Positions 1 through 64,000 of a stretch of DNA of 64,000 nucleotides are shown here, one piece after another. Within the stretch, counting starts at the first letter, position 1. Every line of letters begins with the position of its first letter. This stretch comes from Steroidobacteraceae bacterium (GTDB taxonomy: Bacteria; Pseudomonadota; Gammaproteobacteria; Steroidobacterales; Steroidobacteraceae). The DNA lies in NCBI GenBank assembly GCA_036267975.1, contig DATAVA010000026.1, positions 8,482 to 72,481 on the forward strand, written 5' to 3'. The translations under genes were made by a program, and so were the position numbers. The notes below the pieces were generated by a model that saw nothing but the letters and a program-made list of their open reading frames with translations, was not told where the DNA came from and did no database searches.

Positions 1-577
1 AGGTCTTCGGATCATCGATGGTCATGAGCAGATGCAGATGCATTCCATCCTTGCTCAGCTGGTAGCGTTCGGTCAGATGCAGGGCATCCGAGTGCGGCAG
101 GCCCTCATTGTCGAGCAACGTGCCGTCCTCGAATCCATTGCTGTCGACGACCAACGCATCGTCATCCCACTTGCCGACTGAATAACCGAGGTAGTGCGGA
201 TCCACATCGGTGGGCAGCGCCTCATCCAGGTACACGCGTCGTGGCAGTCGATTGATCTGGTGCACGAAGTACAGCGTCTTGGGCCGCTGCAGGATCTCGA
301 AGGGCTCGCGCATGAGCATCAGGCGCGGCAGCCCCGGGGGCAGGCAGTGCGTGACGCCATCGAATGAGTAGTCACCCTTGGCAATGGCGGTCTTGTGGGC
401 GTCATAAAGCGCGTGCGCGGCGGCAGTCAGCGGCGGTGTTTTGCCATCGACCGTCTTCAAGGCACCCACCTGATGGGAAATGAACCACACGCCACTCAGG
501 TCCGGTGCCGCCGCCGCAGCGTTCAAACTCAGGGCGCCCAGGGCGGCCGCCGACAGCAACGCGCGCAACGCTCTCAT
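1..577 (-). CDS. Secreted protein of unknown function, type-B member of a duplicated two-gene module (C-terminus cut by window edge)
   Basis: Not in ORF track because it has no stop in the window. Reverse complement from ATG 575-577 reads MRALRALLSAAALGALSLNAAAAAPDLSGVWF...HCLPPGLPRLM...YLGYSVGKWDDDALVVDSNGFEDG. Clear paralog of 9733..10497. Its ATG overlaps the TGA of 574..1392 (ATGA). Confidence 0.75.
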   Translation of the reverse strand, partial: MRALRALLSAAALGALSLNAAAAAPDLSGVWFISHQVGALKTVDGKTPPLTAAAHALYDAHKTAIAKGDYSFDGVTHCLPPGLPRLMLMREPFEILQRPKTLYFVHQINRLPRRVYLDEALPTDVDPHYLGYSVGKWDDDALVVDSNGFEDGTLLDNEGLPHSDALHLTERYQLSKDGMHLHLLMTIDDPKT

Positions 578-1392
578 TTGGCCACCGTCACGCCGTCCAC
601 CGGCGCGTTGCGATTGTTCTCTTCACAGACATATTCCTGCGGGCGCACGTCGGGTCGCCAGTGGTAGATGCGCCGATAGCTGTACGGATGCTCGAGGGTG
701 ACGGGGTCCTCGACGGTCATGAGGAGTTCGAGGTTCGAGCCGTTGTCGATTTTGCGGAAACGTTCGATCACATGCTCCTGGGTCGAATGGCTGCTGCCCT
801 CATCGTCGATGAAGGTCTTGTCGTTCAGTCCGATGGTATCGACCACGAGGGTGTCCCCCTCCCAGTGGCCGACCGAATCGCCGAGGAAGGTATGGGCGAC
901 ATTCTTCGGATGGTCACGGTTCATCCAGATGCGCCGCAGGTTGTGGGCCACTTCGTGAAGAAACGTGATCCGCCCGGGGGTCTGCACGATCTCGATCGGA
1001 TAGGGACTCTCCATGATGCGCGGCATGCCATGCGGAAGGCACTGGGTCGACGCATCGGCCTCGGGCGTGCCGCGATTCTTGGCGCGGATGCGCCGTTCGA
1101 GAATGGCCATGTACTTGGGCTTCAGAGGCGGCGCGACGCCGGGTTCCGGCCCGAGCAGATATTGATATCCCGCCAACCACCACACGCCGTTGAGGTCATG
1201 CGGATCGGGATTGCCGGGCGGCGTGCCCGGTGGGGCATCGACCGCGCCGCGCAAACCCGGCGTCAGCGCCAGAGTCGGGTCGCCGCTGTTGTTCAGCGTC
1301 TTGGGTGGAGGTGGCGCGGGTGGCGCTGCGATCGCGGTGGCGGAGAAGGCGAGACCGACGATTGCGAGTGAGGCCGAAATGAGGTTGCGCAC
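574..1392 (-). CDS. Secreted protein of unknown function, type-A member of duplicated two-gene module
   Basis: 272-aa ORF with GTG start behind GGAAG, a signal peptide and a Pro-rich linker. Blocks QCLPHGMPRIM, FLHEVAH, GDSVGHWEGDTLVVDTIGLND and C-terminal CEENNRNAPVDGVTVAK are shared with 10494..11345. Confidence 0.8.
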   Translation of the reverse strand: MRNLISASLAIVGLAFSATAIAAPPAPPPPKTLNNSGDPTLALTPGLRGAVDAPPGTPPGNPDPHDLNGVWWLAGYQYLLGPEPGVAPPLKPKYMAILERRIRAKNRGTPEADASTQCLPHGMPRIMESPYPIEIVQTPGRITFLHEVAHNLRRIWMNRDHPKNVAHTFLGDSVGHWEGDTLVVDTIGLNDKTFIDDEGSSHSTQEHVIERFRKIDNGSNLELLMTVEDPVTLEHPYSYRRIYHWRPDVRPQEYVCEENNRNAPVDGVTVAK

Positions 1393-1497
1393 TGGGCAGC
1401 TTCCGGTGACTTGGCCGATAGCGGCTATTGACTATACAAGGCAACAGTATCAGAGCAGAACTGGTAAAAGCACCGTGTAGACTGGCGTGAATCACCC

Positions 1498-3372
1498 GTG
1501 CATTTACAGATCGCGAGGGGGGCCTCCTTGAATTTCGGAATACGAAAAAAGTTTTGCCCGCTGGGCCTTGCGGTCGGTGTGGCGCTGGTCGCGCTCGGCG
1601 CGCACGCGGCAAACAATGACGGTCCGCCCTCCAGCGATCCGGCGCAACTGTTCCGGCAAAACTGTGCCGGCTGCCACGATCACCCCAAGGATCGCATTCC
1701 GCCGCGTGCCGTGATCGCGCGCCGCTCGCCCGATGAGGTGATGCAGATCCTCACGAATGGCTCGATGCGCGCCCAGGCCGCCGGTCTGGGCATGAACGAC
1801 CGGGTGGGCATCGCGACCTATCTCACGGGCAAGGCGCCCACCGGCCGTCTCGCGCCGACGCCGGAGAGCAATCCCTGCGCAGCGGGCGCGTCGGTCGATG
1901 ATGCGGGTGCGGGCTGGAATGGCTGGGGTCACGACATTTCCAACACCCGGTTTCAGGACGCGCCGGGTATCACGGCGGCGCAGGTGCCGCGGCTGAAGCT
2001 CAAATGGGCCTTTGGCTATCGGTCTTCATACGTCTATGGCCAGCCGACGCTGGTCGGCGGGCGCGTCTACGTGACGAGTTCCAGCGGCCGCGTTTATTCA
2101 CTGGATGCCAATACCGGCTGTGCGCATTGGACCTTCGATGCAGCCGGACCCGTGCGCACGGCGGTGTCCATCGCTCGCGTACACGGGCGCCTGCGTGCCG
2201 TGTTCGGCGATGACGCCAGCTTCGTCTACGCGCTGGACGCGGCCAGCGGGAAACAGTTGTGGAAACGGCAGCTCGATACGCATCCGGCCGCACGCATTAC
2301 CGGTGCGCCGGTCATCTACGCCCAGCGCTTGTACGTACCGCTGTCCTCGCTGGAGGAACTGTCGGCGCCGACACCGAGCTATGAGTGCTGCAAGTTCCGC
2401 GGCAGCGTTGTCGCATTGGATATCGCGACCGGCCGTGTGCTGTGGCGCACCTACACGATCGCGCAGGCGCCGCATCCCTATCGCAAGAACGCCACGGGGA
2501 CGCAGCTGTACGGGCCGGCCGGCGGTTCGGTGTGGTCGGCGCCGACCCTGGATCCAAGTCACGATCTGCTGTACGTCGGCACCGGCAATTCGTACACCGA
2601 CTTGCCGACGCGGCACACGGATTCGATTCTCGCGCTGCACATGAGCACCGGGGCAGTGGCCTGGGCCAATCAGCTGCGAGAACATGACAACTACATCGTC
2701 GGCTGTGACACACCGCAGTCGGCGGGGTCCGGCAACTGCCCTCACACCTTGGGTCCCGACGTTGATTTCGGCACCTCGCCGATTCTCACGCAGCTGCCTT
2801 CCGGCGAACGCCTCCTCATCACCGGCGAGAAATCCGGACGGGTTTACGCGCTGGATCCGGCGACCGGTCAGGAACGCTGGCACGCCCAGGTCGGCGTCGG
2901 CAGCAGCCTGGGCGGAATCGAGTGGGGCAGTGCGGCGGATGCCGACCGCCTCTACGCGCCGGTATCCGATGCCGCGGCGACCCAGGGGCCACCCGGCGGG
3001 CTGGTGGCGCTGCGGCTGCGCGACGGGCAGCGATTGTGGCGGGCCGCGCCGCCACCGCCACGCTGCAGCTGGGGGACGCGCGGTTGCCTTGCGGCCCAGT
3101 CGCAGGCCGTCACGGCCATCCCCGGCGTCGTCTTTTCCGGTTCGGAGGATGGCCATCTGCGTGCCTATGCCAGCGGCGATGGCCGTGTTATCTGGGATAT
3201 CGATACGGCCCAGTCCTACGCCACGGTCAATGGCGTGCCGGCTGCCGGCGGCTCACTCGACAATGGCGGCCCTACCCTCGCCGGCGGCATTCTGTTCGTA
3301 AATTCAGGCTACGGACGCATCATGGGCGAGCCGGGGAACGCGCTCCTGGCCTTCAGCGTGGACGGCCACTGA
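1498..3372 (+). CDS. PQQ-type beta-propeller quinohemoprotein dehydrogenase with N-terminal cytochrome c domain (polyvinyl-alcohol-dehydrogenase-like)
   Basis: 624-aa ORF with a signal peptide and a single CAGCH heme motif near the N-terminus. Repeated propeller blades follow (GRVYVTSSSGRVYSLD, VYALDAASGKQLW, VYALDPATGQERW, LRAYASGDGRVIW). The real start may be TTG 1528, behind AGGGGGG. Confidence 0.85.
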   Translation: MHLQIARGASLNFGIRKKFCPLGLAVGVALVALGAHAANNDGPPSSDPAQLFRQNCAGCHDHPKDRIPPRAVIARRSPDEVMQILTNGSMRAQAAGLGMNDRVGIATYLTGKAPTGRLAPTPESNPCAAGASVDDAGAGWNGWGHDISNTRFQDAPGITAAQVPRLKLKWAFGYRSSYVYGQPTLVGGRVYVTSSSGRVYSLDANTGCAHWTFDAAGPVRTAVSIARVHGRLRAVFGDDASFVYALDAASGKQLWKRQLDTHPAARITGAPVIYAQRLYVPLSSLEELSAPTPSYECCKFRGSVVALDIATGRVLWRTYTIAQAPHPYRKNATGTQLYGPAGGSVWSAPTLDPSHDLLYVGTGNSYTDLPTRHTDSILALHMSTGAVAWANQLREHDNYIVGCDTPQSAGSGNCPHTLGPDVDFGTSPILTQLPSGERLLITGEKSGRVYALDPATGQERWHAQVGVGSSLGGIEWGSAADADRLYAPVSDAAATQGPPGGLVALRLRDGQRLWRAAPPPPRCSWGTRGCLAAQSQAVTAIPGVVFSGSEDGHLRAYASGDGRVIWDIDTAQSYATVNGVPAAGGSLDNGGPTLAGGILFVNSGYGRIMGEPGNALLAFSVDGH

Positions 3373-3580
3373 GGCGCGGTCCGGATCCCATTATTGACGG
3401 CGGAGCATGGCAACCATGCTATGCACCAATCCGGCTCCGAGATGCTGGAATTGCCCTCCCGTAGCTGTTGTAATCTCAACCCGCGTGCGCCATTCGAACC
3501 AGGTGGCTAGAGCGTTGGGATCCCGTTTCGTGGCGACCAGTTGTGATTGAGGAAACTGCCGTTCCCGCAATCCCCAGGAG

Positions 3581-6127
3581 TTGTGTCCTTTGAGGTCTTG
3601 CTCGGGAAAACAAGCTCCGGATCGTTCCGGCCTGCTGCGGATTATCGTCGGTGCGGCGCTGCTGGGACTGGCCGTCGCACCCTTGCAGGTAAGCGCCACG
3701 CCGGCAACCCTGTCCGTTGCTGCAGAGCAGCATCTGGTGCAGCAGTATTGCGCCGTCTGTCATAACTACGAAGATTATGCCGGTGGCGTCGAGTTCGAGG
3801 TCTTCGACCCCAGCAAGGCGCACGAGAATGCGGAACTGACGGAGCGGATGCTGAAGAAGCTGCGCGCCGGAATGATGCCTCCGGCCGGCAAACCCCGCCC
3901 GGATTTCGACACCGAACAGGCCCTGGCGACTTCGCTGGAGAACGAGGTCGATGCCCACGCCAAGCCGAACCTGGCGATGCCGCGTCTGCACCGTCTGAAC
4001 CGCTCCGAATATCAGAATGCGGTGCGCGATCTGCTCGGACTGGACATCGATGTCGCCCAGCTGCTGCCGGCGGATGATGTGAGTCGCGGCTTCGACAATC
4101 AGGCGGGTACGCTGACATTCTCTCCGGCACTGCTGGATGCCTACCTGTCGGCGGCCGGTCGCATCAGCCGTAGCGCACTGGGCACGGCCGTGGCGACGAC
4201 GCAGGCGACCTATCGAGTCGCTGATGATACCGCGCAGAACTATCACGTCGACGGGCTGCCTTTCGGTACGCGCGGCGGACTCGCCGTCGAGCACACGTTT
4301 CCGGCCGATGGCACGTACACGTTCAAGGTGTTTGCGGTCAATCTCGGCAACATGGGCAACTTCCGGCCCTTCGGTGAAATCCGCGGCGAGCAGCTGCTGG
4401 TTTACGTCGATGATCAGCGCATCGCCCAGGTTGACTGGGACAAGGCGCTGAGCGTGACCCGCAATCTCGAGGAGGAGTCGACGGGGCAGCTGAAGACCAT
4501 CGATATCACCTTGCCGATGAAGGCGGGCCCGCATCGGATCGGCGTGACCTACCTGGCGACCAACCTCGCGCCCGGGCTGGACATGAATCACGCGTTCGAC
4601 CGTACCACCATCGAGACGGGCGGCCTGCCGGGGTTCACTTTCTTTCCGCACATCGGCCGGCTGCGCATCGATGGACCGGCGCATGCGACGGTGGCCACCG
4701 ATTCCCCGAGCCGTCGACGCATCATGTTGTGCAAACCGGTGGCGGGTCAGGAGGAACGCTGCGGCCGACAGATCGCGACGGAGCTCGCGCGCCGGGCCTA
4801 CCGCGGTTATGGCACCGATGCGGATGTGAACACGCTGGTGCAGTTCTTCGCCAACGGGCAACGCAACGGCGGCTTCGATACGGGCGTGGAATCGATGCTC
4901 CAGCGGCTGCTGGTCGATCCGAAATTCCTGTTCCGGGTGGAGAGCGCTCCCGCGCATGTCGCGCCCGGCGCCGCCTACCACGTCAGCGACCTGGATCTGG
5001 CGGCGCGCCTGTCGTTCTTCCTATGGAGCAGCATTCCCGATGACGAGCTGCTGCGTCTGGCGAACGCCGGTAAGCTGAGCAAGGACGACGTCCTGCGCGG
5101 CCAGGTGCGCCGTATGCTGGCGGATCCACGCGCCGCGGCACTCACCACCAATTTCGCCGACGAGTGGCTTGGCCTGCGCGCGTTGGCGTCGCATGACCCG
5201 GTGGTCGACCAGTTCCCGGACTTCGACGACAACCTGCGGCAGGCATTCCGGCGCGAGGTTGAGCTGTTCTTCGACAGCATGGTCACCGAAGATCGCAGCG
5301 TGCTCGATCTGCTGACGGCCAAGTACACCTTCGTGAATGGGGTTCTGGCACAGTTCTACGGCATCCCGGGAGTACGCGGCAGCTACTTCCGGCGCATCGA
5401 TCTGGATGACAGCCAAAGCGCGCGGTACGGTCTTCTGGGCAAGGGTGCGCTGATGATGATCACGGCGCAGCCGGGACGTACCTCCCCGGTAGTCAGGGGC
5501 AACTGGGTGCTGCGCACCATGCTCGGTACCCCGGCCCCCGATCCGCCGGCGGATGTTCCCTCGCTCAAGCCGCATCCGGTGGATCCGGCCGGCAATGCGA
5601 GCCCGCCGACCTTGCGCCAGCAGATGGAGCAGCATCATTCCGATCCGGTATGCGCCTCCTGCCACAAGATCATGGAGCCGATCGGGTTTGCGCTCGAGCC
5701 CTTCGATGCGGTCGGCCATTGGCGGACCATGGATGGCAGTCGGCCGATTGACGCGCACAGCCAGTTGTACGACGGCACGTCGGTGGATGGACCGGCGGGC
5801 GTGCGTGCCTTCCTGGTGCGCCACCAGGAACAGTATCTGCGCAATGTGACCCAGGCGTTGATGACCTATGCGTTGGGACGTGGTATCGACTACGGCGACA
5901 TGCCGATGGTGCGCAGCGTGCTGCACGCCGCGGCGCACGATAACTATCGATTCAAGGGTCTCATCGAAGCAGTTGTGATGAGTGATCTGTTCCGCATGAA
6001 TGTTGCCCCCGGAACAGACGACAAGGGCGCGACGCTGCATACGCAGGTCACTGGGCCGGCTGGCAGTACCCCTGCCGTTACGACCGCCAGTGCCGCGACC
6101 GCCGGTGCCCTGGACCCGGGCAACTGA
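3581..6127 (+). CDS. DUF1587/DUF1592/DUF1595/DUF1588/DUF1585-family protein with cytochrome-c-like CxxCH motifs
   Basis: 848-aa ORF with a signal peptide. N-terminal [16 protein letters not shown] and C-terminal [25 protein letters not shown] are typical of this planctomycete-type family. The start is uncertain (TTG 3581 or TTG 3590). Confidence 0.8.
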
Positions 6128-6138
6128 AGGAGCCGAGT

Positions 6139-7482
6139 GTGTTTTTCCTGACCAATAAGAAGTTGCCGCGGCGCACGTTTCTGCGTGGGCTCGGGACAAC
6201 GCTCGCATTGCCTCTGCTCGAGTCCATGCTGCCCACGCGTGGTGCCGTTGCAGCCCAGAAACAGATCGTGCCGACGCGCTTCCTCGGCGCCTTCGTCCCG
6301 CATGGCGTAGCCCCGGGCCACTGGATGCCGGACGCTACCGGACCGGGATTTACCTATCCTTACGTATACGAGCCGTTGCAGCCGTTTCGCAAGCACGTGG
6401 TGCTGACCAGCGGCATGTGGTCGAAGTCATCGGAGAATCCTCCGGGTGTCACCGGAGCCGATCACTTCGTCGCTGCCGCCTTCCTCACCGGCGTGAAGCC
6501 CAAGAAGACGACTGGCGCGGACATCCAGGTGGGGACGTCCCTGGACCAGGTGATCGCGGCGAAAATCGGCGGCGAAAACCTGTTGCCCTCGGTGCAGATG
6601 GCTGTCGAGGATCCGGGCGCGAACTCCAGTAACTGCGGCGAGGGTTATAGCTGCGTCTACACCAACACGATCTCCTGGGAATCACCGACGCGCCCGCTGC
6701 CGATGGAAATCAATCCGCAGACGCTGTTCGAGCGCATGTTCGGCGATGGCAGTTCGCCGCAGATGCGCAAGATGCGCCGCGAACGTCAGGCCAGCATCCT
6801 CGATTCCGTGAACGGCAGTCTGCGCGAGATCATGTCCGAGGTTCCGCATGGCGATCAGATGCGACTCGAGCAATACGCCGACGACGTGCGCGAGGTCGAG
6901 CGCCGTCTCACCATTGCCGCGCGCGCCTCCAGCGACGCACCGAACATGGCCATGCCGTACGGCGTGCCGGAGTCGTTCCATGAGCACATCCAGGTGCAAT
7001 GGGATCTGCTGGCGCTTGCCTATCAGGCGGACATCACGCGCGTCGCGACCATGCTGTTCGCGCGCGATCTCACCAGCCGCACCTTCCCGGAAAGCGGCAC
7101 GAACGCCAGTTTCCATGGCGCCTCGCATCACGCAGAGGATCCGGGCCAGATCGCGGTGTTCGCCAAGATCAACCGCTATCACGTGCAGATGCTGACCTAC
7201 CTGGTCAAGAAGCTCGATTCGATCCCGGAGGGCGATGGCACCGTTCTCGATCATTCGCTGATCCTGTTCGGATCTAACATGGGTAATTCGAATCAGCACC
7301 TGCATTACGACACACCGGCGGTGCTGGTCGGTGGCGCCTCCGGGCGCCTCAAGGGCGATCGGTATCTGCCGTATGCCAGCCGCACCGTGCCCACGGGCAG
7401 TCTGATGTTGAGCATCCTGGGCATCTTTGACGTTGAGGCGGAGCATTTCGGTGACAGTACCGGGCCGCTCCAGAATATTTGA
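6139..7482 (+). CDS. DUF1552 domain protein (usual partner of DUF1592 proteins), Tat-like signal
   Basis: 447-aa ORF with GTG start 6 nt after GAAGGAG. N-terminal RRTFLRGLGTTLALPLLESM. Located 11 nt downstream of the DUF1592 gene. Confidence 0.85.
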   Translation: MFFLTNKKLPRRTFLRGLGTTLALPLLESMLPTRGAVAAQKQIVPTRFLGAFVPHGVAPGHWMPDATGPGFTYPYVYEPLQPFRKHVVLTSGMWSKSSENPPGVTGADHFVAAAFLTGVKPKKTTGADIQVGTSLDQVIAAKIGGENLLPSVQMAVEDPGANSSNCGEGYSCVYTNTISWESPTRPLPMEINPQTLFERMFGDGSSPQMRKMRRERQASILDSVNGSLREIMSEVPHGDQMRLEQYADDVREVERRLTIAARASSDAPNMAMPYGVPESFHEHIQVQWDLLALAYQADITRVATMLFARDLTSRTFPESGTNASFHGASHHAEDPGQIAVFAKINRYHVQMLTYLVKKLDSIPEGDGTVLDHSLILFGSNMGNSNQHLHYDTPAVLVGGASGRLKGDRYLPYASRTVPTGSLMLSILGIFDVEAEHFGDSTGPLQNI

Positions 7483-7520
7483 AACGCATATTTCCTTGCA
7501 TGGAACGAGGGGGGGTTACG

Positions 7521-7895
7521 ATGAAAATTAGAACAGCGTTGGGTCTTCTTCTGGCTCTGAGCATCTGGGGTGGGGCCGCTTCCGCGCATCACTCGTTCGC
7601 GATGTTTGATGCAACCCAGACGAAGACCTTGGTCGGGACCGTCAAACAGGTGCAATGGACCAATCCGCACATCTGGGTACAGGTCATGGTGAAGGATGAG
7701 AAGACCGGGGCCGCCGCGGAGTGGTCCATCGAGGGCGGCAGCCCCAATGGTCTGACCCGTCAGGGCTGGCGCCGTACCTCCATCAAGGAAGGTGATGCGA
7801 TCGAAATCACCATCCATCCGCTCAAGGACGGTACCAACGGCGGCAGCATGATGAAGGCCATGATTAATGGTCAGCCGGTCGGCGCGCCCCGTTAA
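7521..7895 (+). CDS. DUF6152-family small secreted protein
   Basis: ATG 7521 lies behind GAGGGGGGG. Signal peptide then AHHSFAMFD...GTVKQVQWTNPHIWV...WSIEGGSPNGLTRQGW. The ORF-track start 7479 would overlap the upstream gene. Confidence 0.8.
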   Translation: MKIRTALGLLLALSIWGGAASAHHSFAMFDATQTKTLVGTVKQVQWTNPHIWVQVMVKDEKTGAAAEWSIEGGSPNGLTRQGWRRTSIKEGDAIEITIHPLKDGTNGGSMMKAMINGQPVGAPR

Positions 7896-7909
7896 CGGGT
7901 GATGGTGGC

Positions 7910-9712
7910 GTGAAGGCACTCAGACTTGCCCTGCTCGCAAGCGTCGTGTCCTGCGCGATGCAGGCTGCGATCGCGACCGCTGCCGGTACGCCGAGCAATG
8001 TCGTCGTCGTCAGCGCCATCCCGCCGGCAACGCCGAGCGAAGTTGCGGACGCCGTCATGCAGCGCGACACCACGCGTCTGCAGGCATTGCTGAAGGCCCA
8101 TGGCGACGTGAATGCGCCCCAGCCGGATGGCAGTACCGCACTGCACTGGGCCGCCTATGAGGGCGACGCGCATCTCGCCGCGATGCTGCTGGCGGCGGGT
8201 GCACGCCCGAACGTCAAGACCGACACGGGCATGACGCCACTGCTGCTGGCCTGCGAGGCCGGCAAGCCCGAACTGGTCGAGGAGCTGCTGCGTGGCGGGG
8301 CGGACCCGAACCAGACCCTCAGCGGCGGGGAGACCCCGTTGATGATGGCCGCGCGCACCGGCAGCGTGCCGGTGCTGAAGCTGCTGCTGGCGCGCGGCGC
8401 AAGTGTCGATGCCCGTGAGGTAAAGCGCGGCACGACCGCGCTGATGTGGGCCGCGGCCAATGGCAATCCGGAGGCCGTGCGGTTCCTGCTGTCGAAGGGT
8501 GCGGACCTCACTGCACGCTCGGGCACCACCGATCCGGGCCGCCGGCCGTATCTCGCGCAGACCGGGCGCGAGCGCATCCAGGAGTTCGTCGGCGGGTATG
8601 GCTTGGCCGGCCGCGTTGAAAAGCAGGATGGCTCACCGGCCGCAGAGCTTGCGGCCGCGAAGCTGGTGGCCGAGCAGATTGCGACGGCGAAACAGGTACT
8701 CGCGGAGCATCCGCTGCCGAAACCGCCACCACCGAGCAGGATTCGATGGGGGGGGCTGACACCGCTGATGTTTGCCACCCGCCAGGGCGATATGGCCACT
8801 GCCAAGGTCCTGGTGGAGAGCGGCGCGGACGTCAATGAAGTCAGCTCCTTTGGCTGGACGGCGTTGCTGGTTGCCACCCAGAACAAGTACTACAAGCTCG
8901 GTGAATATCTGTTGCAGCACGGCGCCAAGCCGAACCTTGCCAACGGCGGCGGCTGGACCCCGCTGTACATTGCGACCGACAATCGCAATATCGAAGGCGG
9001 TGATTACCCGGTGCGCAAGCCCGACATGGATCACCTGGATTTCATCAAGGAGCTGCTGGCGGCCGGTGCCGATCCGAACATGCGGATGCATTCGAGCACG
9101 GAGACCCGTACGGTGTTCACCAATCAATGGCTGGTCGAAAACGGCGCGACCCCGTTCCTGCGCGCGGCGCAGTCCGGCGACCTGGTGCTGATGAAGCTGC
9201 TGCTCGAGCACGGCGCAGATCCGTCCATCGCTACCGATTTCAGCGTGACGCCGCTGATGGTGGCCAGTGGCATCGGCTGGGTCGAGGGCGTCACCTATGA
9301 GTGGTCACCCCAGGAGACGCTCGAGACCGTAAAATTCCTGCTCGATCATGGCGCCAACGTCAATGCACAGGATACCGAAGACCTGCGTACCGCGCTGATG
9401 GGGGCAGCCCACAAGGGCCGCAATGATGTCGTCGAACTGCTGGTGCAGCATGGCGCGGACCCGGCCCTGCATGACATCGGCAGCCGTGACACGGTGCACG
9501 GCCTGGCGGGAGTTTCCTGGCAGGCGATCGACTATGCCGATGGCCTGGTGCGCGTCGGCGTGCAGTCCTCGATTGCCCATCCGGAAACGGCGGCGTTGCT
9601 GCGCAAGATGATGAAGGAGCGCGGTCTGGCCGTACCGCCCGAAGGCCGCACGCTGGCGTCCATCTGCATAACGGACCTGTGTAAGTCAGACGCACCCAGC
9701 CAGGCGCACTAG
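7910..9712 (+). CDS. Ankyrin-repeat protein with N-terminal signal peptide
   Basis: 600-aa ORF. Multiple G.TALHWAA / G.TPL..A...G......LL..GADPN repeats. N-terminal MKALRLALLASVVSCAMQAAIATAAG. Confidence 0.85.
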   Translation: MKALRLALLASVVSCAMQAAIATAAGTPSNVVVVSAIPPATPSEVADAVMQRDTTRLQALLKAHGDVNAPQPDGSTALHWAAYEGDAHLAAMLLAAGARPNVKTDTGMTPLLLACEAGKPELVEELLRGGADPNQTLSGGETPLMMAARTGSVPVLKLLLARGASVDAREVKRGTTALMWAAANGNPEAVRFLLSKGADLTARSGTTDPGRRPYLAQTGRERIQEFVGGYGLAGRVEKQDGSPAAELAAAKLVAEQIATAKQVLAEHPLPKPPPPSRIRWGGLTPLMFATRQGDMATAKVLVESGADVNEVSSFGWTALLVATQNKYYKLGEYLLQHGAKPNLANGGGWTPLYIATDNRNIEGGDYPVRKPDMDHLDFIKELLAAGADPNMRMHSSTETRTVFTNQWLVENGATPFLRAAQSGDLVLMKLLLEHGADPSIATDFSVTPLMVASGIGWVEGVTYEWSPQETLETVKFLLDHGANVNAQDTEDLRTALMGAAHKGRNDVVELLVQHGADPALHDIGSRDTVHGLAGVSWQAIDYADGLVRVGVQSSIAHPETAALLRKMMKERGLAVPPEGRTLASICITDLCKSDAPSQAH

Positions 9713-9723
9713 CAAGGCTGGGT
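9694..9723. terminator. Hairpin between convergent genes (possible bidirectional terminator)
   Basis: ACCCAGCC (9694-9701) pairs with GGCTGGGT (9716-9723), with a 14-nt loop containing the ankyrin stop codon. No U-tract. Confidence 0.3.
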
Positions 9724-9732
9724 GGCCCGCTA

Positions 9733-10497
9733 CTACATCTGGTGGGTATCCATGCAGACGTTTTCTTTCAGATTCATTCCCGGCTGACGCTTCAGGGTGA
9801 ACTTCGTCGTCCACGGTGCGGTGTAGAAGTCCGGGTCCGTGATCGTCACTGATGCATTGATGGTCGAAGGATCACTCAATACATAGCGCTCCTGCACCGT
9901 CAGCTTCTCGCCGTGCGGCAGCCCGGTGTAGTCCAGCCAGGTCAGGTCATTGAATCCGACACTGTCGATGACCAGGGCCTTGCCTTCGAAATGCGCGCCA
10001 GGACTGCCCAGATAGGTGGGGTCCACGTCGGCCGCCGCCGGAGCCTTGTCCCAGTAAATGATGCGGAACGTATGATTGACCTCGTGCACGAAGCTCACGT
10101 TGCGCGTGGTCTGCAGGATCAGCAGCGGATAAGGCGCCAGCATCAGTCGTGGAATGCCCTGCATCAGGCAGCTGGAGACCGGATCGATCTTACGATCGCC
10201 ACTCTTTAGCGCGGCCATGTGCTGCGCGTATTCCTTCTTGCCGGCCGCGTTGAGCGGCGGCTCAGCCCCGGCAGCCGTGCGCAGGTGCCCGCCCGGCTTC
10301 GGGTTCAACCATTTGCCCGTAAAATTCGGCGTGCCTGCCGGCGGTTGTTCAAACAGCGGCGCCGCATCACTGGTCTGGGAGTCCGCGGCCGCGAACACCG
10401 GCGCGCTGGCGAGGATGGCCGGCACCGCCACCAGGCACAGGACGGTGAGCAGCCCGCGAACCTGCGCTGCGACCTTGAGGTTGATGTGTGTCATCAC
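9733..10497 (-). CDS. Secreted protein of unknown function, type-B member of duplicated module
   Basis: 254-aa ORF with a signal peptide. Blocks SCLMQGIPRLM, FVHEVNH, YLGSPGAHFEGKALVIDSVGFND. Its ATG overlaps the stop of 10494..11345 (ATGA). Confidence 0.8.
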   Translation of the reverse strand: MMTHINLKVAAQVRGLLTVLCLVAVPAILASAPVFAAADSQTSDAAPLFEQPPAGTPNFTGKWLNPKPGGHLRTAAGAEPPLNAAGKKEYAQHMAALKSGDRKIDPVSSCLMQGIPRLMLAPYPLLILQTTRNVSFVHEVNHTFRIIYWDKAPAAADVDPTYLGSPGAHFEGKALVIDSVGFNDLTWLDYTGLPHGEKLTVQERYVLSDPSTINASVTITDPDFYTAPWTTKFTLKRQPGMNLKENVCMDTHQM

Positions 10498-11345
10498 TTG
10501 GCCACCGAGATGCCATTCACGGGCGCATTACGATTGTTCTCCTCGCAGGAGTATTCGGCGATATGTATGTCGCCGCGCCAGGGATACAGTCGTTCCGCCG
10601 TCCAGGGCTTGGTGAAGTGCTCGGGGTCCTCGATGGTGATCAGATTGCGGATTTCGACCCCGCCGTACTTGTTGGTGAACTTGGTCATGCGTTCGGTCAC
10701 CTTCAGCTGCAGGCCGTGCGACAGCGACTCCTCATCGATCTGCGTGCGATCGTTGAAATGATCGGTGACGATGACCAGCGTATCGCCTTCCCAATGTCCT
10801 ACCGAGTACCCGAGGAAGGTTCGCGGCGTATCGGCCGGTGCGGGCTTGCCGTCCATATGGATGAACCGCACGTTGTGCGCGACTTCATGCAGGATCGTAA
10901 TCAGGCCCGGCGCGTAGACGAACTCGATCGGGTAGGGCGAGGCCATCAGGCGCGGGATCCCGTGCGGAAAGCACTGCGTCGGAGCATCCGCGATCGGCGT
11001 ACCGGCCTTCTCCATGTCCAGGTGATGCTGGCGGCTGGCTGCCTCAAGCGGGGTCAGCGGCAGCAGGCTTGCCGATTGGGCCGGCGACATCGGCCGATCC
11101 GTGACGGGACGGAAGGTGCGGTCGTAGCCGCGAGTCCACCACACGCCGGAGAAGTCACGTGGATCCGTCGGGGCCGGGTTCTTGTTCCACAGCGCCGCAG
11201 CTGCGGCGTTGCGCTTGTCCTGTGCTGCGGCACGCGCGGCGGGGTCACCGCCCTGTGCAGCACCCGGAGGTGGCGGGCCGTCCTGGGCAAACGATGCCGT
11301 CCAGAGTAGCGCGAAACTAACTGCCAGCCATGCCGATTGACGCAT
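10494..11345 (-). CDS. Secreted protein of unknown function, type-A member of duplicated module
   Basis: Start refined to ATG 11345 behind GGGGGAAAAC (MRQSAWLAVSFALLWTASFAQ). Blocks QCFPHGIPRLM, ILHEVAH, GYSVGHWEGDTLVIV, and it ends CEENNRNAPVNGISVAK. The upstream part of the ORF-track call has no coding character. Confidence 0.8.
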   Translation of the reverse strand: MRQSAWLAVSFALLWTASFAQDGPPPPGAAQGGDPAARAAAQDKRNAAAAALWNKNPAPTDPRDFSGVWWTRGYDRTFRPVTDRPMSPAQSASLLPLTPLEAASRQHHLDMEKAGTPIADAPTQCFPHGIPRLMASPYPIEFVYAPGLITILHEVAHNVRFIHMDGKPAPADTPRTFLGYSVGHWEGDTLVIVTDHFNDRTQIDEESLSHGLQLKVTERMTKFTNKYGGVEIRNLITIEDPEHFTKPWTAERLYPWRGDIHIAEYSCEENNRNAPVNGISVAK

Positions 11346-11599
11346 GTTTTCCCCCTTACAAAAGCGCATCGAGTATACCGCAACGGATCCGGGGATTACC
11401 GCAGTTGTCGGATCAACTGTGCAGTCGGCGTTGTGTAAGGAGGCAGAGACGCGGCCCACGCCACTGCGGCAATCGTGTCGTCCAGGGACAGTCCCGCAGC
11501 CGAGCGCACTATCGCCCGCACCCTGGGTCGCCAGCCGCCGCCGCGGGCGAGGCCGCCGGGCGGCCCATGGGCCCAGCAGGCCCGCCAGCACTACACGCG

Positions 11600-12322
11600 T
11601 CAGGCAGGTTCGGCCGCTGCAACACGCTGAGCGTGACTGCCGCTGCATTCGAGCACGCGGATCAGTTCATCCGTCGACAGCACGTCACCGAACAGGAACG
11701 CCATGTTTTCCAGCGTGGCGTTGTGCGCGGCATCCGTGAGCGCCGCATTGGCATCCGCCACGAAAAGGATCTTGTAGTTCATCTGCATGGCATCGCGGGC
11801 GGTGGACTCGCAACAGCAGTTCGACAGGGTCCCGGTGATGATCAAGGTGTCGATTCGCTGGCGTTGCAGAATTTCATGCAGGGGGCTGGCGCCGGGCACG
11901 AAGGCACCGAAGCGGAACTTGTCGACCTGCTCATCGTCATTGGCGACCTCCAGCGTGGGCCACAGCTGCCAGTAATGCGCGCCGCGTGTGAATGCCTGGG
12001 TGAGGGTCGTGCCGCTCTCGCGACTGTGCAGATGCGCGAACCAGTTCGACCAGCTGGCGCGTGAGTTTGCATCCACGGTCATGCGCAGGAAGATGTTCTT
12101 GCCGCCGTGGGCACGCACCGCGGCGCTGATCCGATTCACGTTCGGGACGATCTCGCGGGCAACGGGCACCTCGACCGGTGCGCCAGGTTCCATGAAGCCA
12201 TTCTGCAGATCCACGACGATGTGCGCGGTGCGTCGCAGGTCGAGCAGCTGGTAGGGGTGCAGCGTTCCACGCTGCGCCTCGATCATTTTCACCACCTCGG
12301 GGGATAGGGAAATCTTGTGCAC
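11600..12322 (-). CDS. Isochorismatase-family cysteine hydrolase
   Basis: HIVVDLQNGF...IDTLIITGTLSNCCCESTARDA...ILFVADA motifs. GTG 12322 lies 6 nt after AAGGAG. Confidence 0.8.
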   Translation of the reverse strand: MHKISLSPEVVKMIEAQRGTLHPYQLLDLRRTAHIVVDLQNGFMEPGAPVEVPVAREIVPNVNRISAAVRAHGGKNIFLRMTVDANSRASWSNWFAHLHSRESGTTLTQAFTRGAHYWQLWPTLEVANDDEQVDKFRFGAFVPGASPLHEILQRQRIDTLIITGTLSNCCCESTARDAMQMNYKILFVADANAALTDAAHNATLENMAFLFGDVLSTDELIRVLECSGSHAQRVAAAEPA

Positions 12323-12470
12323 GAGTGTCTCCTTTACCTTGCACCGCACATCTGCTGCTAGTCCAACATGGAAGCGCCAGTGCTGTAAAGCTGCGCTCCC
12401 GGCCGCTCGCATGCTCTATCATGCGCGACGTGCCGGATGCCTGTGTCGTGTACCTGTAGGGGGGGTCGAT

Positions 12471-13730
12471 ATGTCACAACGCCCGTCTGATTTTCTGGGA
12501 GGGCGCGCCTTCGCCATCGAAATGCGCACCCTGTTGCTGCTCGGCCTGGCGTGGGGCTTCGCCTACTGGGATCGGATGTCGATCACCTTCCTGTCGCCGT
12601 TCATCGTTCCGGAACTGCATCTCACCAATTTCGAATTGTCGGCGCTGCCCGCAGCGCTCGCATTCACCTGGGCCATCGGGGCATACCTGATCGGCTTCTG
12701 GTCCGACCGCACCGGCGCCCGCAAGCCGTTCCTGCTCGGCGCGCTGGTAGTGTTCTCGCTGTGTTCGGTACTGTCCGGACTGGCCACTTCATTCTGGAGC
12801 CTGTTCGCGGCCCGACTGGTGATGGGCGCCGTCGAAGGCCCGTTCCTGCCGATCTGCCTGGCCATCCTGGCCGCCGTCACCGCCGAGCGGCGCCGGGGCC
12901 TGAACGCCGGCATTACCCAGAATTTTTTCGGCTCCGTCATCGGCACGACCCTGGCGCCCATCGTACTGGTGCCGCTGGCCGTGGCCTACTCATGGCATGC
13001 CGCATTCTACCTCTCCGGAGTGCCCGGGCTGATCCTGGCGTTGCTGATCTGGTGGCTGGTGGATGAACCGCCCCGGGCAGCGGTGTTGTCCCCGGCGCAA
13101 GCGACAAGGGAGCCATCCGCTTCGGTGTGGGCCATGTTGGCGAATCGCAATATCGCTCTGTGCTGCGGCATCAGCATTCTGATGGTCGGCTCGCTGGTCA
13201 TCGGATCCATCTTCCTGCCGCAGTACCTCATCAGTGGCCTGCACGTGTCCCCGCAGGTGATGGCGCACATCATGGCCGTCCTCGGTTTCTGTCCGGCAAT
13301 CGGCGGGGTATTCGGGCCGTGGCTGTCGGACCGGTTTGGTCGCCGGCCCGTCATGATCGGGTTCTGCGTGCTGATGGCGCTATGCCCGGCCGCGGTTCTG
13401 ATGATCAATGGATCGGTGGTGTTGATGACGACGCTGATGGCGGTCAGTTGGATCGGCGCCGGCTCCTTCCCGCTGTTCATGGGCGTCGTTCCCGCCGAAA
13501 CCCTCGCCTTCAGACGTGCGGCAACCGCGATGGGGCTCGTCATTGGCGTGGGCGAGATTGGCGGCGGCGTCTTAAGCCCACTCGTGGCAGGCAAGCTGGC
13601 GGATCTGTTCAGCCTGGCAGCGCCATTGATATTCCAGGGCATCATTCCACTGGTTGCCGCAGTACTTGCCCTGGGGCTGCGCGAGACCAACCCACGATTC
13701 GCCCTCAGGGCCGTCGCGCAGGGCGCTTGA
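12471..13730 (+). CDS. MFS transporter
   Basis: ATG 12471 lies behind TAGGGGGGG. About 12 hydrophobic helices. The SDRTGARKP loop is typical of the MFS motif A region. Confidence 0.85.
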   Translation: MSQRPSDFLGGRAFAIEMRTLLLLGLAWGFAYWDRMSITFLSPFIVPELHLTNFELSALPAALAFTWAIGAYLIGFWSDRTGARKPFLLGALVVFSLCSVLSGLATSFWSLFAARLVMGAVEGPFLPICLAILAAVTAERRRGLNAGITQNFFGSVIGTTLAPIVLVPLAVAYSWHAAFYLSGVPGLILALLIWWLVDEPPRAAVLSPAQATREPSASVWAMLANRNIALCCGISILMVGSLVIGSIFLPQYLISGLHVSPQVMAHIMAVLGFCPAIGGVFGPWLSDRFGRRPVMIGFCVLMALCPAAVLMINGSVVLMTTLMAVSWIGAGSFPLFMGVVPAETLAFRRAATAMGLVIGVGEIGGGVLSPLVAGKLADLFSLAAPLIFQGIIPLVAAVLALGLRETNPRFALRAVAQGA

Positions 13731-13786
13731 TTCGCGGCCGCTGCCGCATCAGGTGCAGTTAGCTGATTTTACGAGGGGACATCGAC

Positions 13787-14350
13787 ATGAATCAACTTGG
13801 GAAGTACACCCGTAGCAGCGCCATCTCCGCGGGTCTCGCACTCGGCGCAGCCGTACTCGCGGCGGTGCTCTCCGTGAAGCCCGCGTCGGCCGAGCAGCCC
13901 GCGACGACACTGCAGACGCTGCTCGACAAACAGTCCATCCAGGACATGCTCGTGGAGTACTACGCACATCTGGGTGCGGACGAGAAGGACTTCGGCGCCT
14001 ACTATCTGCCCGACGGCGTCATCGATGTGAATGGCCTCAAGGGGCAGGGCGAAGCGGCCATCAATGATGTCTACAAGAAGGTCGCGGCGGGCACTCCGAA
14101 GCGTCCGGGGACCTTTCGCATGCTGCTGACGAATGTCCGCATCGTGGTCAATGGCAACACCGCGGCGGCGCAGACGCTGTGGACGGGAATCAATTCGCCG
14201 ACCAAGACTGCCGCGCCGGTTTTTGTTGAGCAAGGCACCGAACGCGATGACCTCGTGAAGGTCAACGGGCACTGGCTGTTCAAGCTGCGGATCATCACCA
14301 GCAACGCCGGCATGCAGGCGATGTTCGCGAAACCCGGAAAAGCAGAGTAG
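13787..14350 (+). CDS. SnoaL/NTF2-like fold protein with signal peptide
   Basis: 187-aa ORF. The signal peptide ends SAEQP. IQDMLVEYYAHL...VNGHWLFKLR is typical of SnoaL_4-like proteins. Confidence 0.65.
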   Translation: MNQLGKYTRSSAISAGLALGAAVLAAVLSVKPASAEQPATTLQTLLDKQSIQDMLVEYYAHLGADEKDFGAYYLPDGVIDVNGLKGQGEAAINDVYKKVAAGTPKRPGTFRMLLTNVRIVVNGNTAAAQTLWTGINSPTKTAAPVFVEQGTERDDLVKVNGHWLFKLRIITSNAGMQAMFAKPGKAE

Positions 14351-14361
14351 GGATACAAGTA

Positions 14362-14390
14362 GCAGGCATGACGATGACGTTCATGCCTGC
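14362..14390. terminator. Hairpin between convergent genes
   Basis: Perfect 10-bp stem GCAGGCATGA / TCATGCCTGC with a 9-nt loop, between stops at 14350 and 14414. No U-tract. Confidence 0.4.
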
Positions 14391-14413
14391 CACGGCCAGC
14401 TGTCGGGTGAGCC

Positions 14414-14929
14414 TTACTTGCCCTCGACGATGGCCTTCATGTTGGCCAGTGCGCCAGTGAAGGCCTTGGTGCGACTGTCGCGATCCTTGGCTTTCGCTTC
14501 GTCGGTGGTCTGCGCCGCCTGGTCCCAGATCAGATTGTAGAGAATCTTCGATTTGCCCTTGCCGTCCGCGACCACCTCCAGCGTGCCGTGGTAGAGGATG
14601 GTGGTGTTCGGCTGAGTGTAGGTATAGGAGTGGGCCGTCTTGGCCACCATCACCTCATCCACGCCATTCTTGCCAAAGGCCAGATGTCGCACTGACCCGA
14701 CGTCACCGCTGCCTGAAGTCAGGGTGCACGGGGCTTTCAGCCACGCCTGTATGTCGCAGAACCCGCCGATCTTCTTCCACACCACATCCACCGGTGCATC
14801 GACGACGGTGTTGAGGTTGACGACGGCGTAGTCCGCGGCAGGTGCAGCATCGGCGGCGAATGCGCCCGTTGAGCACAGCGCGATGCCCAGCACGCCCGCG
14901 GCGAGCAGGCCTTTTGATCTGAAGGTCAT
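14414..14929 (-). CDS. SRPBCC (START/polyketide-cyclase-like) family protein with signal peptide
   Basis: 171-aa ORF. VDAPVDVVWKKIGGFCDIQAWL and a C-terminal helix are typical of the SRPBCC fold. Confidence 0.7.
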   Translation of the reverse strand: MTFRSKGLLAAGVLGIALCSTGAFAADAAPAADYAVVNLNTVVDAPVDVVWKKIGGFCDIQAWLKAPCTLTSGSGDVGSVRHLAFGKNGVDEVMVAKTAHSYTYTQPNTTILYHGTLEVVADGKGKSKILYNLIWDQAAQTTDEAKAKDRDSRTKAFTGALANMKAIVEGK

Positions 14930-15016
14930 GAGACTCCCCCTGGTTGATATGCGTTCAGCGCTGCATCATGCCGGGGACGGCGGCAAGAGTCACCCCTGGG
15001 ACCTGCGGCGGGATGA

Positions 15017-16495
15017 TCACCCGCCGGTCGGCGCGCTCCATCCGAGTCCGAGACTCTTCTGCAATGCCACATAGTCCTCGGTGAGCTGCGCCAGCCCCTG
15101 CTGGTAGCTCAACTGCGCCTGCGTGCGCCGCGTGTCGGCATCCAGCACGTCCGTCGTGGCAGCCGTTCCGCCGCGCAGGCGCAGTTCGGTCAATCGATAG
15201 GATTCCTGCGCTGAGGCGCGGGCCAGGGCGAGGTCGGTGACGGCATCGCGCTGCTGACCGTAGCGGGCGAGGGCGGTCTCGGCATCGGCCAGCGCATTCA
15301 ACACCGTCTGGCGGTAATTCGCCTCGGCTTCATCGCGCGCCGCATTGGCCTGCGCCACGCGCGCGCGGTTGCGGCCGAAGTCCCACGGCGTCCACTGCAG
15401 CAGCGGTCCGGCCAGGTAGGTGAAGTTGCCGCTGTTGAACAGGTCTTGCGGGTGGGTCGCCGCAAAGCCGACGGTGCCGAGCAGACTGACCTTGGGAAAT
15501 TCGGCCGCCACACTCTGGCCAACGGCGGCGGTGTGCTGCGCCAGCTGGCGCTCCGCAACGCGGATATCGGGCCTGCGGCGCAGCAGCGCGGCCGGATCGC
15601 CGATGTTGGTGGTGGCCGGCGGGGCCGGCACCGGTCCGACGTTCGCCAGTTCCGTATCCAGTGCGCCGGGGGCGCGGGCGGTGAGGGCGGCCAAGCGATT
15701 GAGCTGCTCGGCAATCGTGGCATTGATCGCGGGCAGCATGGCGCGCGTCGTATCGAGTTGGTTGGTCACGCGTACCACATCCAGGTCCGTCGCCGCACCG
15801 CCGGCCCGCCGCAGCTTCATCAGCTCGACCAGGTGCGACTCGATGTCGATGTTCTGCTGGGTCAGCTGCAGGCGCTGGCGGCCATCGCACAGTGCGACGT
15901 ATGACTGCGCGACCTCGGCGGTGAGGGTGACGATGGCATCCGCCTCATGGGCTTCGGAAGCATCAACGGTCGCGGCAGCGCCTTCGACCGCGCGCCGGTT
16001 GCCGCCGAAGAAATCCAGCTCCCAGGTCGCGTCAAAACCGACCACGTAGAGGTTCAGGCCGCCACCACCGGAAGTGCCGGAGGAACCGCTTTGCGAGCTG
16101 CCCGCACCGCTCCCCGCCTCACTCGAGCTGCCACCGCCGAGCAGCGAGCTGATATTGGCGGTGCGCAGATAGGCTGCCGTGGCACCGGTCGTGGGCAGAC
16201 CGGTCGCCGTCTGCTGGCGCAGGTTGGCGCGCGCTTCGCGCACGCGCGCCCGAGCGATATCCACTCCCGGGTTGGTGGCGAGGGTTTCCTCGATGAGGTG
16301 GTTCAGTTCCGGGTCGCCCAATGCAGTCCACCACTGTGCCGTCGGTGGGGTGGTGGCGGAACTGCCATCGGCGCGCATGAACGTCTTGTCAGTGGCGGTG
16401 ACTGCGGGGGCGCCGTGATAGTCCGGCCCGACCATGCAGCCGGCAAGGCTCAGTGCGATGCTGGCGGTGAGAGCGTAATACTTGATGGATGACAT
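15017..16495 (-). CDS. Efflux outer-membrane lipoprotein, NodT family
   Basis: Lipobox LSLAGC. WW..LGDPELN..I and duplicated OEP repeats. Last gene of the EmrAB-like operon. Confidence 0.9.
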   Translation of the reverse strand: MSSIKYYALTASIALSLAGCMVGPDYHGAPAVTATDKTFMRADGSSATTPPTAQWWTALGDPELNHLIEETLATNPGVDIARARVREARANLRQQTATGLPTTGATAAYLRTANISSLLGGGSSSEAGSGAGSSQSGSSGTSGGGGLNLYVVGFDATWELDFFGGNRRAVEGAAATVDASEAHEADAIVTLTAEVAQSYVALCDGRQRLQLTQQNIDIESHLVELMKLRRAGGAATDLDVVRVTNQLDTTRAMLPAINATIAEQLNRLAALTARAPGALDTELANVGPVPAPPATTNIGDPAALLRRRPDIRVAERQLAQHTAAVGQSVAAEFPKVSLLGTVGFAATHPQDLFNSGNFTYLAGPLLQWTPWDFGRNRARVAQANAARDEAEANYRQTVLNALADAETALARYGQQRDAVTDLALARASAQESYRLTELRLRGGTAATTDVLDADTRRTQAQLSYQQGLAQLTEDYVALQKSLGLGWSAPTGG

Positions 16496-16498
16496 GGC

Positions 16499-18070
16499 TT
16501 AGGTGCGGACCGGTTGATTGATGGATTTTGGCGCGCGCAGCATGAGCAGCAACGGCATCATCACCAGCAGCCCCACGCCGAGTATCCAGAAGCAGTCCGA
16601 AAAGGTCATGACCATGGCCTGTTGATGGATCTGTGCGGCCAGCGAGGCGATCGCCGACTTCTGGCCCAAGGCCAGGTCCCCGGACTGTGCGGCAAATACC
16701 GAGGCCTGCTCGGCCAGCAGGTCCTGCAGCAGCACCGAATTCGCGTTCACCGACTCGCGGATGGCATCGGCATGAACTTCGGTGCGTCGATCGATGAACA
16801 CCCCCATCAGCGCAAGCCCTACTGTGCCGCCGAGATTGCGCGCCATGTTGAACAGGCCCGCGGCATCGGCGGTCTCCGCGCGGGAGACTGCGCCCACGGA
16901 AATCTGGTTCAAGGGCATGAACGAGAAGATCTGTCCGATGCCGCGCAGCAGCTGCGAGGCGATGAAGTCGCGACCGCTGGACTGCGCGGTGAGATGGATA
17001 TCGATGAAGCAGCTGAGGGCGAAGCAGATCAGTCCGAAGCCCACCACCAGCTTCACGTTGCCCACGCGCAGGATGCGTGGCAGCACGGGCATCAGCGCGA
17101 AGGCCGGCAGCCCGGAGAGCGCCAGGATCAGGCCCGACTGGAAGGAGTTGTAGCCGGCCACGCCGCTTAGGAACTGCGGCAGTACGTACAGGATGTTGTA
17201 CAACACCATGCCAATGGTGATCACGATCAGGATCACGCTGGCGTAGGTGAAGTTCTTGAGCAGCCGCAGCTTCAGAACGGGGCGTTTGCTGGTGAACTGG
17301 GTGATACCGAGTATCGTCAGCCCCAGCACCGCAAGGACCGACAGGATGCGGATCACGCTGGAATCAAACCACTGATCGCGCTGCCCTTCCTCCAGCACCA
17401 CGGTCAGGCAGCTCAGACCGATCGACATGCCAATGATGCCGGCCCAGTCGGCCTCCACCAGTTCGTGAATGTTGGCCTTCTTGTGCGGCACGCCCAGCAG
17501 CAGCAGGCTGATCAGGCCGATGGCCACGGGCACGTTGATGAAGAAGCACCACTGCCAGCTGCCATGCTCGGTCAGCCAACCGCCCAGCACCGGGCCCATC
17601 AGCGGACCCAGCAGCACGATGAGGCCGAACATGGTCATGCCGACCGGAATCTGGTGCTCCGGCAGGCGGGTTCGGACGATCGTCTGCGCAGTCGGGATCA
17701 GGGCGCCGCCGAAGAAGCCCTGGCCCACCCGACCGATCACCATGGTGGTCAGGTCGTGACTGGCACCGCACATGACCGAGAAGACGGTGAACAGAATGGC
17801 GCAAGTGAGCAGGAGGGTGCGCATCCCGAGCATTCGCGACAGCCACGCGGTGAGTGGAATCATCACCACTTCACTGACCAGGTAGCCGGTGGCGATCCAG
17901 GTGCCCTCGGTGCCCGTCGCGCCGATTTCTCCCTGGATCTGCGGCAGTGCCGAGTTGACGATTGAAATATCCAAGGTCGCAATCAGGGCGCCCAGCGCGC
18001 CCGCGATGACCGCGATCCAGTCCTGCGGGGTCGCATTCGGCTCGGCGTGTGCCACTTTGGCCGCGCTCAT
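16499..18070 (-). CDS. DHA2-family MFS drug efflux permease (EmrB/QacA type)
   Basis: 523 aa, 14-TMS pattern. N-terminal LDISIVNSALPQIQGE is typical of EmrB. Starts 3 nt after the HlyD gene. Confidence 0.9.
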   Translation of the reverse strand: MSAAKVAHAEPNATPQDWIAVIAGALGALIATLDISIVNSALPQIQGEIGATGTEGTWIATGYLVSEVVMIPLTAWLSRMLGMRTLLLTCAILFTVFSVMCGASHDLTTMVIGRVGQGFFGGALIPTAQTIVRTRLPEHQIPVGMTMFGLIVLLGPLMGPVLGGWLTEHGSWQWCFFINVPVAIGLISLLLLGVPHKKANIHELVEADWAGIIGMSIGLSCLTVVLEEGQRDQWFDSSVIRILSVLAVLGLTILGITQFTSKRPVLKLRLLKNFTYASVILIVITIGMVLYNILYVLPQFLSGVAGYNSFQSGLILALSGLPAFALMPVLPRILRVGNVKLVVGFGLICFALSCFIDIHLTAQSSGRDFIASQLLRGIGQIFSFMPLNQISVGAVSRAETADAAGLFNMARNLGGTVGLALMGVFIDRRTEVHADAIRESVNANSVLLQDLLAEQASVFAAQSGDLALGQKSAIASLAAQIHQQAMVMTFSDCFWILGVGLLVMMPLLLMLRAPKSINQPVRT

Positions 18071-18072
18071 GA

Positions 18073-19155
18073 TTACCGACCGTCAGTGCGGGTATCGACT
18101 TCGGCGCTGACCGACAGCCCAGGCACCAGCCGTCCGAGGACATCCTTGGGCGGCGCCAGCTTGATGCGCACCGGCACGCGCTGCACGATCTTGATGAAGT
18201 TGCCAGTGGCATTCTCCGGCGGCAACAGCGCGAACTGCGCGCCCGTGCCGGGTGCGAAGCTTTGGACAGTGCCGGGGATGGCCTCATCGCCCAGCGCGTC
18301 TACCTTCACGCTTGCCTTCTGTCCCACGCGCATGCGGCGCACCTGGGTCTCCTTGTAGTTGGCGACCAGGTAGACCTCCTGCACCGGTACCACCGACATG
18401 AGCCGCGTGCCCGGCTGCACGAACTGGCCTACCTGGGCGGTCTTATCGCCGATGCGGCCGTCGATGCTGGCACGCACGATGGTGTCGTCGAGATTCAGCT
18501 GTGCGGTGTGCGAGGCGGCCTTGGCACCTTCCAGCTGGGCGCGCACCTGGTTCATCTGGCTGCGGATGGTCACGAGCTGGCGCTCGGCCACCTTGACATT
18601 GGCCTCGGCGCCCAGCACCGCCGCGGCGGTCTGGTTGCGCTGGTTGAGGGCCTGGGCGTAGCGCTCGTCAGTCTCGACGCCCTGGTCGCGCAGCCCCTTG
18701 TAGCGATCCGATTCTTCGCGGGCGTACCTGGCGTTGGCTTCCGCGCCCACCAGCTGCGCGCGGGCCGACTCCACGGCGGCTTCCTGTTGCGTGATCTGGC
18801 TTTGCGCGGCTTCGATGTCCGCATTGCGGGCATCGACGGTCGCATCCTGCTGGTTCAGGACTGCCTTGTAGTTGCGCAGATCGATGCGCACCAGCGGATC
18901 CCCGGCCTTTACGGCCTGGTCATCGACCACGTAGATCTGTTGGATGTAGCCGCTGACCCGTGGCGCGACCGTCACCGTGTCGGCGCGCAGATACGCATCA
19001 TCGGTAGTTTCGATGAAGCGGCCGTACACCAGCCAGCGCACCCCGAAGCCGATACCGATGATCGCAATGACGGTCAGCACGATGAACAGCACGGTACGGA
19101 TGCGTCGGTTTCCGTCACCGTTGGCCGGGGTCTCGGGGGCGGGTGCGTCAGCCAT
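18073..19155 (-). CDS. HlyD-family membrane fusion protein (EmrA type)
   Basis: 360 aa with a single N-terminal TM, a long coiled-coil region and TDDAYLRADTVTVAPRVSGYI. Confidence 0.9.
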   Translation of the reverse strand: MADAPAPETPANGDGNRRIRTVLFIVLTVIAIIGIGFGVRWLVYGRFIETTDDAYLRADTVTVAPRVSGYIQQIYVVDDQAVKAGDPLVRIDLRNYKAVLNQQDATVDARNADIEAAQSQITQQEAAVESARAQLVGAEANARYAREESDRYKGLRDQGVETDERYAQALNQRNQTAAAVLGAEANVKVAERQLVTIRSQMNQVRAQLEGAKAASHTAQLNLDDTIVRASIDGRIGDKTAQVGQFVQPGTRLMSVVPVQEVYLVANYKETQVRRMRVGQKASVKVDALGDEAIPGTVQSFAPGTGAQFALLPPENATGNFIKIVQRVPVRIKLAPPKDVLGRLVPGLSVSAEVDTRTDGR

Positions 19156-19249
19156 GGCAGATCCTGTCAGAAGTATTCTGATCGCTAGATGTTGTCCGAC
19201 TGGAACTTTTGTGTCAAGTGGAATACATTACGGCCGAAGGAGAATCCCG

Positions 19250-19969
19250 ATGCCCATAGCCCGGATCAAGCGCCGTCACCCTGCGGACGGCGGCTATGCC
19301 AGAGGTGAGGAGACCCGCGCGCGCATCGTGACTACGGCGCTGCGTGTATTCGGCGAGGAGGGGTTCACGAAGGCCTCGACCCGGCAGATCGCCGCCGACG
19401 CTGGCGTGAATCCTCCCGCGCTACAGTATTACTTCGGTGGCAAGGAGGGCCTGCACCGCGCTTGCGCCCAATTCATCATCGACCGGGTGATGATCATCAT
19501 CGCGCCCGCACTGGCCGAAGCACGGCAGGTCAGGCAGCACACGCAACGCGACCGTGCCATCGATGCGTTGTGCGCGCTGCTGGACTCGATGGCGGATGCC
19601 CTCGTCGCCGCAGGTTCGGAGAGCTGGAGCCGATTCATCACCCGCGGCAAGGCCGATGGTGCGGGTCCGGCCATCGGCATGCTGCGCCAGAATATTGCGA
19701 TGCCGATCATGCTCACCGTCGCACAGCTGATTGCCATTGTGACGGCGGGCGACCCCTCCGATGAGCTCATCCGCGTCAAGGCTACGGCCATCTTCGGGCA
19801 GATCTCGACCTTCCTGACGAATCGCGAGAGCACACTGGAGGCGCTGAACTGGACTGATTTTGACACGCAGCGCCTGCAGATCATCAAGACTGTTGTGCGC
19901 GAGCATACCCGCGCCATACTGGGTGCACGCGCCGGATCGCCGCGGCGCGCCACAGGAGAATTGCGATGA
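19250..19969 (+). CDS. TetR-family transcriptional regulator
   Basis: ATG 19250 lies 7 nt after GAAGGAG. HTH TKASTRQIAADAGVNPPALQYYFGGKEGL. Divergent from the efflux operon. Confidence 0.9.
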   Translation: MPIARIKRRHPADGGYARGEETRARIVTTALRVFGEEGFTKASTRQIAADAGVNPPALQYYFGGKEGLHRACAQFIIDRVMIIIAPALAEARQVRQHTQRDRAIDALCALLDSMADALVAAGSESWSRFITRGKADGAGPAIGMLRQNIAMPIMLTVAQLIAIVTAGDPSDELIRVKATAIFGQISTFLTNRESTLEALNWTDFDTQRLQIIKTVVREHTRAILGARAGSPRRATGELR

Positions 19970-20820
19970 AGCTGTTTCGGCATGGCGCGAAAGGACAGGA
20001 GAAGCCGGGCATCCTCGATGCGCAGGGTCGACGCCGTGATTTGTCGGGCATCGTCATTGATATCGACGGCCAGTTGCTGGCCGCAGGATTGGCCACGCTC
20101 AAGGATGTGAATACGGCAAGTCTGCCCGAGGTACCGGCGGTGGCGCGCTTCGCCGAGCCGGTCGGCGGAGTTGGAAAATTCGTCTGTATCGGTTTGAATT
20201 ACCGCGACCATGCCGCCGAAGCAAAAATGAAGATCCCCGCCGAGCCGATCATCTTCATGAAGGCGACTTCGGCGATCATGGGCCCGAACGACCCGGTCGT
20301 GATCCCGCCGCAGTCACAGAAGTCGGACTGGGAGGTCGAGCTCGGCATCATCATCGGGCAGGAGGCCCGCTACGTGTCGCTGGAGCGCGCGCTGGATTTC
20401 GTGGCCGGCGTGTGCGTGTGCAACGATCTGTCGGAGCGGCACTTCCAGATCGAACGCGGCGGCCAATGGGCCAAGGGCAAGGGCTGCGACACCTTTGGGC
20501 CGTTCGGACCCTACCTGGTGACGCTCGATGAGGCCGGTGACCTCGACAGTCTGCACCTGTGGCTGAGCGTCAACGGTACGCCCATGCAGAACGGCAGCAC
20601 CCGTGACATGATTTTCAACGTGCCGTTCCTGGTGCACTACGTCAGTCAGTTCATGAGTCTGCAACCCGGTGACATCATCAGCACCGGAACACCTGCCGGC
20701 GTGGGCATGGGGCGCAATCCGCCGGTATTCCTGCAGGAAGGGGATGAGATCCACCTCGGGATCGATGGTCTGGGCGAGCAGCGCCAGCAGGTCAGGCGCT
20801 ATACGCACGCGCCGGCCTGA
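19966..20820 (+). CDS. Fumarylacetoacetate hydrolase (FAH) family protein
   Basis: 284 aa. KFVCIGLNYRDHA...DWEVELGIIIG...ISTGTPAGVG. ATGA overlap with the TetR gene. Confidence 0.9.
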   Translation: MKLFRHGAKGQEKPGILDAQGRRRDLSGIVIDIDGQLLAAGLATLKDVNTASLPEVPAVARFAEPVGGVGKFVCIGLNYRDHAAEAKMKIPAEPIIFMKATSAIMGPNDPVVIPPQSQKSDWEVELGIIIGQEARYVSLERALDFVAGVCVCNDLSERHFQIERGGQWAKGKGCDTFGPFGPYLVTLDEAGDLDSLHLWLSVNGTPMQNGSTRDMIFNVPFLVHYVSQFMSLQPGDIISTGTPAGVGMGRNPPVFLQEGDEIHLGIDGLGEQRQQVRRYTHAPA

Positions 20821-20835
20821 GCGGGCCGGTCAGGG

Positions 20836-21120
20836 TCAGCGACGCACGTAACGACGCTCGCCGGATACCGGGTCGTACTGCACATCCATGACCTCGCCGC
20901 TGATCGGATCGGCGAATTTCTCTTCGGTGGCTTGCCAGTGGGCGCTGTGCGGTCCGGAGCCTTTTCGATAGCGCCAGTTCTCGAAGGCGGTGCCGACGAA
21001 GACGAGCGCGCCCACGAGCAGCAGCTGCACTCCGGGCGACCACACCCGCAGCAGGAGCAGCACCAGTCCCGCGGCCGCCAGCAGCAGTGCGATTGCGAGC
21101 ACGATCCGGCGCAGCATCAT
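20836..21120 (-). CDS. Small two-TM membrane protein, unknown function
   Basis: 94 aa (MMLRRIVLAIALLLAAAGLVLLLL...). Starts 2 nt after the YbjQ stop. The rest of ORF-track call 20836..22986 is antisense to the alcohol dehydrogenase. Confidence 0.55.
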   Translation of the reverse strand: MMLRRIVLAIALLLAAAGLVLLLLRVWSPGVQLLLVGALVFVGTAFENWRYRKGSGPHSAHWQATEEKFADPISGEVMDVQYDPVSGERRYVRR

Positions 21121-21122
21121 CT

Positions 21123-21446
21123 TCAGGCAACGGGCTCGATGATGACGGCAGTCCCATAGGCCACCACTTCGCTCATCGTCTGGCCCATTTCGGATGAATC
21201 GAAGCGCATCATCACGACGGCATTGGCGTGCATGAGGGTGGCGTTTTTCACCATGCGGTCCACGGCGTGGCGCCGAGCTTCCTCCAGCATCTGGGTGTAC
21301 TCGACGATTTCGCCGCCGGCGAGGGAGCGCAGGCTTGCCATGATGTTGCCTCCCAGCCCGCGACTGCGCACCACAACGCCGAAGACCTGGCCCTTGGTTT
21401 CGCGAATGCGGTGACCGGCAACATTCTCCGTCGTGACAACCAGCAT
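21123..21446 (-). CDS. YbjQ/UPF0145 family protein
   Basis: 107 aa. GHRIRETKGQVFGVVVRSRGLGGNI...EARRHAVDRM...NAVVMMRFD is a textbook YbjQ pattern. Confidence 0.9.
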   Translation of the reverse strand: MLVVTTENVAGHRIRETKGQVFGVVVRSRGLGGNIMASLRSLAGGEIVEYTQMLEEARRHAVDRMVKNATLMHANAVVMMRFDSSEMGQTMSEVVAYGTAVIIEPVA

Positions 21447-21582
21447 GTTCGTTCCCCAGTCGGTGATTTACGGCCAGTCCATGGCCCTGGCGCCATTCTA
21501 TGCCCGGATGCTGTCCCCAGACAGCTTTGCGGTTACAATCGTAATCCGCGTTTTTTGCGTGATTTGAGGTCTGCTGGGGGCA

Positions 21583-23718
21583 ATGCTGATGCGTACATGG
21601 AAACTGATCCCGGGACTTGCGACGCTCGGCGTCCTCATGAGCATCATCGCCTCGTATGCGGCAACGGCGGCCGACGGTGCTGCGGATGTGAACGCCAAGC
21701 GCATGATGGATCCGGCGGCGACGGCCGCGAACTGGATGTCCTATGGGGACACCTACTCCGAGCAGCACTTCAGCGCGCTGACCCAGATCAACAAGAATAA
21801 TGTTTCGCAGCTGGGGCTGGCCTGGTTCGCGGACTACGACACCAATCTGACCCAGGCCGGAACCCCGCTGGAGATTGACGGCGTGATTTATGTCTCCACC
21901 GCCTGGAGCAAGGTGTATGCGTTCGACGCCCACACCGGCAAGACGCTGTGGGAGTACAACCCGAAGACGCCCGGGGACTGGATCCGCAATGTGTGCTGCG
22001 GCATCGTCAATCGTGGCATCGCGGCCTGGAATGGCAAGATTTATCTTGGCACGCTTGATGGCCGGCTGGTCGCGCTCAATGCAAAGAACGGCAAGGTCGT
22101 CTGGTCGGTGTTGACGATCGATCCCACCAAGCACTACTCGATCACCAGCGCACCGCGCGTGGCCAAGGGCAAGGTGCTGATCGGCGAATCCGGCGGCGAG
22201 TACGGTGTGCGCGGCTACCTGAGCGCCTATGACGCGCAGACCGGCAAGATGGACTGGCGCTTCTACACGGTGCCGGGTGATCCGAAGAAGGGCTTCGAGA
22301 ATCCAGCCATGGCAATGGCGGCCAAGACCTGGGGCGGTGAGTGGTGGAAACTCGGCGGCGGCGGCACGGTGTGGGATGCCATCGTGTTCGATCCGGTCAC
22401 CAACCTGGTGTACTTCGGTGTCGGCAATGGAACACCGTGGAACGATCACTTCCGTGACCCGACCACCAAGGACAACCTGTTCCTGGCCTCCATCGTCGCG
22501 GTCAACGTCGACACCGGCAAGTACGTGTGGCACTACCAGGAAACCCCCGCGGATACCTGGGACTACGATGCCGTGAGCCCGATCGCGGTCGTGGACATGA
22601 AGATGGATGGCAAGGAGCGCCGCGTACTGCTGCAGCCGAGCAAGAACGGTTTCTTCTATGTGCTCGAGGCGCGCACCGGAAAGCTGCTGAATGCGACGCC
22701 CTTCGTGGATGTCAACTGGGCCAGCGGAGTGGACCTGAAGACCGGTCGCCCGCGCGTCAATCCGGCCGCCCGTTTCCCCGAAGGCAAGCCATGGGACCTC
22801 AGCCCAGGCGTGCAGGGCGCGCATGGCTGGCATTCCAATGCCTACAGTCCCGATACCGGCTTGCTGTATGTGCCGACGCAGATTGCGTACTTCCCCATGG
22901 TATTTGATCCGACCTACACGCCCAATCCGGTCGGCTACAACCTCGGCATCGATTTCGGCGCGCAGCTCACCTACTACAAGAGTCATCCCGAGGCGCCGAA
23001 CAAGTTCGTCGGTTACCTGCAGGCCATTGACCCACGGACCGGCAAGAAGGTCTGGGGTGGGCCGCAGAATCAGGGCCCGACCGGCGGCGCCGTGGCGACC
23101 GCCGCTGGCCTGGTGTTCCAGGGTGGCGGCTCAAGTGATGATTTCCGGGCCTTCGATGCCACGTCCGGAAAAATCCTCTGGACCGCCCAGACCCAGACAG
23201 CCGTGCTGGCTGCCCCCATCTCGTATGAACTGGATGGCAAACAGTACATAGCCGTCAGCGTGGGTGGGGCGGTTCCGGGCGGTGATTATTACGCGCCGAA
23301 TCACTCGCGGATGCTGGTATATACCGTGGGTGGCAGCGCCCAGCTGCCGGCGCCGCAGCCGTACACCCCGCGCGCCTTACTGCCCCCTCCCGACAAGGCC
23401 ACGGTCGCGCAGGTGCATCAGGGCGAGCAGTTGTACGCGCGCAATTGCGCGGCCTGCCATGGTGATCGCGGCCAGACCCGCGGTGCGAACTTCCCCGACC
23501 TGACCCGCACGCCGCTGTTATGGTCGCCGGATGGCTTTGATGCGATCGTGTTGAAGGGCCTGCTGAAGGACAAGGGCATGGCCTCCTTCGCCGAAGTGCT
23601 GAAGCCGACGGACACCGCGCTGATCCGCGACTTCATCATCAATCAGGCCAATCAGCTGAAGAACAATCCACAACCTGCGGCGCCGCCACCCGCAGCGGGC
23701 GCTCACGAGCAGCATTGA
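21583..23718 (+). CDS. Quinohemoprotein PQQ-dependent alcohol dehydrogenase (type II, C-terminal cytochrome c)
   Basis: 711 aa with a signal peptide. NWMSYGDTYSEQHFS, vicinal CC in NVCCGIVNRG, W-docking propeller repeats and C-terminal CAACHGD. Confidence 0.92.
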   Translation: MLMRTWKLIPGLATLGVLMSIIASYAATAADGAADVNAKRMMDPAATAANWMSYGDTYSEQHFSALTQINKNNVSQLGLAWFADYDTNLTQAGTPLEIDGVIYVSTAWSKVYAFDAHTGKTLWEYNPKTPGDWIRNVCCGIVNRGIAAWNGKIYLGTLDGRLVALNAKNGKVVWSVLTIDPTKHYSITSAPRVAKGKVLIGESGGEYGVRGYLSAYDAQTGKMDWRFYTVPGDPKKGFENPAMAMAAKTWGGEWWKLGGGGTVWDAIVFDPVTNLVYFGVGNGTPWNDHFRDPTTKDNLFLASIVAVNVDTGKYVWHYQETPADTWDYDAVSPIAVVDMKMDGKERRVLLQPSKNGFFYVLEARTGKLLNATPFVDVNWASGVDLKTGRPRVNPAARFPEGKPWDLSPGVQGAHGWHSNAYSPDTGLLYVPTQIAYFPMVFDPTYTPNPVGYNLGIDFGAQLTYYKSHPEAPNKFVGYLQAIDPRTGKKVWGGPQNQGPTGGAVATAAGLVFQGGGSSDDFRAFDATSGKILWTAQTQTAVLAAPISYELDGKQYIAVSVGGAVPGGDYYAPNHSRMLVYTVGGSAQLPAPQPYTPRALLPPPDKATVAQVHQGEQLYARNCAACHGDRGQTRGANFPDLTRTPLLWSPDGFDAIVLKGLLKDKGMASFAEVLKPTDTALIRDFIINQANQLKNNPQPAAPPPAAGAHEQH

Positions 23719-23727
23719 GCGCAGCAA

Positions 23728-25104
23728 TCAATCGTGCAGCGTTTTGACGTCCTGCGCGAATTCGGGCTTGGTCGCCAGCAGAATATCGAATGCCGTCTGC
23801 GCATCCGGGGTGCCGTGCAGGTTCTGCGCAAGCTTCGCGTACAGGTATTCGCGGACGAACAGCGGCAGCGCATCGAAGCCTTCGGAATAGATCAGAAAGC
23901 TCACCGGATAACGGAATACGCGCCTGTCCAGATCCAGTTCCCGCAGCGAGCGACCACGCGAATCCCTCGGACCCTGGGCCTGAAACCATTGCGCGTAGCC
24001 GCTGCTGCCCGCGACTTTGTCCGGCAGCGGTGCCGCGCCCCGCACGAGCAGCCCGTCCGCCACCGGGGCCAGCAGTGGGTCGAGCCGGCCCTGCAAAGTC
24101 ACCGGCAACTGCGCCCAATGCAGGCTCGCGGCATCCCCCGTGGGCAGTAAACGGGCGAGCAACATCCGCGATTTGTAATTGGCCCGGATGATGAGATTGT
24201 GCACCGTCACCTGATGCTCGAGCACCAGCAATGCCACGATGTCGGAAGTCTTGCGCAGGTATGGCGAAGTATCCAGCAGCGAGTCAAGCGACATGAGGCT
24301 GCCGCGCCTGACCTTATCGAGCGCGAGCGGGGTATTCGAGGCGGGCGGCTGGATGTTGCCCAGATGCATGGCACCGCCGTCCTGGCCCGTGACGTACCAA
24401 CCGCCCCAGCGCTCGGCAATCGGCGTCTCATCGGCAGTCTCTCGGGCGACGGCATCGGGGATCAACTTGCCATGGTCCACTTCGTAGGTTGACTCGAACA
24501 GGAAGCGTGGCACCCCGCCCCCCATTTCCGAATACGAGTCATGGCAGGTCAGGCAGCGCAGTGCCTGGCGGTCCAGGTTGGCATGGCTGTCTGCGGCCAT
24601 CACGGTGTAGAACACCGGTCCCCGGTCCGCATCCATGGTGTTGATCTCCAACATGCCGGTCTTCTGGACCCAGGCGACGTAAGTGTTGTCGTTGAAGTAG
24701 ATTGCGCGCGGCGTGGCCGCACTGATCGCATCGACCTGCAGGCTGGTCTTCGAGAACACCAGCACCTGGGAGTCCGGATCGATGTTCAGGGCCTTCAGGA
24801 TCGATTCCAGATAGCCGTGCTGCGGCGTGGCGGTGAGCTTCACTGTGCCCGCCTCGATGCGCTGCTGCAGGCGCGCGATTTCGTTGCGTACCGGCGGGTC
24901 GGAATAATGGATGAAGGGATAATCGCGGTCATAGACCATGACCGAACCGCCATCCGGCGGGCGGCGCGCATCCGAGGTGGGGCCGGATTCGGGCTGTGCG
25001 CCATAGCTGACGATGCGCGCATCGGGCGCGCCCGCGAAGGACACAGTGGCGCTCGTGGCCAGCAGGGCGACCACGAACAGCAATCGCATCACCGGCAGTT
25101 TCAT
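23728..25104 (-). CDS. Secreted protein of unknown function with one CxxCH heme-attachment motif
   Basis: Start refined to ATG 25104 (MKLPVMRLLFVVALLATSATVSFAG), overlapping the TGA of the Rrf2 gene. CLTCH is encoded at 24541..24555. The upstream part of the ORF-track call overlaps the Rrf2 gene in another frame. Confidence 0.75.
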   Translation of the reverse strand: MKLPVMRLLFVVALLATSATVSFAGAPDARIVSYGAQPESGPTSDARRPPDGGSVMVYDRDYPFIHYSDPPVRNEIARLQQRIEAGTVKLTATPQHGYLESILKALNIDPDSQVLVFSKTSLQVDAISAATPRAIYFNDNTYVAWVQKTGMLEINTMDADRGPVFYTVMAADSHANLDRQALRCLTCHDSYSEMGGGVPRFLFESTYEVDHGKLIPDAVARETADETPIAERWGGWYVTGQDGGAMHLGNIQPPASNTPLALDKVRRGSLMSLDSLLDTSPYLRKTSDIVALLVLEHQVTVHNLIIRANYKSRMLLARLLPTGDAASLHWAQLPVTLQGRLDPLLAPVADGLLVRGAAPLPDKVAGSSGYAQWFQAQGPRDSRGRSLRELDLDRRVFRYPVSFLIYSEGFDALPLFVREYLYAKLAQNLHGTPDAQTAFDILLATKPEFAQDVKTLHD

Positions 25105-25547
25105 GGCCGCGCGCCGCTGTTGCCGGCCGTCGCCGCGGAAAACAGCCGATGCAACTGATTGCGGCGGACCATCATGTCGGCCAGCGTGTATTGATCGAGC
25201 ACCGCCAGGAAGGCGCGCGTCGCCTGCGCAAACACGTTGTTCACCTGGCAGGCCGGTGAAATCAGGCAATTGGGGCAATCCACCAGTTCGAAGTGCTTCT
25301 CCGTATGGCGTATCAGGGCGCCGAGGTTGATGTCCGCGGCCGCGTTGCGCAGGCGGATGCCGCCGTGCCGACCGCGCACGGTTTCGACGTAGCCGGACTG
25401 CCCGAGGTCCTGGACCACCTTCATGAGGTGGCTTTGCGAGATCCCATATGCCTTCGCAATTTCCGCGATGCACGAGAGTCGGTCGGAATAGGTCGACAGG
25501 TACGTCAGCACGCGGATGGAATAATCGGTATAGCGGGTCAGATGCAT
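25101..25547 (-). CDS. Rrf2-family regulator, NsrR-like (three-Cys cluster motif)
   Basis: 148 aa. MHLTRYTDYSIRVLTYL, HTH ISQSHLMKVVQDLGQSGYVETVRGRHGGIRL, Cys triad CPNCLISPAC. Confidence 0.88.
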   Translation of the reverse strand: MHLTRYTDYSIRVLTYLSTYSDRLSCIAEIAKAYGISQSHLMKVVQDLGQSGYVETVRGRHGGIRLRNAAADINLGALIRHTEKHFELVDCPNCLISPACQVNNVFAQATRAFLAVLDQYTLADMMVRRNQLHRLFSAATAGNSGARP

Positions 25548-25588
25548 CGGATGTCGGGCTCCACAGGGTTATCCGGAGCGGTTCTAAT

Positions 25589-25611
25589 AATATGCATTTG
25601 AAATGAATGTT
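25589..25611. promoter_or_regulatory. NsrR-type 11-1-11 inverted repeat
   Basis: AATATGCATTT-G-AAATGAATGTT. The left half fits the E. coli NsrR half-site AANATGCATTT as I recall it, and the right half fits 10 of 11. Lies 42 bp upstream of the Rrf2 start, in the divergent region shared with osmC. Confidence 0.65.
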
Positions 25612-25760
25612 TAAAGGGCACACACCTTTGCCGAGGGGTAAAGGCAGACGTTGGGCCCCTGCAGGGCCGCTGCGGTTCGTGCTGCGGTGCTAAGATTCCC
25701 CTAATCGGTTGAATAACCCCCTTCACAGCGACGACCTAAGCTCGTCATTAGAGGTTTGAG

Positions 25761-26189
25761 ATGAAGATCACACGCACCGGTTCGGCTGCCTGGCAGGGCG
25801 GCCTGAAGGACGGCAAGGGCACGATCTCAACCCAGAGCGGGGCGCTCAGTGCCTATCCCTATGGCTTCGCCAGCCGCTTCGAGGGCGTGAAGGGCAGCAA
25901 TCCGGAGGAACTGATTGCCGCGGCCCACGCCAGTTGCTTCACCATGGCGCTGTCGCTGATCCTGGGCAATGCGGGCCTTGTCGCCGAACAGATGGATACC
26001 AAGGCGGCCGTGAGCATCGAGCAGATCGGTGATGGTTTCGAGATCACCTCATCGCATCTGACCCTGCGCGCCAAGATTCCGGGAATCACCGCCGCGAAAT
26101 TCACCGAGCTGACGGGGATGGCGAAGGCCGGATGTCCGGTGTCCAAACTGCTGAAGACCGAGATCTCCCTCGAGGCGACTCTGGTCTGA
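25761..26189 (+). CDS. osmC: OsmC peroxiredoxin
   Basis: 142 aa, closely parallel to E. coli OsmC (G.A.W.G....GKGT.ST.SG.L...PYGF..RFEG.KG.NPEELI.AAHA.CF.MALS, AKAGCPVS). Confidence 0.9.
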   Translation: MKITRTGSAAWQGGLKDGKGTISTQSGALSAYPYGFASRFEGVKGSNPEELIAAAHASCFTMALSLILGNAGLVAEQMDTKAAVSIEQIGDGFEITSSHLTLRAKIPGITAAKFTELTGMAKAGCPVSKLLKTEISLEATLV

Positions 26190-26203
26190 ACTGCGAGAGC
26201 GAC

Positions 26204-27292
26204 ATGATCAACAAACGAAGAGTGCTGGTCGCGGCTGCCGCGATCCTATGTGTGGCACTGTCGCCGCGGCCTGCGGCTGCTGCACAGGACTACCAGGTCT
26301 GGGTCTCGAACGAAAAGTCCGGAGACGTGACCATTATCGACGGCGGCTCGCTGAAGGTGCTGGCGACGATGCCGGTGGGCAAGCGCCCGCGCGGCATCCA
26401 CGCAAGCCCCGATGGGCGCACGGTGTATGTAGCGCTGAGCGGCACGCCCATCGAAGCCCCGCCGGAACTGGATGCCGCCGGCAATCCCATCTTCAAGAAG
26501 GGTCATGGAAAAGATGACGATGATGACGATGACAATGTCGTGTCCGACAAATCGGCCGACGGTATCGGTGTCATCAATGTTGCGAACCGGCAGCTGACCG
26601 GAAAGATCAAGGTCGGCTCGGACCCCGAGGAGTTCGCGCTCAGTCCCGATGGCCGCAAGATCTATGTGTCCAACGAAGATGTGAAGACCGCGAGCATCGT
26701 CGACATCGGCTCCGGCAAGGTCCAACACATCATCCTCGTCGGACAGGAACCGGAGGGTGTCGCGGTGACGCCCGATGGCAATCGCATCTACGTGACCTGC
26801 GAAACCGGCGGGGACATTCTCGTCGTCGATGCCCATACCTATAAGACGCTGGCACATTTCAAGGTGCCGCCCAGGCCGCGCAGCGTGGATTTCCGCACCG
26901 ATGCCCCCATAGGCTTCATCCCTTCGGAGTCCGCCGGCCTGCTCAATATCATCGACTCGGCGGCTTCGAAGGTCACGAAGACCATCACTTTGCCCAAAGG
27001 CTCGCGGCCCATGCGGGTGCGGGTGAGCCCCGATAACGCCAAGGTGTACGTCAGCGATGGTCGCGCGGGAACGGTGACGGTGATGGACGCCCACACTTAC
27101 GCCATCGACGGCAGCATCAAGGTCGGCAAGCGACCCTGGGGCATCGTGCTGTCGCCCGATGGCAAGTTTCTGTTTTCGGCCAATGGGCCGTCCAATGACG
27201 TTTCAGTGGTGGACCTGGCGCAGGGCAAGGAGATCGCGCGCATCAAGGCGGGTGCAAGTCCGTGGGGTGTCACGATCGTCCCGACTCACTGA
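26204..27292 (+). CDS. YVTN-family beta-propeller repeat protein (PQQ-catabolism-associated type)
   Basis: ATG 26204, signal peptide. Repeated P.G...SPDG...YV.N......V.V.D blades. Contains an Asp7 run. Confidence 0.8.
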   Translation: MINKRRVLVAAAAILCVALSPRPAAAAQDYQVWVSNEKSGDVTIIDGGSLKVLATMPVGKRPRGIHASPDGRTVYVALSGTPIEAPPELDAAGNPIFKKGHGKDDDDDDDNVVSDKSADGIGVINVANRQLTGKIKVGSDPEEFALSPDGRKIYVSNEDVKTASIVDIGSGKVQHIILVGQEPEGVAVTPDGNRIYVTCETGGDILVVDAHTYKTLAHFKVPPRPRSVDFRTDAPIGFIPSESAGLLNIIDSAASKVTKTITLPKGSRPMRVRVSPDNAKVYVSDGRAGTVTVMDAHTYAIDGSIKVGKRPWGIVLSPDGKFLFSANGPSNDVSVVDLAQGKEIARIKAGASPWGVTIVPTH

Positions 27293-27301
27293 CGGTCGCG
27301 G

Positions 27302-28663
27302 CTACTGCTGTCCAATGATGAACACAGATTCGGCGGTGATGCTGCGCGTCATGCCGTCCTTGTAGGTGCGGGCCCGCACGACAGTGGGTCCGCTGACACT
27401 GATCGGACTTGAATAAAGCATGTCCTGCGGTCCCGGCACGCTGCCATCCTCGGTGTAGCGGATCTGCGCCCCTGGATCAGGACTGGTGATTCTCACCGTC
27501 ACCGCCTTGCCGAAGGTGCCGCCATCAGGCGCGATTTTCGGCGGTGCCAGCACATCCTTGCCCGGCATGCTGTTGATCCAGTCGCGCAGCACCTGCACAC
27601 CCTGCGCATCAATCGTCTCGCGTGCGAGCGGTGGCATGCGGATGTCACCGTTGGTGTTGATGCGCATGTAGGCGATGGAACGCCAGATGTCGTGCGGCGC
27701 AATCACGTGCGGCCGGTCGATTCCTTCATTGATGAGAATCGGACCGTCGATCAGCTCCTGCTTAGCCAGCGGCGTGCTGTAGCGGGCATCAAAATACGCG
27801 ACGGTACCACCGGGGCGGTGGCAGTGGCCGCAGTTCGCATCCAGGTACGAGCGGGCGCGATCCTCGATACTGAGGGATGTATCGGACAGCGCTGCAAGCT
27901 TGGGCAGGGCCTGCAGCTGTGCGTCGGACAGCGACGTGTCAAGCAAATGCAGGTGATTGAAGGTGCGCAGCTCATTATCACTAATGCCGGAGGGGTACGT
28001 GAAACTGCGGTTGAGCTGGCGCGTCTTGAGGCCCAGCGTGCCACTGGTATGCGCGTTGTGGCAGGTGATGCAATTCTCGCGGCTCGGGTAATACCAGGGC
28101 TGCTCGCGGGTGCTGCCATCGCGCCGGCGAATCGCGACATTTTCAACCAGACTACTCGTGAGCAGATCCGCATCCGAGTTATCCGGGCGCCACTTGTAGT
28201 CGACACCGTAAACGCCGCCCTTGCCGTCCCGGACAATCAGTCTTGTCTCCAGCCGCCGCTTGATCTGCGGCTTTGCCTCGTCCGTCGGCAGTTCAAAGGT
28301 CTTCACGAATACCGTACCGGCAGGAAAAGTCCAGTCACCATCCGGTGTGAAGCCGATCTTCTGACCCTTCGGCAGCGCGAGGTACCGCACCTTGGCGGCA
28401 CCGTCTGACCAGAAGGGGACGATCAGGTCATACGGGATCAGGCCCGCGGCCGGGGTCATGGCCCGCACGTCCGTGAAAACCCCCGTCTGCGACAGCAGCG
28501 CCGGAATCCTTCCATGCGCGCTGCTGGGCATGTTCAGATAGGCCTTGGGAGGCACCCGTGAGGCGATGCCATAGGCTGCAGGTGCACCTGCTCGGCTCAT
28601 CGGGGTGACGGCCAACAAGCCGAACACTGCCACTGCCAGCACTACGAATTTGAAGCTTTCCAA
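27302..28663 (-). CDS. Secreted diheme c-type cytochrome (HNE_0200/SO2930-like) with C-terminal chitobiase/FN3-like domain
   Basis: 453 aa. LLSQTGVF...PYDLIVPFWSDGAAKVRY, two heme motifs (CITCH, CGHCH), C-terminal VTVRITSPDPGAQIRYTEDGS..VRARTYK. Confidence 0.7.
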   Translation of the reverse strand: MESFKFVVLAVAVFGLLAVTPMSRAGAPAAYGIASRVPPKAYLNMPSSAHGRIPALLSQTGVFTDVRAMTPAAGLIPYDLIVPFWSDGAAKVRYLALPKGQKIGFTPDGDWTFPAGTVFVKTFELPTDEAKPQIKRRLETRLIVRDGKGGVYGVDYKWRPDNSDADLLTSSLVENVAIRRRDGSTREQPWYYPSRENCITCHNAHTSGTLGLKTRQLNRSFTYPSGISDNELRTFNHLHLLDTSLSDAQLQALPKLAALSDTSLSIEDRARSYLDANCGHCHRPGGTVAYFDARYSTPLAKQELIDGPILINEGIDRPHVIAPHDIWRSIAYMRINTNGDIRMPPLARETIDAQGVQVLRDWINSMPGKDVLAPPKIAPDGGTFGKAVTVRITSPDPGAQIRYTEDGSVPGPQDMLYSSPISVSGPTVVRARTYKDGMTRSITAESVFIIGQQ

Positions 28664-28871
28664 CAGTCAACCTCGAAAAAGCGAGGGCCGCGCCCCTTTT
28701 TCAGGCGCACTCACCCTATTCTTATAGACCGCCGCGGGGGCCGAAAGATCCCTGCCATCGCATCGTGCGCGGCGCCTTGCCCGGTGCGCATCCGCAACGG
28801 TCAGGAGAATTTCCCGAGCAGTATTCGCTACGCTGCGCGCGCCGCTCAGACGGATTAGATGGGGTTTTCCT

Positions 28872-31259
28872 GTGAATAAAAAGTATCGTGCCATCGGGCC
28901 AAGTGTACTCTACGCAACTGTTTTTCTGGGTATCGCGCCCGCCGTCCTGGCCCAGAGCGCAGATCAACCCGGTGACTCAGGAAAGTTGCAGACTGTAACA
29001 GTGACGGCAACGGCGATACCGGGCGCGGAGATCGACATCGACAAGGTTGCGGGCAATGTGCAGGTTTTGACCTCCGCCGACCTCATCCGCGATGGCTCGG
29101 CGAGCCTCACGAATGCGCTGAATTCGAACCTCAGCAGCATCAGCATCAATGACGACCTTGACGATCCCTTTCAGCCCGACATCCTGTATCGCGGTTTTGA
29201 GGCCTCCCCGGTTCTGGGCACGCCGCAGGGTCTCGCGGTGTATCAGAATGGCGTGCGTATCAATGAGGCCTTCGGCGACACCGTCAATTGGGACCTGTTC
29301 CCCGACGTCGCCATCGACCGGGTCGAACTCGTCAGCGCAAGTCCGCTCTATGGCCTCAATGCGCTCGGTGGCGCCATTTCGATCACCATGAAAAACGGGT
29401 TCAGCTACCAGGGCGGCGACCTGGAGCTGTCCGGGGGTTCCTTCGGGCAGCGCTCGGCCACCCTTCAGTACGGAGTCAACAACGGTATATTCGGATTCTA
29501 TGTTGCGAGCCGTGCAGTGGACTGGAACGGCTGGCGCCAGTTTTCGAACGACAGAATGCGTGACGTGTACGCCGTCCTGAGTGCGCACACGGACACGGCA
29601 ACGCTTGATTTGAGCTATACCCGCACGGACAACGCGATGGACGGGCAGGGACCGGCGCCGGTGCAGGAGCTGGCCGTGAGCCGCTCATTGGTTTTCACCG
29701 GCCCGCAGGCCAACATCAACAGCCTGAACTTTCTGACGCTCAATGGCACGCTCAAACTCACTAATACCTGGTCGCTGCAGGGCGTGCTCTATTACCGACA
29801 GTACGCGCAGGGCGTGCAAAACGGCGACAACTCGGACTACATGGCGTGCGCCGATACGCCCGGAATCCTCTGCCAGCCCGACGGCGTCACGCCGCTGACG
29901 AACGCGGCGGGCGCGCAACTGCCCGACATTTCCGACGGCGGCAATCTGGTCATCGGCCAGAATGACTTCGAAGTCATCAATGCGTGGAGCCGCGGCGCCT
30001 CCTTTCAGGTCGCCAACGCGGACTCACTCTTCGGGCGCGAGAATCATTTTGCCGTGGGCGCCGCGGTCGACTATGCATCGACGAGCTTCTTCTCCGGCAC
30101 GCAGATCGGCGTGCTCAATTCGGCCTTGCTCGTGCTGCCATCCGATCTGCTCGTCTTCACACCGGAGAACTCCGACGCCGCGGTCGACAATGGTGATCCG
30201 ACGCCGGTGAGCGTCGCCTCCATCAACAAGAACTTCGGCGTTTTCGTGACTGACACGTTCAATGTGACAGCGGACCTTGCCGTCACTGCCAGCGGCCGCT
30301 ACAACGTCGCGCATATCAATCTTGCGGACCAGTTCGGCGATAATCTCAGCGGCTATAACCGCTTTGTACATTTCAATCCGGCCGTCGGCGCCACGTATAA
30401 GGTGCTGCCGACGATGACTCTCTACGGAGGCTGGTCGACCAATACCCGCACGCCGACCGCCAGCGAAATCGAGTGTTCGGATCCGCTCACTCCGTGCCTG
30501 TTGCCCACGAATCTCGCCGGTGATCCGCCGCTGCTGAAGCAAGTCGTCTCGCACACCACCGAACTGGGCCTGCGCGGCACGCTGCCCGACTTGGCCGGCG
30601 GTGAGATTTCCTGGAACTTGAGCGGTTTCCGCACACTGCTCGAGAATGATATTTTCGGTATTGCGACTTCCATCAGCCAGGGATTCTTCCAGAATATTGG
30701 CGAAACGCGTCGTCAGGGCTTCGAGGCGGGCATCGGCTATCACGGGGAGCGGTGGTCGGCCTTCGCCAACTACAGCTTCGTCCAGGCGACCTTCCGGTCG
30801 GCCCTGACCGTTCCGTCACCGTCGAATCCTTTCCAGGACGATGATGGGGACATCCAGGTGACCCCGGGAGACCGCATGCCCGGCATTCCCGAGAATCGCC
30901 TGAAACTGGGTGCGGATTTCAGAATCATTCCGGATTGGACCGTGGGCGCCACGCTGAACGTGGTCAGCAGCTCCTTCTACGTCGGGGATGAGTCCAATCA
31001 GCTTCCGGCGCTGCCCGGCTATGCGGTCGTGAACCTGCACACCTCATACAAGCCTTCCGCGCACTTTGAGGTCTTCGCCTCGATCAGCAATCTGCTGAAT
31101 CGCAAGTATTCGACCTGGGGTATTCTGAGTGATCCCACGGGCATCAACGCACCGGGCATTCCGGCCGATGCCGACTCCAATGATCCTGGCGTCGACAACC
31201 GTTTCCAAAGTCCGGCGGCGCCCTTCGAGGTGTTCGGCGGCGTGCGACTGACGCTGTAG
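28872..31259 (+). CDS. TonB-dependent receptor
   Basis: 795 aa with a signal peptide. Plug region LQTVTVTATAIPG...NVQVLTSADL..., IYRGFEASP, and it ends VFGGVRLTL. Confidence 0.9.
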   Translation: MNKKYRAIGPSVLYATVFLGIAPAVLAQSADQPGDSGKLQTVTVTATAIPGAEIDIDKVAGNVQVLTSADLIRDGSASLTNALNSNLSSISINDDLDDPFQPDILYRGFEASPVLGTPQGLAVYQNGVRINEAFGDTVNWDLFPDVAIDRVELVSASPLYGLNALGGAISITMKNGFSYQGGDLELSGGSFGQRSATLQYGVNNGIFGFYVASRAVDWNGWRQFSNDRMRDVYAVLSAHTDTATLDLSYTRTDNAMDGQGPAPVQELAVSRSLVFTGPQANINSLNFLTLNGTLKLTNTWSLQGVLYYRQYAQGVQNGDNSDYMACADTPGILCQPDGVTPLTNAAGAQLPDISDGGNLVIGQNDFEVINAWSRGASFQVANADSLFGRENHFAVGAAVDYASTSFFSGTQIGVLNSALLVLPSDLLVFTPENSDAAVDNGDPTPVSVASINKNFGVFVTDTFNVTADLAVTASGRYNVAHINLADQFGDNLSGYNRFVHFNPAVGATYKVLPTMTLYGGWSTNTRTPTASEIECSDPLTPCLLPTNLAGDPPLLKQVVSHTTELGLRGTLPDLAGGEISWNLSGFRTLLENDIFGIATSISQGFFQNIGETRRQGFEAGIGYHGERWSAFANYSFVQATFRSALTVPSPSNPFQDDDGDIQVTPGDRMPGIPENRLKLGADFRIIPDWTVGATLNVVSSSFYVGDESNQLPALPGYAVVNLHTSYKPSAHFEVFASISNLLNRKYSTWGILSDPTGINAPGIPADADSNDPGVDNRFQSPAAPFEVFGGVRLTL

Positions 31260-31459
31260 CGCGCCGCCCCAGCCGCGCCGTGCGAGGCGCGCGCTACCGC
31301 GCCGGATGTGACGATTCGGTGGAGCATCGTGCACCGGAATGATGCGGCAGCCACGCTATCCGCCTCGCGGGCAGGCAATCCAGGGATTACTTGCGGATCC
31401 GCGGAAATTCAGCAAACTCTAGTGGCTGGGGCCATTGGAGTCAGCATGAGCCGCACCGC

Positions 31460-34141
31460 ATGACAGTTCCCGCGAAGCCGATCACCCAGAACGCGGATAT
31501 TCGCTATCTCGGCAAGCTCCTGGGCGATGTGATCCGTGCCTATGGCGGAACCGAGCTGTTCGAGCGCATCGAGTACATCCGGGCGCGCTCGGTGGATCGG
31601 CACCGTGGAATTTCCGATGCGGCCGCGATGGATCGCGGGCTGGAGGCGCTGAGTCTGGATGACACGCTGGCATTTGTCCGCAGCTTCATGCTGTTTTCGA
31701 TGCTCGCCAATTTGGCCGAGGACCGACAGGGCGGCGGCAGCCGCGCGGGCGAGGACGTGGCGGTGGCTCTGCAGGGGCTCGCAGCCAAAGGCATTGGGGC
31801 CGATCAGGCCGCGCAGGTGCTCGATCGGGCGCTCATCGTACCGGTGCTGACCGCGCATCCCACCGAGGTCATGCGCAAAAGCATGATCGACCACCGCAAT
31901 CGTATCGCGGACCTGATGCGCCTGCGTGACCAAGGCCTGTCGCAGGCCACGGGGGGCGAAGAAATCGAGCAGGCCCTGCTGCGCCAGATTGCACTGCTTT
32001 GGCAGACGCGACCCCTGCGCCGCGAGCGCATCATTGTCGCGGATGAGGTCGAGATTGCACTCGCGTACCTGCGCGACATCTTCCTGCCGGTATTGCCCAT
32101 GCTGTACGCACGCTGGGAGCGCCACCTGCCCCAGCGACCCCGCAGCTTCCTGCGGCTGGGCAGCTGGATCGGCGGCGATCGAGACGGCAATCCGAACGTG
32201 AACGCGGCGACCCTGGATTACGCACTGGGACGCTCGGCCGCGGCGGTACTCGATAACTATCTACAGCAGTTGAATGGACTTGGCGCGGAGCTGTCCATCT
32301 CCAGCGAACTGGCGACGCCGACGGCGCAGGTGATGGCATTGGCGCAGGCGAGCGGTGACACTAGTCCCGCGCGCGAGGACGAGCCGTACCGGCGCGCTCT
32401 GACGGGCTGCTACGCGCGGCTCGCGGCCAGCTATGAACGGATCACCGGACGGCCGCCCGCGCGGCGCGCGACGGTGCCGGGAGTGGCGTATGCAAGTCCC
32501 GAAGAATTGCGCACTGATCTGGTCGCCATTGCGCATTCGCTGGCGCAACGAGGTGCCGGACTGCTGGCGACCGGGGGCGCCTTAGCGCGCCTGGTGCGCG
32601 CGGTCGACAGTTTCGGTTTTCATCTTGCGACCCTTGATCTGCGCCAGAACTCCGATGTGCACGCGCGCGTGGTCGCGGATCTGCTCGCCGTGGCTGGCGT
32701 CGAGGCGCGTTACCAGGACCTCGATGAGGCCGCACGCGTGGCGCTGCTGCGTCGCGAGCTCGGGAGCCAGCGCCTGCTGTGCAGTCCGTATTCGCAATAC
32801 ACCGAGGAGACCCAGTCGGAACTGGCAATTGTGCGCGCCGCCGCTGCGGCCCACACCCGCTTCGGTGCCGGCTGCATCACCAGCTACAACATTTCCAAAT
32901 GCGAAAGCGTCTCGGACATGCTGGAAGTGAACCTGATGCTCAAGGAGGCCGGCCTCTACCGTCCGGCGGATCCTGCTGCTGCATCCATCATGGTCGTGCC
33001 GCTGTTTGAGACCATCGCCGACCTGCAGAATGCACCGCAGGTGATGCAGGCCTGGTTCGCATTACCGGAAATCCGCAAGGTTGCCAGACGGCGCGGCTAC
33101 CAGGAGGTGATGGTCGGTTATTCGGATTCGAATAAGGATGGCGGCTACCTCACCTCGGTGTGGAGCCTGAACCGCGCCACGCGGGCCCTGGCGCGGGTGT
33201 TCGAGGACGCCCAGATCCGCATGCAGATCTTCCATGGACGCGGTGGCGCAGTGGGTCGGGGCGGCGGCTCCTCCTACGGAGCGATCCGCGCGCAGCCGCC
33301 GGGCACCGTGCAGGGACGTATCCGGATCACCGAACAGGGCGAGGTCATCGCCGCGAAGTACGGCACGCCGGAAAGCGCGGCCGCGAATCTCGAGGCCATC
33401 ACGGCGGCGACGCTGCTTGCATCCCTGGAGCCCACCTCCGCCTCTGATGAGGCACTGGTGGCGCGTTTCGCCACCGCCATGGAGGAGATCTCCGCCGCGG
33501 CATTCGGCACCTATCGTGGCCTGGTCTACGAAACCGAAGGCTTCAAGACCTTCTTTCGCCAAATGACGCCGCTGACTGAAATCGCCGAGCTGAAAATCGG
33601 TTCGCGTCCGGCTTCGCGTACCCAGTCGGATCGCATCGAGGACCTGCGCGCCATCCCCTGGGTGTTCAGTTGGGCGCAGGCGCGCGTCATGCTGCCGGGC
33701 TGGTATGGCACTGGCCAGGCGCTGAACGCCTTCAAGGATCGCGGACTGCTGCGGGACATGGCCGCGACGTGGCCATTTTTTCAGTCGACGCTCGATAACC
33801 TGGAGATGGTGCTGGCCAAATCGGACATGCCCATCGCCCGCCGCTACGCGACCCTGGTCGAGGATCGCGCCCTGGCCGATGCACTGTTTGCGCGCATCGA
33901 AACGGCCTGGCAAACGACGCATGACACCTTGCTGGATATCACAGGCCAGTCGCGCCTGCTGGAGAAGCATCCGGCGCTGGATGCCTCCATCCGGTTGCGT
34001 CTGCCCTATATCGAACCTTTGAACCTGCTGCAGGTCGAGTTGTTGAAGCGTCATCGGGCCGGCGAAACCGACGCGCGGGTCCGCGAAGGCATCCAGTTGT
34101 CCATCAATGCCGTGGCAACCGCGCTGCGCAACAGCGGCTGA
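31460..34141 (+). CDS. ppc: Phosphoenolpyruvate carboxylase
   Basis: VLTAHPTE, GYSDSNKDGG, FHGRGGAVGRGGG, LRLPYIEPLNLLQVELLKR. ATG 31460 places the conserved IRYLGKLLGDVI near the N-terminus. Confidence 0.95.
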   Translation: MTVPAKPITQNADIRYLGKLLGDVIRAYGGTELFERIEYIRARSVDRHRGISDAAAMDRGLEALSLDDTLAFVRSFMLFSMLANLAEDRQGGGSRAGEDVAVALQGLAAKGIGADQAAQVLDRALIVPVLTAHPTEVMRKSMIDHRNRIADLMRLRDQGLSQATGGEEIEQALLRQIALLWQTRPLRRERIIVADEVEIALAYLRDIFLPVLPMLYARWERHLPQRPRSFLRLGSWIGGDRDGNPNVNAATLDYALGRSAAAVLDNYLQQLNGLGAELSISSELATPTAQVMALAQASGDTSPAREDEPYRRALTGCYARLAASYERITGRPPARRATVPGVAYASPEELRTDLVAIAHSLAQRGAGLLATGGALARLVRAVDSFGFHLATLDLRQNSDVHARVVADLLAVAGVEARYQDLDEAARVALLRRELGSQRLLCSPYSQYTEETQSELAIVRAAAAAHTRFGAGCITSYNISKCESVSDMLEVNLMLKEAGLYRPADPAAASIMVVPLFETIADLQNAPQVMQAWFALPEIRKVARRRGYQEVMVGYSDSNKDGGYLTSVWSLNRATRALARVFEDAQIRMQIFHGRGGAVGRGGGSSYGAIRAQPPGTVQGRIRITEQGEVIAAKYGTPESAAANLEAITAATLLASLEPTSASDEALVARFATAMEEISAAAFGTYRGLVYETEGFKTFFRQMTPLTEIAELKIGSRPASRTQSDRIEDLRAIPWVFSWAQARVMLPGWYGTGQALNAFKDRGLLRDMAATWPFFQSTLDNLEMVLAKSDMPIARRYATLVEDRALADALFARIETAWQTTHDTLLDITGQSRLLEKHPALDASIRLRLPYIEPLNLLQVELLKRHRAGETDARVREGIQLSINAVATALRNSG

Positions 34142-34171
34142 CGGCGTTACATTGTTTTTAGGTGGGGGGCT

Positions 34172-35203
34172 ATGAACATTCTGATGAAGGCGGTGGCACG
34201 CGCGGTCGCGGCTGGCATGTTGTGTGGGTTCGTGACGGGCGCCGCTGCGCCCAGTAGCACGCCCTGTGATCGGGCCTGCCTGCGCGACATCGCCGAGACT
34301 TACCTGGCTGCGATGCTGGCGCACGCGCCCGCGAAGGCGCCGCTCGCCCTGAATGCCCGCTACACGGAAAACGGCGTTGACCTGTCAATTCCGGACGGGC
34401 TTTGGCGCACGCTCGACAAGCTGGGAACCTACCGGCTGTATGTTGCGGATCCCCAGGACCGCACAATCGCCTTTCTGGCCAAGGGGCTGGAAAATGGCGC
34501 ACCGGTGCTGATCGGCACGCGGCTGCGGGTCATCAATCACCAGATCACCGAAATGGAAAGTGTGGTCGCCCGGCTGAGCAACACCACCGGTGGCGCGCTG
34601 TTCGGTACGGCGGCAAAAAACATGAGTATCGATGGCGAGCCGCGCCCGCAGTTCGTCACCGATCTGCCGGCCGCCTCGCGCCGCACCGCGGCCCAGCTGG
34701 CCGCCATCGTCAATGGCTACTTCACCGGCCTCGAAGGCAATACCGGGGATAAGCCGCCACAGTTTGCGGCCGACTGTCAACGCCTGGAGAACGAGACGCC
34801 GACCACCAACGTTCCGGCGGCACAGGGAGCGCAGCCCGGCGCGGCCAGCCTGTCGTGCGCCAAGGCCTTTGGTCTTGGCTATTACCATGAGGACACGCGG
34901 CTGCGTAACCGCCGCATTCTGGCAGTTGATACCGCGCGCGGTCTGGTGGTCGCCAGCGTGTTTTTTGATCACGATGCCACCGTGCGCCACTACCAGCTCA
35001 AGGACGGTCGGGAGATCAAGGTGCGCAACACCGGACCCTGGACGTGGATGATTCAGGAATATTTCGAAGTCAATGCCGCCGGCAAGATCAGCCAGGTCGA
35101 GGCGGTACTCGTGTCGGTGCCGTACGGCACGCGTCCTGGCTGGGTCAGCGGGGTGCACATGCCGAGCCCGCAGGCAAAGGTGGATCACTTCCGCGAATAC
35201 TGA
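34172..35203 (+). CDS. Hypothetical secreted protein
   Basis: 343-aa ORF with a hydrophobic N-terminus and GC3-rich codon usage. No motif I recognise. Starts 30 nt after ppc. Confidence 0.6.
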   Translation: MNILMKAVARAVAAGMLCGFVTGAAAPSSTPCDRACLRDIAETYLAAMLAHAPAKAPLALNARYTENGVDLSIPDGLWRTLDKLGTYRLYVADPQDRTIAFLAKGLENGAPVLIGTRLRVINHQITEMESVVARLSNTTGGALFGTAAKNMSIDGEPRPQFVTDLPAASRRTAAQLAAIVNGYFTGLEGNTGDKPPQFAADCQRLENETPTTNVPAAQGAQPGAASLSCAKAFGLGYYHEDTRLRNRRILAVDTARGLVVASVFFDHDATVRHYQLKDGREIKVRNTGPWTWMIQEYFEVNAAGKISQVEAVLVSVPYGTRPGWVSGVHMPSPQAKVDHFREY

Positions 35204-35229
35204 AGAGCCTGCATGGCGACGGCGCGTCG

Positions 35230-37701
35230 TTATTCGTCCCTGAACTGATAACTGACGGTCACCCCCACCGTGCGCGGTGTGGACACCACCGCCTGGTAGA
35301 AGCTCGCGTAGTTGAATGGATCGGACCAAGAGCTGATGCCCAGTGTGTCCGTCAGGTTATTGCAGTACGCCGCCAGCATCCAATGGGAAACATCCCAGGT
35401 CAGGCGCGTATCGACGGTGGTGTAGCCGGGCACGGTCGGAATCGTGGCCGAAAGGGCCGGGATCAGCGAGCTTTGATAATGGACACTCAACGAGTAGGCA
35501 AGTTCACCTTGGCCCAACCTGACGTGGCCATAGGTGAGCGTAGCCGCGACGCTGGATTTGGGCGTCGCCGGCAACGGGCCGCCGGGCGCCGGCGGCGGTA
35601 CCGCAAGTCCCGCCAGGGCATCGTCGGCATAGGACAGCAGCTTGGTCTGGTCATAGGTATAGGACAGCTGGGCGCTCAGGCGCGCGGTGATATTGGCGAA
35701 AATATCGGTCTCGATGCCCTTGCTGTAGGCGTGGCCGACATTGATGGCACCGGGCAGCACCAACGGCGTCAGCTGCGCGCCCTCCTGGACATGCTGCCAA
35801 TCGATGTAGAACACATCCGCCGAATAGCGGACCCGGTTGGCAATCGTGCCCTTGAGGCCGACCTCGTAATTGTCGGCGGTGTCCGGTGCGACCTTGTACA
35901 GCGCCGGGTCAGTGGTGTAGTTGACGGCTGGCTCGTTGGGAGGCAGCGCGTTGACACCGCCGCGCCGGAAGCCCTGAGACCAGGTGGCGTACACTAGGTT
36001 GGTGGGATCGAGCTGATAGGACGTGTTCATCTTCCACAGTGCCCGGCGCCAGGTGTCGCTCAAGGAGTTGTTGGCGATTGACTCCGGACCGTCAAACAGC
36101 AGTCCTGTCTGCTGCGACTGAGCCACGGTCTGCTTGAACAGACGCGCGCCACCGGTGACGCTCCACGGATCGAAAATATGCCAGGTGAGTTCTCCGAAGG
36201 TCGCCAAGTCCGTGAATTTGGTTTCGAAGTCGCCGATGTAGGCCTGGTCGAGGACGATGGGGATACCGTCCACATAGTTTGGCGGATTGCCGGGTGTGTA
36301 GGCCGTCTCCCCGATGCCACACTCGGATGGGGTCACGCCATCACCGTTGCTCACACCGTACAGCGGCACGCAGGCGTTGAAGAAATCGTTATAGCCGTGA
36401 TAGAACTCATGCTCCTGAATGTCCGTGGTTTCGTTGCGATAGAACAGACCCGCGATCCAATCGAGCCTGCCGCCGGACTTGGAGGCCAGCCGGATTTCCT
36501 CGGCCCAGGGCTTGTCGTTGAGTTCGTCGTGACCGGTAACCAGAACGCGCGGATTGGCGCCGTACAGGGACGGATAGAATGGGAACGAGGAGTACAGCCC
36601 CGTCAGATCGGAGTTGGCGTGGTTGACGTGCCGTCCCCAGGAGGAGTTCGACGTCAAGGTCGCAAATCCCAGCTCATCATTGAGTGTCAGCGCAATCACA
36701 TCCACCTTGTCCTGCGTGGAGCCGCGCGTGAGATCTGTGGACTGGTAAGTGTCCACGCCGTATTGCGGCGAGGAGTAAGGAAAGCCGCCGGCCGTAGAGT
36801 ACTGGTTGTAGTAGGACAGCTGCGCCTTGAAGGTGTCGGTGGGCTTCCACAGCACGGAGGTACGGGCCGAGCGATAGGTGTACCCATTGGTTCCCTTGGC
36901 AGAGCCTGTCACGGCCGGACTGAACGGGTCGGCGGGGTTTTGGAGAATGGGGGCGCCGCTGGCATCCAGCGCGTACAGATGGGGCTGATCGATGAACCCG
37001 GCATCATTCGTGTAGCTGGCATTTGCCCGTATGGCAAGTGTACTGCTGAGCGGAATATTGATCATTCCGCTGATATCGGCATTCGCCCGATGGGTATGGT
37101 CGGTGTCACTGCCGCCCGTGGAAAACTTCGCGTCAAAGGCTTCCGGATCGGGCGCGTTCTGTACGTAGCGAATCGTGCCGCCCAGCGAGCCCGACCCGTA
37201 CAGCGTGCCTTGCGGACCGCGGAGGATTTCCACGTGATCGAGGTCATCCAGCCGCAGGTTTACATACAACGGGGTGTCGTCGACGTAGGTGGCAACCGGC
37301 GGCACGATGGGCGTGGCCAGTGCCAGCTGCCCGGCCGTGGCCTCGCTGTTGAGGCCGCGGATGATGAGCGTCGAGCCATTGGCATCCCCAAACGGTCCCT
37401 TGTCGGTGTAGTTGATTCCGGCCATCGAACGCGCGAGGGAAGCGACATCCTCGATGCCGGCGGCTTCGAGCTGGTAGCCGCTGACCGCGATGATGCTCAT
37501 CGGCAGTTCCTGAGCCGAAGCCTCGCGGCGTGTCGCCGTGACAGTGACTTCCTGGAGCGTGTCGACCTCGTCCGCCGTCGCCGTGGCGCTGGCCGCGGCA
37601 TCGGTGAGCACATCCGCCGACCAGGCGGCGGTGCCATACACAGCGGTGAGTACTGCGAGCGTGATCGTGCGGGTGGGACGCGTCGGCTTTGAAGTCTTCA
37701 A
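35230..37701 (-). CDS. TonB-dependent receptor (downstream of guanidine-I riboswitch)
   Basis: Start refined to TTG 37701, 7 nt after GAGGAG (MKTSKPTRPTRTITLAVLTAVYGTAAWSA). Plug LQEVTVTATRRE...IIRGLNSE, a long beta-barrel, and it ends VTVSYQFRDE. Confidence 0.88.
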   Translation of the reverse strand: MKTSKPTRPTRTITLAVLTAVYGTAAWSADVLTDAAASATATADEVDTLQEVTVTATRREASAQELPMSIIAVSGYQLEAAGIEDVASLARSMAGINYTDKGPFGDANGSTLIIRGLNSEATAGQLALATPIVPPVATYVDDTPLYVNLRLDDLDHVEILRGPQGTLYGSGSLGGTIRYVQNAPDPEAFDAKFSTGGSDTDHTHRANADISGMINIPLSSTLAIRANASYTNDAGFIDQPHLYALDASGAPILQNPADPFSPAVTGSAKGTNGYTYRSARTSVLWKPTDTFKAQLSYYNQYSTAGGFPYSSPQYGVDTYQSTDLTRGSTQDKVDVIALTLNDELGFATLTSNSSWGRHVNHANSDLTGLYSSFPFYPSLYGANPRVLVTGHDELNDKPWAEEIRLASKSGGRLDWIAGLFYRNETTDIQEHEFYHGYNDFFNACVPLYGVSNGDGVTPSECGIGETAYTPGNPPNYVDGIPIVLDQAYIGDFETKFTDLATFGELTWHIFDPWSVTGGARLFKQTVAQSQQTGLLFDGPESIANNSLSDTWRRALWKMNTSYQLDPTNLVYATWSQGFRRGGVNALPPNEPAVNYTTDPALYKVAPDTADNYEVGLKGTIANRVRYSADVFYIDWQHVQEGAQLTPLVLPGAINVGHAYSKGIETDIFANITARLSAQLSYTYDQTKLLSYADDALAGLAVPPPAPGGPLPATPKSSVAATLTYGHVRLGQGELAYSLSVHYQSSLIPALSATIPTVPGYTTVDTRLTWDVSHWMLAAYCNNLTDTLGISSWSDPFNYASFYQAVVSTPRTVGVTVSYQFRDE

Positions 37702-37803
37702 GATCCATCTCCTCACAAACCTGCATGAACAGGTCTGATTGCGCTGGCCAAATTCGGCCAATTGCGAGGATGTCTTGCGTGTCCCGGAGGTTCTCCTGGT
37801 GCA

Positions 37804-37842
37804 GGAGATCTCTCGGGGCGTCATCCCCGCAGCCAGATCTCC
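37804..37842 (-). promoter_or_regulatory. Candidate expression-platform hairpin of the riboswitch
   Basis: On the minus strand GGAGATCT (37842-37835, the last bases of the aptamer) pairs perfectly with AGATCTCC (37811-37804). There is an inner CGGGG/CCCCG helix and no U-tract. Confidence 0.4.
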
Positions 37843-37945
37843 CGGGCTTTTGTCCCGCCGTGTATCCACCGTCGCAGGAAGATTCCTGGAAGTGGACTGC
37901 CTCTCTCGGACCAGTCGCCTGCAAACAGGCCGGAACCCTAGACGC
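37838..37945 (-). promoter_or_regulatory. Guanidine-I (ykkC/yxkD, subtype 1-like) riboswitch aptamer
   Basis: Minus strand reads GCGTCTAGGGTTCCGGCCTGTTTGCAGGCGACTGGTCCGAGAGAGGCAGTCCACTTCCAGGAATCTTCCTGCGACGGTGGATACACGGCGGGACAAAAGCCCGGGAGA. All conserved ykkC blocks I recall are present in order: CUAGGGUUCCG, GGUCCGAGAG, ACACGG, GGGA, AAAAGCCCGGGAGA. Supporting helices are GCCTG/CAGGC, TCCAC/GTGGA and CAGG/CCTG. Confidence 0.85.
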
Positions 37946-37988
37946 ACATTTCAATGAGGAACCTGCAAGGCACGTGCCTGTCGTGCGA

Positions 37989-38017
37989 ATTATCACGCGC
38001 CTTTCTGCAAATGGCTA
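37989..38017 (-). promoter_or_regulatory. Candidate sigma70 promoter for the riboswitch transcript
   Basis: Minus strand TAGCCA-N17-GATAAT, about 45 nt upstream of the aptamer. Weak -35. Confidence 0.25.
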
Positions 38018-38177
38018 AAAAAGCGGCAGTTGCGGGGATGTGTTGACGCCGCGCCAGACTGCGTTGGCAAAATGGCAGGCCGATTTTGCGCCTGCCATGC
38101 ACCAGCGGCGTGCGACGCCCTAAACTATCGCCCCGCTTAGTAACGATTGTTGCGCCCACACGGGGTATGACCCACGC

Positions 38178-38996
38178 ATGAAACACGGCTTTGCAGCTTT
38201 GGCCGACATGCCCGGCATGTGGAACCGGTCGCTGATCATTCAGGCTGACGGCGTACGTGACTCCAGCAGCCGGGTGCGGTGGCTGCAGGCGAGGACTTTA
38301 TTCGTGGACCTGCGACAAAGCGCTGCCCTGCCGGATTTCCCGCAGCTGCGCTGCCTGAACGATCTGACCTTCGCCGACTGCACGCAGCTGGCGCGCCAGC
38401 AAGGATTTGCCGGCCGTCTTCGCTTCGACGGCGATTGCTTCGAGTGGCTGCGCCTGATTGACTTCCAGCCCGCGAGCCTCAGCGCCGATGCCGGGCGCTT
38501 ACGGTGGGAAAATCAGACCCTCATCGAGGCCGGCCGGGACGTACCTTATGTTGAGCACTGGATGCGTGATCCGACGGTGGTAACGCGCCCGCTGGCCGCG
38601 CTGCGGCTGCGTGATGTCGACGCCGGTCTCGCCGGCCTTGCAGTACAGGTGGGAGCCGTGTTCATGTTTGCGCGCGATCGGCACAGATCGTTGCCGGCAG
38701 GCGCATCGCTGAATGACTGCATCGGGGCCGCCACATCCCTGGCTGATGCACGTACGATGCTGGACTGTGAGATTACGCTAGGATCAGCCGCAATCGGTGT
38801 GGGCGCTGCTGATGGCAGTGGCAGCGTGATTCTTGCGTCGACCCACCCGTGGCGGGTGAGCGAGCGCCTGCGGCTCGCATGCACAGGCTCGACCGTCACC
38901 ACGATGGATATCGACCCGACGGGCAGGTCCATGACGCGTCGCTGGGAAATAGTGGAATCCGAAGGCGATCCACAGGCGGTGTGGCCGAGCCGCTAG
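38178..38996 (+). CDS. Hypothetical protein
   Basis: 272-aa ORF with coding-like codon usage, no signal peptide and no motif I recognise. Confidence 0.55.
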   Translation: MKHGFAALADMPGMWNRSLIIQADGVRDSSSRVRWLQARTLFVDLRQSAALPDFPQLRCLNDLTFADCTQLARQQGFAGRLRFDGDCFEWLRLIDFQPASLSADAGRLRWENQTLIEAGRDVPYVEHWMRDPTVVTRPLAALRLRDVDAGLAGLAVQVGAVFMFARDRHRSLPAGASLNDCIGAATSLADARTMLDCEITLGSAAIGVGAADGSGSVILASTHPWRVSERLRLACTGSTVTTMDIDPTGRSMTRRWEIVESEGDPQAVWPSR

Positions 38997-39008
38997 GGCG
39001 GATTACGG

Positions 39009-40427
39009 CTATACGAGCTCGATGCCGGCACGCCGGAGTCGTGCGGCGATAGGCGCCAGGGGAGCCTCGTACTGTCTCCATAAGTCGACTGAAGTTGAGT
39101 AGATCGGGCCTCGGACCTGTGCGGCGCTCGCGGTGGTGCTGGCTGCGCCGCGCTGTCCGATATCGAGGCAGTCATCGCTCCATCCAAGACCACAGTGATC
39201 AAACACCCGTCGTGCTTCAGTCGCCGGCGATGTCACCAGCGTGTCATACGACACATCGAGGATCGCCTGCGGAATCACGCGGCGCCAGTGGGTCATGAGC
39301 CGGTGGTAGCCAATGTAGTAGTCGGCGATCTCACCGAGGTCGTACGAAAATGGATAGCCTTGGTTAAAGAGTGTTTTGAAAACGGCGTAGCAGGTCGCCA
39401 TCGGATGCCGCTGCATGTGCAGGATGCGCGCATTCGGCAGCGCAGCGTGGATGATTCCACCATAGAGATAGTTCAGCGGCATCTTGTCTATAAAGTAGGG
39501 TGTATGGCCGGTGCGTGGCCGTGTCCGCTCGAGATACGAAGCACCGAGGCTCGTGAAGTCGATCGTCGTGCTGGCAGCGACCATGTCGCGTCGCGAAATC
39601 TGATGTGTTCCGATCCTTTTGCGGATGGCATCAACAAGGACCGCCGCGAAATCGATCAACTCGCCTGCGGCGTATACCCCGGCGTTGCCGCTCATGATCC
39701 GCTCCAGGAGCGTGGAGCCGGTTCGCGGCATTCCGAGAATGAATATGGGCTCGGTGCTGCGACACCCGCGGGTATCCAGCCGCGCTTCGGGAAATGACTG
39801 AACTATCCAGCTGACAGAGTCGACATCATGTCGAATATCATAGTGTAGGTTACGGCGCCGAATGGCCGCGCCGGCCGCGAGGTGCTCCCATGATACGGCA
39901 TGTTGACCGATATCTTCGTACTCCTTGGCAAGCGCATACCGGATCGGCACCTCCCCGGTTGGCGCGCCAAAGCCCACGCGCAATCGTTTCAGCAGCGCTT
40001 CTATATGATTGCGGCCGGGCGTCTGCCTGCGCAGTTCCGAGCGGTTGTACCAGGCCTCGACATCCGCCGGATCGGTCGCGATGACACGGTCGTAATCGCT
40101 TTCCGCATCATCAGTCCTGCCGACAAAACGACGCACGGTGGCCCGATTGAACAAGTAGCGCGGATTGTCAGCATCGCGAACCAGCGCTTGATCGTACGCG
40201 GCGCATGCCTCGTGATATCGCTCCAGGCGGCCCAGGAACTCGCCCAGCACAGCAAAGTCATTGGCTTGCCTTGCCGCGGTGCGCGCGGCGTCGATAGCCT
40301 CGTTCAGCTCCTGCCAGCGCCGGGCCGCGCGCAGCGCGGTCGCAAGACGAATCCATGCCTGCGTGCTGCGCTCCCCCTGGGCAATCGCGCCTTGCGCCGC
40401 AGCGACCGCATCGAAGGCTGCCCCCAT
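39009..40427 (-). CDS. TPR-repeat sulfotransferase-family protein
   Basis: 472 aa. N-terminal TPR-like helices, then PAPS-binding-type ILGMPRTGSTLLERIMS and a later RHPMATCYA block. Starts 3 nt after the ABC ATPase stop. Confidence 0.8.
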   Translation of the reverse strand: MGAAFDAVAAAQGAIAQGERSTQAWIRLATALRAARRWQELNEAIDAARTAARQANDFAVLGEFLGRLERYHEACAAYDQALVRDADNPRYLFNRATVRRFVGRTDDAESDYDRVIATDPADVEAWYNRSELRRQTPGRNHIEALLKRLRVGFGAPTGEVPIRYALAKEYEDIGQHAVSWEHLAAGAAIRRRNLHYDIRHDVDSVSWIVQSFPEARLDTRGCRSTEPIFILGMPRTGSTLLERIMSGNAGVYAAGELIDFAAVLVDAIRKRIGTHQISRRDMVAASTTIDFTSLGASYLERTRPRTGHTPYFIDKMPLNYLYGGIIHAALPNARILHMQRHPMATCYAVFKTLFNQGYPFSYDLGEIADYYIGYHRLMTHWRRVIPQAILDVSYDTLVTSPATEARRVFDHCGLGWSDDCLDIGQRGAASTTASAAQVRGPIYSTSVDLWRQYEAPLAPIAARLRRAGIELV

Positions 40428-40430
40428 CGT

Positions 40431-41270
40431 TCAGTCCTGGGCCGAGGTGCGCGATAGCTTCTGCAGCAAATCCAGGTCGGTCTTCATGCCCGAGGTGGAT
40501 CGAATGCGCTCCAGAAGCGCCAGCTTCAGTTCCAGGAACACGGTTTGATGTTTCATCGGTTGCGATCGCTCGAGCGCCAGGGGCACCGGATACACCGTAT
40601 CCACGCGCCCGGGACGCGGTGCCATCAGGACCACGCGTCGGCCCAGATAGATTGCCTCCTCAACATCGTGCGTGACAAAGATTACCGTGCACAATTCCAG
40701 CTGCGAGACATGCAGGATCAGGTCATGCATGACCTCACGGGTCTGCGCATCCAATGCGCCGAAGGGCTCATCCATCAGCAGGATCCGCGGCCGGCTCATC
40801 AGGGCACGCGCGATGGCGACGCGTTGCTGCATGCCGCCCGAAAGCTGGTTCGGGTAGGCATCCGCCACTGCGGTCAGTCCCATGACGGCCAGCAGTGCTT
40901 CAGCGCGACCGGCTGCGACCTCGACATCGGCGCTGGTGCGATCGCGAGTGTGGGCAGCGAGCTGCCGTGTGAACTTGATGTTGCCAATCACCGTCAGCCA
41001 CGGGTACAAGCTGTAGTTTTGAAAGACCATGGCGCGATCCACGTCGGGACCGCTGATCGGCGCCCCGTCCACGGTGATTTCGCCGGCGCTCTGAGTTTCG
41101 ATTCCCGCAATCGTACGCAGCAGCGTCGACTTGCCGCATCCCGATGCCCCCACCAATGTGATGAACTCACCCTCTTCGACGCTGAGGTTGATGTCCTGCA
41201 GCGCTGTCAGCGCACGGGGACCGTTCCCGAAGGTCTTCCAGACTCCCTTGCACTGCACTGCAGTCGACAT
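40431..41270 (-). CDS. ABC transporter ATP-binding protein, NitT/TauT family
   Basis: ATG 41270. Walker [10 protein letters not shown], signature [15 protein letters not shown], Walker [13 protein letters not shown]. Confidence 0.9.
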
Positions 41271-41272
41271 GC

Positions 41273-42079
41273 TCAGCTTCGCAGATAAAGCCACGGGAAG
41301 GCCTTGCGGTGCATCAGGCGGAAAGTCTGATCCATGGCCAGTCCGATCAGGCCGATGAGAATGATGCCGCAGAAGATCTTGTCGGTTTGCAGGAAGCGCT
41401 GCGCCTTGATGATCGCGTACCCAAGGCCGGAGTTGGCCGCGACCAGTTCGGCAACGACCAGGTAGGTCCAGGCCCAACCCATCGTGATGCGCAGCGTATC
41501 CACCAGTCCCGGCTTCACTGACGGAATAATCACCAGCTCGATGATCTCCAGGCGCGAGGCGCCCATGGTCTGTGCCGCCTCGATCTGCGCCATCGGCACA
41601 CGCCTGACATCCTCCGCGACCATCAGCACCATCTGGAAGAAGGTACCGATGAAGATGATGCCAATCTTGGCCCCCTCATCGATGCCGATCCAGAGCATCA
41701 CCAGCGGGATGAAGGCCACGGCCGGCATGTAGCGGATGAAATCGGTGAGCGGCTCAAGCAACGCCTGCACGGAACGATAGGTACCAATGAACAGTCCCAA
41801 CGGCAGTGCGATCAGCGCGGACAGCGCCCAGCCTGCGACGACACGCATGGTGCTGATCGCGATATCGGCCAGCAACTCATCGTTGGTGTACCAGGTGCCG
41901 ACGCGTTTCAGCACGCTCAAGGGTCCGGGCAGGAACACCGGATTGACGATGCCGGTGGCGGAGAGGGTGGACCAGCCAATCAAAGGCAGCAGCAGTCCGA
42001 CGGTCGCCAGTATCCAGTAGCGCTGCTGCGTGATGGTGCCCCTGATGGTCCAGAATCCCATGGCACTTGCGCTCCTCAC
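41273..42079 (-). CDS. ABC transporter permease, NitT/TauT family
   Basis: 268 aa, 6 TMS, EAA-like loop AAQTMGASRLEIIELVIIPSVKP. Its start overlaps the SBP stop. Confidence 0.9.
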   Translation of the reverse strand: MRSASAMGFWTIRGTITQQRYWILATVGLLLPLIGWSTLSATGIVNPVFLPGPLSVLKRVGTWYTNDELLADIAISTMRVVAGWALSALIALPLGLFIGTYRSVQALLEPLTDFIRYMPAVAFIPLVMLWIGIDEGAKIGIIFIGTFFQMVLMVAEDVRRVPMAQIEAAQTMGASRLEIIELVIIPSVKPGLVDTLRITMGWAWTYLVVAELVAANSGLGYAIIKAQRFLQTDKIFCGIILIGLIGLAMDQTFRLMHRKAFPWLYLRS

Positions 42080-43056
42080 CGCTTCAATGCAGCGGACAGA
42101 ATCGAGCCGTCCACACCTTTGGCCGGGTCCGGCTTGCCGTCGATCAGTCGATTCGCCAGCAGGAAGGCGGCAATCTGCGGCGCCACGGTGACCAGACTCG
42201 AGGAGCTCGCGGGATTGAACCCATCAAGATTTGCCGCGGCGTCGAAGAAGCGTGTGCCTGGAAGGAAGACCTTGTAGTCGGCCGGATTCATGCCCACCAC
42301 CTTGGACATAATTTTTACCGCGGCGTCGGGATTGTTCTTGATGAAGTTCACGGTGTCTAACCATGCACGTGTCATGCCGATCAGGTCCTGGCGCTTGTTC
42401 CGGATCGCCGACTCCTGTGCGACCAGCAGGTCCGGAATCAGGCCAGCCATGTCACGCGAGGTGAACAGCGCACGTCCCTTGCCGGATTTCTCGATCTGGC
42501 TGATCCAGGGATTCCACACGACCGCGACCTCGACGCGCCCGCTGATGAATGCTGCCGCGGCGTCCCCGGCCGCCAGGTTGACCACGGTGACATCGCGAGG
42601 GGTGAGTCCGTGGCGGGCAAGCGCGGTGTAGAGCACGAAGTGCGACACGCTGAACTGCTCCAGTGCAACTTTCCTGCCCTTCAAGTCCGCAAAGCTGTGG
42701 ATCTTGGGACTGACCATCAGCGCGTCATTACCGAAGGAGTTGTCGTTGATCAGGACGGCCTTGAGCGGCAGCCCCTTCTGCAGCGGCCCGAGCGTGTCGG
42801 ACCAGGTCTGGCTGTTGGCATCCAACTGCCCGGTGGACAGCGCCGCGATTGAATCGCTGTAATTGGCGAACCAGATCAGCTTCACATCGGCGCCGTATTT
42901 CTTGAAATATCCCTGGTTCTCGGCGACGTACCAGGCAACCCAACCGGTCCAATCGGAGACGCCGACCTTGATTTCGGCGGTGGCTGGCGTGGTAAATGCG
43001 GTGAGCAGTGCGACTGCGGCGATGGCGGCCAAGGTGAGGGGAAATCGGCTCTTCAT
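42076..43056 (-). CDS. ABC substrate-binding protein (NMT1/THI5-like, urea-carboxylase-region type)
   Basis: 326 aa with a signal peptide ending ATAEIKVGVSDWTGW. Overlaps the allophanate hydrolase stop (ATGA). Confidence 0.85.
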   Translation of the reverse strand: MKSRFPLTLAAIAAVALLTAFTTPATAEIKVGVSDWTGWVAWYVAENQGYFKKYGADVKLIWFANYSDSIAALSTGQLDANSQTWSDTLGPLQKGLPLKAVLINDNSFGNDALMVSPKIHSFADLKGRKVALEQFSVSHFVLYTALARHGLTPRDVTVVNLAAGDAAAAFISGRVEVAVVWNPWISQIEKSGKGRALFTSRDMAGLIPDLLVAQESAIRNKRQDLIGMTRAWLDTVNFIKNNPDAAVKIMSKVVGMNPADYKVFLPGTRFFDAAANLDGFNPASSSSLVTVAPQIAAFLLANRLIDGKPDPAKGVDGSILSAALKR

Positions 43057-44888
43057 GAGGATGACTCCGGACTTGCGGGCTGAGTTGGGGGGGTTGATGA
43101 CATGGACGCGACATACGCGCGCCAGCCGCCCATCGAGGTGATGTCGCGAGCGCCCTCAATGGCGCGCGGCTCGGCGACGAATCCTTTGACGATGCTCCCG
43201 TCCGCGAGGACGATGCTGCCGATGGCCAGTGGAGCCGGGATTTCGGCGACAAAGCTGCCGAATGCAGCGAGGTCCAGGTCATAGACCTCGACGGCGATGG
43301 CGCTGCCGCCGCCGCGCGTGCCGGTGTGAATGAGGGCCGGTTTCGGTGGTGTCGTGTTGGCCATCGCGTAGAGGCGGTAGGCGGGTGCCGTATGGGTGGC
43401 GCCGACCAGTCGCGCGTGTCGCGAACTGAGCTGCCAGTGCAGCGGCATGCCGGACAGGTGCGCACCGACCACGGCCACCTGCACGCTCAGGGCGCGCGGC
43501 GTCAGATCCAGCGGCGGATTCACAATTGCCGGTGAACTGTTCAGATAGCGTTGCGCAAGATTCAGCAGCGCGCGATCCATGAATGCCTTGCCGACCAGGG
43601 TGATGCCGAAGCCGGTGTGATTGGCGCGGAATCCGGCGGGCACGGCCACGGCGCTCAGATCCATCAGGTTCACGAAATTCGTATACAGCCCGAGGTTGGC
43701 ATTCAGCGTGACGGGCTCGGCCAGCAGTTCACTCACGCGATAGATGGTCGGGGCGGTGGGTAGTACCAGCACATCAATGACGGACCAGAGTGTTTCGGCC
43801 TGGCGCATGAGTGCCTGCAGTTCATGTTGTCCGCGGAATACCTGTACACCGGTAGTCGCTGCGCCCGCGGCAATGATTGCGCGCACTACCGGATGAATCG
43901 CCCCGGATCGCGTGCGCAGGAAATCCTCGATGGCCGCGGTGCGTTCGGCGACCCAGGGTCCGCAGTACAGCAGCTGTGCTGCATTCAACAGCGCTGCGAT
44001 ATCCACTTCCACCGCGGTGCCACCGGCGGCCACCACTCGGGTGAGTGCTTCGCGGTATAGGCGCGAGGATGATTCGTCGCCAAAGAACTGCAGTTGTTCA
44101 GGTCGCGGCACGCCGAAATGGAAGGCGGGCCCCAGCATGGGCGGCGCCAGCGGATGACGTGCGTACGGGTCCGCGGCGTCAAAGCCTGCGACGACTTCAT
44201 CGACCATCGCCGCATCGTCCACATTTGCAGCGAGTACCGTGATGCAGTCTAAGGAGCGACACGCCGGCACCAGCCCCTGAGTGCTCCAGCGACCCCGGGT
44301 CGGCTTAAATCCGATCAGGCCATTGAATGCCGCCGGAACCCGCCCTGAACCGGCGGTGTCGGTGCCCAGGGCGAAGACCACCAGGCCGGCAGCGACGGCG
44401 ACGGCGGAGCCGGAACTGGATCCGCCGCTGATGAATTCGCGGTTGAATACGCAGCGCGGTGCGCCGTACGGGCTGCGCGTGCCCGCCAGGCCCGTTGCGA
44501 ACTGGTCCAGATTGGTCTTGCCAAGACACACCGCGCCGGCCGCCAGCAGGCGTTGCACCGTGGTGCTCGAGCGCTGCGCAGCATAGGCGAAGCCCGGGCA
44601 GGCCGCGCTGGTCGGCATGCCCTCGACATCGATATTGTCCTTTACCGCAAACGGCACCCCCGCCAGCGACAGTCGCTCTCCGCTGGCCACGCGGGCATCC
44701 ACCTCATGCGCCTGCTGCAGCACATCGCTGTCGCCGGCACGGTGGATAAAGATTTCCGGCTGAACGGGTGCGTACGCGGCGACGCGCAGCAGAGTCTGCG
44801 CCGCGATGTCGACAGCCTTGACGCGGCCGGCGTTGACGTCAGCGCTGATTTGAGCCACTCCCCACTGCAGCCGCGCATCGCCGGTCAT
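43053..44888 (-). CDS. atzF: Allophanate hydrolase
   Basis: Start refined to ATG 44888, overlapping the carboxylase TGA. Amidase signature GGSSSGSAVAVAAG plus a C-terminal AH extension. 611 aa. Confidence 0.9.
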   Translation of the reverse strand: MTGDARLQWGVAQISADVNAGRVKAVDIAAQTLLRVAAYAPVQPEIFIHRAGDSDVLQQAHEVDARVASGERLSLAGVPFAVKDNIDVEGMPTSAACPGFAYAAQRSSTTVQRLLAAGAVCLGKTNLDQFATGLAGTRSPYGAPRCVFNREFISGGSSSGSAVAVAAGLVVFALGTDTAGSGRVPAAFNGLIGFKPTRGRWSTQGLVPACRSLDCITVLAANVDDAAMVDEVVAGFDAADPYARHPLAPPMLGPAFHFGVPRPEQLQFFGDESSSRLYREALTRVVAAGGTAVEVDIAALLNAAQLLYCGPWVAERTAAIEDFLRTRSGAIHPVVRAIIAAGAATTGVQVFRGQHELQALMRQAETLWSVIDVLVLPTAPTIYRVSELLAEPVTLNANLGLYTNFVNLMDLSAVAVPAGFRANHTGFGITLVGKAFMDRALLNLAQRYLNSSPAIVNPPLDLTPRALSVQVAVVGAHLSGMPLHWQLSSRHARLVGATHTAPAYRLYAMANTTPPKPALIHTGTRGGGSAIAVEVYDLDLAAFGSFVAEIPAPLAIGSIVLADGSIVKGFVAEPRAIEGARDITSMGGWRAYVASMSSTPPTQPASPESSS

Positions 44889-47800
44889 ACCTCGTGCCCT
44901 TGCGTTTCCAGCGCGATGATGGCCGCGCCCGGATTGATGGCCTGTCGCGGTTGCACATACACCGCCCGCACAATGCCGGCCTGCGGGGCCGGCACATCGC
45001 ATTCCATCTTCATCGCTTCGATGACAGCAATTACCGTGCCGCGTGCAACCCGGTCCCCGGGCCGCACGTTGACCTTCCAGACATTGCCACCCAATGGGGC
45101 TTCGAGTACCTCGCTGCCGGCTGGGATCACGGAGGTGATCGCAGCCACATCGGCAGGTTCCTGCAGCAGTTTCTCGACCCGGGAGAACTCCTTGTCGCGC
45201 ACCCAGGCTTCGCGCTCGGCCTCGAATGCGGCCTGTCGCTGCGTCTGGAAAGTCTCGATGGCCGGTGCGTTCGCCGCCAGGAAAAGGCGATAGGCGGCGA
45301 GGCTGAAGGTCGCCGATTCGATACGGACATCGCGGCGGCCGAGGGGAAAGTCGCGGCGCCATTCCGTCAGCTCCGCATGGCTGACGGGAAAGAAACGGAT
45401 CTGGTCGAAGAACCGCAGCAGCCACGGCTTATCTTCGGTGAAGGCCTTGGTCTGTTGCCAGGTGTTCCACATCTGCACGGTGCGCCCGAAGAGCTGGTAG
45501 CCCCCGGGGCCCTCCATCCCGTAGATGCACAGGTAGGCGCCGCCGATTCCCACCACGTTCGGTGGCGTCCAGGTGCGCGCCGGGTTGTACTTGGTCGTCA
45601 CCAGCCGATGACGCGGGTCGAGAGGGGTGGCCACGGGCGCGCCGAGGTAAACATCGCCCAGTCCCATGACCAGGTAGCGTGCGTCAAAGACGATGTCGCG
45701 CACGGCATTGATCGACGGCAGTCCATTTATGCGGCGGATGAATTCGATGTTATCCGGGCACCAAGGCGCGTCACTGCGGACGCTGGCCATATACTTTTCG
45801 ATGGTTGCGTAAATCGCCGGGTCGCCCCAGGACAATGGCAGATGAATGACCCGTGAGGGGATGCTGAACTCAGTGAGGTCACCGATCCGATCCTCGGCAT
45901 CCGCGAGCGCGGCAAGCAAGGCGTCCTGAGTCAGCACGCGGCTGTCGAAGTGCACCTGCAAGGAGCGCACGCCGGGGGTGATGTCGATGACACCGGGCAG
46001 GGCACGACGCTGCAGCTCGAGCATCAGGGCATGGATCCGAATTCGCAGTGTCAGATCCAACATCAAGGGGCCGTACTCCACCAGGATGTGGCGGTCGCCC
46101 TGACGCCGATACACCACCTGGGGGCGCTGGCTGCGCGCCGCAATAGTGTCCAGGACGGGACTGTGCTGCGGCTTTCCACGCGCTGCGCTGGATGGGAGTG
46201 GCGGCGGCGGATCGCCGAACAGCGCTTCCATCGAATCCTCCGCGGCGCGTGCCTGCGTGTCGCTGACGATCTCGAAGCTGAGGCTGTCACCCGGGGCCAG
46301 CTGCCCCACCTTCCACAAATCGGCCTGGATTACGACCAGAGGGCATACGAATCCGCCCAGCGAGGGGCCGTCAGGTCCCAGGATGATGGGCATGTCGCCG
46401 GTGAAGTCGATCGTCCCGATGGCGTAGGCGTTGTCGTGAATGTTCGAGGGATGCAGTCCCGCCTCGCCACCATCGCGCCGCGCCCAGCGCGGGCGCGGCC
46501 CGATCAGGCGCACGCCGGTGCGGCTGGAGTTGTAGTGCACCTTCCAAGGCACACTGCTCAGCATGTCGATATCTTCGGGGGCGAAGAAGTCCGGTGCCCC
46601 GTGCGGACCGTACAATACCCGCAGCACCCACGCATGCGTGAGCCGCGGCGGGGAAATCGCAAGGGCATTGGCGGTGGTGGCAACGGGGCGCGGCTCACAC
46701 AGCCGCAGCACGTCACCGGCAACGAGCGTGCGACCGGCGTGTCCGCCAAATCGGCCCAGCGTAAAGGTGGAGCGGCTGCCGAGGTACACGGGCACATCGA
46801 TGCCTCCCGCAAGCAGCAGGTACGCGCGCATGCCGGCGCCACGGATGCGGCCCAGCTTCAGGGTCTGGCCGGCGCGAATCCGGACTGGCCGGAAGGCATC
46901 GATGGCGGCACCGTCGACGGATGCTTCGAGGGCGGCCCCCGTCACGCAAATGCGTGTGTCACGCCGGAACAGCAGCACCGGACCGTGCAACGTGATCTCC
47001 AGTCCCGCCGCATCCGGTGGATTGCCCAGCAGCTGGTTTCCGATGCGAAAGCTCAACGCATCCATCGGACCGCTGGGCGGTACGCCGACGTCCCAGTAAC
47101 CGCGGCGTCCAGGATGGTCCTGCACCGTCGTCGCAAGGCCGCCGCTTTGCACGCGTATCGTCTGCGGCTGGAACTGGATCGACTGTGCCATCGCGGTGAA
47201 GAGCTGACCGCTGACGAAGGCCTCGCTGCGCGCGGCCTGCCGCAGCCATTCGAGATTGGTCTCCAGTCCCTGCAAAGCAGTATGGTCCAGCGCCGTTTGC
47301 ATGGCACGCACGGCGCTGTCCCGGTCGCGCGCGGTGACAATGAGCTTGGCCAGCAGCGGGTCGTAGCAGGCGCTGACCTCGCTGCCGTCGGTCACCCAGG
47401 TCTCCACCCGCACATTCGGTGCGAACTTCACTTGGGACAGAACGCCGCTGCAGGGGCGGAAATCCTGGTCTGGGTCCTCGGCATAAATACGTGCCTGGAT
47501 CGAGGCGCCAACGCTGGCATCCTTCCAGGTGTCCAGAAAATCTAGCTCGCCCGCGGCGCCGCGAACCATCCATTCAACGAGGTCCACGCCGGTGACCTGC
47601 TCCGTGACTCCGTGCTCGACTTGCAGTCGGGTATTCACCTCGAGGAAGAAGAACTGATCGCGCTCGGGGTCGTACAGGAACTCCACGGTTCCTGCTGAGA
47701 GATAGTGCGCCGCACGACCCAGACGCAGGGCCGCATCGCGCAGGCTGGCGCGCGTGGCAGCGGGAAGATGCGGCGCAGGCGCTTCCTCCATCAGCTTCTG

Positions 47801-48502
47801 GTTGCGGCGCTGCAAGGAGCAGTCACGCTCGCCCAGCGCGACGACCCGACCGGCCCCGTCGCCGAAAATCTGCACTTCGATATGGCGCGCGCGCGGTACA
47901 AAGCGCTCCAGATAGACTCCGCCATTCGCAAAATTGCTGCCCGCGAGACGCTCGATGGAAGCGAATGCCTCGCGCACTGTGGCGGCGTTTTCGCAGGTAC
48001 GCATGCCGATACCCCCGCCGCCGGCGGTGGCCTTGAGCATGACCGGATAGCCCACCCGCTCAGCCGCATGAACCGCGGTATGCTCATCGCCAAGCAGGTC
48101 ACTGCCCGCCATGAGTGGCAGGCCCGCCTGCTGCGCGATCTGGCGAGCGGTGTGCTTGAGGCCAAAGGCACGGATATTCTCCGGCGTAGGTCCGATGAAA
48201 GTGAGGCCAGCCTGCGCGCAGCGTTCGGCGAACTGCGCGTTCTCGCTCAGAAAGCCATAACCCGGGTGAATGGCAGTGGCGCCGGTGCTGCGGGCGGCCG
48301 CGATGATGGCATCCATGTGCAGATAGCTCTGTGCGGCAGGTGCAGGCCCGATACGCACGGCCGCGTCGGCCTCGCGAACATGCAGCGAGCCTAAGTCCGC
48401 GTCCGAGTACACCGCGACCGAATCTATCCCCAAGCGGCGCAGGGTGCGAATGATGCGGCACGCAATCGCGCCACGATTGGCGATCAGGACCTTGTTGAAC
48501 AT
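44885..48502 (-). CDS. uca: Urea carboxylase-type biotin enzyme (likely guanidine carboxylase)
   Basis: 1205 aa. Biotin carboxylase N-terminus MFNKVLIANRGAIACRIIRT, KipI/KipA-like carboxyltransferase middle region, biotinyl motif EAMKME. Confidence 0.92.
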   Translation of the reverse strand: MFNKVLIANRGAIACRIIRTLRRLGIDSVAVYSDADLGSLHVREADAAVRIGPAPAAQSYLHMDAIIAAARSTGATAIHPGYGFLSENAQFAERCAQAGLTFIGPTPENIRAFGLKHTARQIAQQAGLPLMAGSDLLGDEHTAVHAAERVGYPVMLKATAGGGGIGMRTCENAATVREAFASIERLAGSNFANGGVYLERFVPRARHIEVQIFGDGAGRVVALGERDCSLQRRNQKLMEEAPAPHLPAATRASLRDAALRLGRAAHYLSAGTVEFLYDPERDQFFFLEVNTRLQVEHGVTEQVTGVDLVEWMVRGAAGELDFLDTWKDASVGASIQARIYAEDPDQDFRPCSGVLSQVKFAPNVRVETWVTDGSEVSACYDPLLAKLIVTARDRDSAVRAMQTALDHTALQGLETNLEWLRQAARSEAFVSGQLFTAMAQSIQFQPQTIRVQSGGLATTVQDHPGRRGYWDVGVPPSGPMDALSFRIGNQLLGNPPDAAGLEITLHGPVLLFRRDTRICVTGAALEASVDGAAIDAFRPVRIRAGQTLKLGRIRGAGMRAYLLLAGGIDVPVYLGSRSTFTLGRFGGHAGRTLVAGDVLRLCEPRPVATTANALAISPPRLTHAWVLRVLYGPHGAPDFFAPEDIDMLSSVPWKVHYNSSRTGVRLIGPRPRWARRDGGEAGLHPSNIHDNAYAIGTIDFTGDMPIILGPDGPSLGGFVCPLVVIQADLWKVGQLAPGDSLSFEIVSDTQARAAEDSMEALFGDPPPPLPSSAARGKPQHSPVLDTIAARSQRPQVVYRRQGDRHILVEYGPLMLDLTLRIRIHALMLELQRRALPGVIDITPGVRSLQVHFDSRVLTQDALLAALADAEDRIGDLTEFSIPSRVIHLPLSWGDPAIYATIEKYMASVRSDAPWCPDNIEFIRRINGLPSINAVRDIVFDARYLVMGLGDVYLGAPVATPLDPRHRLVTTKYNPARTWTPPNVVGIGGAYLCIYGMEGPGGYQLFGRTVQMWNTWQQTKAFTEDKPWLLRFFDQIRFFPVSHAELTEWRRDFPLGRRDVRIESATFSLAAYRLFLAANAPAIETFQTQRQAAFEAEREAWVRDKEFSRVEKLLQEPADVAAITSVIPAGSEVLEAPLGGNVWKVNVRPGDRVARGTVIAVIEAMKMECDVPAPQAGIVRAVYVQPRQAINPGAAIIALETQGHEV

Positions 48503-49131
48503 CAGATATGTCCGGCGATCACCATGCGCAGGGCCGTGGGATTAAAACCATTGCAGGGGTTGTTGATCTGGGGGCAGTTGGAAACCACGGCCGTCAGATC
48601 CATCTGCGCCCTCAGGTCCACGTGCAGCCCCGGGGCGGATATGCCGTCGACGATACCCAAGGTCCCGTCGGCTTCGATTGGTACATTCATGAACCAGTTG
48701 ATGTTGGACACCATGTCGCGCTTGCCCCGCCCGTAGCGCAGATTGGCGGCGAGAAAATTTTCGACACATGCGTGCTGCGACTGGGTATGGAAGCCGTAAC
48801 GCAAGGTATTGCTCTCGCAGCTGCACGCTCCACCGATGGTGTCGTGATGGTCGACATCGGTGCCTGCGATCAGCGCCATGGGATTACCTTCATTCGAATA
48901 CAGCATCGAGCCTTGGCGCAGGTACACATTGTGCTGCGCCGCGATGGTCTCCTGTGCGCTGTAGCGCTCGGCGTCATCCGCTGTCGCATACATCAGGAAG
49001 TCGGCGGATTGATTGCCCTGCAGATCAATGATGCGCAGGGTTTGCCCTTTGCGCACCCGATGTGACCACGGCGCCCGCGATGGCACGATCTGATCCAGGA
49101 TGATCGGCCCCAATCCGGCCAGCGCATTCAT
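48502..49131 (-). CDS. Urea-carboxylase-associated DUF1989 protein 2 (carboxyguanidine deiminase subunit type)
   Basis: ATG 49131 lies behind GAGGTG. 209 aa, paralogous to 49139..49960. Its stop overlaps the carboxylase ATG by 1 nt. Confidence 0.85.
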   Translation of the reverse strand: MNALAGLGPIILDQIVPSRAPWSHRVRKGQTLRIIDLQGNQSADFLMYATADDAERYSAQETIAAQHNVYLRQGSMLYSNEGNPMALIAGTDVDHHDTIGGACSCESNTLRYGFHTQSQHACVENFLAANLRYGRGKRDMVSNINWFMNVPIEADGTLGIVDGISAPGLHVDLRAQMDLTAVVSNCPQINNPCNGFNPTALRMVIAGHI

Positions 49132-49138
49132 AATCACC

Positions 49139-49960
49139 TCACCGGGCAAAATAATCTTCAACGTTCAGAAAAGCCCGTAAGCCCTCCGGGGTCGCGTTGC
49201 GAAGCGGATCCTCCGCCGGCGTCGGCTCACCCCGCCAGGCGCTCATCCGGACCGGCGTCACCGTGTAATCGGCGCGCGCATCGAGTCGATGGGGACAGTT
49301 CGCCATCACGACAAAGACATTCATTTCGGCCCGAAGCGTCAGCGTGCGGCCCGGCGCGCAAGGGCCCGAGGCAAACTCGGTGGAGCCATCCGCGGTAATC
49401 CGAACGGCCTTGAACCAGTTGATGCAGGGATGAATGTCCCTGCGCCCCAGCCCGAATTTGCTGACCGCGAGGGCGAAGCGGTCGCGGGCGTTGGGATGGG
49501 CGCCCCAGCTATCCCCATCTCCGTACCTTGCGGCATTGGAGTGCACCGTCGAGGCACCGCAAAAGCAATCGTGGGTGCCGGCGCCATCTTCAATGACACT
49601 CATCAGCACGCGGCCCATATCCGAGAGCAGCAAGTGGCCCGCTCCCAGGTAGGCGTTCCACTGGACTTTGATGGTGTCCGCAACGTTCAAGCGTTCAACC
49701 GGGCGCTCCGCGTTGAAAACGAGCATGGAGACGCAGGCGTCGCCGAGCACGTCCTGCAGCTGCAGGCGTGCCCCGCGCCAAAGTTCCTTGCTGGCGTAGC
49801 CGCCCGCGCCCAGTGTCGTTTCCCACAGCATGCTGCTCGCGGGCACTCCCGGTGGCCGCGATGCTGCGACACCGGCTGGCAAGGTGGGCATAGCCGCTAC
49901 CCGAATGTCGCCCATGGCCCGGGCGTGCGCCCGGGCGCTGTGAGGGTCGGCCGTGCTCAC
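49139..49960 (-). CDS. Urea-carboxylase-associated DUF1989 protein 1 (carboxyguanidine deiminase subunit type)
   Basis: 273-aa ORF. Its GTG start overlaps the TGA of the NikR-like gene. Blocks such as NCPH/INWF are shared with 48502..49131. Confidence 0.85.
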   Translation of the reverse strand: MSTADPHSARAHARAMGDIRVAAMPTLPAGVAASRPPGVPASSMLWETTLGAGGYASKELWRGARLQLQDVLGDACVSMLVFNAERPVERLNVADTIKVQWNAYLGAGHLLLSDMGRVLMSVIEDGAGTHDCFCGASTVHSNAARYGDGDSWGAHPNARDRFALAVSKFGLGRRDIHPCINWFKAVRITADGSTEFASGPCAPGRTLTLRAEMNVFVVMANCPHRLDARADYTVTPVRMSAWRGEPTPAEDPLRNATPEGLRAFLNVEDYFAR

Positions 49961-50445
49961 CGTGCACCTCGAATAGAACGTGGCGCGGGACTTGCGGGCT
50001 GCTCGGCGCCATGCGAATGCAGTGGTGGCAGCAACGCGGTGGTGGTGACCAGTTTGATTTGCTGTACGCCGCGTACCGTGCGCAGGGCATCACATAGCGA
50101 ATGCAGGCGCACCGCCGGACCTTGCACCAGCAGCACCTCCAGTGACTGGTCGTCCTCGAGCAGGACGTGCTGCGAGGAGATCACTTCCTTGACGTAGGCG
50201 GTTTGGGTGTTGGCTAGCGCATGCCGCACCCGGCCGCTCTCGGCCTTGTAGATCAAAGTGAGGGTGCCGGCGAGTACCGCGTCATCGCGACTCTCGCTGT
50301 GCTCAGCCAATTCGTGACGAATCAGCTCAGCGATCATCTGGGAGCGGCTTGGGAGGGCGCGCTCGGCGACCATGTCATCCAGCTGCGTGAGCAGTTCAGC
50401 CGGCAGGCTGATACTCAAACGTGCAAGTTGCGGCAGTACGTCCAC
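49957..50445 (-). CDS. NikR-fold ribbon-helix-helix regulator (CopG/NikR family)
   Basis: 162 aa. RHH LSISLPAELLTQLDDMVAERALPSRSQMIAELIR followed by an ACT-like C-terminal domain that aligns to NikR_C. Confidence 0.8.
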   Translation of the reverse strand: MDVLPQLARLSISLPAELLTQLDDMVAERALPSRSQMIAELIRHELAEHSESRDDAVLAGTLTLIYKAESGRVRHALANTQTAYVKEVISSQHVLLEDDQSLEVLLVQGPAVRLHSLCDALRTVRGVQQIKLVTTTALLPPLHSHGAEQPASPAPRSIRGAR

Positions 50446-50459
50446 TAGGGCAGCCCCGT

Positions 50460-50489
50460 AGTATTACTAAAATTGAGTTTAGTAATACT
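50460..50489. promoter_or_regulatory. Perfect 12-6-12 inverted repeat, NikR-operator-like (GTATTA-N16-TAATAC)
   Basis: AGTATTACTAAA-ATTGAG-TTTAGTAATACT. An AT-rich island in GC-rich DNA, 15 to 44 bp upstream of the regulator start codon. Confidence 0.7.
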
Positions 50490-50609
50490 CCAGGAGGGTG
50501 CGCCCCTGTCAAGCGAGTGCGCGAAGATGGTGCAGGTTAGCCGCAGGCGCGCCACGCAAGTGCGCCTGCGTCCCGATGCGCCGCGCGTGAGCGGCGCCGC
50601 TTGCGGGTA

Positions 50610-51245
50610 TTAGGGAGTAATGCTTAGGAACACCACTTCGGCGGTGCCGTTGGCGCCCGGCTTGGCGGCTCCGTTGACCTTTACGCCCGGCCTCACCATG
50701 GCGGGAGAGCCCGCGTCGATCTTGGTAATGTCCGTGTCCGCACCGACGTGGATGGCCTGCTCACCACCCCTGTAGGTCACCTTGATGGTGGCGCTGGCGC
50801 TGCCGGAGTTGGCGGTCACCTGGCCATTGGTCATGGTGGCGACATTGCCGTTGGTCATGGTGGTGTTCGGGGGCCCCATCGGATTGTGCCCTTCACCCAT
50901 GCCACGCATGGATTCAGGGAAAATATGGCATTCCGTCGCATGCAGCAGGTTGTCGGCGCGCTTGACGGCCGTGCAGCCGACAAACTTGCCCGGACCCAGG
51001 TCGGCCACCGTGCCTTTGCCGCTCACCATGATGTTCGGCTTGTCAGGAAAGGTAAGCTTCACATCGCCCCCCTGCTGGGAATGAACCACGAAGCTGTTGC
51101 CGCTGGCACTGGCGACGGTACCGCCGAAACGGATCAGGCCGGCGAAGGGATTCGGCGGCGCGGAGGAGGCCTGCGCGAGCACCGGCCCGGTTGCGGCCGC
51201 ATACAGCAGCAGGCCACAGGCGGTCATCAGGGTTCTGAGGGTCAT
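50610..51245 (-). CDS. Hypothetical secreted protein with Met/His-rich segment
   Basis: 211 aa with a signal peptide ending VLAQA. Central CTAVKRADNLLHATECHIFPESMRGMGEGHNPMG and a TMTNGNVATMTNG repeat. Confidence 0.65.
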   Translation of the reverse strand: MTLRTLMTACGLLLYAAATGPVLAQASSAPPNPFAGLIRFGGTVASASGNSFVVHSQQGGDVKLTFPDKPNIMVSGKGTVADLGPGKFVGCTAVKRADNLLHATECHIFPESMRGMGEGHNPMGPPNTTMTNGNVATMTNGQVTANSGSASATIKVTYRGGEQAIHVGADTDITKIDAGSPAMVRPGVKVNGAAKPGANGTAEVVFLSITP

Positions 51246-51307
51246 CGTCGTTCTCCTTAAGGCGCTGCAATGCGCACCGCAATTCGATGGTGTATATCTG
51301 CAGACCG

Positions 51308-52756
51308 ATGCGACAGGTATTTCATTACATCAAGGGTTGCCGGTTGCCGGGCCATGGCACCCGCCTGGGCGAAGTGTTCGACCCGGCCAGGGGGCAGGCC
51401 CAGGCGCAGGTGCCGCTGGGAGGAATTGCCGAGCTCAACGCCGCGGCCGCGGCGGCGCTCGCCGCGCAGCCGGGCTGGGCGGCGCAGAGCGCCCATCGGC
51501 GCTCGCAGGTGCTGTTCCGCTTCAAGGCCCTGATTGAAGAGCATATGGAAACCCTCGCGAAGCTGCTCTCCAGTGAGCACGGCAAGCTGCTGGCCGATGC
51601 CCGGGGTGACATCCAGCGTGGACTGGAGGTCATTGATTTTGTCTGTGGCGCCCCGCAACTGCTCAAAGGCGAGTTCTCGGCGGGTGCCGGGCCGGGGATC
51701 GACGTATGGTCCATGCGCCAGCCGCTGGGCGTGGTTGCCGGCATCACGCCCTTCAATTTTCCCGCCATGATTCCGTTGTGGATGCTGGGGCCGGCGATTG
51801 CCGCCGGCAATGCCTTCATCCTCAAGCCCTCGGAGCGCGTCCCTTCGGTGGTCGTGGAACTGGCGGCGCTGCTGAGCGAGGCCGGGGCTCCGGAGGGCAT
51901 CCTGAACGTCGTACACGGCGACCGCGAAATGGTCGAGGCGATTCTCGGACATGCGGCCGTCAAAGCGGTGAGTTTTGTCGGCTCATCCGATGTGGCCCAG
52001 CATGTGTACGCGACGGCGGCCGCCGCCGGCAAGCGCGTCCAGGCCATGGGCGGTGCCAAGAACCATGGCCTGGTACTGCCGGATGCCGACCTCGATGCGG
52101 CCGTTGCCGCCATTGTCGGGGCCGCGTTTGGTTCGGCCGGCGAGCGCTGCATGGCGTTGCCGGTGGTGATCCCCATCGGGGAGAGCACCGCCGTGGCGCT
52201 GCGTCAGCGCCTGCTCGTTGCGATCAAGCAATTGCGCGTCGGCGCCGCCGATGATCCGCTTGCAGACTATGGTCCGCTGATCACCGCCGCGCACAAACAG
52301 CGCGTCGAGCGTCATATCGCCATGGGCATTGATGAAGGCGCCGAGCTGGTCATCGATGGTCGCGCTGTGAGCGTCGCGGGGCACGAGCGCGGCTTTTTTC
52401 TGGGCCCCACCTTTTTTGATCGCGTGCGCGCCGACATGCGCAGCTACCAGGAAGAGATATTCGGTCCGGTGCTGCAGATGCTGCGGGTCGATTCCCTGGA
52501 GCAGGGCATCGCCCTCGCCTCAGCGCATCCGTATGGCAACGGTGTGGTGGTGTTCACCCGCTCGGGGGAGGCTGCGCGCTGCGTCGCCGAACAGGCCGAG
52601 GCCGGCATGGTCGGCATCAATGTCCCGATCCCGGTGCCCGTGGCCTACCATGGCTTCGGTGGCTGGAAGCGCTCAGCCTTCGGCGATCTCAATCAATACG
52701 GCACCGACAGTATCCGTTTCTTTACCCGCACCAAGATCGTCACGCAACGGTGGTGA
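51308..52756 (+). CDS. mmsA: CoA-acylating methylmalonate-semialdehyde dehydrogenase
   Basis: ITPFNFPAMIPLWM, ILKPSERVP, catalytic GERCMAL. The start could be ATG 51308 or ATG 51287. Confidence 0.9.
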   Translation: MRQVFHYIKGCRLPGHGTRLGEVFDPARGQAQAQVPLGGIAELNAAAAAALAAQPGWAAQSAHRRSQVLFRFKALIEEHMETLAKLLSSEHGKLLADARGDIQRGLEVIDFVCGAPQLLKGEFSAGAGPGIDVWSMRQPLGVVAGITPFNFPAMIPLWMLGPAIAAGNAFILKPSERVPSVVVELAALLSEAGAPEGILNVVHGDREMVEAILGHAAVKAVSFVGSSDVAQHVYATAAAAGKRVQAMGGAKNHGLVLPDADLDAAVAAIVGAAFGSAGERCMALPVVIPIGESTAVALRQRLLVAIKQLRVGAADDPLADYGPLITAAHKQRVERHIAMGIDEGAELVIDGRAVSVAGHERGFFLGPTFFDRVRADMRSYQEEIFGPVLQMLRVDSLEQGIALASAHPYGNGVVVFTRSGEAARCVAEQAEAGMVGINVPIPVPVAYHGFGGWKRSAFGDLNQYGTDSIRFFTRTKIVTQRW

Positions 52757-52760
52757 GGGC

Positions 52761-53318
52761 TCACCACATCAGATCGTCGGGAACGACGAAATCCTTGTAG
52801 GCCTCATCCACGACTTCGATCGTGCTGCTGATCTGACCTTGCGCGACGACGGCGCGCGCGTCGCGTTCGCGGATCTTCTCCGCGATATTCGGGGGTACCA
52901 GTTCGTAGCGTCCTTCGCAGCGCACCAGCATTACGTCCCCGCGCGTGATGCGTTCGCGTAGCGCGGCATCGGCGCGGATGCGCCGCACCTTGCCGCCGTC
53001 GATGAAGTTGTAGGTCTCCTCCACGTCCGGTCGCGCAATGCGGTTTTCGCTCACCAGTTCGCGGATCTGGGCGTACAGTGCCTTGCGCTGTGCCTTTTCC
53101 TGTTGTTTGCGGTTCAGCTCCTGGTCGCGGGCCGCCTTGGCGTCGGCCTGCTTTTTGGCGGCAATTTCCGCGGCCGTCGGGCCGTTGCGCTGTTCGCGGG
53201 GCTGGTGCTTCTGGCCCTGATACTGCTTGCGCTGTGCTTGCCGCTCGGCTTCCTTGACCTGCTGCTCATTGACCAGCCCGGCCTGCAACAACTGGTCACG
53301 TAGTGAAAGTGAACTCAT
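52761..53318 (-). CDS. DUF2058-family protein
   Basis: 185 aa. MSSLSLRDQLLQAGLV, a highly charged K/E/Q/R-rich middle section, and a C-terminal VPDDLMW. Confidence 0.8.
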   Translation of the reverse strand: MSSLSLRDQLLQAGLVNEQQVKEAERQAQRKQYQGQKHQPREQRNGPTAAEIAAKKQADAKAARDQELNRKQQEKAQRKALYAQIRELVSENRIARPDVEETYNFIDGGKVRRIRADAALRERITRGDVMLVRCEGRYELVPPNIAEKIRERDARAVVAQGQISSTIEVVDEAYKDFVVPDDLMW

Positions 53319-53335
53319 AGTCAGTCCCGAACGGT

Positions 53336-53932
53336 TCAGGCGAACCTGCCGGCCTCGTCAAATGTCAGGCGCGGATTGCGCGCAAAGAGTTTTTCATCCG
53401 TGCCGTATCCCAGCGAGCAGATGAAGTTGGAGCGGATGCGCGTATCGGCAAAGAACTCGCGATCGACGCCGGCATTGTCGAAACCGGACATCGGGCCGCA
53501 GTCGAGGCCCAGGGCGCGCGCCGCGAGGATCAGGTAGGCGCCCTGCAGGCTGCCGTTGCGGAACGCCGCCGTTTCGGAGGCGACCGGATTGCTGGCAAAA
53601 TTGGCCTTCATGGCTTCGCCGCGTGCCGGGAACAGTTTCGGCATCTGCTCGCCAAAGGCCAGATCGTAACCAATGATGACGGTCACGGGCGCCGCCAGAA
53701 TCTTTGCGTGGTTCGCGTCGGAGGCCAGGGCGGCGAGCTGCGCCTTGCCCGCCGGTGAGCGCACCCACACAAAGCGCGCCGGATTGCTGTTGGCCGAAGT
53801 GGGACCCCATTTGAAGAGTTCATACAACTCCCGTAGCTGCGCGTCGCCGACGGCTTCGGGACTCCAGCCATTGCGGGTCCTGGCAGTACGGAACAGTATG
53901 TCCAGCGCCGGTCCGTCGAGTTTTTCGTGCAT
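53336..53932 (-). CDS. Nitroreductase-family malonic semialdehyde reductase (RutE-like)
   Basis: ATG 53932. 198 aa. [14 protein letters not shown]...[17 protein letters not shown]...[20 protein letters not shown]. Confidence 0.85.
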
Positions 53933-54117
53933 GTAGTGATCCTGTTGATTTGTGACAGTCCTTGTCGCCAAGGGCTGCTGGGCGGAAGGAATGTTACACC
54001 GCGGCCGGCGCGCGGCGAAGGTGCGCAAATCCTATGCTGTTTCGGGCAAAGGATGACATTTAAGCGCGACGACTGCGCATAAAATGCGCCTCCTTCAGTT
54101 ATACCGTTGCCGATAGC

Positions 54118-56649
54118 ATGAATTCCCCGAACGACAGCATGGGTGCCTTGACCGAGCTTGCGCTGGATTTGCGCACCGCCTGGGACCATGGTGCGAATGA
54201 CCTGTGGCGCCACCTCGATGCGGATCTGTGGGAGTTCACGCACAATCCGTGGACGGTGCTGCAGACGGTGTCTGCGCAGAGCATCAGCAAGGCCCTGGAA
54301 GATCAGGCTTTTCGGGACGAGGTGGACAAAGTAGTGCGCAGCCGGCGCGCCGCGCTCGACGCTCCGGCCTGGTTCGACCAGCACCATTCGAACAGCGCAC
54401 TGAAGCAGGTGGCCTACTTCAGCATGGAATACATGCTGAGCGAGGCGCTGCCCATTTACTCCGGCGGCCTGGGAAATGTCGCGGGCGACCAGCTCAAGTC
54501 CGCCAGCGATCTGGGCGTGCCGGTGGTCGGCGTGGGACTGCTCTATCAACAAGGATACTTTCGCCAGCTCATCGACCGGGCCGGCGGTCAGCAGGCGCTG
54601 TTTCCGTACAATGCGCCGGACCAGTTGCCCATTACGCCGCTGCGCACGGCCGGTGGGGATTGGTTGCGTCTGCGCGTCGATCTGCCCGGCATATCGGTGT
54701 GGCTGCGGACCTGGCAGGCGCGCGTGGGACGCTGCCGGCTATTGTTGCTGGATAGCAATGATCCGGCCAATTTCCCGGCGTGGCGGGGCATCACCAACGA
54801 ACTGTACGGCGGGGGGCCGGAGCAGCGCCTGCGTCAGGAAATGATCCTGGGGATCGGGGGCTGGCGGCTGTTGAGCGCCCTGGGCATCGAGCCGCAGGTG
54901 TGCCATCTGAACGAGGGGCATGCGGCTCTCGCGGTGCTCGAGCGCGCTGGCGCGTACATGAAGCAGACGGGGCAGGACTTTGCGACGGCCCTGGCCACCA
55001 CGCGTGCCGGAAATCTCTTCACCACGCACACCGCGGTCGCGGCGGGCTTCGACCGCTTCGCGCCCGAACTCATCGACCAGTACTTGAGCCGCTATGCGAA
55101 AAGCCGCTTGGGCATCTCCACCGAACAACTGCTGGCGCTGGGTCGCGCCAACCCGCAGGACTGGTCGGAGAGCTTCAACATGGCATACCTCGCAATTCGC
55201 GGCAGTGGCGCGGTCAGTGGCGTCAGCCGCCTGCACGGTCAGGTGAGCCGGCAGATACTCGGCACGCTGTTCCCGCGCTGGGCCGAGGATGAAGTCCCGG
55301 TCGGGTACGTCACCAACGGGGTGCACATGCCGACCTGGGACTCCAGGATGGCCGAAGCGCTGTGGAACGGCGCGTGCGGGCCCGATTGCTGGCAGTCATT
55401 CGATGGCGCTGCTGCCGACGGCATCCGGCGCGTCGGCGATGCGGAGCTGTGGCGCTTTCGCAATGAAGCGCGCGCCGCCCTGATCGAGTGGGCGCGTAAT
55501 CATCTGTCGCGAACGTTATTGATTTCCGGTGAGAGCCTCGAAGTGGCGCAGAACGCCCGCAAGCTGCTCGACCCGAAGGTGCTGACCGTGGGGTTCGCGC
55601 GGCGCTTCGCGACCTACAAACGGCCGAACCTGCTGTTGCGCGACTCGGCGCGGCTGTTGCGATTGCTGTCCGATGCCGAGCGGCCCGTGCAGTTGATCAT
55701 TGCCGGCAAGGCCCATCCGGCGGATGAACCGGGACAGGCGCTCATCAGGCAGTGGCTGCAGTTCATACGTGGCACTGATGCGCGCAACCATGTCATTTTT
55801 CTGGCCGACTACGACATGGAAGTCGCGCAGCAGCTGGTGCACGGGGTGGATGTGTGGATCAACACGCCGCGGCGCCCCTGGGAGGCGTGTGGCACCAGCG
55901 GCATGAAGGTGCTGGTGAATGGTGGTTTGAACCTGTCGCAACTGGATGGCTGGTGGGCGGAAGCCTTCCGGCCGGAGCTCGGCTGGGCGATCGGTGATGC
56001 CCAGACGCACACGGACGAAACGGTATGGGACGACCGCGACGCGGGCGCCCTGTATGAACTGCTGGAGCGTGAGGTGGTTCCACAGTTCTACTCGCGCGAT
56101 GCGGCCGGTATTCCCGGCGCGTGGCTGGCGCGCATGCGCGCCAGCATGGCGCAGCTGACACCGCAGTTCTCGAGCAGTCGGGCCGTGCGCGAATACACCG
56201 AGCGTTACTACCTGCCGGCGGCGCAGGAGTGGCTGCGTCGCAGTGGCGATTCAGCCCAAGGCAAGGGCAATGGCGAGGGCGGCAGGCAGGTGCTGAAATG
56301 GCGCCAACTGCTGGACGGCGCCTGGAGCCAGCTGCGCTTCGAGAAACTGGACGTGTCCTCCACGGTCGGCGGACTTGCCTTCGATGCGCAGGTGCAGCTG
56401 GCGGGACTGGCACCCACCGACGTGGCGGTGCAGGTATACGCCAATGGTGTCGACGGGGCTGCCCCGCGGGTGTATGACATGACGTTGCAGAGCCCGCCTC
56501 CCACGGGTGGGAATTCCGGCGGGAGCAGGGCGTATCGGGTGGTGGTGCCGGCGAACCGGCCCATCACCGACTACACTGCCCGGGTGATACCGCGCCTGGC
56601 GGGCGCCGCTGTGCCACTGGAGGCAAATCATATTCTGTGGCAGCGGTAG
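54118..56649 (+). CDS. glgP: Alpha-glucan phosphorylase family protein
   Basis: 843 aa. VAYFSMEY...PIYSGGLGNVAGD, FTTHT, FARRFATYKR, GTSGMK. Confidence 0.9.
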   Translation: MNSPNDSMGALTELALDLRTAWDHGANDLWRHLDADLWEFTHNPWTVLQTVSAQSISKALEDQAFRDEVDKVVRSRRAALDAPAWFDQHHSNSALKQVAYFSMEYMLSEALPIYSGGLGNVAGDQLKSASDLGVPVVGVGLLYQQGYFRQLIDRAGGQQALFPYNAPDQLPITPLRTAGGDWLRLRVDLPGISVWLRTWQARVGRCRLLLLDSNDPANFPAWRGITNELYGGGPEQRLRQEMILGIGGWRLLSALGIEPQVCHLNEGHAALAVLERAGAYMKQTGQDFATALATTRAGNLFTTHTAVAAGFDRFAPELIDQYLSRYAKSRLGISTEQLLALGRANPQDWSESFNMAYLAIRGSGAVSGVSRLHGQVSRQILGTLFPRWAEDEVPVGYVTNGVHMPTWDSRMAEALWNGACGPDCWQSFDGAAADGIRRVGDAELWRFRNEARAALIEWARNHLSRTLLISGESLEVAQNARKLLDPKVLTVGFARRFATYKRPNLLLRDSARLLRLLSDAERPVQLIIAGKAHPADEPGQALIRQWLQFIRGTDARNHVIFLADYDMEVAQQLVHGVDVWINTPRRPWEACGTSGMKVLVNGGLNLSQLDGWWAEAFRPELGWAIGDAQTHTDETVWDDRDAGALYELLEREVVPQFYSRDAAGIPGAWLARMRASMAQLTPQFSSSRAVREYTERYYLPAAQEWLRRSGDSAQGKGNGEGGRQVLKWRQLLDGAWSQLRFEKLDVSSTVGGLAFDAQVQLAGLAPTDVAVQVYANGVDGAAPRVYDMTLQSPPPTGGNSGGSRAYRVVVPANRPITDYTARVIPRLAGAAVPLEANHILWQR

Positions 56650-56691
56650 GCTGCGCGGGAACGAACCGGAACTTTTTACGGAGTGATCAAT

Positions 56692-57792
56692 ATGGCGACC
56701 GAAAGCACGCGCTCCGACGCGCCGCGCAAGCTGAATGAGTTGGGACAGAGCCTGTGGCTGGACAACATCACCCGCGACATGCTGAATAACGGCACCCTGG
56801 CGCGCTACATCAACTCCGGATTGTCCATCACGGGGTTGACTTCCAACCCGACGATCTTTGATCACGCGATCAGCAAGAGTGCCGCCTACGATGCCGACGT
56901 GAGTTCGCTGGCCGCCAAGGGCGCGGCGGTCGAGGACCTGTTCTTCGAGCTGGCAATTGCGGACCTGACCCGCGCTGCGGACCTGTTCAAGCCGGTGTAC
57001 GACTTTACGGCCACCGTCGATGGCTGGGTATCGCTGGAGGTCTCCCCATTACTGGCCTACGACACCAAGGCGACGCTCGCGGCGGCGCGCAAACTGCACG
57101 CGAAGGCGGCCCGCCCGAATCTCTTCATCAAGATTCCGGGCACCCGCGAGGGCATCCCCGCCATCGAGGAGTCCATCTTCCAGGGCGTACCCATCAACGT
57201 GACGCTGCTGTTCTCGACCGAGCAATACCAGGCCGCCGCTGAAGCCTATCTGCGCGGCCTGGAGCGGCGCGTGGCCGCCGGCCTGAGCCCCGATGTGCGC
57301 TCGGTGGCCTCACTGTTCGTCAGCCGCTGGGACAAGGCAACGATGGAGAGCCTGCCCGCGAACCTGCGCAATACCCTCGGGATTGCCGTGGGGCAGCAGT
57401 GCTTCCGCGCCTACCGGCAGCTGCTCGCAACCGATCGCTGGCAGCGACTGGCGAACCTGGGTGCCCGGCCCCAGCGGCTGCTGTTTGCCAGTACCGGAGT
57501 GAAGGATCCGTCCGCGCCGGACACGCTGTATGTCACGGCACTCGCGGCCCCGAATACCGTGGACACCATGCCCGAGGAAACGCTGCTCGCGCTGGCGGAT
57601 CATGGAACCTTGAAAGGGACGCTGGCACCCGACGGCGGCAACTGCGAGCAGGCACTGGCGGCCATCAAGGCAGCGGGAGTCGACCTGGTGGCCCTGGCGG
57701 CGAAACTTCAGACCGATGGCGCCGAGTCCTTCAACGCCTCCTGGAAGAATCTCCTCAAATCCATTGAGACGAAGAGCAAGGCGCTGAAGTAG
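56692..57792 (+). CDS. tal: Transaldolase (long form)
   Basis: LGQSLWLDNITR, GLTSNPTIF, FIKIPGTREG. ATG 56692 lies behind GGAG. Confidence 0.9.
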   Translation: MATESTRSDAPRKLNELGQSLWLDNITRDMLNNGTLARYINSGLSITGLTSNPTIFDHAISKSAAYDADVSSLAAKGAAVEDLFFELAIADLTRAADLFKPVYDFTATVDGWVSLEVSPLLAYDTKATLAAARKLHAKAARPNLFIKIPGTREGIPAIEESIFQGVPINVTLLFSTEQYQAAAEAYLRGLERRVAAGLSPDVRSVASLFVSRWDKATMESLPANLRNTLGIAVGQQCFRAYRQLLATDRWQRLANLGARPQRLLFASTGVKDPSAPDTLYVTALAAPNTVDTMPEETLLALADHGTLKGTLAPDGGNCEQALAAIKAAGVDLVALAAKLQTDGAESFNASWKNLLKSIETKSKALK

Positions 57793-57805
57793 CCGCGCCG
57801 CGTCG

Positions 57806-58756
57806 ATGCAGCTCGCGCAACACGGCCTCGCGTTCCTGTCGCTCGCCATCTTCCTGCAGGCGATCGGTCTGCCGATCCCGGGTGCTGTCGCGCTGATTCT
57901 GGCGGCCGCGCAGGCTGCCACCGGGCACGTGTCCGGCATCGCCGTCGTCGGCAGCGCGCTGCTTGCCATGCTCGCAGGCGATGCCGTGATGTTCCTGCTG
58001 GGGCGTCGCACGGGCTGGTGGCTGCTCGGCACCCTGTGCCGCATTTCCCTGAACCCGGAATCCTGCGTCGTCACCTCCGCGGATACTTTCCATCGTCGCG
58101 GCCGCCCGCTGCTGGTGGTCGCGAAATTCCTGCCCGGCATCAATACCATGGCGCCGCCGCTCGCGGGCAGCATGCAGATGGGCTGGTGGTCCTTCCTGGG
58201 GCTGGACACGGCCGGCTGCGCGCTCTACATCGGTGCCTACTTCGTACTCGGATACCTGTGCAGTGGCGCGGTGACGCAGGTCATTCGGTTTTACGAGCGC
58301 TTCGGCCACCTCACCACGGCGGTGGTGCTGATCCTGCTGACCGCTTACGGCCTGTGGCTGTTATGGGGCAGTTTGCGGGCGCGCCGGCTGGGACGCGCGG
58401 TGCCGCATGCGCCCGCCGCCATCGTGGCCCGGGAACTGAAGTCTGGGGAAGCCCTCGTGTTCGACGTGCGCAGTCATGGTTACTTTGATTCCGGCGCGGT
58501 ACGCATTCCGGGATCGCGGCGGGTCGATCCCAACGCCCTGCGCGCGAGCCTCAGTGAGTTTGCGCAGGATCGGCAGATCTACCTGTACTGCACCTGTGCG
58601 CGCCAGGCCACCAGCGTGCGCGTCGCGCGCGAGCTGCTGAAGCTCGGACTGCGGGTCGCGGTGATCGACGGCGGCCTGCGCGGCTGGCGCAGCGCCGGAC
58701 TGGCGGTGGAGACGGTACCGCCCGAGGAGCTGGCGGCGCTGCCACTGTTCAGCTAG
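57806..58756 (+). CDS. DedA/VTT-family membrane protein fused to a C-terminal rhodanese-like domain
   Basis: 316 aa. N-terminal IFLQAIGLPIPG...VVAKFLPGINTMAPPLAG. C-terminal VFDVRS...IYLYCTCARQATSVRVARELLKLG..V.VIDGGLRGW. Confidence 0.8.
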   Translation: MQLAQHGLAFLSLAIFLQAIGLPIPGAVALILAAAQAATGHVSGIAVVGSALLAMLAGDAVMFLLGRRTGWWLLGTLCRISLNPESCVVTSADTFHRRGRPLLVVAKFLPGINTMAPPLAGSMQMGWWSFLGLDTAGCALYIGAYFVLGYLCSGAVTQVIRFYERFGHLTTAVVLILLTAYGLWLLWGSLRARRLGRAVPHAPAAIVARELKSGEALVFDVRSHGYFDSGAVRIPGSRRVDPNALRASLSEFAQDRQIYLYCTCARQATSVRVARELLKLGLRVAVIDGGLRGWRSAGLAVETVPPEELAALPLFS

Positions 58757-59955
58757 GCGGTCGCGACCGCGGCTGGCCGGCGATTGCGCAGCGTGATGCG
58801 TCCAAACGTCATGCACAGCACTGCGCACACGGTGATGCCGGCGACCATCGGCAGCGGTGCGCCATTGGCAAAGGTGCCCGAAAACGCCATGACCACGGAT
58901 CCTAAGCCAAATTGCAGGGTGCCGATCAGGGACGAGGCCGTGCCGGCTATGGCGCCGTGATCATCCAATGCCAGGATGGTGGCGGTAGGCACCGTCATTC
59001 CCAAACACGCGTACGCGCAGCACAGCAGCGCGACCAGCACCACCAGATTATCGACGCCCGCCGCAAACACGCCCAGCAGCAGCACCATGGCCATCGCGAA
59101 GCCGGTGGAAGCACGGCGCACGAGTGTCTTCAGACCCACGCGCATGGCCAGCCTGCCGTTGAACTGCGCGGCCACGAAGAACGAGGCGGCGTTGACGGAG
59201 AACAGCAGGCTGAAGCCGCGCGGGCTCAGGTGGTAGTGCTCGATCATCACATAGGGTGAATTCGACAGGTACAGGAAGAAGCTTGCCATGCCGCAGGTGC
59301 CGATCAGCACCGTGCCCATGAAGTGCCGGTCAGCCAGCAGCCGTCGATACGAATGGAACGCGCTGACCAGGCTGCTGTCGGCGCGCGCCGCAACGGGACG
59401 CGATTCCTTGAGCGTGGTCAGAATGCCGAAGCCGATGACGGCCGCGCCCAGCACCATCCAGAACACGCCGCGCCAGCCGGCGACTTGGATGACGAAGCTG
59501 CCGGTCAGCGGGGCCAGCAGCGGCGAGATGCTGAACACCAGCATCAGCAGCGACATCAGCCGTGTGGCCTCGACGCCCGAATGCAGATCGCGCACGACCG
59601 CCCGCGGGATCACCATGCCACCGCAGGCGCCCAGGCCCTGCACAAATCGGCCGAGCAGGAACAGCTCCGCGTTCGGCGCCAGCGCGCAGGTGACGCTGCC
59701 GATGCAGAACAGCGTCAGCCCGACATACAGCGGCAGCTTGCGGCCGTACATATCCGACAGGGGGCCATACAGCAACTGCCCGCCACCGACGGCGATGAAG
59801 AACACCGTCAGACTCAGCTGCACAGTGGCGGCGTTCGCATGCAGGCTCGTGCCGATGGAGGGCAGGGCCGGCAGGTACATGTCGATGGCAAAAGGGCCGA
59901 TTGCCGAGAGCAGCCCTAAAATAATCCCGTGCCGTAAGTAACTCTTGTCCATCAT
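58753..59955 (-). CDS. MFS drug-resistance transporter, Bcr/CflA subfamily
   Basis: LLSAIGPFAIDMYLPALPSIG, DMYGRKLPL, 12 TMS. ATG 59955 or 59952 is preferred over the TTG at 59967. Confidence 0.88.
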   Translation of the reverse strand: MMDKSYLRHGIILGLLSAIGPFAIDMYLPALPSIGTSLHANAATVQLSLTVFFIAVGGGQLLYGPLSDMYGRKLPLYVGLTLFCIGSVTCALAPNAELFLLGRFVQGLGACGGMVIPRAVVRDLHSGVEATRLMSLLMLVFSISPLLAPLTGSFVIQVAGWRGVFWMVLGAAVIGFGILTTLKESRPVAARADSSLVSAFHSYRRLLADRHFMGTVLIGTCGMASFFLYLSNSPYVMIEHYHLSPRGFSLLFSVNAASFFVAAQFNGRLAMRVGLKTLVRRASTGFAMAMVLLLGVFAAGVDNLVVLVALLCCAYACLGMTVPTATILALDDHGAIAGTASSLIGTLQFGLGSVVMAFSGTFANGAPLPMVAGITVCAVLCMTFGRITLRNRRPAAVATA

Positions 59956-60194
59956 AAAAACGTCCAAAACGCCCGCGGGCGCCGTAGTCGGCGCGCCGGG
60001 GCCGGAATATCAAGGAGTGGGTCGGCTAGGGTTCAGGAGAGACAGGCTCGCCTGCGCGCCAAAGACTTCAGCACGGCTGCCCCAAAGTAGGACAAACCCG
60101 CATCCACGCACTGCTGCCGCAAATGCGACAATCCCCTAAATGTTCGCCTGCGCGGCGCCGCCGCGCAAGTGAAAACTCACGGGAGTGCAAGCAG

Positions 60195-61865
60195 ATGACA
60201 ATAAGTCCGATGGCCGGCAAGCCGGCACCCGCGTCCATGCTGGTGAACGTGCCGCGACTGGTGTGTGCGTATTACGCAGATGCACCCGATCCAACAGTGC
60301 CTGACCAGAAAGTGGCATTCGGCACTTCCGGACACCGAGGCAGCAGCTTCCAGCGCTCGTTCAACGAGGCGCATATCCTGGCGATCACGCAGGCCATCGT
60401 TCTGTACCGGACCCAGCAGGGGATCAGCGGCCCGCTGTTTCTGGGCATGGACACGCACGCGTTGTCCGAGCCGGCCTTCATCAGCGCACTGGAAGTGCTC
60501 GGCGCCAATGCCGTGACGGTCATGGTGCCGGATGAGCATACCGACTACACCCCGACACCGGTCATCTCCCATGCCATCCTGACCTACAACCGCGGCCGCA
60601 CCGCGGCCCTGGCCGATGGCATCGTGATCACCCCGTCGCACAATCCGCCCGACAGTGGTGGCTTCAAATACAACCCGCCAAACGGCGGCCCCGCCGACAC
60701 GGCCGTGACATCGTGGATCGAAAACAAGGCCAACGAACTTTTGGGCAAGCAACTCGAGGGCGTGCGGCGCGTGCCTTATCATCAGGCCCGCAAGCTTGCG
60801 ACGACGCGCAAGCACGATTATCTGCACAGCTACGTCGATGACCTGCCATCGGTGCTGGATCTGGATGCGATCCGCGCGTCGGGGGTGCACATGGGAGTGG
60901 ATCCGCTGGGCGGCGCGGGCGTGCATTACTGGCCACTGATCGCCGATCAGTACAAGCTGGATCTGACCATCACCAACGATGCGGTCGATCCAACCTTCCG
61001 TTTCATGACGCTGGACTGGGACGGCAAAATCCGGATGGATCCCTCCTCGCCCAACGCCATGCAGCGCCTGATCGGTTTGAAGGAGCGATTCGACATCGCC
61101 TTCGCCTGCGACACGGACCACGACCGTCACGGCGTGGTCACGCGCAGCGCCGGACTGATGCCGCCGAATCACTACCTGACCGCGGTGGCGCATTACCTGT
61201 TTTCGAACCGCCCCCACTGGAACGGCAAGGCCACGATCGCGAAAACCGTTGTCACCAGCATGATGCTGGACAAGGTCGCCGCGCAGCTGGGACGCAAAAT
61301 CTATGAGACGCCAGTGGGCTTCAAATGGTTTGTCGACGGTCTGGTCGAGGGCTCGCTGGGTTTCGTGTGCGAAGAGAGCGCGGGAGCTTCGTTGCTGCGA
61401 CGCGATGGCAGCGTGTGGACCACCGACAAGGACGGCATTGCCCTAGGCCTGCTCGCCGGTGAGATCACGGCGCGCGGCGGTAGGGATCCTTCCCAGCAGT
61501 ACCACGAGCTCACCCAGGCCTTCGGCAATCCGGCCTACGAACGTGTCGATGCACCGGCCGATGCCGCCCAGCGCAAGGCACTGTCGAAGCTGTCCGGTGA
61601 GCAGGTGAAGAGCGCCACGCTGGCGGGCGAAAAGATCGACGCGGTACTCACCCGGGCGCCGGGCAATGATGCCGCCATCGGTGGTGTCAAGGTCGTCACG
61701 GCCAGCGGCTGGTTCGCCGCCCGCCCCTCCGGTACCGAGAGCATCTATAAGATCTACGCCGAAAGCATGCGCGGCCCCGAGCATCTGCAGCAAATCTTTG
61801 CCGAGGCGCAGCAGATCGTGGGCGCGGCGCTCGGCTCGGTCGGCAAGGACCAAAGCGCGGTCTAG
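60195..61865 (+). CDS. pgm: Phosphoglucomutase, alpha-D-glucose phosphate-specific
   Basis: ATG 60195. FGTSGHRG, ITPSHNPPDSGGFKYN, GVDPLGGA, CDTDHDRHG, CEESAGAS. Confidence 0.95.
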   Translation: MTISPMAGKPAPASMLVNVPRLVCAYYADAPDPTVPDQKVAFGTSGHRGSSFQRSFNEAHILAITQAIVLYRTQQGISGPLFLGMDTHALSEPAFISALEVLGANAVTVMVPDEHTDYTPTPVISHAILTYNRGRTAALADGIVITPSHNPPDSGGFKYNPPNGGPADTAVTSWIENKANELLGKQLEGVRRVPYHQARKLATTRKHDYLHSYVDDLPSVLDLDAIRASGVHMGVDPLGGAGVHYWPLIADQYKLDLTITNDAVDPTFRFMTLDWDGKIRMDPSSPNAMQRLIGLKERFDIAFACDTDHDRHGVVTRSAGLMPPNHYLTAVAHYLFSNRPHWNGKATIAKTVVTSMMLDKVAAQLGRKIYETPVGFKWFVDGLVEGSLGFVCEESAGASLLRRDGSVWTTDKDGIALGLLAGEITARGGRDPSQQYHELTQAFGNPAYERVDAPADAAQRKALSKLSGEQVKSATLAGEKIDAVLTRAPGNDAAIGGVKVVTASGWFAARPSGTESIYKIYAESMRGPEHLQQIFAEAQQIVGAALGSVGKDQSAV

Positions 61866-61899
61866 GGACAAGCAGCCCCGGCTGGTATACTGCAGCCGT

Positions 61900-62075
61900 T
61901 AGTAAACGCTCAGGGTTCCCCGCAAGGGGATTTGAATGGGAACGCGGTGCGATGCCGCGGCTGCCCCCGCAACTGTAACCGGCGAGTAATCGTCCTTGAC
62001 TGCCACTGGGCCTCGCGGCTTCGGGAAGGCGGACGAGCACTGTGACCCGGGAGTCAGGAGACCAGCCCTGTGCCG
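61900..62075 (+). promoter_or_regulatory. Cobalamin riboswitch
   Basis: GGTTCCCCGCAAGGGGA..TGAATGGGAACGCGGTG..GCCGCGGCTGCCCCCGCAACTGTAA..GCCACTGGG..GGGAAGGC..GAGTCAGGAGACCAGCC (B12 box 62052-62067), immediately upstream of btuB. Confidence 0.9.
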
Positions 62076-62161
62076 TCGTCCATGCTTTTGGCCGGGGTGT
62101 GTCATGAGCTGCGGGTAATCCGCTGCGACGACTTTGTTGTGTCGTTGTTGCGGAGAATGTT

Positions 62162-64000
62162 GTGCCCAAGATTTCAATGGCTGCCGCCCTCGGCGCGGTC
62201 TGCCTGACCCTATTCATTCAATCAGTCCGTGCGGATGACAGTTCGATCTCGGATGAACGGCTCCAGGATGTGATTGTCTCGGCCACGCGCATTGCGACGC
62301 CGGCAGCGCAGATCGGCAGCAGTGTCACCGTGATCACGGCCGCGGATATCGCGGCCGAACAGCTGCGCACCGTGAGCGATGTCCTGCAGCTCGTGCCTGG
62401 ACTGAATGTCGTGCAATCCGGCGGACCCGGCGGCCAAACCTCGATCTTCATGCGCGGCACGAATTCGAATCACACCAAGGTGCTGATTGACGGCATCGAC
62501 GTCAGTGATCCGAGCAATGCCGGCGCGTCGTTCGATTTCGGACAGTTGCTGGCTTCGGACATCGAACGCATCGAGGTCCTGCGCGGCCCGCAAAGCGGAC
62601 TGTATGGATCCGACGCCATTGGCGGCGTCATCAGCATCACCACGCGTGCGGGTCAAGGTCCGCTCACTGTCGCCGGCAGCGTCGAAGGCGGCACCTTCCG
62701 TACTAGCAACGAAACTCTGGCGCTGAGCGGCTCCGCCGACCAGTTTCAGTACGCTGCCAATGTCGAGCATCTGCATGCGGGTTCAACGCCCGTCACGCCG
62801 CTGGATCTGCTGCAGCCCGGCGAGGCGCGCGCTGACGACTACGAGGACAATGTCACGCTCTCCACCCGGCTCGGGCTTGCGGTGACGTCGGGATTGGACG
62901 TGAACCTGGTGAGCCGTTTCACCGACGCGCACTACGCCTTCACCGGCGATGATCCCTTCGCCTTTCCGAGCTTTCCGGCGGCCCAGCCGAGCAAGAGCGA
63001 TACTTCGCAGAACTACTCGCGACTGAGTGGCCACCTGGTCAGCTTTGATGGGGCTTTGGATCAGACGCTCGGTGTGGCCTATTCCAGTGCCTGGACCTTG
63101 AACCTGGATCCGAATTTCGGCGCTTCGGTGAATACCGGCGATCGCCTGAAGGTCGACTGGCAGGGCGCAGTGCGGCTTTCAAATGATGAGACCCTGGTAC
63201 TGGATGCGGAGCATGCGCGCGATGCCGTCCACGAGCCGATCAGTGCCGCCGTCAGCGACGCGGCGGGCGCGGTGGAACTGCAATCGCACCTCGCACCACA
63301 GCTCAGTTCGGCACTGAACGTGCGTTACGACGACAACAGCCGGTTTGGCAGCAAGGTAACCTGGCGGTTCGCGCCGACGTATGCGATTGCGGCAACCGAC
63401 ACGCGCTTCACGGCCAGCACCGGTTCGGGCTTCAAGGCGCCCACGCTCGGTGAGCTCTACCAGAATTTCCCGCCGTACTTTTTTGCGAACCCCAATTTGA
63501 AACCGGAGACCAGCACCGGCTACGACTTCGGCATCGAGCAGGAGTTATTTGACCGGTCCGCGCAGCTCGGCGCCACCTGGTTCCGCAACGATATCCGCGA
63601 TCTCATCACAACAGATGTGACTGGCTCGACATACGCCAACGTCGGCCGCGCACTCACCCGCGGCGTGGAGAGCTTCATCGCCTGGCAGCCCTTGCAAGCC
63701 TTGCATCTGCGGGCTGATTACACCTTCACGCAGGCCGATGATGAGGTACTGCACGAGGAGCTGCTGCGTCGTCCCAGGCATAAGGCAACGTTGAACGCCG
63801 CATGGCAGTTGAATGACAGCTTAGCGCTGGACACCACGGTGCTGTATGTGGGCAGCTGGATCGACGGTAATCGTGATTTCTCGATTCCGCGGCTGACGGC
63901 ACCCGCCTATGCGACGGTGAACATGGCCGTAAATTACGCGCTGCGCCCGCGATTGACCCTGTTCGGTCGCATCGACAACCTGTTCGACCGCCACTATCAG
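62162..64000 (+). CDS. btuB: TonB-dependent vitamin B12 receptor (3' end beyond window)
   Basis: Not in ORF track because it is open to the window end. GTG 62162 lies 6 nt after GGAG. MPKISMAAALGAVCLTLFIQSVRA, TonB box/plug DVIVSATRIATP...VTVITAADI...IFMRGTNSNHTKVLIDGIDV. In frame through ...LFGRIDNLFDRHYQ at 64000. Confidence 0.88.
   Translation, partial: MPKISMAAALGAVCLTLFIQSVRADDSSISDERLQDVIVSATRIATPAAQIGSSVTVITAADIAAEQLRTVSDVLQLVPGLNVVQSGGPGGQTSIFMRGTNSNHTKVLIDGIDVSDPSNAGASFDFGQLLASDIERIEVLRGPQSGLYGSDAIGGVISITTRAGQGPLTVAGSVEGGTFRTSNETLALSGSADQFQYAANVEHLHAGSTPVTPLDLLQPGEARADDYEDNVTLSTRLGLAVTSGLDVNLVSRFTDAHYAFTGDDPFAFPSFPAAQPSKSDTSQNYSRLSGHLVSFDGALDQTLGVAYSSAWTLNLDPNFGASVNTGDRLKVDWQGAVRLSNDETLVLDAEHARDAVHEPISAAVSDAAGAVELQSHLAPQLSSALNVRYDDNSRFGSKVTWRFAPTYAIAATDTRFTASTGSGFKAPTLGELYQNFPPYFFANPNLKPETSTGYDFGIEQELFDRSAQLGATWFRNDIRDLITTDVTGSTYANVGRALTRGVESFIAWQPLQALHLRADYTFTQADDEVLHEELLRRPRHKATLNAAWQLNDSLALDTTVLYVGSWIDGNRDFSIPRLTAPAYATVNMAVNYALRPRLTLFGRIDNLFDRHYQ

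What the first reader, a model, noticed from the sequence alone, without database searches (positions are those of the whole stretch)
23728..25611. Consensus NsrR box plus nsrR-like gene translationally coupled to an unknown secreted CxxCH protein
**What the sequence shows**
- AATATGCATTT-G-AAATGAATGTT (25589..25611) is an 11-1-11 inverted repeat.
- Its left arm matches the E. coli NsrR half-site AANATGCATTT as I recall it, and its right arm differs at one base.
- It lies 42 bp upstream of an Rrf2 gene with a C-x2-C-x5-C triad.
- The TGA of that gene overlaps the ATG of a 458-aa signal-peptide protein. Its only recognisable feature is a single CLTCH heme c attachment motif.

**Interpretation**
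- NsrR regulons normally contain hmp, ytfE, nnrS and similar NO-detoxifying genes.
- An uncharacterised periplasmic monoheme protein hard-wired to the sensor suggests a new NO or nitrosative-stress response component.
- The same box could also control the divergent osmC and YVTN-propeller genes.
Basis: partly seen in the sequence, partly recalled or inferred. Interest (0 to 1): 0.6.

Follow-up and report, generated by a model that had tools for sequence, protein, structure and literature searches.

The report
NsrR-controlled unknown periplasmic heme protein
A nitric-oxide-sensing repressor gene and its operator are joined in one operon to a secreted single-heme protein from a large family with no annotation and no solved structural relative. 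This makes the family a strong candidate for a new nitric-oxide-handling protein in soil bacteria that lack the usual detoxifiers.

Summary
The 11-1-11 repeat at 25589-25611 is the only site in the 4.13-Mb genome within 4 mismatches of the NsrR consensus. It overlaps the only promoter-like element in front of the Rrf2 gene, and it is the longest invariant block in seven orthologous intergenic regions.

**The regulator is an NsrR orthologue.**
- It has Cys91, Cys94, Cys100 and Asp8.
- Its best solved relative is Streptomyces NsrR.
- Its closest homologues outside its own clade (56-68% identity) all sit divergently from flavohaemoglobin genes with the same type of box.

**The 458-aa partner overlaps the regulator gene by 4 bp (ATGA).**
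- It has a signal peptide and a CxxCH motif that is invariant in 80 of 80 relatives.
- It belongs to a family of about 2,900 clusters at 50% identity.
- It has no Pfam, NCBIfam or PDB sequence match.
- Its confident AlphaFold model (pLDDT 87) has no Foldseek match in the PDB.

**Links between the family and nitric oxide.**
- Rrf2 regulators are the family's only recurrent neighbours (16 of 80 loci). The linkage arose several times and in three gene orders.
- Three loci place the gene directly upstream of quinol NO reductase.
- Two loci add globins.

The window's genome has no Hmp and no qNor.

The biochemical function is untested. The suggested control of osmC is not supported.

The parts
25589..25611 (.). 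11-1-11 inverted repeat, the NsrR-type operator (AATATGCATTT-G-AAATGAATGTT)
   Evidence: One mismatch to the NsrR consensus. Unique in the genome. None in shuffles. Invariant core in 7 orthologous loci. The same motif class lies between hmp and nsrR in homologous loci.
25587..25615 (-). Sigma-70-like promoter TTTAAA-17-TATTAT of the nsrR-heme protein operon, with the operator inside it
   Evidence: The only promoter-like site in 23500-25900. Both hexamers are invariant in alignment A3.
25101..25547 (-). nsrR: 148-aa Rrf2-family, NsrR-type repressor (Asp8, Cys91, Cys94, Cys100)
   Evidence: Pfam Rrf2 2e-32. NCBIfam NsrR is the best hit at 131.9 bits. PDB 5N07 NsrR 1.6e-16 with the Cys residues and Asp8 aligned. 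Homologues are linked to hmp.
23728..25104 (-). 458-aa exported mono-heme c protein of an unannotated family, translationally coupled to nsrR (ATGA overlap at 25101-25104)
   Evidence: No Pfam, NCBIfam or PDB match. More than 7,400 homologues and 2,946 clusters at 50% identity. AF2 pLDDT 87. No Foldseek PDB match.
25030..25104 (-). Predicted Sec signal peptide (residues 1-25, MKLPVMRLLFVVALLATSATVSFAG)
   Evidence: Read from the sequence. The N-terminal region is variable and hydrophobic in all relatives. No signal-peptide predictor was run.
24541..24555 (-). CLTCH heme c attachment motif (Cys184, Cys187, His188)
   Evidence: CxxCH is present in 80 of 80 family members. C184, C187 and H188 are invariant in A1. 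These are the only two Cys in the protein.

Best explanation
This is a two-gene operon, nsrR plus the gene for an exported mono-heme c protein.

**Proposed mechanism.**
- A dimer of the Rrf2 protein carries a [4Fe-4S] cluster held by Cys91, Cys94 and Cys100 of one subunit and Asp8 of the other.
- The dimer binds the 11-1-11 operator, which lies between and over the -35-like and -10-like hexamers of the operon's own promoter. Binding blocks transcription.
- Nitric oxide nitrosylates the cluster, the repressor leaves the DNA, and both genes are expressed.
- The second gene is translated by coupling through the ATGA overlap.
- Its product is exported by Sec and receives heme c at CLTCH from the Ccm system.
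- In the periplasm it acts on NO or a direct NO-derived species, by binding, reduction or oxidation.
- In this genome, which has no flavohaemoglobin and no quinol NO reductase, it is the only operator-bearing NsrR target.

**Shown here.**
- The anatomy of the locus.
- The uniqueness and conservation of the operator.
- The NsrR identity of the regulator, by residues and by orthologue context.
- The recurrent linkage of the heme-protein family to Rrf2 regulators, qNorB and globins.

**Inferred.**
- Cluster binding and the NO response.
- Heme attachment.
- The chemistry carried out by the heme protein.
For: **Operator.**
- One mismatch to the NsrR consensus, and the only such site in the genome.
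- It overlaps TTTAAA-17-TATTAT.
- It is the longest invariant block in 7 orthologous intergenic regions.

**Regulator.**
- Asp8 and three Cys align with Streptomyces NsrR 5N07.
- Asp8 is the NsrR cluster ligand, whereas RirA has a conserved Asn8 (PMC5411485, PMC10510648).
- The closest homologues outside the clade, P0326 (68%), P0359 Lysobacter (63%) and P0376 Sphingobium (56%), are each divergent from Globin plus NAD_binding_1 flavohaemoglobin genes. NsrR-type boxes lie between them.

**Coupling.**
- The ATGA overlap is present in at least 5 of the 6 orthologous loci.

**Heme protein.**
- CxxCH is invariant in 80 of 80 relatives.
- CcmE is present in the genome.

**NO link of the family.**
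- An Rrf2 gene is adjacent in 16 of 80 loci. No other neighbour family occurs in more than 2 of 103 neighbours.
- The linkage sits in at least 2 separate well-supported clades for NsrR-type regulators. For a second Rrf2 type the tree forces at least 2 gains or losses, and its 5 loci lie in different subclades.
- Other Steroidobacteraceae genera have the order heme protein then nsrR-like gene, with a box upstream (AAGATGCATATGAAATGTATCTT in L118), or a divergent order.
- In planctomycete loci the box overlaps the -10 region of a promoter-like element that faces the heme-protein gene.
- L028, L037 and L059 have the heme-protein gene directly upstream of qNorB. L059 has a truncated globin in between. 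L076 has a protoglobin.

**Own genome.**
- No Globin family hit, with controls positive.
- No qNor.
- No NirK above the cut-off.
Against: - There is no experimental or expression data. No RNA runs hold the locus.
- The regulator scores below NCBIfam's NsrR equivalog cut-off (131.9 versus 182), and RirA scores almost as high at 129.4. The hmp-linked controls behave the same way.
- About 80% of family members have no Rrf2 or NO-related neighbour. The genome holds a second paralogue (46% identity) without a regulator, next to MltA. The family's function may therefore be broader than NO.
- Because the model has no structural relative, no chemistry can be read from the fold.
- A lone mono-heme protein has no evident electron donor or acceptor in the operon.
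Confidence: 0.65

Rival explanations
1. The regulator senses iron, oxygen or general redox state, as RirA, RsrR or IscR do, and not NO. The heme protein would then serve iron or heme handling or general periplasmic redox chemistry.
For: - The NCBIfam RirA score (129.4) is almost equal to the NsrR score (131.9), and both are below their cut-offs.
- Planctomycete partners have RirA-like C-x7-C-x5-C spacing, and one scores slightly higher on RirA.
- A second, unclassified Rrf2 type also pairs with the family.
- TonB-dependent receptors lie nearby.
Against: - Asp8 is present instead of RirA's conserved Asn8.
- The operator matches the NsrR consensus. I saw no TGA-N9-TCA (IRO-type) motif in the 23-bp box. 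This was by inspection, and the IRO consensus is from memory.
- The closest homologues are linked to hmp.
- qNorB and globins sit in operons with family members.
Confidence: 0.12
2. The heme protein produces NO or works upstream of NO. It could be a new heme nitrite reductase or hydroxylamine oxidase, controlled by NsrR in the way nirK/aniA is in Nitrosomonas and Neisseria.
For: - In three loci it lies immediately upstream of qNorB, the position that a nitrite reductase often holds.
- Invariant Arg, Tyr and His residues (R133, R232, R385, Y136, Y237, H247, H297) would suit an anion-binding heme pocket. This is inference.
- NsrR control of nirK is documented (PMC1274295).
Against: - The window's genome has no qNor, no Hmp and no NirK, so an NO-forming enzyme as the sole NsrR target would be self-harming.
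- Induction by the product NO makes more sense for a consumer.
Confidence: 0.13
3. The heme protein is an accessory electron-transfer partner of the neighbouring PQQ quinohaemoprotein dehydrogenase cluster, and its adjacency to nsrR has no functional meaning.
For: - Synteny with the convergent PQQ dehydrogenase, the PQQ-associated YVTN propeller and the SO2930-type diheme cytochrome is conserved in the genus.
- L018 and L045 also have PQQ dehydrogenases nearby.
Against: - The PQQ gene is convergent and not co-transcribed.
- Outside the genus only 2 of 74 loci show a PQQ neighbour.
- The 4-bp overlap with nsrR is present in at least 5 of the 6 orthologous loci.
- Rrf2 linkage recurs independently in other phyla.
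- A domain of about 400 residues with many invariant polar residues is not a simple electron carrier.
Confidence: 0.05

Closest known systems
The NsrR-hmp module (NsrR repressor divergent from flavohaemoglobin; E. coli, Bacillus, Streptomyces, Lysobacter, Sphingobium)
   Same: - An orthologous regulator with Asp8 and three Cys.
- The same 11-1-11 operator class overlapping the target promoter.
- A very small, local regulon, as in Streptomyces coelicolor (PMC4432287).
   Different: - The target is not Hmp. It is an exported mono-heme c protein unrelated to any known NsrR regulon member.
- Regulator and target are co-transcribed with an ATGA overlap instead of being divergent.
- The genome has no hmp at all.
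Cytochrome c' (CycP) and cytochrome P460, small periplasmic mono-heme c proteins that bind or convert NO or hydroxylamine
   Same: Periplasmic location, a single CxxCH, and an association with NO stress.
   Different: - No sequence or predicted-fold similarity.
- The protein is about 400 residues, against about 130-180.
- Its architecture is a mixed beta-meander plus a helical bundle, with no PDB relative.
RirA, the iron-responsive Rrf2 regulator of Alphaproteobacteria and sister clade of NsrR
   Same: Similar HMM score, three Cys, and the same fold family.
   Different: - Asp8 is present instead of Asn8.
- The operator is NsrR-type and not an IRO box.
- The neighbours of its homologues are hmp genes.
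NsrR-controlled aniA/norB in Neisseria and nirK in Nitrosomonas
   Same: In related planctomycete loci an NsrR-like gene with its box faces an operon that ends in an NO reductase gene.
   Different: The first gene of that operon is the unknown heme protein and not a copper nitrite reductase.

Membership tests
NsrR (NO-sensing Rrf2 repressor) | Rrf2 winged-helix domain | tested here: met
   Pfam PF02082 at 2e-32, 112.6 bits, covering residues 3-126.
NsrR (NO-sensing Rrf2 repressor) | Three conserved cluster-binding cysteines | tested here: met
   Cys91, Cys94 and Cys100 align with the cluster cysteines of Streptomyces NsrR 5N07. The first spacing is x2, shorter than in known NsrRs.
NsrR (NO-sensing Rrf2 repressor) | Asp8 as the fourth cluster ligand (RirA has Asn8; IscR uses His107) | tested here: met
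   The protein starts MHLTRYTD8. The role of Asp8 is from PMC5411485 and PMC10510648.
NsrR (NO-sensing Rrf2 repressor) | Score above the NCBIfam NsrR equivalog cut-off (NF008240, 182 bits) | tested here: not met
   131.9 bits. The hmp-linked homologues P0326 and P0359 also fail, at 136.9 and 133.6 bits. The cut-off therefore excludes this whole clade.
NsrR (NO-sensing Rrf2 repressor) | An 11-1-11 operator of the NsrR consensus at a target promoter | tested here: met
   One mismatch, unique in the genome, overlapping the promoter-like site, and conserved.
NsrR (NO-sensing Rrf2 repressor) | Orthology with regulators of NO-detoxifying genes | tested here: met
   Homologues at 56-68% identity are divergent from flavohaemoglobin genes, with matching boxes.
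NsrR (NO-sensing Rrf2 repressor) | [4Fe-4S] cluster binding and NO-dependent loss of DNA binding | not testable with these tools
   This needs purified protein, spectroscopy and EMSA.
RirA | Conserved Asn8 and an IRO-box operator | tested here: not met
   Asp8 is present. By inspection, I saw no TGA-N9-TCA motif in the box.
c-type cytochrome (covalent heme) | A CxxCH motif in an exported protein, with a maturation system in the genome | tested here: met
   CLTCH is invariant in 80 of 80 relatives. The signal peptide was judged by inspection. CcmE is present. Heme binding itself is untested.
Any described cytochrome or heme-protein family (Pfam, NCBIfam, PDB) | Sequence or fold similarity to a described family | tested here: not met
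   - No Pfam or NCBIfam hit for the protein or for 45 relatives.
- No PDB hit by phmmer or by profile.
- The best Foldseek PDB match has E = 0.14 and TM about 0.1.
- No homology to the neighbouring SO2930 diheme cytochrome.
Known NsrR regulon effectors (Hmp, NorB, YtfE, NnrS, Hcp) | Homology of the co-transcribed gene to one of these | tested here: not met
   The 458-aa protein has no family hit. Hmp and qNorB queries do not match it.

The most novel reading that the evidence does not exclude
The 458-aa protein founds a new class of periplasmic heme c enzyme that converts nitric oxide, for example by reducing it to N2O or oxidising it to nitrite. It would have a fold without a solved relative. 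It would replace flavohaemoglobin and NO reductase in some soil Steroidobacteraceae, and it would work alongside qNor in Planctomycetota and Acidobacteriota. That would make it an unrecognised player in soil NO and N2O turnover.
Probability: 0.35. Interest if true: 0.85.

Novelty: new variant of a known kind. Interest (0 to 1): 0.68.

Why it matters
- NsrR regulons are the main guide to which bacterial genes cope with nitric oxide. Here the sensor is dedicated to one unknown gene in a genome that lacks the standard detoxifiers.
- The family is large (thousands of sequence clusters) and widespread in soil and freshwater Planctomycetota, Acidobacteriota, Verrucomicrobiota and Gammaproteobacteria.
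- It is missing from the domain databases, and its confident predicted structure has no solved relative.
- If it binds or converts NO, it adds a component to nitrosative-stress defence and to NO and N2O fluxes in soils.
- A cultured, sequenced organism that carries the module is available for testing: Singulisphaera acidiphila DSM 18658.

Tried and rejected
- **Family and structure searches of the 458-aa protein.** Pfam, NCBIfam, PDB phmmer, a profile against PDB and Foldseek against PDB gave nothing usable.
- **Homology to the neighbouring SO2930 diheme cytochrome.** Only the CxxCH region aligns.
- **Conserved gene context beyond Rrf2.** A Pfam tally of 103 flanking ORFs found no family in more than 2 of them.
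- **A wider regulon.**
  - The own genome has no second site.
  - In five planctomycete genomes the box is unique or nearly so.
  - The extra copy examined, in Singulisphaera sp. GP187 (L091), lies beside a decayed Rrf2 gene. The similar site in Singulisphaera sp. Ch08 (L090) was not read at sequence level.
- **NnrS search.** It was uninformative because the controls did not ring.
- **A tblastn hit to qNorB on contig C57.** It is a 238-aa ORF without a family hit and not a full norB.
- **RNA evidence.** No RNA run holds the locus; only soil DNA metagenomes do.
- **NsrR control of osmC.** Rejected as unsupported, on spacing and the absence of an overlapping promoter.
- **Model coordinates.** They were not available to scripts, so the residues of the heme pocket could not be mapped.
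Full report
**1. The observation**

The sequence at 25589-25611 on the + strand reads AATATGCATTT-G-AAATGAATGTT. The two 11-bp arms are complementary at 9 of 11 positions.
- Against AANATGCATTTNAAATGCATNTT it has one mismatch.
- None of 100 dinucleotide-preserving shuffles of the window gave a match at up to three mismatches.
- In the whole assembly (72 contigs, 4.13 Mb, 64% G+C, completeness listed as 100%) it is the only site within four mismatches. The next best sites have five.
- The E. coli ytfE site is AAGATGCATTTAAAATGCATCTT. The arm AAATGAATGTT occurs in E. coli sites supported by ChIP-seq (PMC5320621).
- The older comparative consensus is gATGyAT-N5-ATrCATc (PMC1274295).

The box ends 41 bp upstream of the ATG of a 148-aa Rrf2 gene (25101-25547, minus strand). 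That gene's TGA overlaps the ATG of a 458-aa ORF (23728-25104, minus strand) as ATGA. The ORF has a hydrophobic, signal-peptide-like N-terminus and exactly two cysteines, both in C184-L-T-C187-H188.

**2. The operator is functional-looking and conserved**

The only sigma-70-like element in 23500-25900 is TTTAAA-17-TATTAT at 25615-25587 on the minus strand. It contains the box.

In seven orthologous loci (the window plus L001-L006, Steroidobacteraceae MAGs) the intergenic region is otherwise divergent. The heme-protein orthologues in these loci are 67-88% identical to the window's. The stretch CTTTAAA(C/G)ATTCAT.T..AATG(C/A)ATATTAT is the longest invariant block in that region. In L003-L006 the -10-like hexamer ends six bases before the ATG, a leaderless layout. 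The window, L001 and L002 carry about 35 extra bases there.

**3. The regulator is an NsrR orthologue**

*Database scores.*
- Pfam gives Rrf2 at 2e-32.
- NCBIfam gives NsrR as the best hit at 131.9 bits, below the 182-bit equivalog cut-off. RirA is close behind at 129.4. IscR and CymR are far lower.
- The best solved relative is Streptomyces coelicolor NsrR (5N07, E = 1.6e-16). All three cluster cysteines and Asp8 align.

*Asp8.* It is the fourth cluster ligand in NsrR (PMC5411485). RirA has a highly conserved Asn8, and IscR uses His107 (PMC10510648). The window protein starts MHLTRYTD8.

*Context of homologues.* This is the most telling evidence. The closest homologues outside the Steroidobacteraceae clade are P0326 (68% identity), P0359 from Lysobacter (63%) and P0376 from Sphingobium (56%).
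- Each is divergent from a Globin plus NAD_binding_1 flavohaemoglobin gene.
- Two NsrR-type boxes lie in each intergenic region, for example AACATGCAATTAAAAAGCATGTT.
- These hmp-linked proteins score on the NCBIfam NsrR and RirA models just as the window protein does. The missed cut-off is therefore a property of the clade and not evidence against NsrR.

The genome has only one other Rrf2 gene, at 27% identity.

**4. The partner protein**

- The 458-aa protein has more than 7,400 homologues in the large protein collection, all unnamed or "hypothetical".
- It has 2,946 representatives at 50% identity with E up to 0.001.
- Relatives occur in Steroidobacteraceae and other Gammaproteobacteria, Planctomycetota, Acidobacteriota, Verrucomicrobiota, Armatimonadota and others.
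- CxxCH is present in all 80 fetched relatives.

An alignment of 45 members shows further invariant residues:
- Y67, Q113, R133, Y136 and E153;
- the block R232-W-G-G-W-Y237;
- H247-x-G-N250, S287-D288 and H297-Q298;
- D381 and R385.

Neither the protein nor any of the 45 relatives matches a Pfam or NCBIfam family. Sequence and profile searches of the PDB are empty.

AlphaFold2 with this alignment gives a confident model, with mean pLDDT 87 and pTM 0.86. It has a beta-meander, the heme-binding helix, an irregular conserved region and a C-terminal helical bundle. Foldseek against the PDB finds nothing below E = 0.1, with TM about 0.1. The family is thus undescribed, and its predicted fold has no solved relative. 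CcmE is present in the genome, so heme c attachment is feasible.

**5. What links the family to nitric oxide**

*Rrf2 neighbours.*
- Among 80 loci from one genome per species, an Rrf2 gene is adjacent in 16.
- A Pfam tally of 103 flanking ORFs from the remaining loci found no family in more than two.

*Two regulator types occur.*
- NsrR-like regulators (Asp8, three Cys) are found in Steroidobacteraceae (co-directional, upstream) and in Isosphaeraceae and other Planctomycetota (divergent).
- A second, unclassified Rrf2 type occurs in Pirellulaceae, Planctomycetaceae and Bryobacterales.

*Independent origins.* On a maximum-likelihood tree of 83 family members:
- The NsrR-linked genes fall in two separate well-supported clades.
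- For the second regulator type the tree forces at least two gains or losses, and its five loci lie in different subclades.

The linkage therefore arose repeatedly.

*Other gene orders.* A survey of 151 Steroidobacteraceae genomes found the family in 34 genomes and 8 of 40 genera, with up to four paralogues per genome. The orthologue at 68% identity or more, together with nsrR, is confined to the window's genus. Other genera show other arrangements:
- L118 has the heme-protein gene followed by an nsrR-like gene, with AAGATGCATATGAAATGTATCTT upstream.
- L130 and L131 have the same order, with a variant palindrome overlapping TATAAT.
- L109 has a divergent pair.

*Planctomycete operators.* In planctomycete loci the box AATATG(G/C)ATTC..(G/A)ATGCA(A/G)ATT overlaps the -10 region of a promoter-like element that faces the heme-protein gene. 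It is unique or nearly unique in those 10-16-Mb genomes.

*NO reductase and globins.*
- In L028, L037 and L059 the heme-protein gene is immediately followed by quinol NO reductase (PF22085 plus COX1).
- In L059 a truncated globin lies between them, with spacings of -4 and 12 bp.
- In L076 a protoglobin lies between the Rrf2 gene and the heme-protein gene.

**6. The genomic setting of the window**

- The genome has no Globin-family match, although the controls rang in E. coli, B. subtilis and D. radiodurans.
- It has no qNor cytochrome-like domain and no full norB by tblastn.
- It has no NirK above the cut-off.
- With a single operator in the genome, NsrR here appears dedicated to its own two-gene operon.
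- A second paralogue of the heme protein (46% identity, contig C2) has no regulator. It lies between a small membrane ORF and MltA.

**7. Mechanism and its limits**

The best-supported reading is classical NsrR repression by promoter occlusion, relieved by NO. Release leads to coupled synthesis of an exported heme c protein that deals with NO or a close derivative in the periplasm.

- The regulatory half rests on conserved anatomy and on orthology.
- The NO link of the effector rests on repeated, independent gene linkage.
- The chemistry is inference.
- An NO consumer or binder fits a genome without NO reductase better than an NO producer does. A nitrite-reductase-like role cannot be excluded, given the position upstream of qNorB elsewhere.
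- Most family members lack NO-related neighbours, so the family's function may be broader, for example other reactive nitrogen or oxygen species.

**8. The osmC suggestion**

- The box is 149 bp from the osmC start.
- It is about 80 bp from the conserved ATCTTAGCA block, which I read as a possible osmC -10 element.
- No promoter-like site facing osmC overlaps the box.

Control of osmC and the YVTN gene is therefore unsupported, though not excluded.

**9. Novelty**

The regulatory device is known. What is new is the target: a large, unannotated heme c family without a solved structural relative. It is wired to NsrR here and to Rrf2 regulators, qNor and globins elsewhere. Full-text searches found no paper that describes it. 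I rate it a new variant of a known kind of system, with a fair chance that the effector is a new kind of NO-handling protein.

Noticed in passing
L003-L006 upstream of nsrR; window 25548-25588: In four of seven orthologous loci the -10-like TATTAT ends exactly 6 nt before the nsrR ATG, a leaderless layout. The window, L001 and L002 have an insertion of about 35 nt there.
   Followed up: partly
window about 25625-25655: A conserved block TTTACC...GG(C/T)(C/A)AAAGGTG lies just upstream of the operator in all seven orthologous intergenic regions. Its function is unknown; it could be a second regulator's site.
   Followed up: no
L091 1500-1860 (Singulisphaera sp. GP187); a similar site in L090 (Singulisphaera sp. 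Ch08): A second copy of the promoter plus NsrR-like box lies in each genome. In L091 it sits beside a decayed, internally deleted remnant of the Rrf2 gene. L090 was not read at sequence level. The flanking ORFs have no Pfam hit.
   Followed up: partly
G000 C57:44920-45636 (L099 2920-3636, minus strand): A 238-aa ORF is 36% identical to the N-terminal membrane part of qNorB but has no Pfam hit. The genome has no full norB.
   Followed up: partly
L032 5908-8671: Two paralogues of the heme-protein family lie in tandem behind a divergent second-type Rrf2 gene.
   Followed up: no
G000 C2:27916-30886 (L081 5917-8887): The regulator-less paralogue of the heme protein sits in an apparent operon. A 145-aa membrane ORF precedes it with an ATGA overlap, and an MltA lytic transglycosylase follows it.
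   Followed up: partly
L130 and L131 about 1399-1424: A variant palindrome AATGGG(C/T)ATATGAAATACC(C/T)ATT overlaps TATAAT upstream of a heme-protein then nsrR-like operon. It looks like a diverged operator specificity within the NsrR-like clade.
   Followed up: no

What the first reader, a model, noticed from the sequence alone, without database searches (positions are those of the whole stretch)
35230..37945. Guanidine-I (ykkC) riboswitch placed in front of a TonB-dependent outer-membrane receptor
**What the sequence shows**
- The minus strand 37945 to 37838 carries every block I remember as near-invariant in ykkC subtype-1 aptamers, in the right order: CUAGGGUUCCG, GGUCCGAGAG, ACACGG, GGGA, AAAAGCCCGGGAGA.
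- The intervening helices are well formed.
- The only gene downstream on that strand is a TonB-dependent receptor starting about 135 nt later at TTG 37701. It is monocistronic, because its downstream neighbour is convergent.

**Why it is unusual**
- Described ykkC regulons are guanidine carboxylase operons, NitT/TauT ABC importers and Gdx/SugE-type exporters. I am not aware of TonB-dependent receptors among them.
- Free guanidine is small enough for porins, so an energised receptor under guanidine control needs an explanation.
- One possibility is high-affinity scavenging of guanidine as a nitrogen source. Another is uptake of a larger guanidino compound whose breakdown releases guanidine.
- The classical riboswitch target, the carboxylase operon at 40431..50445, is only about 3 kb away on the same strand but has no aptamer.
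Basis: partly seen in the sequence, partly recalled or inferred. Interest (0 to 1): 0.85.

Follow-up and report, generated by a model that had tools for sequence, protein, structure and literature searches.

The report
Guanidine riboswitch controlling an outer-membrane receptor
A genuine guanidine-sensing RNA switch, apparently transcribed from a nitrogen-starvation-type promoter, sits in front of an energy-driven outer-membrane import receptor in soil Steroidobacteraceae, which points to a previously undescribed outer-membrane step in bacterial use of guanidine as a nitrogen source.

Summary
Window 37952-37837 (-) is a full-length guanidine-I aptamer (Rfam RF00442, 87.1 bits, threshold 63) with the subtype-1 adenosine marker and no ppGpp or PRPP match. 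A TonB-dependent receptor starts 135 nt downstream (TTG 37701) and stands alone.

The pairing is not a one-off. In 33 of 77 orthologous receptor loci from Steroidobacteraceae genomes and soil metagenomes, the aptamer lies on the same strand just upstream. This holds in all 19 orthologs at 69% identity or above and in a second clade at 59-60%.

- Every aptamer is preceded by a sigma-54 -24/-12 element (27 of 27 distinct loci plus the window). An NtrC-like palindrome lies about 130-150 nt further upstream.
- A conserved leader couples the aptamer tail to the ribosome-binding site through mutually exclusive helices. Modelling predicts a translational ON switch.
- The receptor recurs next to the guanidine carboxylase and ABC-importer genes.

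No searchable paper links guanidine riboswitches to TonB-dependent receptors. The substrate is unresolved: guanidine itself or a compound that yields it. This is a new variant of a known system and is directly testable.

The parts
38098..38114 (-). NtrC-like palindrome CGCACGCCGCTGGTGCA, a candidate enhancer (UAS) for a sigma-54 activator
   Evidence: It matches TGCACCA-N3-TGGTGCA (consensus from my own knowledge) at 11 of 14 positions. An equivalent site scoring at least 11/14 sits 131-153 nt upstream of the -12 element in 23 of 28 distinct aptamer loci. Shuffled regions reach that score in 24 of 1550 cases.
37965..37978 (-). Sigma-54 type -24/-12 promoter element GGCACGTGCCTTGC
   Evidence: GGCA(C/T)(G/A)-N4-TTGC is present in 27 of 27 distinct aptamer-upstream regions and in the window. 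It ends 12-17 nt before the aptamer. The background is 43 hits in 1.52 Mb, most of them these same sites. The N4 spacer varies while the GG and GC elements are fixed.
37837..37952 (-). Guanidine-I (ykkC subtype 1) aptamer
   Evidence: RF00442, 87.1 bits against a gathering score of 63. Across 31 distinct receptor-linked copies, 96.7% of cells are paired and 12 pairs show compensatory double changes, against 1-4 in slid controls. The A46-equivalent position is adenosine.
37835..37843 (-). Box A: aptamer 3' tail GGGAGAUCU, which can pair with box B instead
   Evidence: The A:B duplex has mean z = -4.3 against shuffles and is significant in 26 of 26 leaders.
37814..37831 (-). Hairpin 1: box X (UGCGGGGAU, SD-like) and box X' (CGCCCCG)
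   Evidence: X:X' has mean z = -2.0. X is also complementary to the anti-SD box (X:anti-SD mean z = -3.6). X and the anti-SD box change together between clades: UGCGGGGAG with CUCCCCGCA against GUCGAGGAG with CUCCUCGAC.
37802..37811 (-). Box B AGAUCUCCUG, which pairs with box A or box C
37783..37798 (-). Box C CAGGAGAACCUCCGGG, which forms hairpin 2 with box B
   Evidence: B:C has mean z = -1.8 and appears in the MFE structures.
37763..37771 (-). Anti-SD box AUCCUCGCA, which pairs with the SD region or with box X
   Evidence: Anti-SD:SD has mean z = -2.3. Locking the aptamer tail moves the anti-SD box from the SD (6.6 to 3.9 expected bp) to X (0.8 to 4.1 bp), with p = 3e-6 and 3e-7.
37716..37761 (-). 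Two spacer hairpins (hp3 37761-37744, hp4 37737-37716) enclosed by the anti-SD:SD helix
   Evidence: They form in all MFE predictions. Compensatory changes are visible in alignment A4, for example GGCCG/CGGCC against GGCUG/CAGCC.
37699..37714 (-). Shine-Dalgarno GAGGAG (37714-37709) and TTG start codon (37701-37699)
   Evidence: TTG and GTG alternate at the same alignment column.
35230..37701 (-). TonB-dependent receptor, 823 aa, monocistronic
   Evidence: Pfam Plug and TonB_dep_Rec_b-barrel domains. No NCBIfam equivalog reaches its cutoff. A conserved TonB-box-like LQEVxVTATRR motif is present. More than 3000 homologs, mostly in Steroidobacteraceae MAGs.
40431..50445 (-). Neighbouring guanidine assimilation operon: NikR-like regulator, CgdA/B (UAAP1/2), carboxylase, allophanate hydrolase, SsuA-type SBP, permease and ATPase. 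It shares the pathway but is not under the riboswitch here.
   Evidence: No RNA element. In relatives the same genes lie directly upstream of the aptamer and receptor, or carry their own sigma-54 promoter and aptamer (L025).

Best explanation
This is a functional guanidine-I riboswitch that gates a TonB-dependent outer-membrane receptor belonging to the guanidine-assimilation regulon of Steroidobacteraceae.

Transcription (inferred from sequence motifs): it starts at a sigma-54 promoter (-24/-12 at 37978-37965), activated from an NtrC-like enhancer site (38114-38098), probably under nitrogen limitation. The RNA begins almost exactly at the aptamer.

Translation (inferred from conserved complementarity and folding models): the 135-nt leader then decides whether the receptor is made.
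- Without guanidine, the aptamer's 3' tail pairs with box B on top of hairpin 1, and the anti-SD box sequesters the ribosome-binding site.
- With guanidine bound, the tail is held in the aptamer, B pairs with C, the SD-like box X captures the anti-SD box, and the ribosome-binding site is freed.
- This makes it a translational ON switch, probably under kinetic control.

Overall logic: an AND gate, nitrogen hunger AND cytoplasmic guanidine.

Role of the receptor (inferred from synteny): it is the outer-membrane entry step feeding the SsuA-type periplasmic binding protein and ABC importer, then the carboxylase, CgdAB and allophanate hydrolase pathway. Its substrate is most likely guanidine itself at scarce concentrations, or else a closely related guanidino compound.

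Status of each step:
- Shown by tools: aptamer identity and conservation of the aptamer-receptor pairing.
- Inferred: the promoter and enhancer, the switch mechanism and direction, and the substrate.
For: - Aptamer: RF00442 at 87.1 bits against 63, full length, with no subtype-2 family hit. The fold is kept with 12 compensatory pairs across receptor-linked copies. The A46 marker is adenosine (criterion from PMC6031431).
- Association: 5 of 6 genome loci and 33 of 77 informative loci overall carry the aptamer on the same strand, 115-340 nt before the receptor start. This covers all 19 orthologs at 69% identity or above and the basal members of a 59-60% clade.
- Promoter: sigma-54 motif in 27 of 27 distinct loci plus the window. 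NtrC-like site in 23 of 28, against 1.5% of shuffles.
- Platform: conserved alternative helices. Locking the tail shifts the anti-SD box from the SD to X (p about 1e-6) and raises SD-core accessibility from 0.27 to 0.35 (p = 0.019; 13 up, 4 down). In the window, forcing A:B makes anti-SD:SD form on its own.
- Pathway link: guanidine ABC, carboxylase and allophanate hydrolase genes lie next to the receptor in the window clade, and immediately upstream of the aptamer in the second clade. L025 has a second sigma-54 promoter and aptamer before cgdAB.
- Literature: known guanidine-I switches are ON switches and specific for guanidine, and guanidine importers are unstudied (PMC12508155).
Against: - There is no experimental data for ligand binding, transcription start, sigma-54 or NtrC dependence, or receptor substrate.
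- The window's own leader is thermodynamically ON in both states. The OFF fold is 3.5 kcal/mol less stable, so switching must rely on co-transcriptional kinetics.
- In several distant leaders (L026, L049, L006, L084) the model predicts the SD stays sequestered in both states.
- 44 orthologous loci lack the aptamer, so it is dispensable for the receptor family.
- Guanidine (59 Da) should cross porins, and no TonB-dependent receptor for so small an organic cation is known.
- In 8 aptamer loci the receptor is co-transcribed with an ArgE-like deacylase, and other loci hold hydrolases and monooxygenases, which hints at a larger substrate.
- The NtrC consensus is recalled from memory, and the activator could be a different enhancer-binding protein.
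Confidence: 0.6

Rival explanations
1. The receptor imports a larger nitrogen-rich or guanidino compound rather than guanidine. Cytoplasmic or periplasmic enzymes release guanidine from it, and that guanidine then acts as a product inducer (positive feedback) through the riboswitch.
For: - In 8 of 32 aptamer loci an ArgE-like M20 deacylase (NF005710, 505 bits) follows the receptor by 17-26 nt on the same strand. In 8 loci a CN-hydrolase lies just upstream of the aptamer. HpaB-like monooxygenase, RidA, DUF1028 and an NCS1 permease recur nearby.
- Precedents: guanidine-riboswitch operons encode methylguanidine-to-guanidine enzymes (PMC12508155), and an NCS1 transporter takes up the guanidino drug metformin (PMC13390362).
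- TonB-dependent receptors normally carry substrates too large or too scarce for porins.
Against: - In the window and its closest relatives the receptor is monocistronic and lies beside the guanidine ABC and carboxylase genes, not beside hydrolases.
- In the second clade it directly follows the guanidine-type ABC genes.
- No known guanidine-releasing enzyme family (guanylurea hydrolase, EFE, MgdH/MgdL) was identified in the loci.
- The enzyme partners differ between lineages, so no single pathway is defined.
Confidence: 0.3
2. The riboswitch acts mainly on transcript elongation or stability (Rho-dependent termination or RNase access) rather than directly on ribosome binding.
For: - The leader is long (135 nt) and untranslated, so it is a potential Rho entry site when translation is blocked.
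- Translational control and Rho termination are known to be coupled in riboswitches (cited in PMC12508155).
- The modelled changes in SD accessibility are modest.
Against: - No intrinsic terminator is found anywhere in 35000-38300 (0 found, 1.9 expected in shuffles).
- The conserved anti-SD:SD complementarity, and X mimicking the SD, point to the ribosome-binding site as the controlled element.
- Rho effects would be secondary to SD masking rather than an alternative to it.
Confidence: 0.2
3. It is an OFF switch: guanidine binding represses the receptor to limit entry of a toxic chaotrope.
For: - The chain of alternative helices (A-B-C / anti-SD-SD) could in principle be read with the opposite parity.
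- The window's leader is predicted to be open without ligand.
Against: - The C:anti-SD pairing needed for that parity is not supported (mean z = -0.7).
- Ensemble modelling across 26 leaders shifts toward an open SD when the tail is locked.
- All described guanidine-I switches are ON switches (PMC6031431; PMC12508155).
- Co-location with assimilation genes and a nitrogen-type promoter argues for induction.
Confidence: 0.07
4. The receptor imports nickel or another metal cofactor needed for guanidine breakdown, as suggested by the NikR-like gene nearby.
For: - A NikR-family regulator heads the adjacent operon.
- A Ni-dependent guanidine hydrolase exists in other bacteria (cited in PMC12186494).
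Against: - The local pathway is the biotin carboxylase route, and no guanidine hydrolase is present.
- The NikR-like protein scores below the NCBIfam cutoffs (99 against 105). Aligned to P. horikoshii NikR, it replaces three of the four high-affinity Ni ligands as I recall them (H78T, H91L, C97S).
- No NCBIfam metal-receptor equivalog matches the receptor.
Confidence: 0.03
5. The aptamer is an evolutionary leftover from a rearranged carboxylase operon and has no regulatory role for the receptor.
For: - The canonical target operon lies 2.5 kb away without an aptamer.
- Many orthologs lack the aptamer.
Against: - The aptamer core is invariant, and stems covary across receptors that have diverged to 59% identity.
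- The promoter, the aptamer, the platform boxes and the spacing to the SD are all conserved together.
Confidence: 0.02

Closest known systems
Guanidine-I riboswitches (ykkC subtype 1, RF00442) controlling guanidine carboxylase operons, NitT/TauT-type ABC importers and Gdx/SugE exporters
   Same: - Same aptamer class, with all conserved nucleotides and the subtype-1 marker.
- Predicted ON logic.
- Same metabolic neighbourhood: carboxylase, CgdAB, allophanate hydrolase and an SsuA-type ABC importer.
   Different: - The controlled gene is a TonB-dependent outer-membrane receptor, a gene class not listed among described targets.
- The platform is a long SD-sequestering relay rather than the usual intrinsic terminator.
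- It is driven by a sigma-54 promoter.
Cobalamin riboswitch with BtuB, and TPP riboswitches with TonB-dependent receptors
   Same: - A riboswitch in the 5' leader of a TonB-dependent receptor gene, acting at the ribosome-binding site.
- The receptor works with a periplasmic binding protein and an ABC importer.
   Different: - Those are OFF switches (end-product repression) for large cofactors.
- This one is predicted to be an ON switch induced by a 59-Da nutrient or its precursor.
NtrC/sigma-54-controlled nitrogen-scavenging transport systems
   Same: - A -24/-12 promoter with an upstream palindromic enhancer site at about -130 to -150.
- The function is consistent with scavenging an alternative nitrogen source.
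   Different: - A substrate-sensing riboswitch is layered directly behind the sigma-54 promoter.
- I found no description of this combination for guanidine.
- The identity of the activator is untested.
Vreelandella boliviensis guanidine operon with MgdH/MgdL (PMC12508155)
   Same: A guanidine riboswitch regulon extended beyond the core pathway to handle guanidine-related compounds, used for nitrogen assimilation.
   Different: The extension here is an outer-membrane transporter (plus, in some lineages, unrelated hydrolases), not a dioxygenase and lyase pair.

Membership tests
Guanidine-I riboswitch (RF00442, ykkC subtype 1) | Covariance-model score at or above Rfam's gathering threshold over the full model | tested here: met
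   87.1 bits against 63, model positions 1-107 of 107. Orthologous copies score 84-90 bits.
Guanidine-I riboswitch (RF00442, ykkC subtype 1) | P1/P1a/P1b/P2/P3 architecture maintained by compensatory changes | tested here: met
   96.7% of cells paired. 12 pairs have changes on both sides, against 1-4 in slid controls, and 0 of 500 shuffles reach the observed values.
Guanidine-I riboswitch (RF00442, ykkC subtype 1) | Adenosine at the A46-equivalent pocket position (a pyrimidine in ppGpp and PRPP variants) | tested here: met
   GGUCCGAGAG is invariant in the window and in 5 Rfam-verified orthologs. The criterion comes from PMC6031431.
Guanidine-I riboswitch (RF00442, ykkC subtype 1) | No P0 helix between the 5' and 3' ends, and no match to subtype-2 families | tested here: met
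   No other family appears in a scan at E <= 10. The 5' GAAAUGU and 3' GAGAUCUGG tails are not complementary (by inspection).
Guanidine-I riboswitch (RF00442, ykkC subtype 1) | Binds guanidinium selectively | not testable with these tools
   Needs in-line probing or ITC.
Guanidine-I riboswitch (RF00442, ykkC subtype 1) | Ligand-dependent expression platform (ON switch) | tested here: inconclusive
   Conserved mutually exclusive helices, and an ensemble shift toward an open SD across 26 leaders. However, the window's own leader is predicted ON in both states.
TonB-dependent receptor | N-terminal plug domain and C-terminal beta-barrel domain | tested here: met
   PF07715 (E = 2e-13) and PF00593 (E = 5e-33).
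TonB-dependent receptor | Signal peptide and TonB box near the mature N-terminus | tested here: met
   The N-terminus reads MKTSKPTRPTRTITLAVLTAVYGTAAWSA. LQEVTVTATRR has invariant L49 E51 V54 T55 A56 R58 R59 in 18 homologs. Both were judged by inspection.
TonB-dependent receptor | 22-stranded barrel enclosing the plug in 3D | tested here: inconclusive
   The AlphaFold2 model has mean pLDDT 53. Barrel strands are visible, but the plug (residues 1-183) is below 50. No fold search was run.
TonB-dependent receptor | Assignment to a substrate-specific subfamily | tested here: not met
   No NCBIfam equivalog or subfamily reaches its cutoff; the best is TonB-siderophor at 115.8 against 223.5. PDB sequence hits cover only the plug region.
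Sigma-54 dependent promoter | GG at -24 and GC at -12 in TGGCACG-N4-TTGCW with exact spacing, placed just upstream of the transcript | tested here: met
   GGCACGTGCCTTGC at 37978-37965. The motif is conserved in 27 of 27 distinct loci, 12-17 nt before the aptamer.
Sigma-54 dependent promoter | Upstream enhancer site for a bacterial enhancer-binding protein | tested here: met
   An NtrC-like palindrome scoring at least 11/14 occurs in 23 of 28 loci at -131 to -153, against 1.5% of shuffles. Which activator binds it was not tested.
Sigma-54 dependent promoter | Dependence on rpoN, and a mapped transcription start | not testable with these tools
   Needs genetics, 5' RACE or dRNA-seq.

The most novel reading that the evidence does not exclude
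This receptor family is the first TonB-dependent transporter dedicated to free guanidine, the smallest organic substrate known for the class. It would complete a full envelope-spanning, high-affinity guanidine scavenging system: TonB-dependent receptor, SsuA-type binding protein, ABC importer and carboxylase pathway. Its synthesis would be gated by an RNA-protein AND gate, with sigma-54 and an NtrC-type activator sensing nitrogen hunger and the guanidine-I riboswitch sensing guanidine.
Probability: 0.35. Interest if true: 0.85.

Novelty: new variant of a known kind. Interest (0 to 1): 0.72.

Why it matters
Guanidine has only recently been recognised as a widespread nitrogen source, and a 2025 paper states that its importers have not been studied (PMC12508155).

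- **A missing step:** a riboswitch-marked outer-membrane receptor gives a concrete candidate for how Gram-negative soil bacteria capture guanidine, or a precursor of it, at trace concentrations. It would also extend the substrate range of TonB-dependent transport.
- **Regulatory logic:** a substrate-sensing riboswitch placed directly behind a sigma-54, NtrC-type promoter is a compact two-input gate, and it can be tested with simple reporter fusions.
- **RNA mechanism:** the multi-helix relay platform, with its SD mimic and anti-SD box, is a natural example of long-range riboswitch signal transfer and comes with ready-made covariation data.
- **Annotation:** these receptors are currently labelled 'iron complex outer membrane receptor'. 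The riboswitch provides a functional handle for re-annotating them.

Tried and rejected
- **Sigma-70 promoter:** the scan proposed TAGCCA-17-GATAAT at 38017-37989. It is not conserved in the closest orthologs, so I dropped it in favour of the sigma-54 element.
- **Intrinsic terminator in the leader:** none found.
- **Other RNA classes in aptamer-less loci:** 19 orthologous loci gave only tRNAs in Rfam.
- **Hidden aptamer before the carboxylase operon:** none, even at E <= 10.
- **Column-based covariation of the platform on MAFFT alignment A4:** abandoned, because helix registers shift by 1-2 columns between clades. I replaced it with per-sequence duplex energies and shuffles.
- **Plain RBS accessibility on full leaders:** only a weak signal. 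Partner-specific base-pair probabilities were more informative.
- **Receptor structure:** the AlphaFold2 model was too poor (pLDDT 53), so no fold search was run. The PDB sequence search gave only generic plug similarity.
- **c8 neighbour:** a confident tandem beta-barrel model (pLDDT 91) whose only structural match is an uncharacterised yeast protein (3rby). No functional clue.
- **Founding papers:** Nelson 2017, Breaker 2017 and Meyer 2011 are not held. The absence of TonB-dependent receptors from their gene lists rests on reviews and full-text searches.
- **Nickel-uptake idea:** rejected.
- **One script** timed out and was rerun.


Full report
**1. Observation**

Rfam cmscan of the whole window gives two hits above gathering score. 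One is a cobalamin riboswitch at 61896-62084 (+). The other is Guanidine-I (RF00442) at 37952-37837 (-), scoring 87.1 bits against a gathering score of 63, with E = 3e-14 and the full model matched. A permissive scan of 37500-38300 (E <= 10) returns no PRPP, ppGpp or other ykkC-related family.

The published marker separating guanidine-I from the ppGpp and PRPP variants is an adenosine at A46 rather than a pyrimidine; those variants also have a P0 helix (PMC6031431). Here the segment reads GGUCCGAGAG and is invariant in the orthologs. The 5' and 3' tails are not complementary.

The downstream ORF is a TonB-dependent receptor with Plug and barrel domains. It has a signal peptide and a conserved TonB-box-like LQEVxVTATRR motif. 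It starts at TTG 37701 behind GAGGAG. The next gene (34172-35203, +) is convergent with a 26-nt gap.

**2. Source and neighbourhood**

The flanking proteins are 100% identical to NCBI entries VHW25_07330 and VHW25_07340 of a Steroidobacteraceae MAG.

On the same strand, 2.5 kb upstream, lies the complete guanidine carboxylase pathway:
- a NikR-like regulator (49957-50445)
- UAAP1/UAAP2, which are the carboxyguanidine deiminase CgdAB according to the literature cited in PMC12186494
- urea/guanidine carboxylase
- allophanate hydrolase
- an SsuA-type binding protein, a permease and an ATPase

Next come a TPR-sulfotransferase (39009-40427) and a divergent gene of unknown function (38178-38996).

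**3. Is the pairing conserved?**

A genome scan with the receptor protein found six Steroidobacteraceae or gammaproteobacterial MAG loci. Five carry RF00442 upstream at 84-90 bits, including orthologs of only 60-65% identity.

A metagenome scan with an 18-member receptor alignment returned 80 further loci at 58-90% identity, chosen without regard to the RNA. A covariance model built from the six Rfam-verified aptamers found an aptamer in 33 loci. It was always on the receptor's strand, 115-340 nt before the estimated start. Another 44 loci with enough upstream sequence lack it, and 9 are uninformative.

All 19 orthologs at 69% identity or above that have upstream sequence carry the aptamer. 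At 58-68% identity, 14 do and 44 do not.

A neighbour-joining tree shows three clades:
- The window clade carries the aptamer in all members. Its sister subclade has mostly lost it.
- A 59-60% clade has aptamer-bearing basal members and a nested subclade that lost it.
- A 61-63% clade has none.

The aptamer-less loci contain no other Rfam element. Across the 31 distinct receptor-linked aptamers, 96.7% of pair cells are canonical. Twelve pairs show changes on both sides, against 1-4 in slid controls. The aptamer is therefore under selection in this context.

**4. Promoter**

Aligning the sequence upstream of the aptamers revealed GGCACG-N4-TTGCA in every case. A regex for GGCA[CT][GA]-N4-TTGC hits 27 of 27 distinct upstream regions and the window (37978-37965). 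The motif ends 12-17 nt before the aptamer model start. The whole 1.52 Mb of held sequence (both strands) contains only 43 hits, most of them these sites.

This is the sigma-54 -24/-12 consensus, as established knowledge. It implies a transcription start essentially at the aptamer's first nucleotides. The sigma-70-like hit from the generic scan is not conserved.

A palindrome matches the NtrC consensus as I recall it (TGCACCA-N3-TGGTGCA) at 11 or more of 14 positions. It lies 131-153 nt upstream of the -12 element in 23 of 28 distinct loci, against 24 of 1550 shuffled regions. In the window it is at 38114-38098.

Similar palindromes occur upstream of 21 of 41 aptamer-less orthologs, in the subclades that lost the aptamer. 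The 61-63% clade instead has a TetR gene next to the receptor. Nitrogen-type control therefore looks ancestral for much of the family, with the riboswitch as an added input.

**5. Expression platform**

No intrinsic terminator exists in 35000-38300. The 135-nt leader has a conserved box order:
- aptamer tail A (GGGAGAUCU)
- X (SD-like) and X', which together form hairpin 1
- B (AGAUCUCC), complementary to A
- C, which forms hairpin 2 with B
- the anti-SD box
- one or two spacer hairpins
- the SD (GAGGAGA)
- the start codon

Best-duplex energies against shuffles for 26 leaders:

| Pairing | Mean z | Note |
|---|---|---|
| A:B | -4.3 | significant in 26 of 26 |
| X:anti-SD | -3.6 | |
| Anti-SD:SD | -2.3 | |
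| X:X' | -2.0 | |
| B:C | -1.8 | |
| Control combinations | +0.1 to -1.2 | |

X and the anti-SD box change together between clades: UGCGGGGAG with CUCCCCGCA against GUCGAGGAG with CUCCUCGAC. That is three double substitutions.

Partition-function modelling gives the expected number of base pairs between boxes:

| Pairing | Tail available | Tail removed (bound mimic) |
|---|---|---|
| A:B | 5.1 | - |
| X:X' | 5.3 | 2.3 |
| X:anti-SD | 0.8 | 4.1 |
| Anti-SD:SD | 6.6 | 3.9 |

The X:anti-SD and anti-SD:SD shifts have Wilcoxon p = 3e-7 and 3e-6. SD-core accessibility rises from 0.27 to 0.35 (p = 0.019).

The model is therefore an ON switch acting on translation. It has caveats:
- The window's own leader has a stronger B:C hairpin and is predicted open in both states.
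- Forcing A:B does make anti-SD:SD form, but that fold is 3.5 kcal/mol above the MFE. The OFF state would then have to be a co-transcriptional trap, since A, X, X' and B are made before C and the anti-SD box.
- Some distant leaders are predicted closed in both states.

**6. What does the receptor carry?**

No NCBIfam subfamily or PDB relative indicates a substrate, and the AlphaFold2 model was too poor to use.

*Context favouring guanidine itself:*
- The guanidine ABC and carboxylase genes flank the receptor in the window clade.
- In the 59-60% clade the order is carboxylase, allophanate hydrolase, SBP, permease, ATPase, [sigma-54 promoter and aptamer], receptor, TPR-sulfotransferase, second SBP.
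- In L025 both the receptor and cgdAB have their own sigma-54 promoter and aptamer.
- Guanidine-I aptamers discriminate against methylguanidine (PMC12508155).

*Context favouring a larger precursor:*
- An ArgE-like M20 deacylase lies 17-26 nt downstream of the receptor in 8 aptamer loci.
- A CN-hydrolase lies immediately upstream of the aptamer in 8 loci.
- HpaB-like monooxygenase, RidA, DUF1028 and NCS1 permease genes recur nearby.
- There is precedent in guanidine-riboswitch operons that convert methylguanidine and in an NCS1 metformin importer.

I rate guanidine itself at about 0.35-0.4, a guanidine-yielding compound at about 0.3, and leave the rest open.

**7. Comparison with the known**

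The RNA is a regular member of the guanidine-I class. Three things differ from what has been described:
- **The target.** Described targets are carboxylases, NitT/TauT ABC importers, Gdx/SMR exporters and a few enzymes. Full-text searches for guanidine or ykkC together with TonB found nothing relevant. The major guanidine papers contain no mention of TonB-dependent receptors. One of them states that no studies address guanidine importers.
- **The platform.** It is a multi-helix SD relay rather than a terminator.
- **The promoter.** It is sigma-54 with an NtrC-like enhancer. I found no paper on this combination.

The closest analogues by architecture are the cobalamin/BtuB and TPP/receptor riboswitches, but those are OFF switches for large cofactors.

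**8. Verdict**

The finding is real and conserved, and to the extent I could search it is undescribed. It is best classed as a new variant of a known kind. The mechanism and the substrate are inferences that simple experiments can test.

Noticed in passing
window 49957-50530 (-): The guanidine carboxylase operon begins with a NikR-family (ribbon-helix-helix) regulator gene. It follows a TTGACA promoter overlapped by the perfect palindrome GTATTACTAAA-N6-TTTAGTAATAC. Aligned to P. horikoshii NikR, the protein replaces three of the four high-affinity nickel ligands as I recall them (H78T, H91L, C97S). It may sense something other than nickel and may stand in for the missing riboswitch.
   Followed up: partly
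window 45027-45040 (-); L006 442; L059 193: A second sigma-54-like motif (GGCACGGTAATTGC) lies inside the 3' end of the carboxylase gene, just ahead of the allophanate hydrolase gene. It recurs at the equivalent place in two related loci, which suggests an internal nitrogen-regulated promoter.
   Followed up: no
window 38178-38996 (+): This divergent neighbour of the riboswitch is a 272-aa protein largely restricted to Steroidobacteraceae, with no Pfam family. AlphaFold2 gives a confident tandem beta-barrel (pLDDT 91), whose only structural relative is uncharacterised yeast YLR301w (3rby). It accompanies the receptor throughout the window clade, and one homolog is fused to a cupin domain.
   Followed up: partly
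window 39009-40427 (-); L060, L072, L076, L083, L085: A TPR-sulfotransferase (PF13469) is repeatedly linked to the module. In the 59-60% clade it follows the receptor by -4 to 21 nt, then a second SsuA-type binding protein and a fatty-acid-desaturase-like protein. Its role in a guanidine uptake locus is unexplained.
   Followed up: no
L012, L014, L015, L017/L002, L018, L026, L027 (downstream of the receptor): In these aptamer-bearing loci an ArgE-like M20 deacylase is apparently co-transcribed with the receptor. It is often followed by HpaB-like monooxygenase, RidA and DUF1028 genes. A CN-hydrolase often sits just before the aptamer. Together these may form a catabolic pathway under guanidine control.
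   Followed up: partly
L077, L062, L067, L086, L058, L059, L063, L057, L064 (upstream of the receptor): The subclade that lost the aptamer has a 520-630 nt AT-rich intergenic region with conserved palindromes TGCACCAAC-N3-GTGCA (NtrC-like) and other conserved boxes. Protein-based control appears to have replaced the riboswitch.
   Followed up: partly
L037, L040, L046, L055, L061 and related loci: The 61-63% receptor clade never has the aptamer. It has a TetR-family gene immediately upstream and a divergent NCS1 (cytosine/purine/allantoin-type) permease, a different regulatory and inner-membrane partner set for a related receptor.
   Followed up: no
L025 8371-8509 (+): A second guanidine-I aptamer with its own sigma-54 motif precedes cgdA/cgdB. 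It lies 2 kb downstream of the aptamer-controlled receptor in the same contig.
   Followed up: yes
window 37990-38060 (-): A conserved T-rich stretch (…GCAACTGCYGCWTTTTYAGCC…TTTGC…) lies between the NtrC-like site and the -24 element. It is possibly a DNA-bending or IHF-type site. A weak sub-threshold isrK-like hit (15 bits) overlaps it.
   Followed up: no
window 61896-62084 (+): A cobalamin riboswitch (RF00174, 121 bits) lies elsewhere in the window.
   Followed up: no
window 27302-31259: A second, unrelated TonB-dependent receptor (28872-31259, +) lies beside a secreted protein with cytochrome-c-like CXXCH motifs and a chitobiase C-terminal domain (27302-28663, -).
   Followed up: no

Follow-up and report, generated by a model that had tools for sequence, protein, structure and literature searches.

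The window, which is the whole stretch of 64,000 nucleotides analysed here, carries on its minus strand a regulator gene of NikR type at the head of an operon that also codes for a biotin-dependent carboxylase, and this raises the question of which signal such a regulator may convey. The gene (49957..50445, minus strand) is an open reading frame of 162 codons' worth of protein (162 aa), with a GTG start, and is referred to below as the regulator. A sequence-only reading had described it as a NikR-fold protein lacking the nickel ligands, and had suggested that it may respond to a different effector.

The regulator is followed, always on the minus strand, by a tightly packed series of genes. Two DUF1989 proteins come first, one of the UAAP1 type (49139..49960; TIGR03425 score 291.6, cutoff 206) and one of the UAAP2 type (48502..49161; TIGR03424 score 317, cutoff 285), assigned as the two subunits of a carboxyguanidine deiminase, after the function described for DUF1989 proteins (CgdA/CgdB; PMC11410670). 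Next are a biotin-dependent guanidine carboxylase (44885..48502), which scores 1781 bits with TIGR02712, named urea carboxylase in NCBIfam, and an allophanate hydrolase (43053..44888; Pfam Amidase and AH_C). Three genes, identified by Pfam, code for an ABC importer (40431..43056), composed of a substrate-binding protein, or SBP, of the NMT1/uca type (42076-43056), a permease (41273-42079) and an ATPase (40431-41270). A TPR/sulfotransferase gene (39009..40427; Pfam), located 3 nt past the ATPase stop, may close the operon. At every junction the genes either overlap or are separated by 3 nt at most: the TGA of the regulator overlaps the GTG of the first DUF1989 gene, as GTGA, at 49960..49957, the ATG of the allophanate hydrolase overlaps the carboxylase stop (ATGA), and the importer genes overlap or are 2 nt apart. 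The TGA/GTG overlap had been pointed out by the sequence-only reading, and these junctions agree with its view that the regulator leads the carboxylase operon, and couple the gene to it translationally. No genes for nickel transport or nickel enzymes were found in the operon or its regulon, in the window or in related loci.

Guanidine carboxylases are distinguished by an Asp at position 1330 and an Asp at position 1584, in the numbering of the K. lactis enzyme (PMC11410670), which is obtained by adding 593 to the chain index of 3va7_A. When compared to 3va7_A, the carboxylase has 'tiDftgd' opposite 'AINFTGD', with Asp at the position of K. lactis Asn1330, and 'glgDvylg' opposite 'GLGDVFLG', with Asp at the position of Asp1584. 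The two DUF1989 paralogues (CgdA/CgdB) and the allophanate hydrolase are all present in the operon. Judged by these residues and by gene content, the operon is that of a guanidine carboxylase pathway. A true urea carboxylase, considered as a candidate, is ruled out by both Asp residues and by the presence of CgdA and CgdB.

The NikR architecture attributed to the regulator, a ribbon-helix-helix (RHH) DNA-binding domain joined to an ACT-like C-terminal domain, is recovered both by profile searches and by structure prediction. The DNA-binding domain occupies about residues 6-50, as defined by Pfam and by alignment, and the NikR_C domain about residues 57-135 (Pfam, AlphaFold, Foldseek). Both Pfam models are matched above their gathering scores, RHH_1 at residues 9-47 (E 3.9e-6, 27.1 bits, cutoff 20.5) and NikR_C at residues 59-135 (E 3.1e-19, 69.4 bits, cutoff 22), which places the protein in the NikR family in the broad sense. 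Scores with the NikR models of NCBIfam, in contrast, all fall below the equivalog cutoff: 99 against 105 for NF003381, 61.7 against 83 for NF002815 and 57.1 against 175 for TIGR02793. The AlphaFold model features a beta-alpha-beta-beta-alpha-beta C-domain and, when submitted to Foldseek, finds NikR structures in all of its top 50 PDB matches; isolated NikR metal-binding domains superpose with TM values of 0.78-0.91 and an rmsd of 1.4-2.0 A. A tail specific to the family, LLPPLHSHG, is located at residues 138-146, as defined by its conservation; this PPxH tail is a low-confidence part of the model, with pLDDT below 50.

In E. coli NikR, the high-affinity square-planar nickel site is formed by His87, His89 and Cys95, together with His76 of the neighbouring chain (PMC7055735). 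HMMER aligns residues 6-136 of the regulator to P. horikoshii NikR (2bj1) over 131 residues without gaps (E 2.6e-22), with 'qTaY..ssQHVLleddqS' opposite the ligand motif 'qHeY..ssLHVHmdehnC'. MAFFT, in the same columns, pairs His76, His87, His89 and Cys95 of the E. coli protein with Thr82, His93, Leu95 and Ser101. One of the four ligands, His93, is therefore kept. The by-eye alignment of the sequence-only reading, according to which only the His87 equivalent was left and a non-His residue, Leu and Ser stood at the other positions, coincides with these columns; the return of all four ligands in a rigorous alignment, an outcome which that reading had foreseen as contrary to its claim, was observed with neither program. 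A canonical NikR with a misaligned nickel site is ruled out, since the gapless alignment to 2bj1 agrees with MAFFT. Among 79 orthologues, the His76 column contains R, G, L, S, V, A or T, the His87 column H (62/79) or N (17/79), the latter being found in the Caulobacter group, the His89 column F (49/79) or L (30/79), and the Cys95 column S, A, V or T. At the second site (K+/low-affinity), where side chains were compared, Glu30 is replaced by Gln36 (Gln in 77/79) and Asp34 by Glu40. The alignments thus describe the regulator as a NikR-scaffold protein that has lost the square-planar nickel site.

The DNA-binding side of the protein is well preserved. Arg3, Thr5 and Thr7 of E. coli NikR, which we take to be the residues of the DNA-reading strand, align with Arg9, Ser11 and Ser13, and the corresponding columns contain R in 78, S or T in 77 and S in 78 of the 79 orthologues. 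The retention of this Arg-x-Ser/Thr-x-Ser strand fits an operator with the geometry of the E. coli nik operator.

On sequence grounds, the regulator belongs to a large and diverse branch of the NikR family whose members do not have all four ligands. Orthologues are present in cultured bacteria, among them Caulobacter vibrioides DSM 9893, Caulobacter sp. Root1455, Haloferula luteola and Luteolibacter marinus. Distant members were collected by scanning metagenomes with a 7-sequence alignment as query; types are indicated below by four-letter codes, giving the residues at the columns of E. coli His76, His87, His89 and Cys95. These columns vary freely across the branch (R/H/A/Y/C/S; H/N/R/Q; H/Q/F/L/N; T/R/S/A/V), while gene context and operator stay constant, so that a common effector site, if any, must be elsewhere. 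Some members, of the HHHT type, hold three of the four ligands. Conservation specific to the branch is found outside the tetramer core, at Glu87, Gln108, Pro110 and the PPxH tail, whose His is conserved in about 85% of members; an 'LVQGP' loop is an additional feature. The name 'nickel-responsive regulator' is given to hundreds of entries in databases.

Gene order was compared in 160 related loci, which come from metagenomes and from Alphaproteobacteria, Gammaproteobacteria and Verrucomicrobia. In about 120 of them the genes for the DUF1989 pair, the carboxylase and the allophanate hydrolase immediately follow the regulator gene. The order regulator, UAAP1, UAAP2, carboxylase, allophanate hydrolase is found in essentially all genome loci with enough DNA, and again in the majority of the RHQR, HHQT and HHHT loci from metagenomes: synteny is conserved across three phyla. 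In Verrucomicrobia and in many metagenome loci the orthologous transporter genes stand apart, upstream, as a unit that has an operator copy to itself. Carboxylase genes are missing downstream of some branch members, the majority of them of xHHT type, and there are variant loci where transporter and operator are present while carboxylase, deiminase and hydrolase genes are absent. In variant loci the regulator is paired with a type III glutamine-synthetase-like gene.

The predicted operator is a perfect 28-bp palindrome, GTATTAC-N14-GTAATAC (or GTATTA-N16-TAATAC), located at 50461..50488 and ending 16 nt upstream of the GTG start of the regulator. A binding site had been guessed somewhere within 50440..50510; a conserved palindrome of NikR type is indeed there, and narrows the guess down. 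It is the single match in the 64-kb window when 3 mismatches are allowed, with 0.16 expected by chance. With no more than one mismatch, 64 out of 79 genome loci have the motif in the 150 nt that precede the regulator, and just 6 other sites occur in 846 kb, all upstream of the transporter SBP gene. In the metagenome loci, an independent set of more distant members, it precedes the SBP gene in 22 out of 25 cases and the regulator in 17 out of 25, and 520 kb contain 3 further sites. In E. coli, the nik operator is GTATGA-N16-TCATAC (PMC7055735). The 6-bp half-sites and 16-bp spacing of the NikR-type operator are found in the window, and verrucomicrobial sites, GTATGA-N16-TCATAC, have half-sites identical to those of E. 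coli. As far as motif occurrences indicate, the regulon is limited to guanidine uptake and catabolism genes, and is not a general nitrogen regulon.

A -35-like hexamer, TTGACA (50507..50512, minus strand), is located 18 nt upstream of the operator. It was recognised by conservation: TTGAC(A/G) is present at the same distance from the left half-site in all 9 relatives from Gammaproteobacteria, although the sequence on either side has diverged. A scan of 49900-50700 with the strict sigma-70 consensus gave no match. The left half-site might cover a -10 element (TATTAC, 19-nt spacing). In Phenylobacterium the operator spacer contains a TTGAC motif, while in Gammaproteobacteria the predicted operator overlaps the -10.

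In other bacteria, operons for guanidine carboxylase, deiminase, allophanate hydrolase and ABC transporter are usually, not obligatorily, headed by a guanidine-I (ykkC) riboswitch (PMC11410670). The window does contain one (37837..37952, minus strand; Rfam RF00442, 87.1 bits, cutoff 63), which precedes a gene for a TonB-dependent receptor with Plug and beta-barrel domains (frame open from 37947 to 35230, minus strand). Riboswitch and receptor gene adjoin the carboxylase operon and are outside it; the pair is found beside the operon in three genomes, and directly upstream of the regulator in loci L006 and L049. At Rfam gathering thresholds there is no RF00442 match in front of the carboxylase operon in the window or in 12 related loci, and a covariance model, weak because only two aptamers went into it, detects no ykkC leader on the operon in any of the 80 loci; the sole riboswitch matches precede TonB-dependent receptor genes. 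The absence of such leaders means that the regulator holds the position which the guanidine-I riboswitch has elsewhere, while the riboswitch in front of the neighbouring receptor gene marks the locus as guanidine-related. The sequence-only reading had supposed that the protein might do the job of ykkC, and had suggested a survey for mutual exclusion of the two. Regulator and riboswitch are never found together on one carboxylase operon in the 80 loci, and the shared regulatory position stands; a response of the protein to guanidine, urea or a pathway intermediate, the effectors named by that reading, may be supposed.

These observations are best accommodated, with a probability of about 0.55, by a tetrameric repressor that controls its own gene together with those for guanidine uptake and carboxylation, and that responds to guanidine as inducer. 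The ACT-like C-domain would assemble, as in NikR, a tetramer carrying two RHH dimers, which would bind the two half-sites of the palindrome at 50461-50488. The bound protein would cover the -10 and the transcription start served by the -35 TTGACA (50512-50507); as the operator is predicted to overlap this region, binding should repress one long coupled operon, comprising the regulator, the two deiminase subunits, carboxylase, allophanate hydrolase and ABC importer. The pathway is one of substrate-inducible nitrogen scavenging, so that the most likely effector would be the substrate, guanidine in its cationic form (guanidinium), or a compound closely akin to it. By binding at the C-domain and/or the PPxH tail, it would loosen the hold on DNA, leading to induction and negative autoregulation, with a ligand response opposite in sign to that of Ni-NikR. 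Several points count against this reading. Canonical NikR binds DNA more readily with its ligand, and the proposed induction requires the reverse; a second guanidine sensor, next to the riboswitch of the same genome, would call for an explanation; and some branch members are found in loci without carboxylase genes.

The sign of canonical NikR is kept if the regulator, with the same architecture and regulon, instead has a co-repressor that reports nitrogen status and binds the ACT-like domain, for example an amino acid such as glutamine: the operon would be off when nitrogen is plentiful, guanidine specificity being provided by the riboswitch-controlled receptor. Amino acids are common ligands of ACT domains, and the C-domain has the ACT-like beta-alpha-beta-beta-alpha-beta fold. 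Such a role also agrees with the guanidine sensor next door and with the glutamine-synthetase-like gene beside the regulator in variant loci; yet no residues diagnostic of a known ACT site for amino acids were recognised, the regulon contains guanidine uptake and catabolism genes and no general nitrogen regulon, and in most bacteria guanidine alone, via ykkC, controls the carboxylase operon (PMC11410670). The co-repressor is, on balance, unlikely. Slightly less credit is given to another compound of the pathway (urea, carboxyguanidine, allophanate, or a substituted guanidine, for instance methylguanidine or guanylurea) as the effector. Catabolic repressors often sense a pathway intermediate, and a protein sensor and a guanidine riboswitch in one locus make sense if their ligands differ; since the riboswitch already senses guanidine next door, the protein may report a different signal. 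The variant loci, however, share transporter and operator without carboxylase, deiminase and hydrolase genes, so that neither carboxyguanidine nor allophanate can be an effector common to the whole branch.

The sequence-only reading had also considered a link to metal status through a non-canonical site. Nickel or another cation might be bound by His93, the tail residues His143 and His145, and His49, and the nickel-free, ATP-costly route for guanidine and urea would be switched according to whether urease or guanidinase can work; the alternative guanidine route does use a nickel enzyme (PMC11410670). His93 is kept in 62 out of 79 orthologues, the PPxH His is largely conserved, and HHHT members retain three ligands, so that part of the proposal survives. 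Against it are the former ligand columns, which vary freely while context and operator are constant, the loss of three of the four square-planar ligands in the regulator, with Asn replacing His93 in the Caulobacter group, the Gln at the Glu30 position of the second site, and a regulon devoid of nickel transport or nickel enzyme genes; a metal sensor is accordingly regarded as improbable. Least probable of all is a ligand-independent autoregulator, or an activator, where the C-domain is only a tetramerisation scaffold setting the N16 spacing and inducibility comes from other factors. The unconstrained ligand site would suit it, as would the different position of the operator relative to the promoter in Gammaproteobacteria and Phenylobacterium; but Glu87, Gln108, Pro110 and the PPxH tail are conserved outside the tetramer core, suggesting a selected function, and it would be uncommon for catabolic genes to be under a constitutive repressor that no inducer relieves.

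Returning to the guanidine-induced repressor, a bolder form of the proposal, held at well short of even odds, is that a NikR metal-sensor scaffold has been turned into an organic-cation sensor in at least three phyla, binding free guanidine at a newly evolved site in which the PPxH tail takes part, instead of the former nickel site, with a lowering of DNA affinity, and that it is the first protein transcription factor known for this ligand. To our knowledge, known guanidine sensors are all RNAs. If the proposal is true, it would clearly exemplify a change of effector in a protein whose DNA-binding part is kept, with the nickel site shed, the DNA module nearly unchanged and an organic-nitrogen regulon acquired. 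It would also set a protein beside the four classes of guanidine riboswitch, its operator, GTATTAC-N14-GTAATAC, being already at hand, explain riboswitch-free control of the pathway in Caulobacterales, Steroidobacteraceae and Verrucomicrobia, and supply synthetic biology with a protein-based switch. Entries of the branch named 'nickel-responsive regulator' are, from their sequences, very probably misnamed, which would affect the genome-based inference both of nickel regulons and of guanidine use, the latter being often based on riboswitch screening. The searchable literature contains no description of a guanidine-linked, nickel-less NikR, a passing mention elsewhere being possible. A recent review places the NikR family under metal and reactive-species sensing, and the part of it concerned with NikR discusses NiII as the sole cognate signal (PMC11672702).

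Among known systems, NikR itself (E. coli, H. pylori, P. horikoshii; PDB 2hzv, 2bj1, 6mrj) shares with the regulator the RHH plus ACT-like C-domain, the Arg-x-Ser/Thr-x-Ser DNA-reading strand, and the 6-N16-6 palindrome, with half-site GTATTA here and GTATGA in verrucomicrobial members and E. coli; an operator overlapping the promoter, here predicted, is also common to both. The regulator differs in keeping one of the four high-affinity nickel ligands, in the Glu30 to Gln change, in the extra conserved PPxH tail and 'LVQGP' loop, in a regulon for guanidine uptake and catabolism rather than nickel transport, in falling below all NCBIfam NikR cutoffs, and in a ligand response presumed to be of opposite sign. 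MetJ is a small-molecule-responsive ribbon-helix-helix repressor, with SAM as co-repressor. Like the proposed regulator, it is an RHH repressor that binds repeated half-sites as a higher-order oligomer and whose hold on the operator depends on an organic ligand rather than a metal; the comparison of homology covers the RHH motif. MetJ is without an ACT-like tetramerisation domain and has a different operator architecture. The guanidine-I riboswitch, finally, holds the same place at the head of guanidine carboxylase operons, but is a cis-acting RNA with guanidine as its proven ligand, whereas the regulator is a predicted DNA-binding protein with a presumptive one; both are present in the window, on different genes.

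The gene heading the guanidine carboxylase operon is an ORF, here confirmed, running from 50445 to 49957 on the minus strand: it starts with GTG and encodes a regulator of 162 aa. Pfam identifies RHH_1 at residues 9–47 (E 3.9e-6) and NikR_C at residues 59–135 (E 3.1e-19; 69.4 bits versus a gathering score of 22). By Pfam architecture, the sequence belongs to the NikR family. The best NCBIfam matches are NikR equivalogs, yet all fall under the curated cutoffs (99 bits versus 105 for the top one, NF003381); database names are either "CopG family ribbon-helix-helix protein" or "CopG family nickel-responsive transcriptional regulator". The nearest solved structure by sequence, P. horikoshii NikR 2bj1, is matched by HMMER at E 2.6e-22, with a gapless alignment over residues 6–136. 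In the AlphaFold model (mean pLDDT 74), C-domain residues 57–134 are arranged as beta-alpha-beta-beta-alpha-beta; the top 50 Foldseek matches in PDB are all NikR chains, and isolated NikR metal-binding domains match with TM 0.78–0.91 and rmsd 1.4–2.0 A.

The high-affinity site of E. coli NikR is formed by His87, His89 and Cys95, plus His76 of the adjacent chain (PMC7055735). At the His76, His87, His89 and Cys95 columns, the window protein features Thr82, His93, Leu95 and Ser101. Columns were obtained from two alignments, HMMER versus 2bj1 and MAFFT with E. coli NikR: both agree exactly with the by-eye alignment from which the sequence-only reading had suggested the loss of the nickel ligands. 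The entire clade shares this loss. A MAFFT alignment of 79 genome-derived orthologues shows R/G/L/S/V/A/T in the first of the four columns, H in 62 and N in 17 proteins in the second, F in 49 and L in 30 in the third, and S/A/V/T in the fourth. At the second (K+/low-affinity) site, Glu30 is changed to Gln in 77 of the 79. The E. coli DNA-reading strand, Arg3-x-Thr5-x-Thr7, is retained as Arg9-x-Ser11-x-Ser13.

When 1.84 billion representative proteins were searched exhaustively with HMMER, 895 matched at E 1e-3 or better. Among the best 150 of these, the HHHC signature (the residues at the four ligand columns) is missing from nearly every protein that scores higher than about 90 bits; canonical HHHC proteins begin at 91 bits (41% identity) and prevail under 70 bits. 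The ligand-less branch has features absent from canonical NikRs: Glu87, an "LVQGP" loop (Gln108, Pro110) and a C-terminal extension ending in (I/L)xPP(L/I/V)H. Since branch members differ freely at the former ligand columns (HHHT, xHHT, HHQT, RHQR, xHFS, xHLS, xNFA and others), the old nickel site looks released from constraint, and a common effector site, if any, must lie elsewhere. The conserved PPxH tail, LLPPLHSHG at residues 138–146 of the window protein (49957–50445, minus strand), may serve as a new ligand site or as an interface element: its His is about 85% conserved across the branch, the tail is absent from HHHC NikRs, and its model confidence in the AlphaFold monomer is low.

Downstream of the regulator, on the same strand, lie UAAP1- and UAAP2-type DUF1989 genes (TIGR03425 and TIGR03424, both above cutoff), a biotin carboxylase of 1205 aa (TIGR02712, 1781 bits), allophanate hydrolase, and an importer composed of an NMT1/uca-type substrate-binding protein (SBP), a permease and an ATPase. 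All operon junctions are overlapping or at most 3 nt apart: in order, GTGA, TGATG, ATGA, ATGA, GTGA, a 2-nt and a 3-nt gap. Aligned to 3va7, the carboxylase has Asp at both the K. lactis Asn1330 and Asp1584 positions, the criteria separating guanidine from urea carboxylase (PMC11410670, methods), and DUF1989 heteromers are carboxyguanidine deiminases (PMC11410670). The two Asp residues, together with the DUF1989 pair, identify the operon, at the sequence level, as an ATP-dependent guanidine carboxylase pathway plus importer. A TPR/sulfotransferase-family gene (39009–40427, minus strand) starts 3 nt past the ATPase stop codon, and may therefore be co-transcribed, possibly as the last operon member; it has no obvious role in the guanidine pathway.

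Scanning one genome per GTDB species yielded 80 loci, from Steroidobacteraceae (90% identity, which makes this family the probable origin of the window), Caulobacter and Phenylobacterium (73–83%) and Verrucomicrobia (39–47%; Haloferula, Luteolibacter, Rubritalea and Akkermansiaceae included). By tblastn with the window operon proteins, the order regulator, UAAP1, UAAP2, carboxylase, hydrolase is found wherever the contig is long enough; in Verrucomicrobia, the ABC transporter is a separate upstream unit. Metagenome contigs were scanned independently, with more distant RHQR and HHQT branch members as queries; of the 80 further loci obtained, most adjoin the transporter, the deiminase and carboxylase genes, or both. 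In a minority, mostly xHHT, the regulator comes last in an operon of SBP, permease, ATPase and further genes. In one such variant (L154, 828–6459), SBP, permease and ATPase are followed by a creatininase-family hydrolase, demonstrated in this locus only, a type III glutamine-synthetase-like gene, found also in L142, and the regulator. Further variants are L142, L125, L126, L145, L150 and L152. The regulators of all seven loci are of HHHT or xHHT type; no carboxylase genes lie downstream in any of them, and the SBP gene is the only one preceded by the operator. A guanidino compound may be handled there by another route, with the same regulator branch in control.

The predicted operator is a perfect palindrome, GTATTACTAAAATTGAGTTTAGTAATAC, at 50461–50488, 16 nt upstream of the regulator GTG. 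GTATTAC-N14-GTAATAC matches once in the window even at three mismatches (0.16 expected by chance), and it shares its geometry with the E. coli nik operator, GTATGA-N16-TCATAC (PMC7055735). With one mismatch at most, GTATKA-N16-TMATAC is present in the 150 nt upstream of the regulator in 64 of 79 genome loci; only six other occurrences are found in 846 kb, all just upstream of a verrucomicrobial SBP gene. Of 25 testable loci in the metagenome set, 22 have the motif before the SBP gene and 17 before the regulator; 520 kb contain three more sites, one of them between regulator and UAAP1. A single regulator branch with a single operator and two targets, transporter and catabolic genes, makes up what reads, from sequence, as a textbook regulon reconstruction; the conserved 6-N16-6 spacing would imply binding as a NikR-like tetramer. 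Verrucomicrobial operators, 66–86 nt upstream of the regulator (L064, L067, L071, L073–L076 and others), often carry the E. coli half-sites, GTATGA-N16-TCATAC: being identical to the nik consensus, they could lead motif-based nickel-regulon predictions to wrongly include these guanidine operons.

In nine gammaproteobacterial relatives, TTGAC(A/G) is conserved 17–19 nt upstream of the left half-site, within diverged flanks. With this -35-like hexamer at 50512–50507, the left half-site falls at the -10 position (TATTAC); a strict consensus promoter scan found no promoter. The putative operator-promoter overlap would imply repression. Between this promoter and the upstream gene, a GC-rich 9-bp inverted repeat, CGCAGGCGC / GCGCCTGCG (50542–50570), without a following T-run, may be the terminator of that gene (50610..51245, minus strand), whose product has no Pfam or NCBIfam match.

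A guanidine-I riboswitch (Rfam; 37837–37952, minus strand) precedes not the operon, but a TonB-dependent receptor ORF (35230..37947, minus strand), so that the locus is doubly marked as guanidine-related. The same pair lies immediately upstream of the regulator in two other genomes (L006, 3015–5879; L049, 3048–5863), the L006 receptor being 55% identical to that of the window. The pairing, of which no description was found in searchable literature, suggests that guanidine or a guanidino compound is taken up across the outer membrane. No ykkC element was detected before carboxylase or transporter genes, either by Rfam in 12 loci or by a covariance model from two aptamers in 80; the regulator-UAAP1 gap is too short to house one. 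The window also contains a cobalamin riboswitch (RF00174, 61896–62084, plus strand, 121 bits).

An autoregulated NikR-type tetrameric repressor would thus control guanidine uptake and the carboxylase operon, with guanidine or a close relative lifting repression: to this reading we assign a probability of about 0.55. Its regulator-operator-regulon part is very probably correct; guanidine itself as effector is a tentative proposal, slightly short of even odds. The main argument for the regulator reading a different signal is the guanidine riboswitch in the same locus. That signal could be another pathway compound; variant loci, however, share transporter and operator without the carboxylase genes, which favours the transported substrate over a pathway intermediate. 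It could also be nitrogen status, through a co-repressor bound by the ACT-like domain.

A non-canonical metal site might instead be built by His93 and the tail histidines: the tail His is largely conserved, the His93 column is Asn in part of the clade. A ligand-independent or activating role is a further rival. Relief of a repressor by guanidine or a close relative is the reading preferred here.

In searchable literature, no paper was found that connects NikR-like proteins with guanidine or urea carboxylase operons; a 2024 review (PMC11672702) frames the NikR family only by metal and reactive-species sensing, with NiII as sole cognate signal in the passage concerned. The regulator occupies, at the operon head, the place of the guanidine riboswitch in model organisms (PMC11410670). 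From nickel-responsive NikR it departs in the defining functional features: ligands, equivalog cutoffs and regulon.
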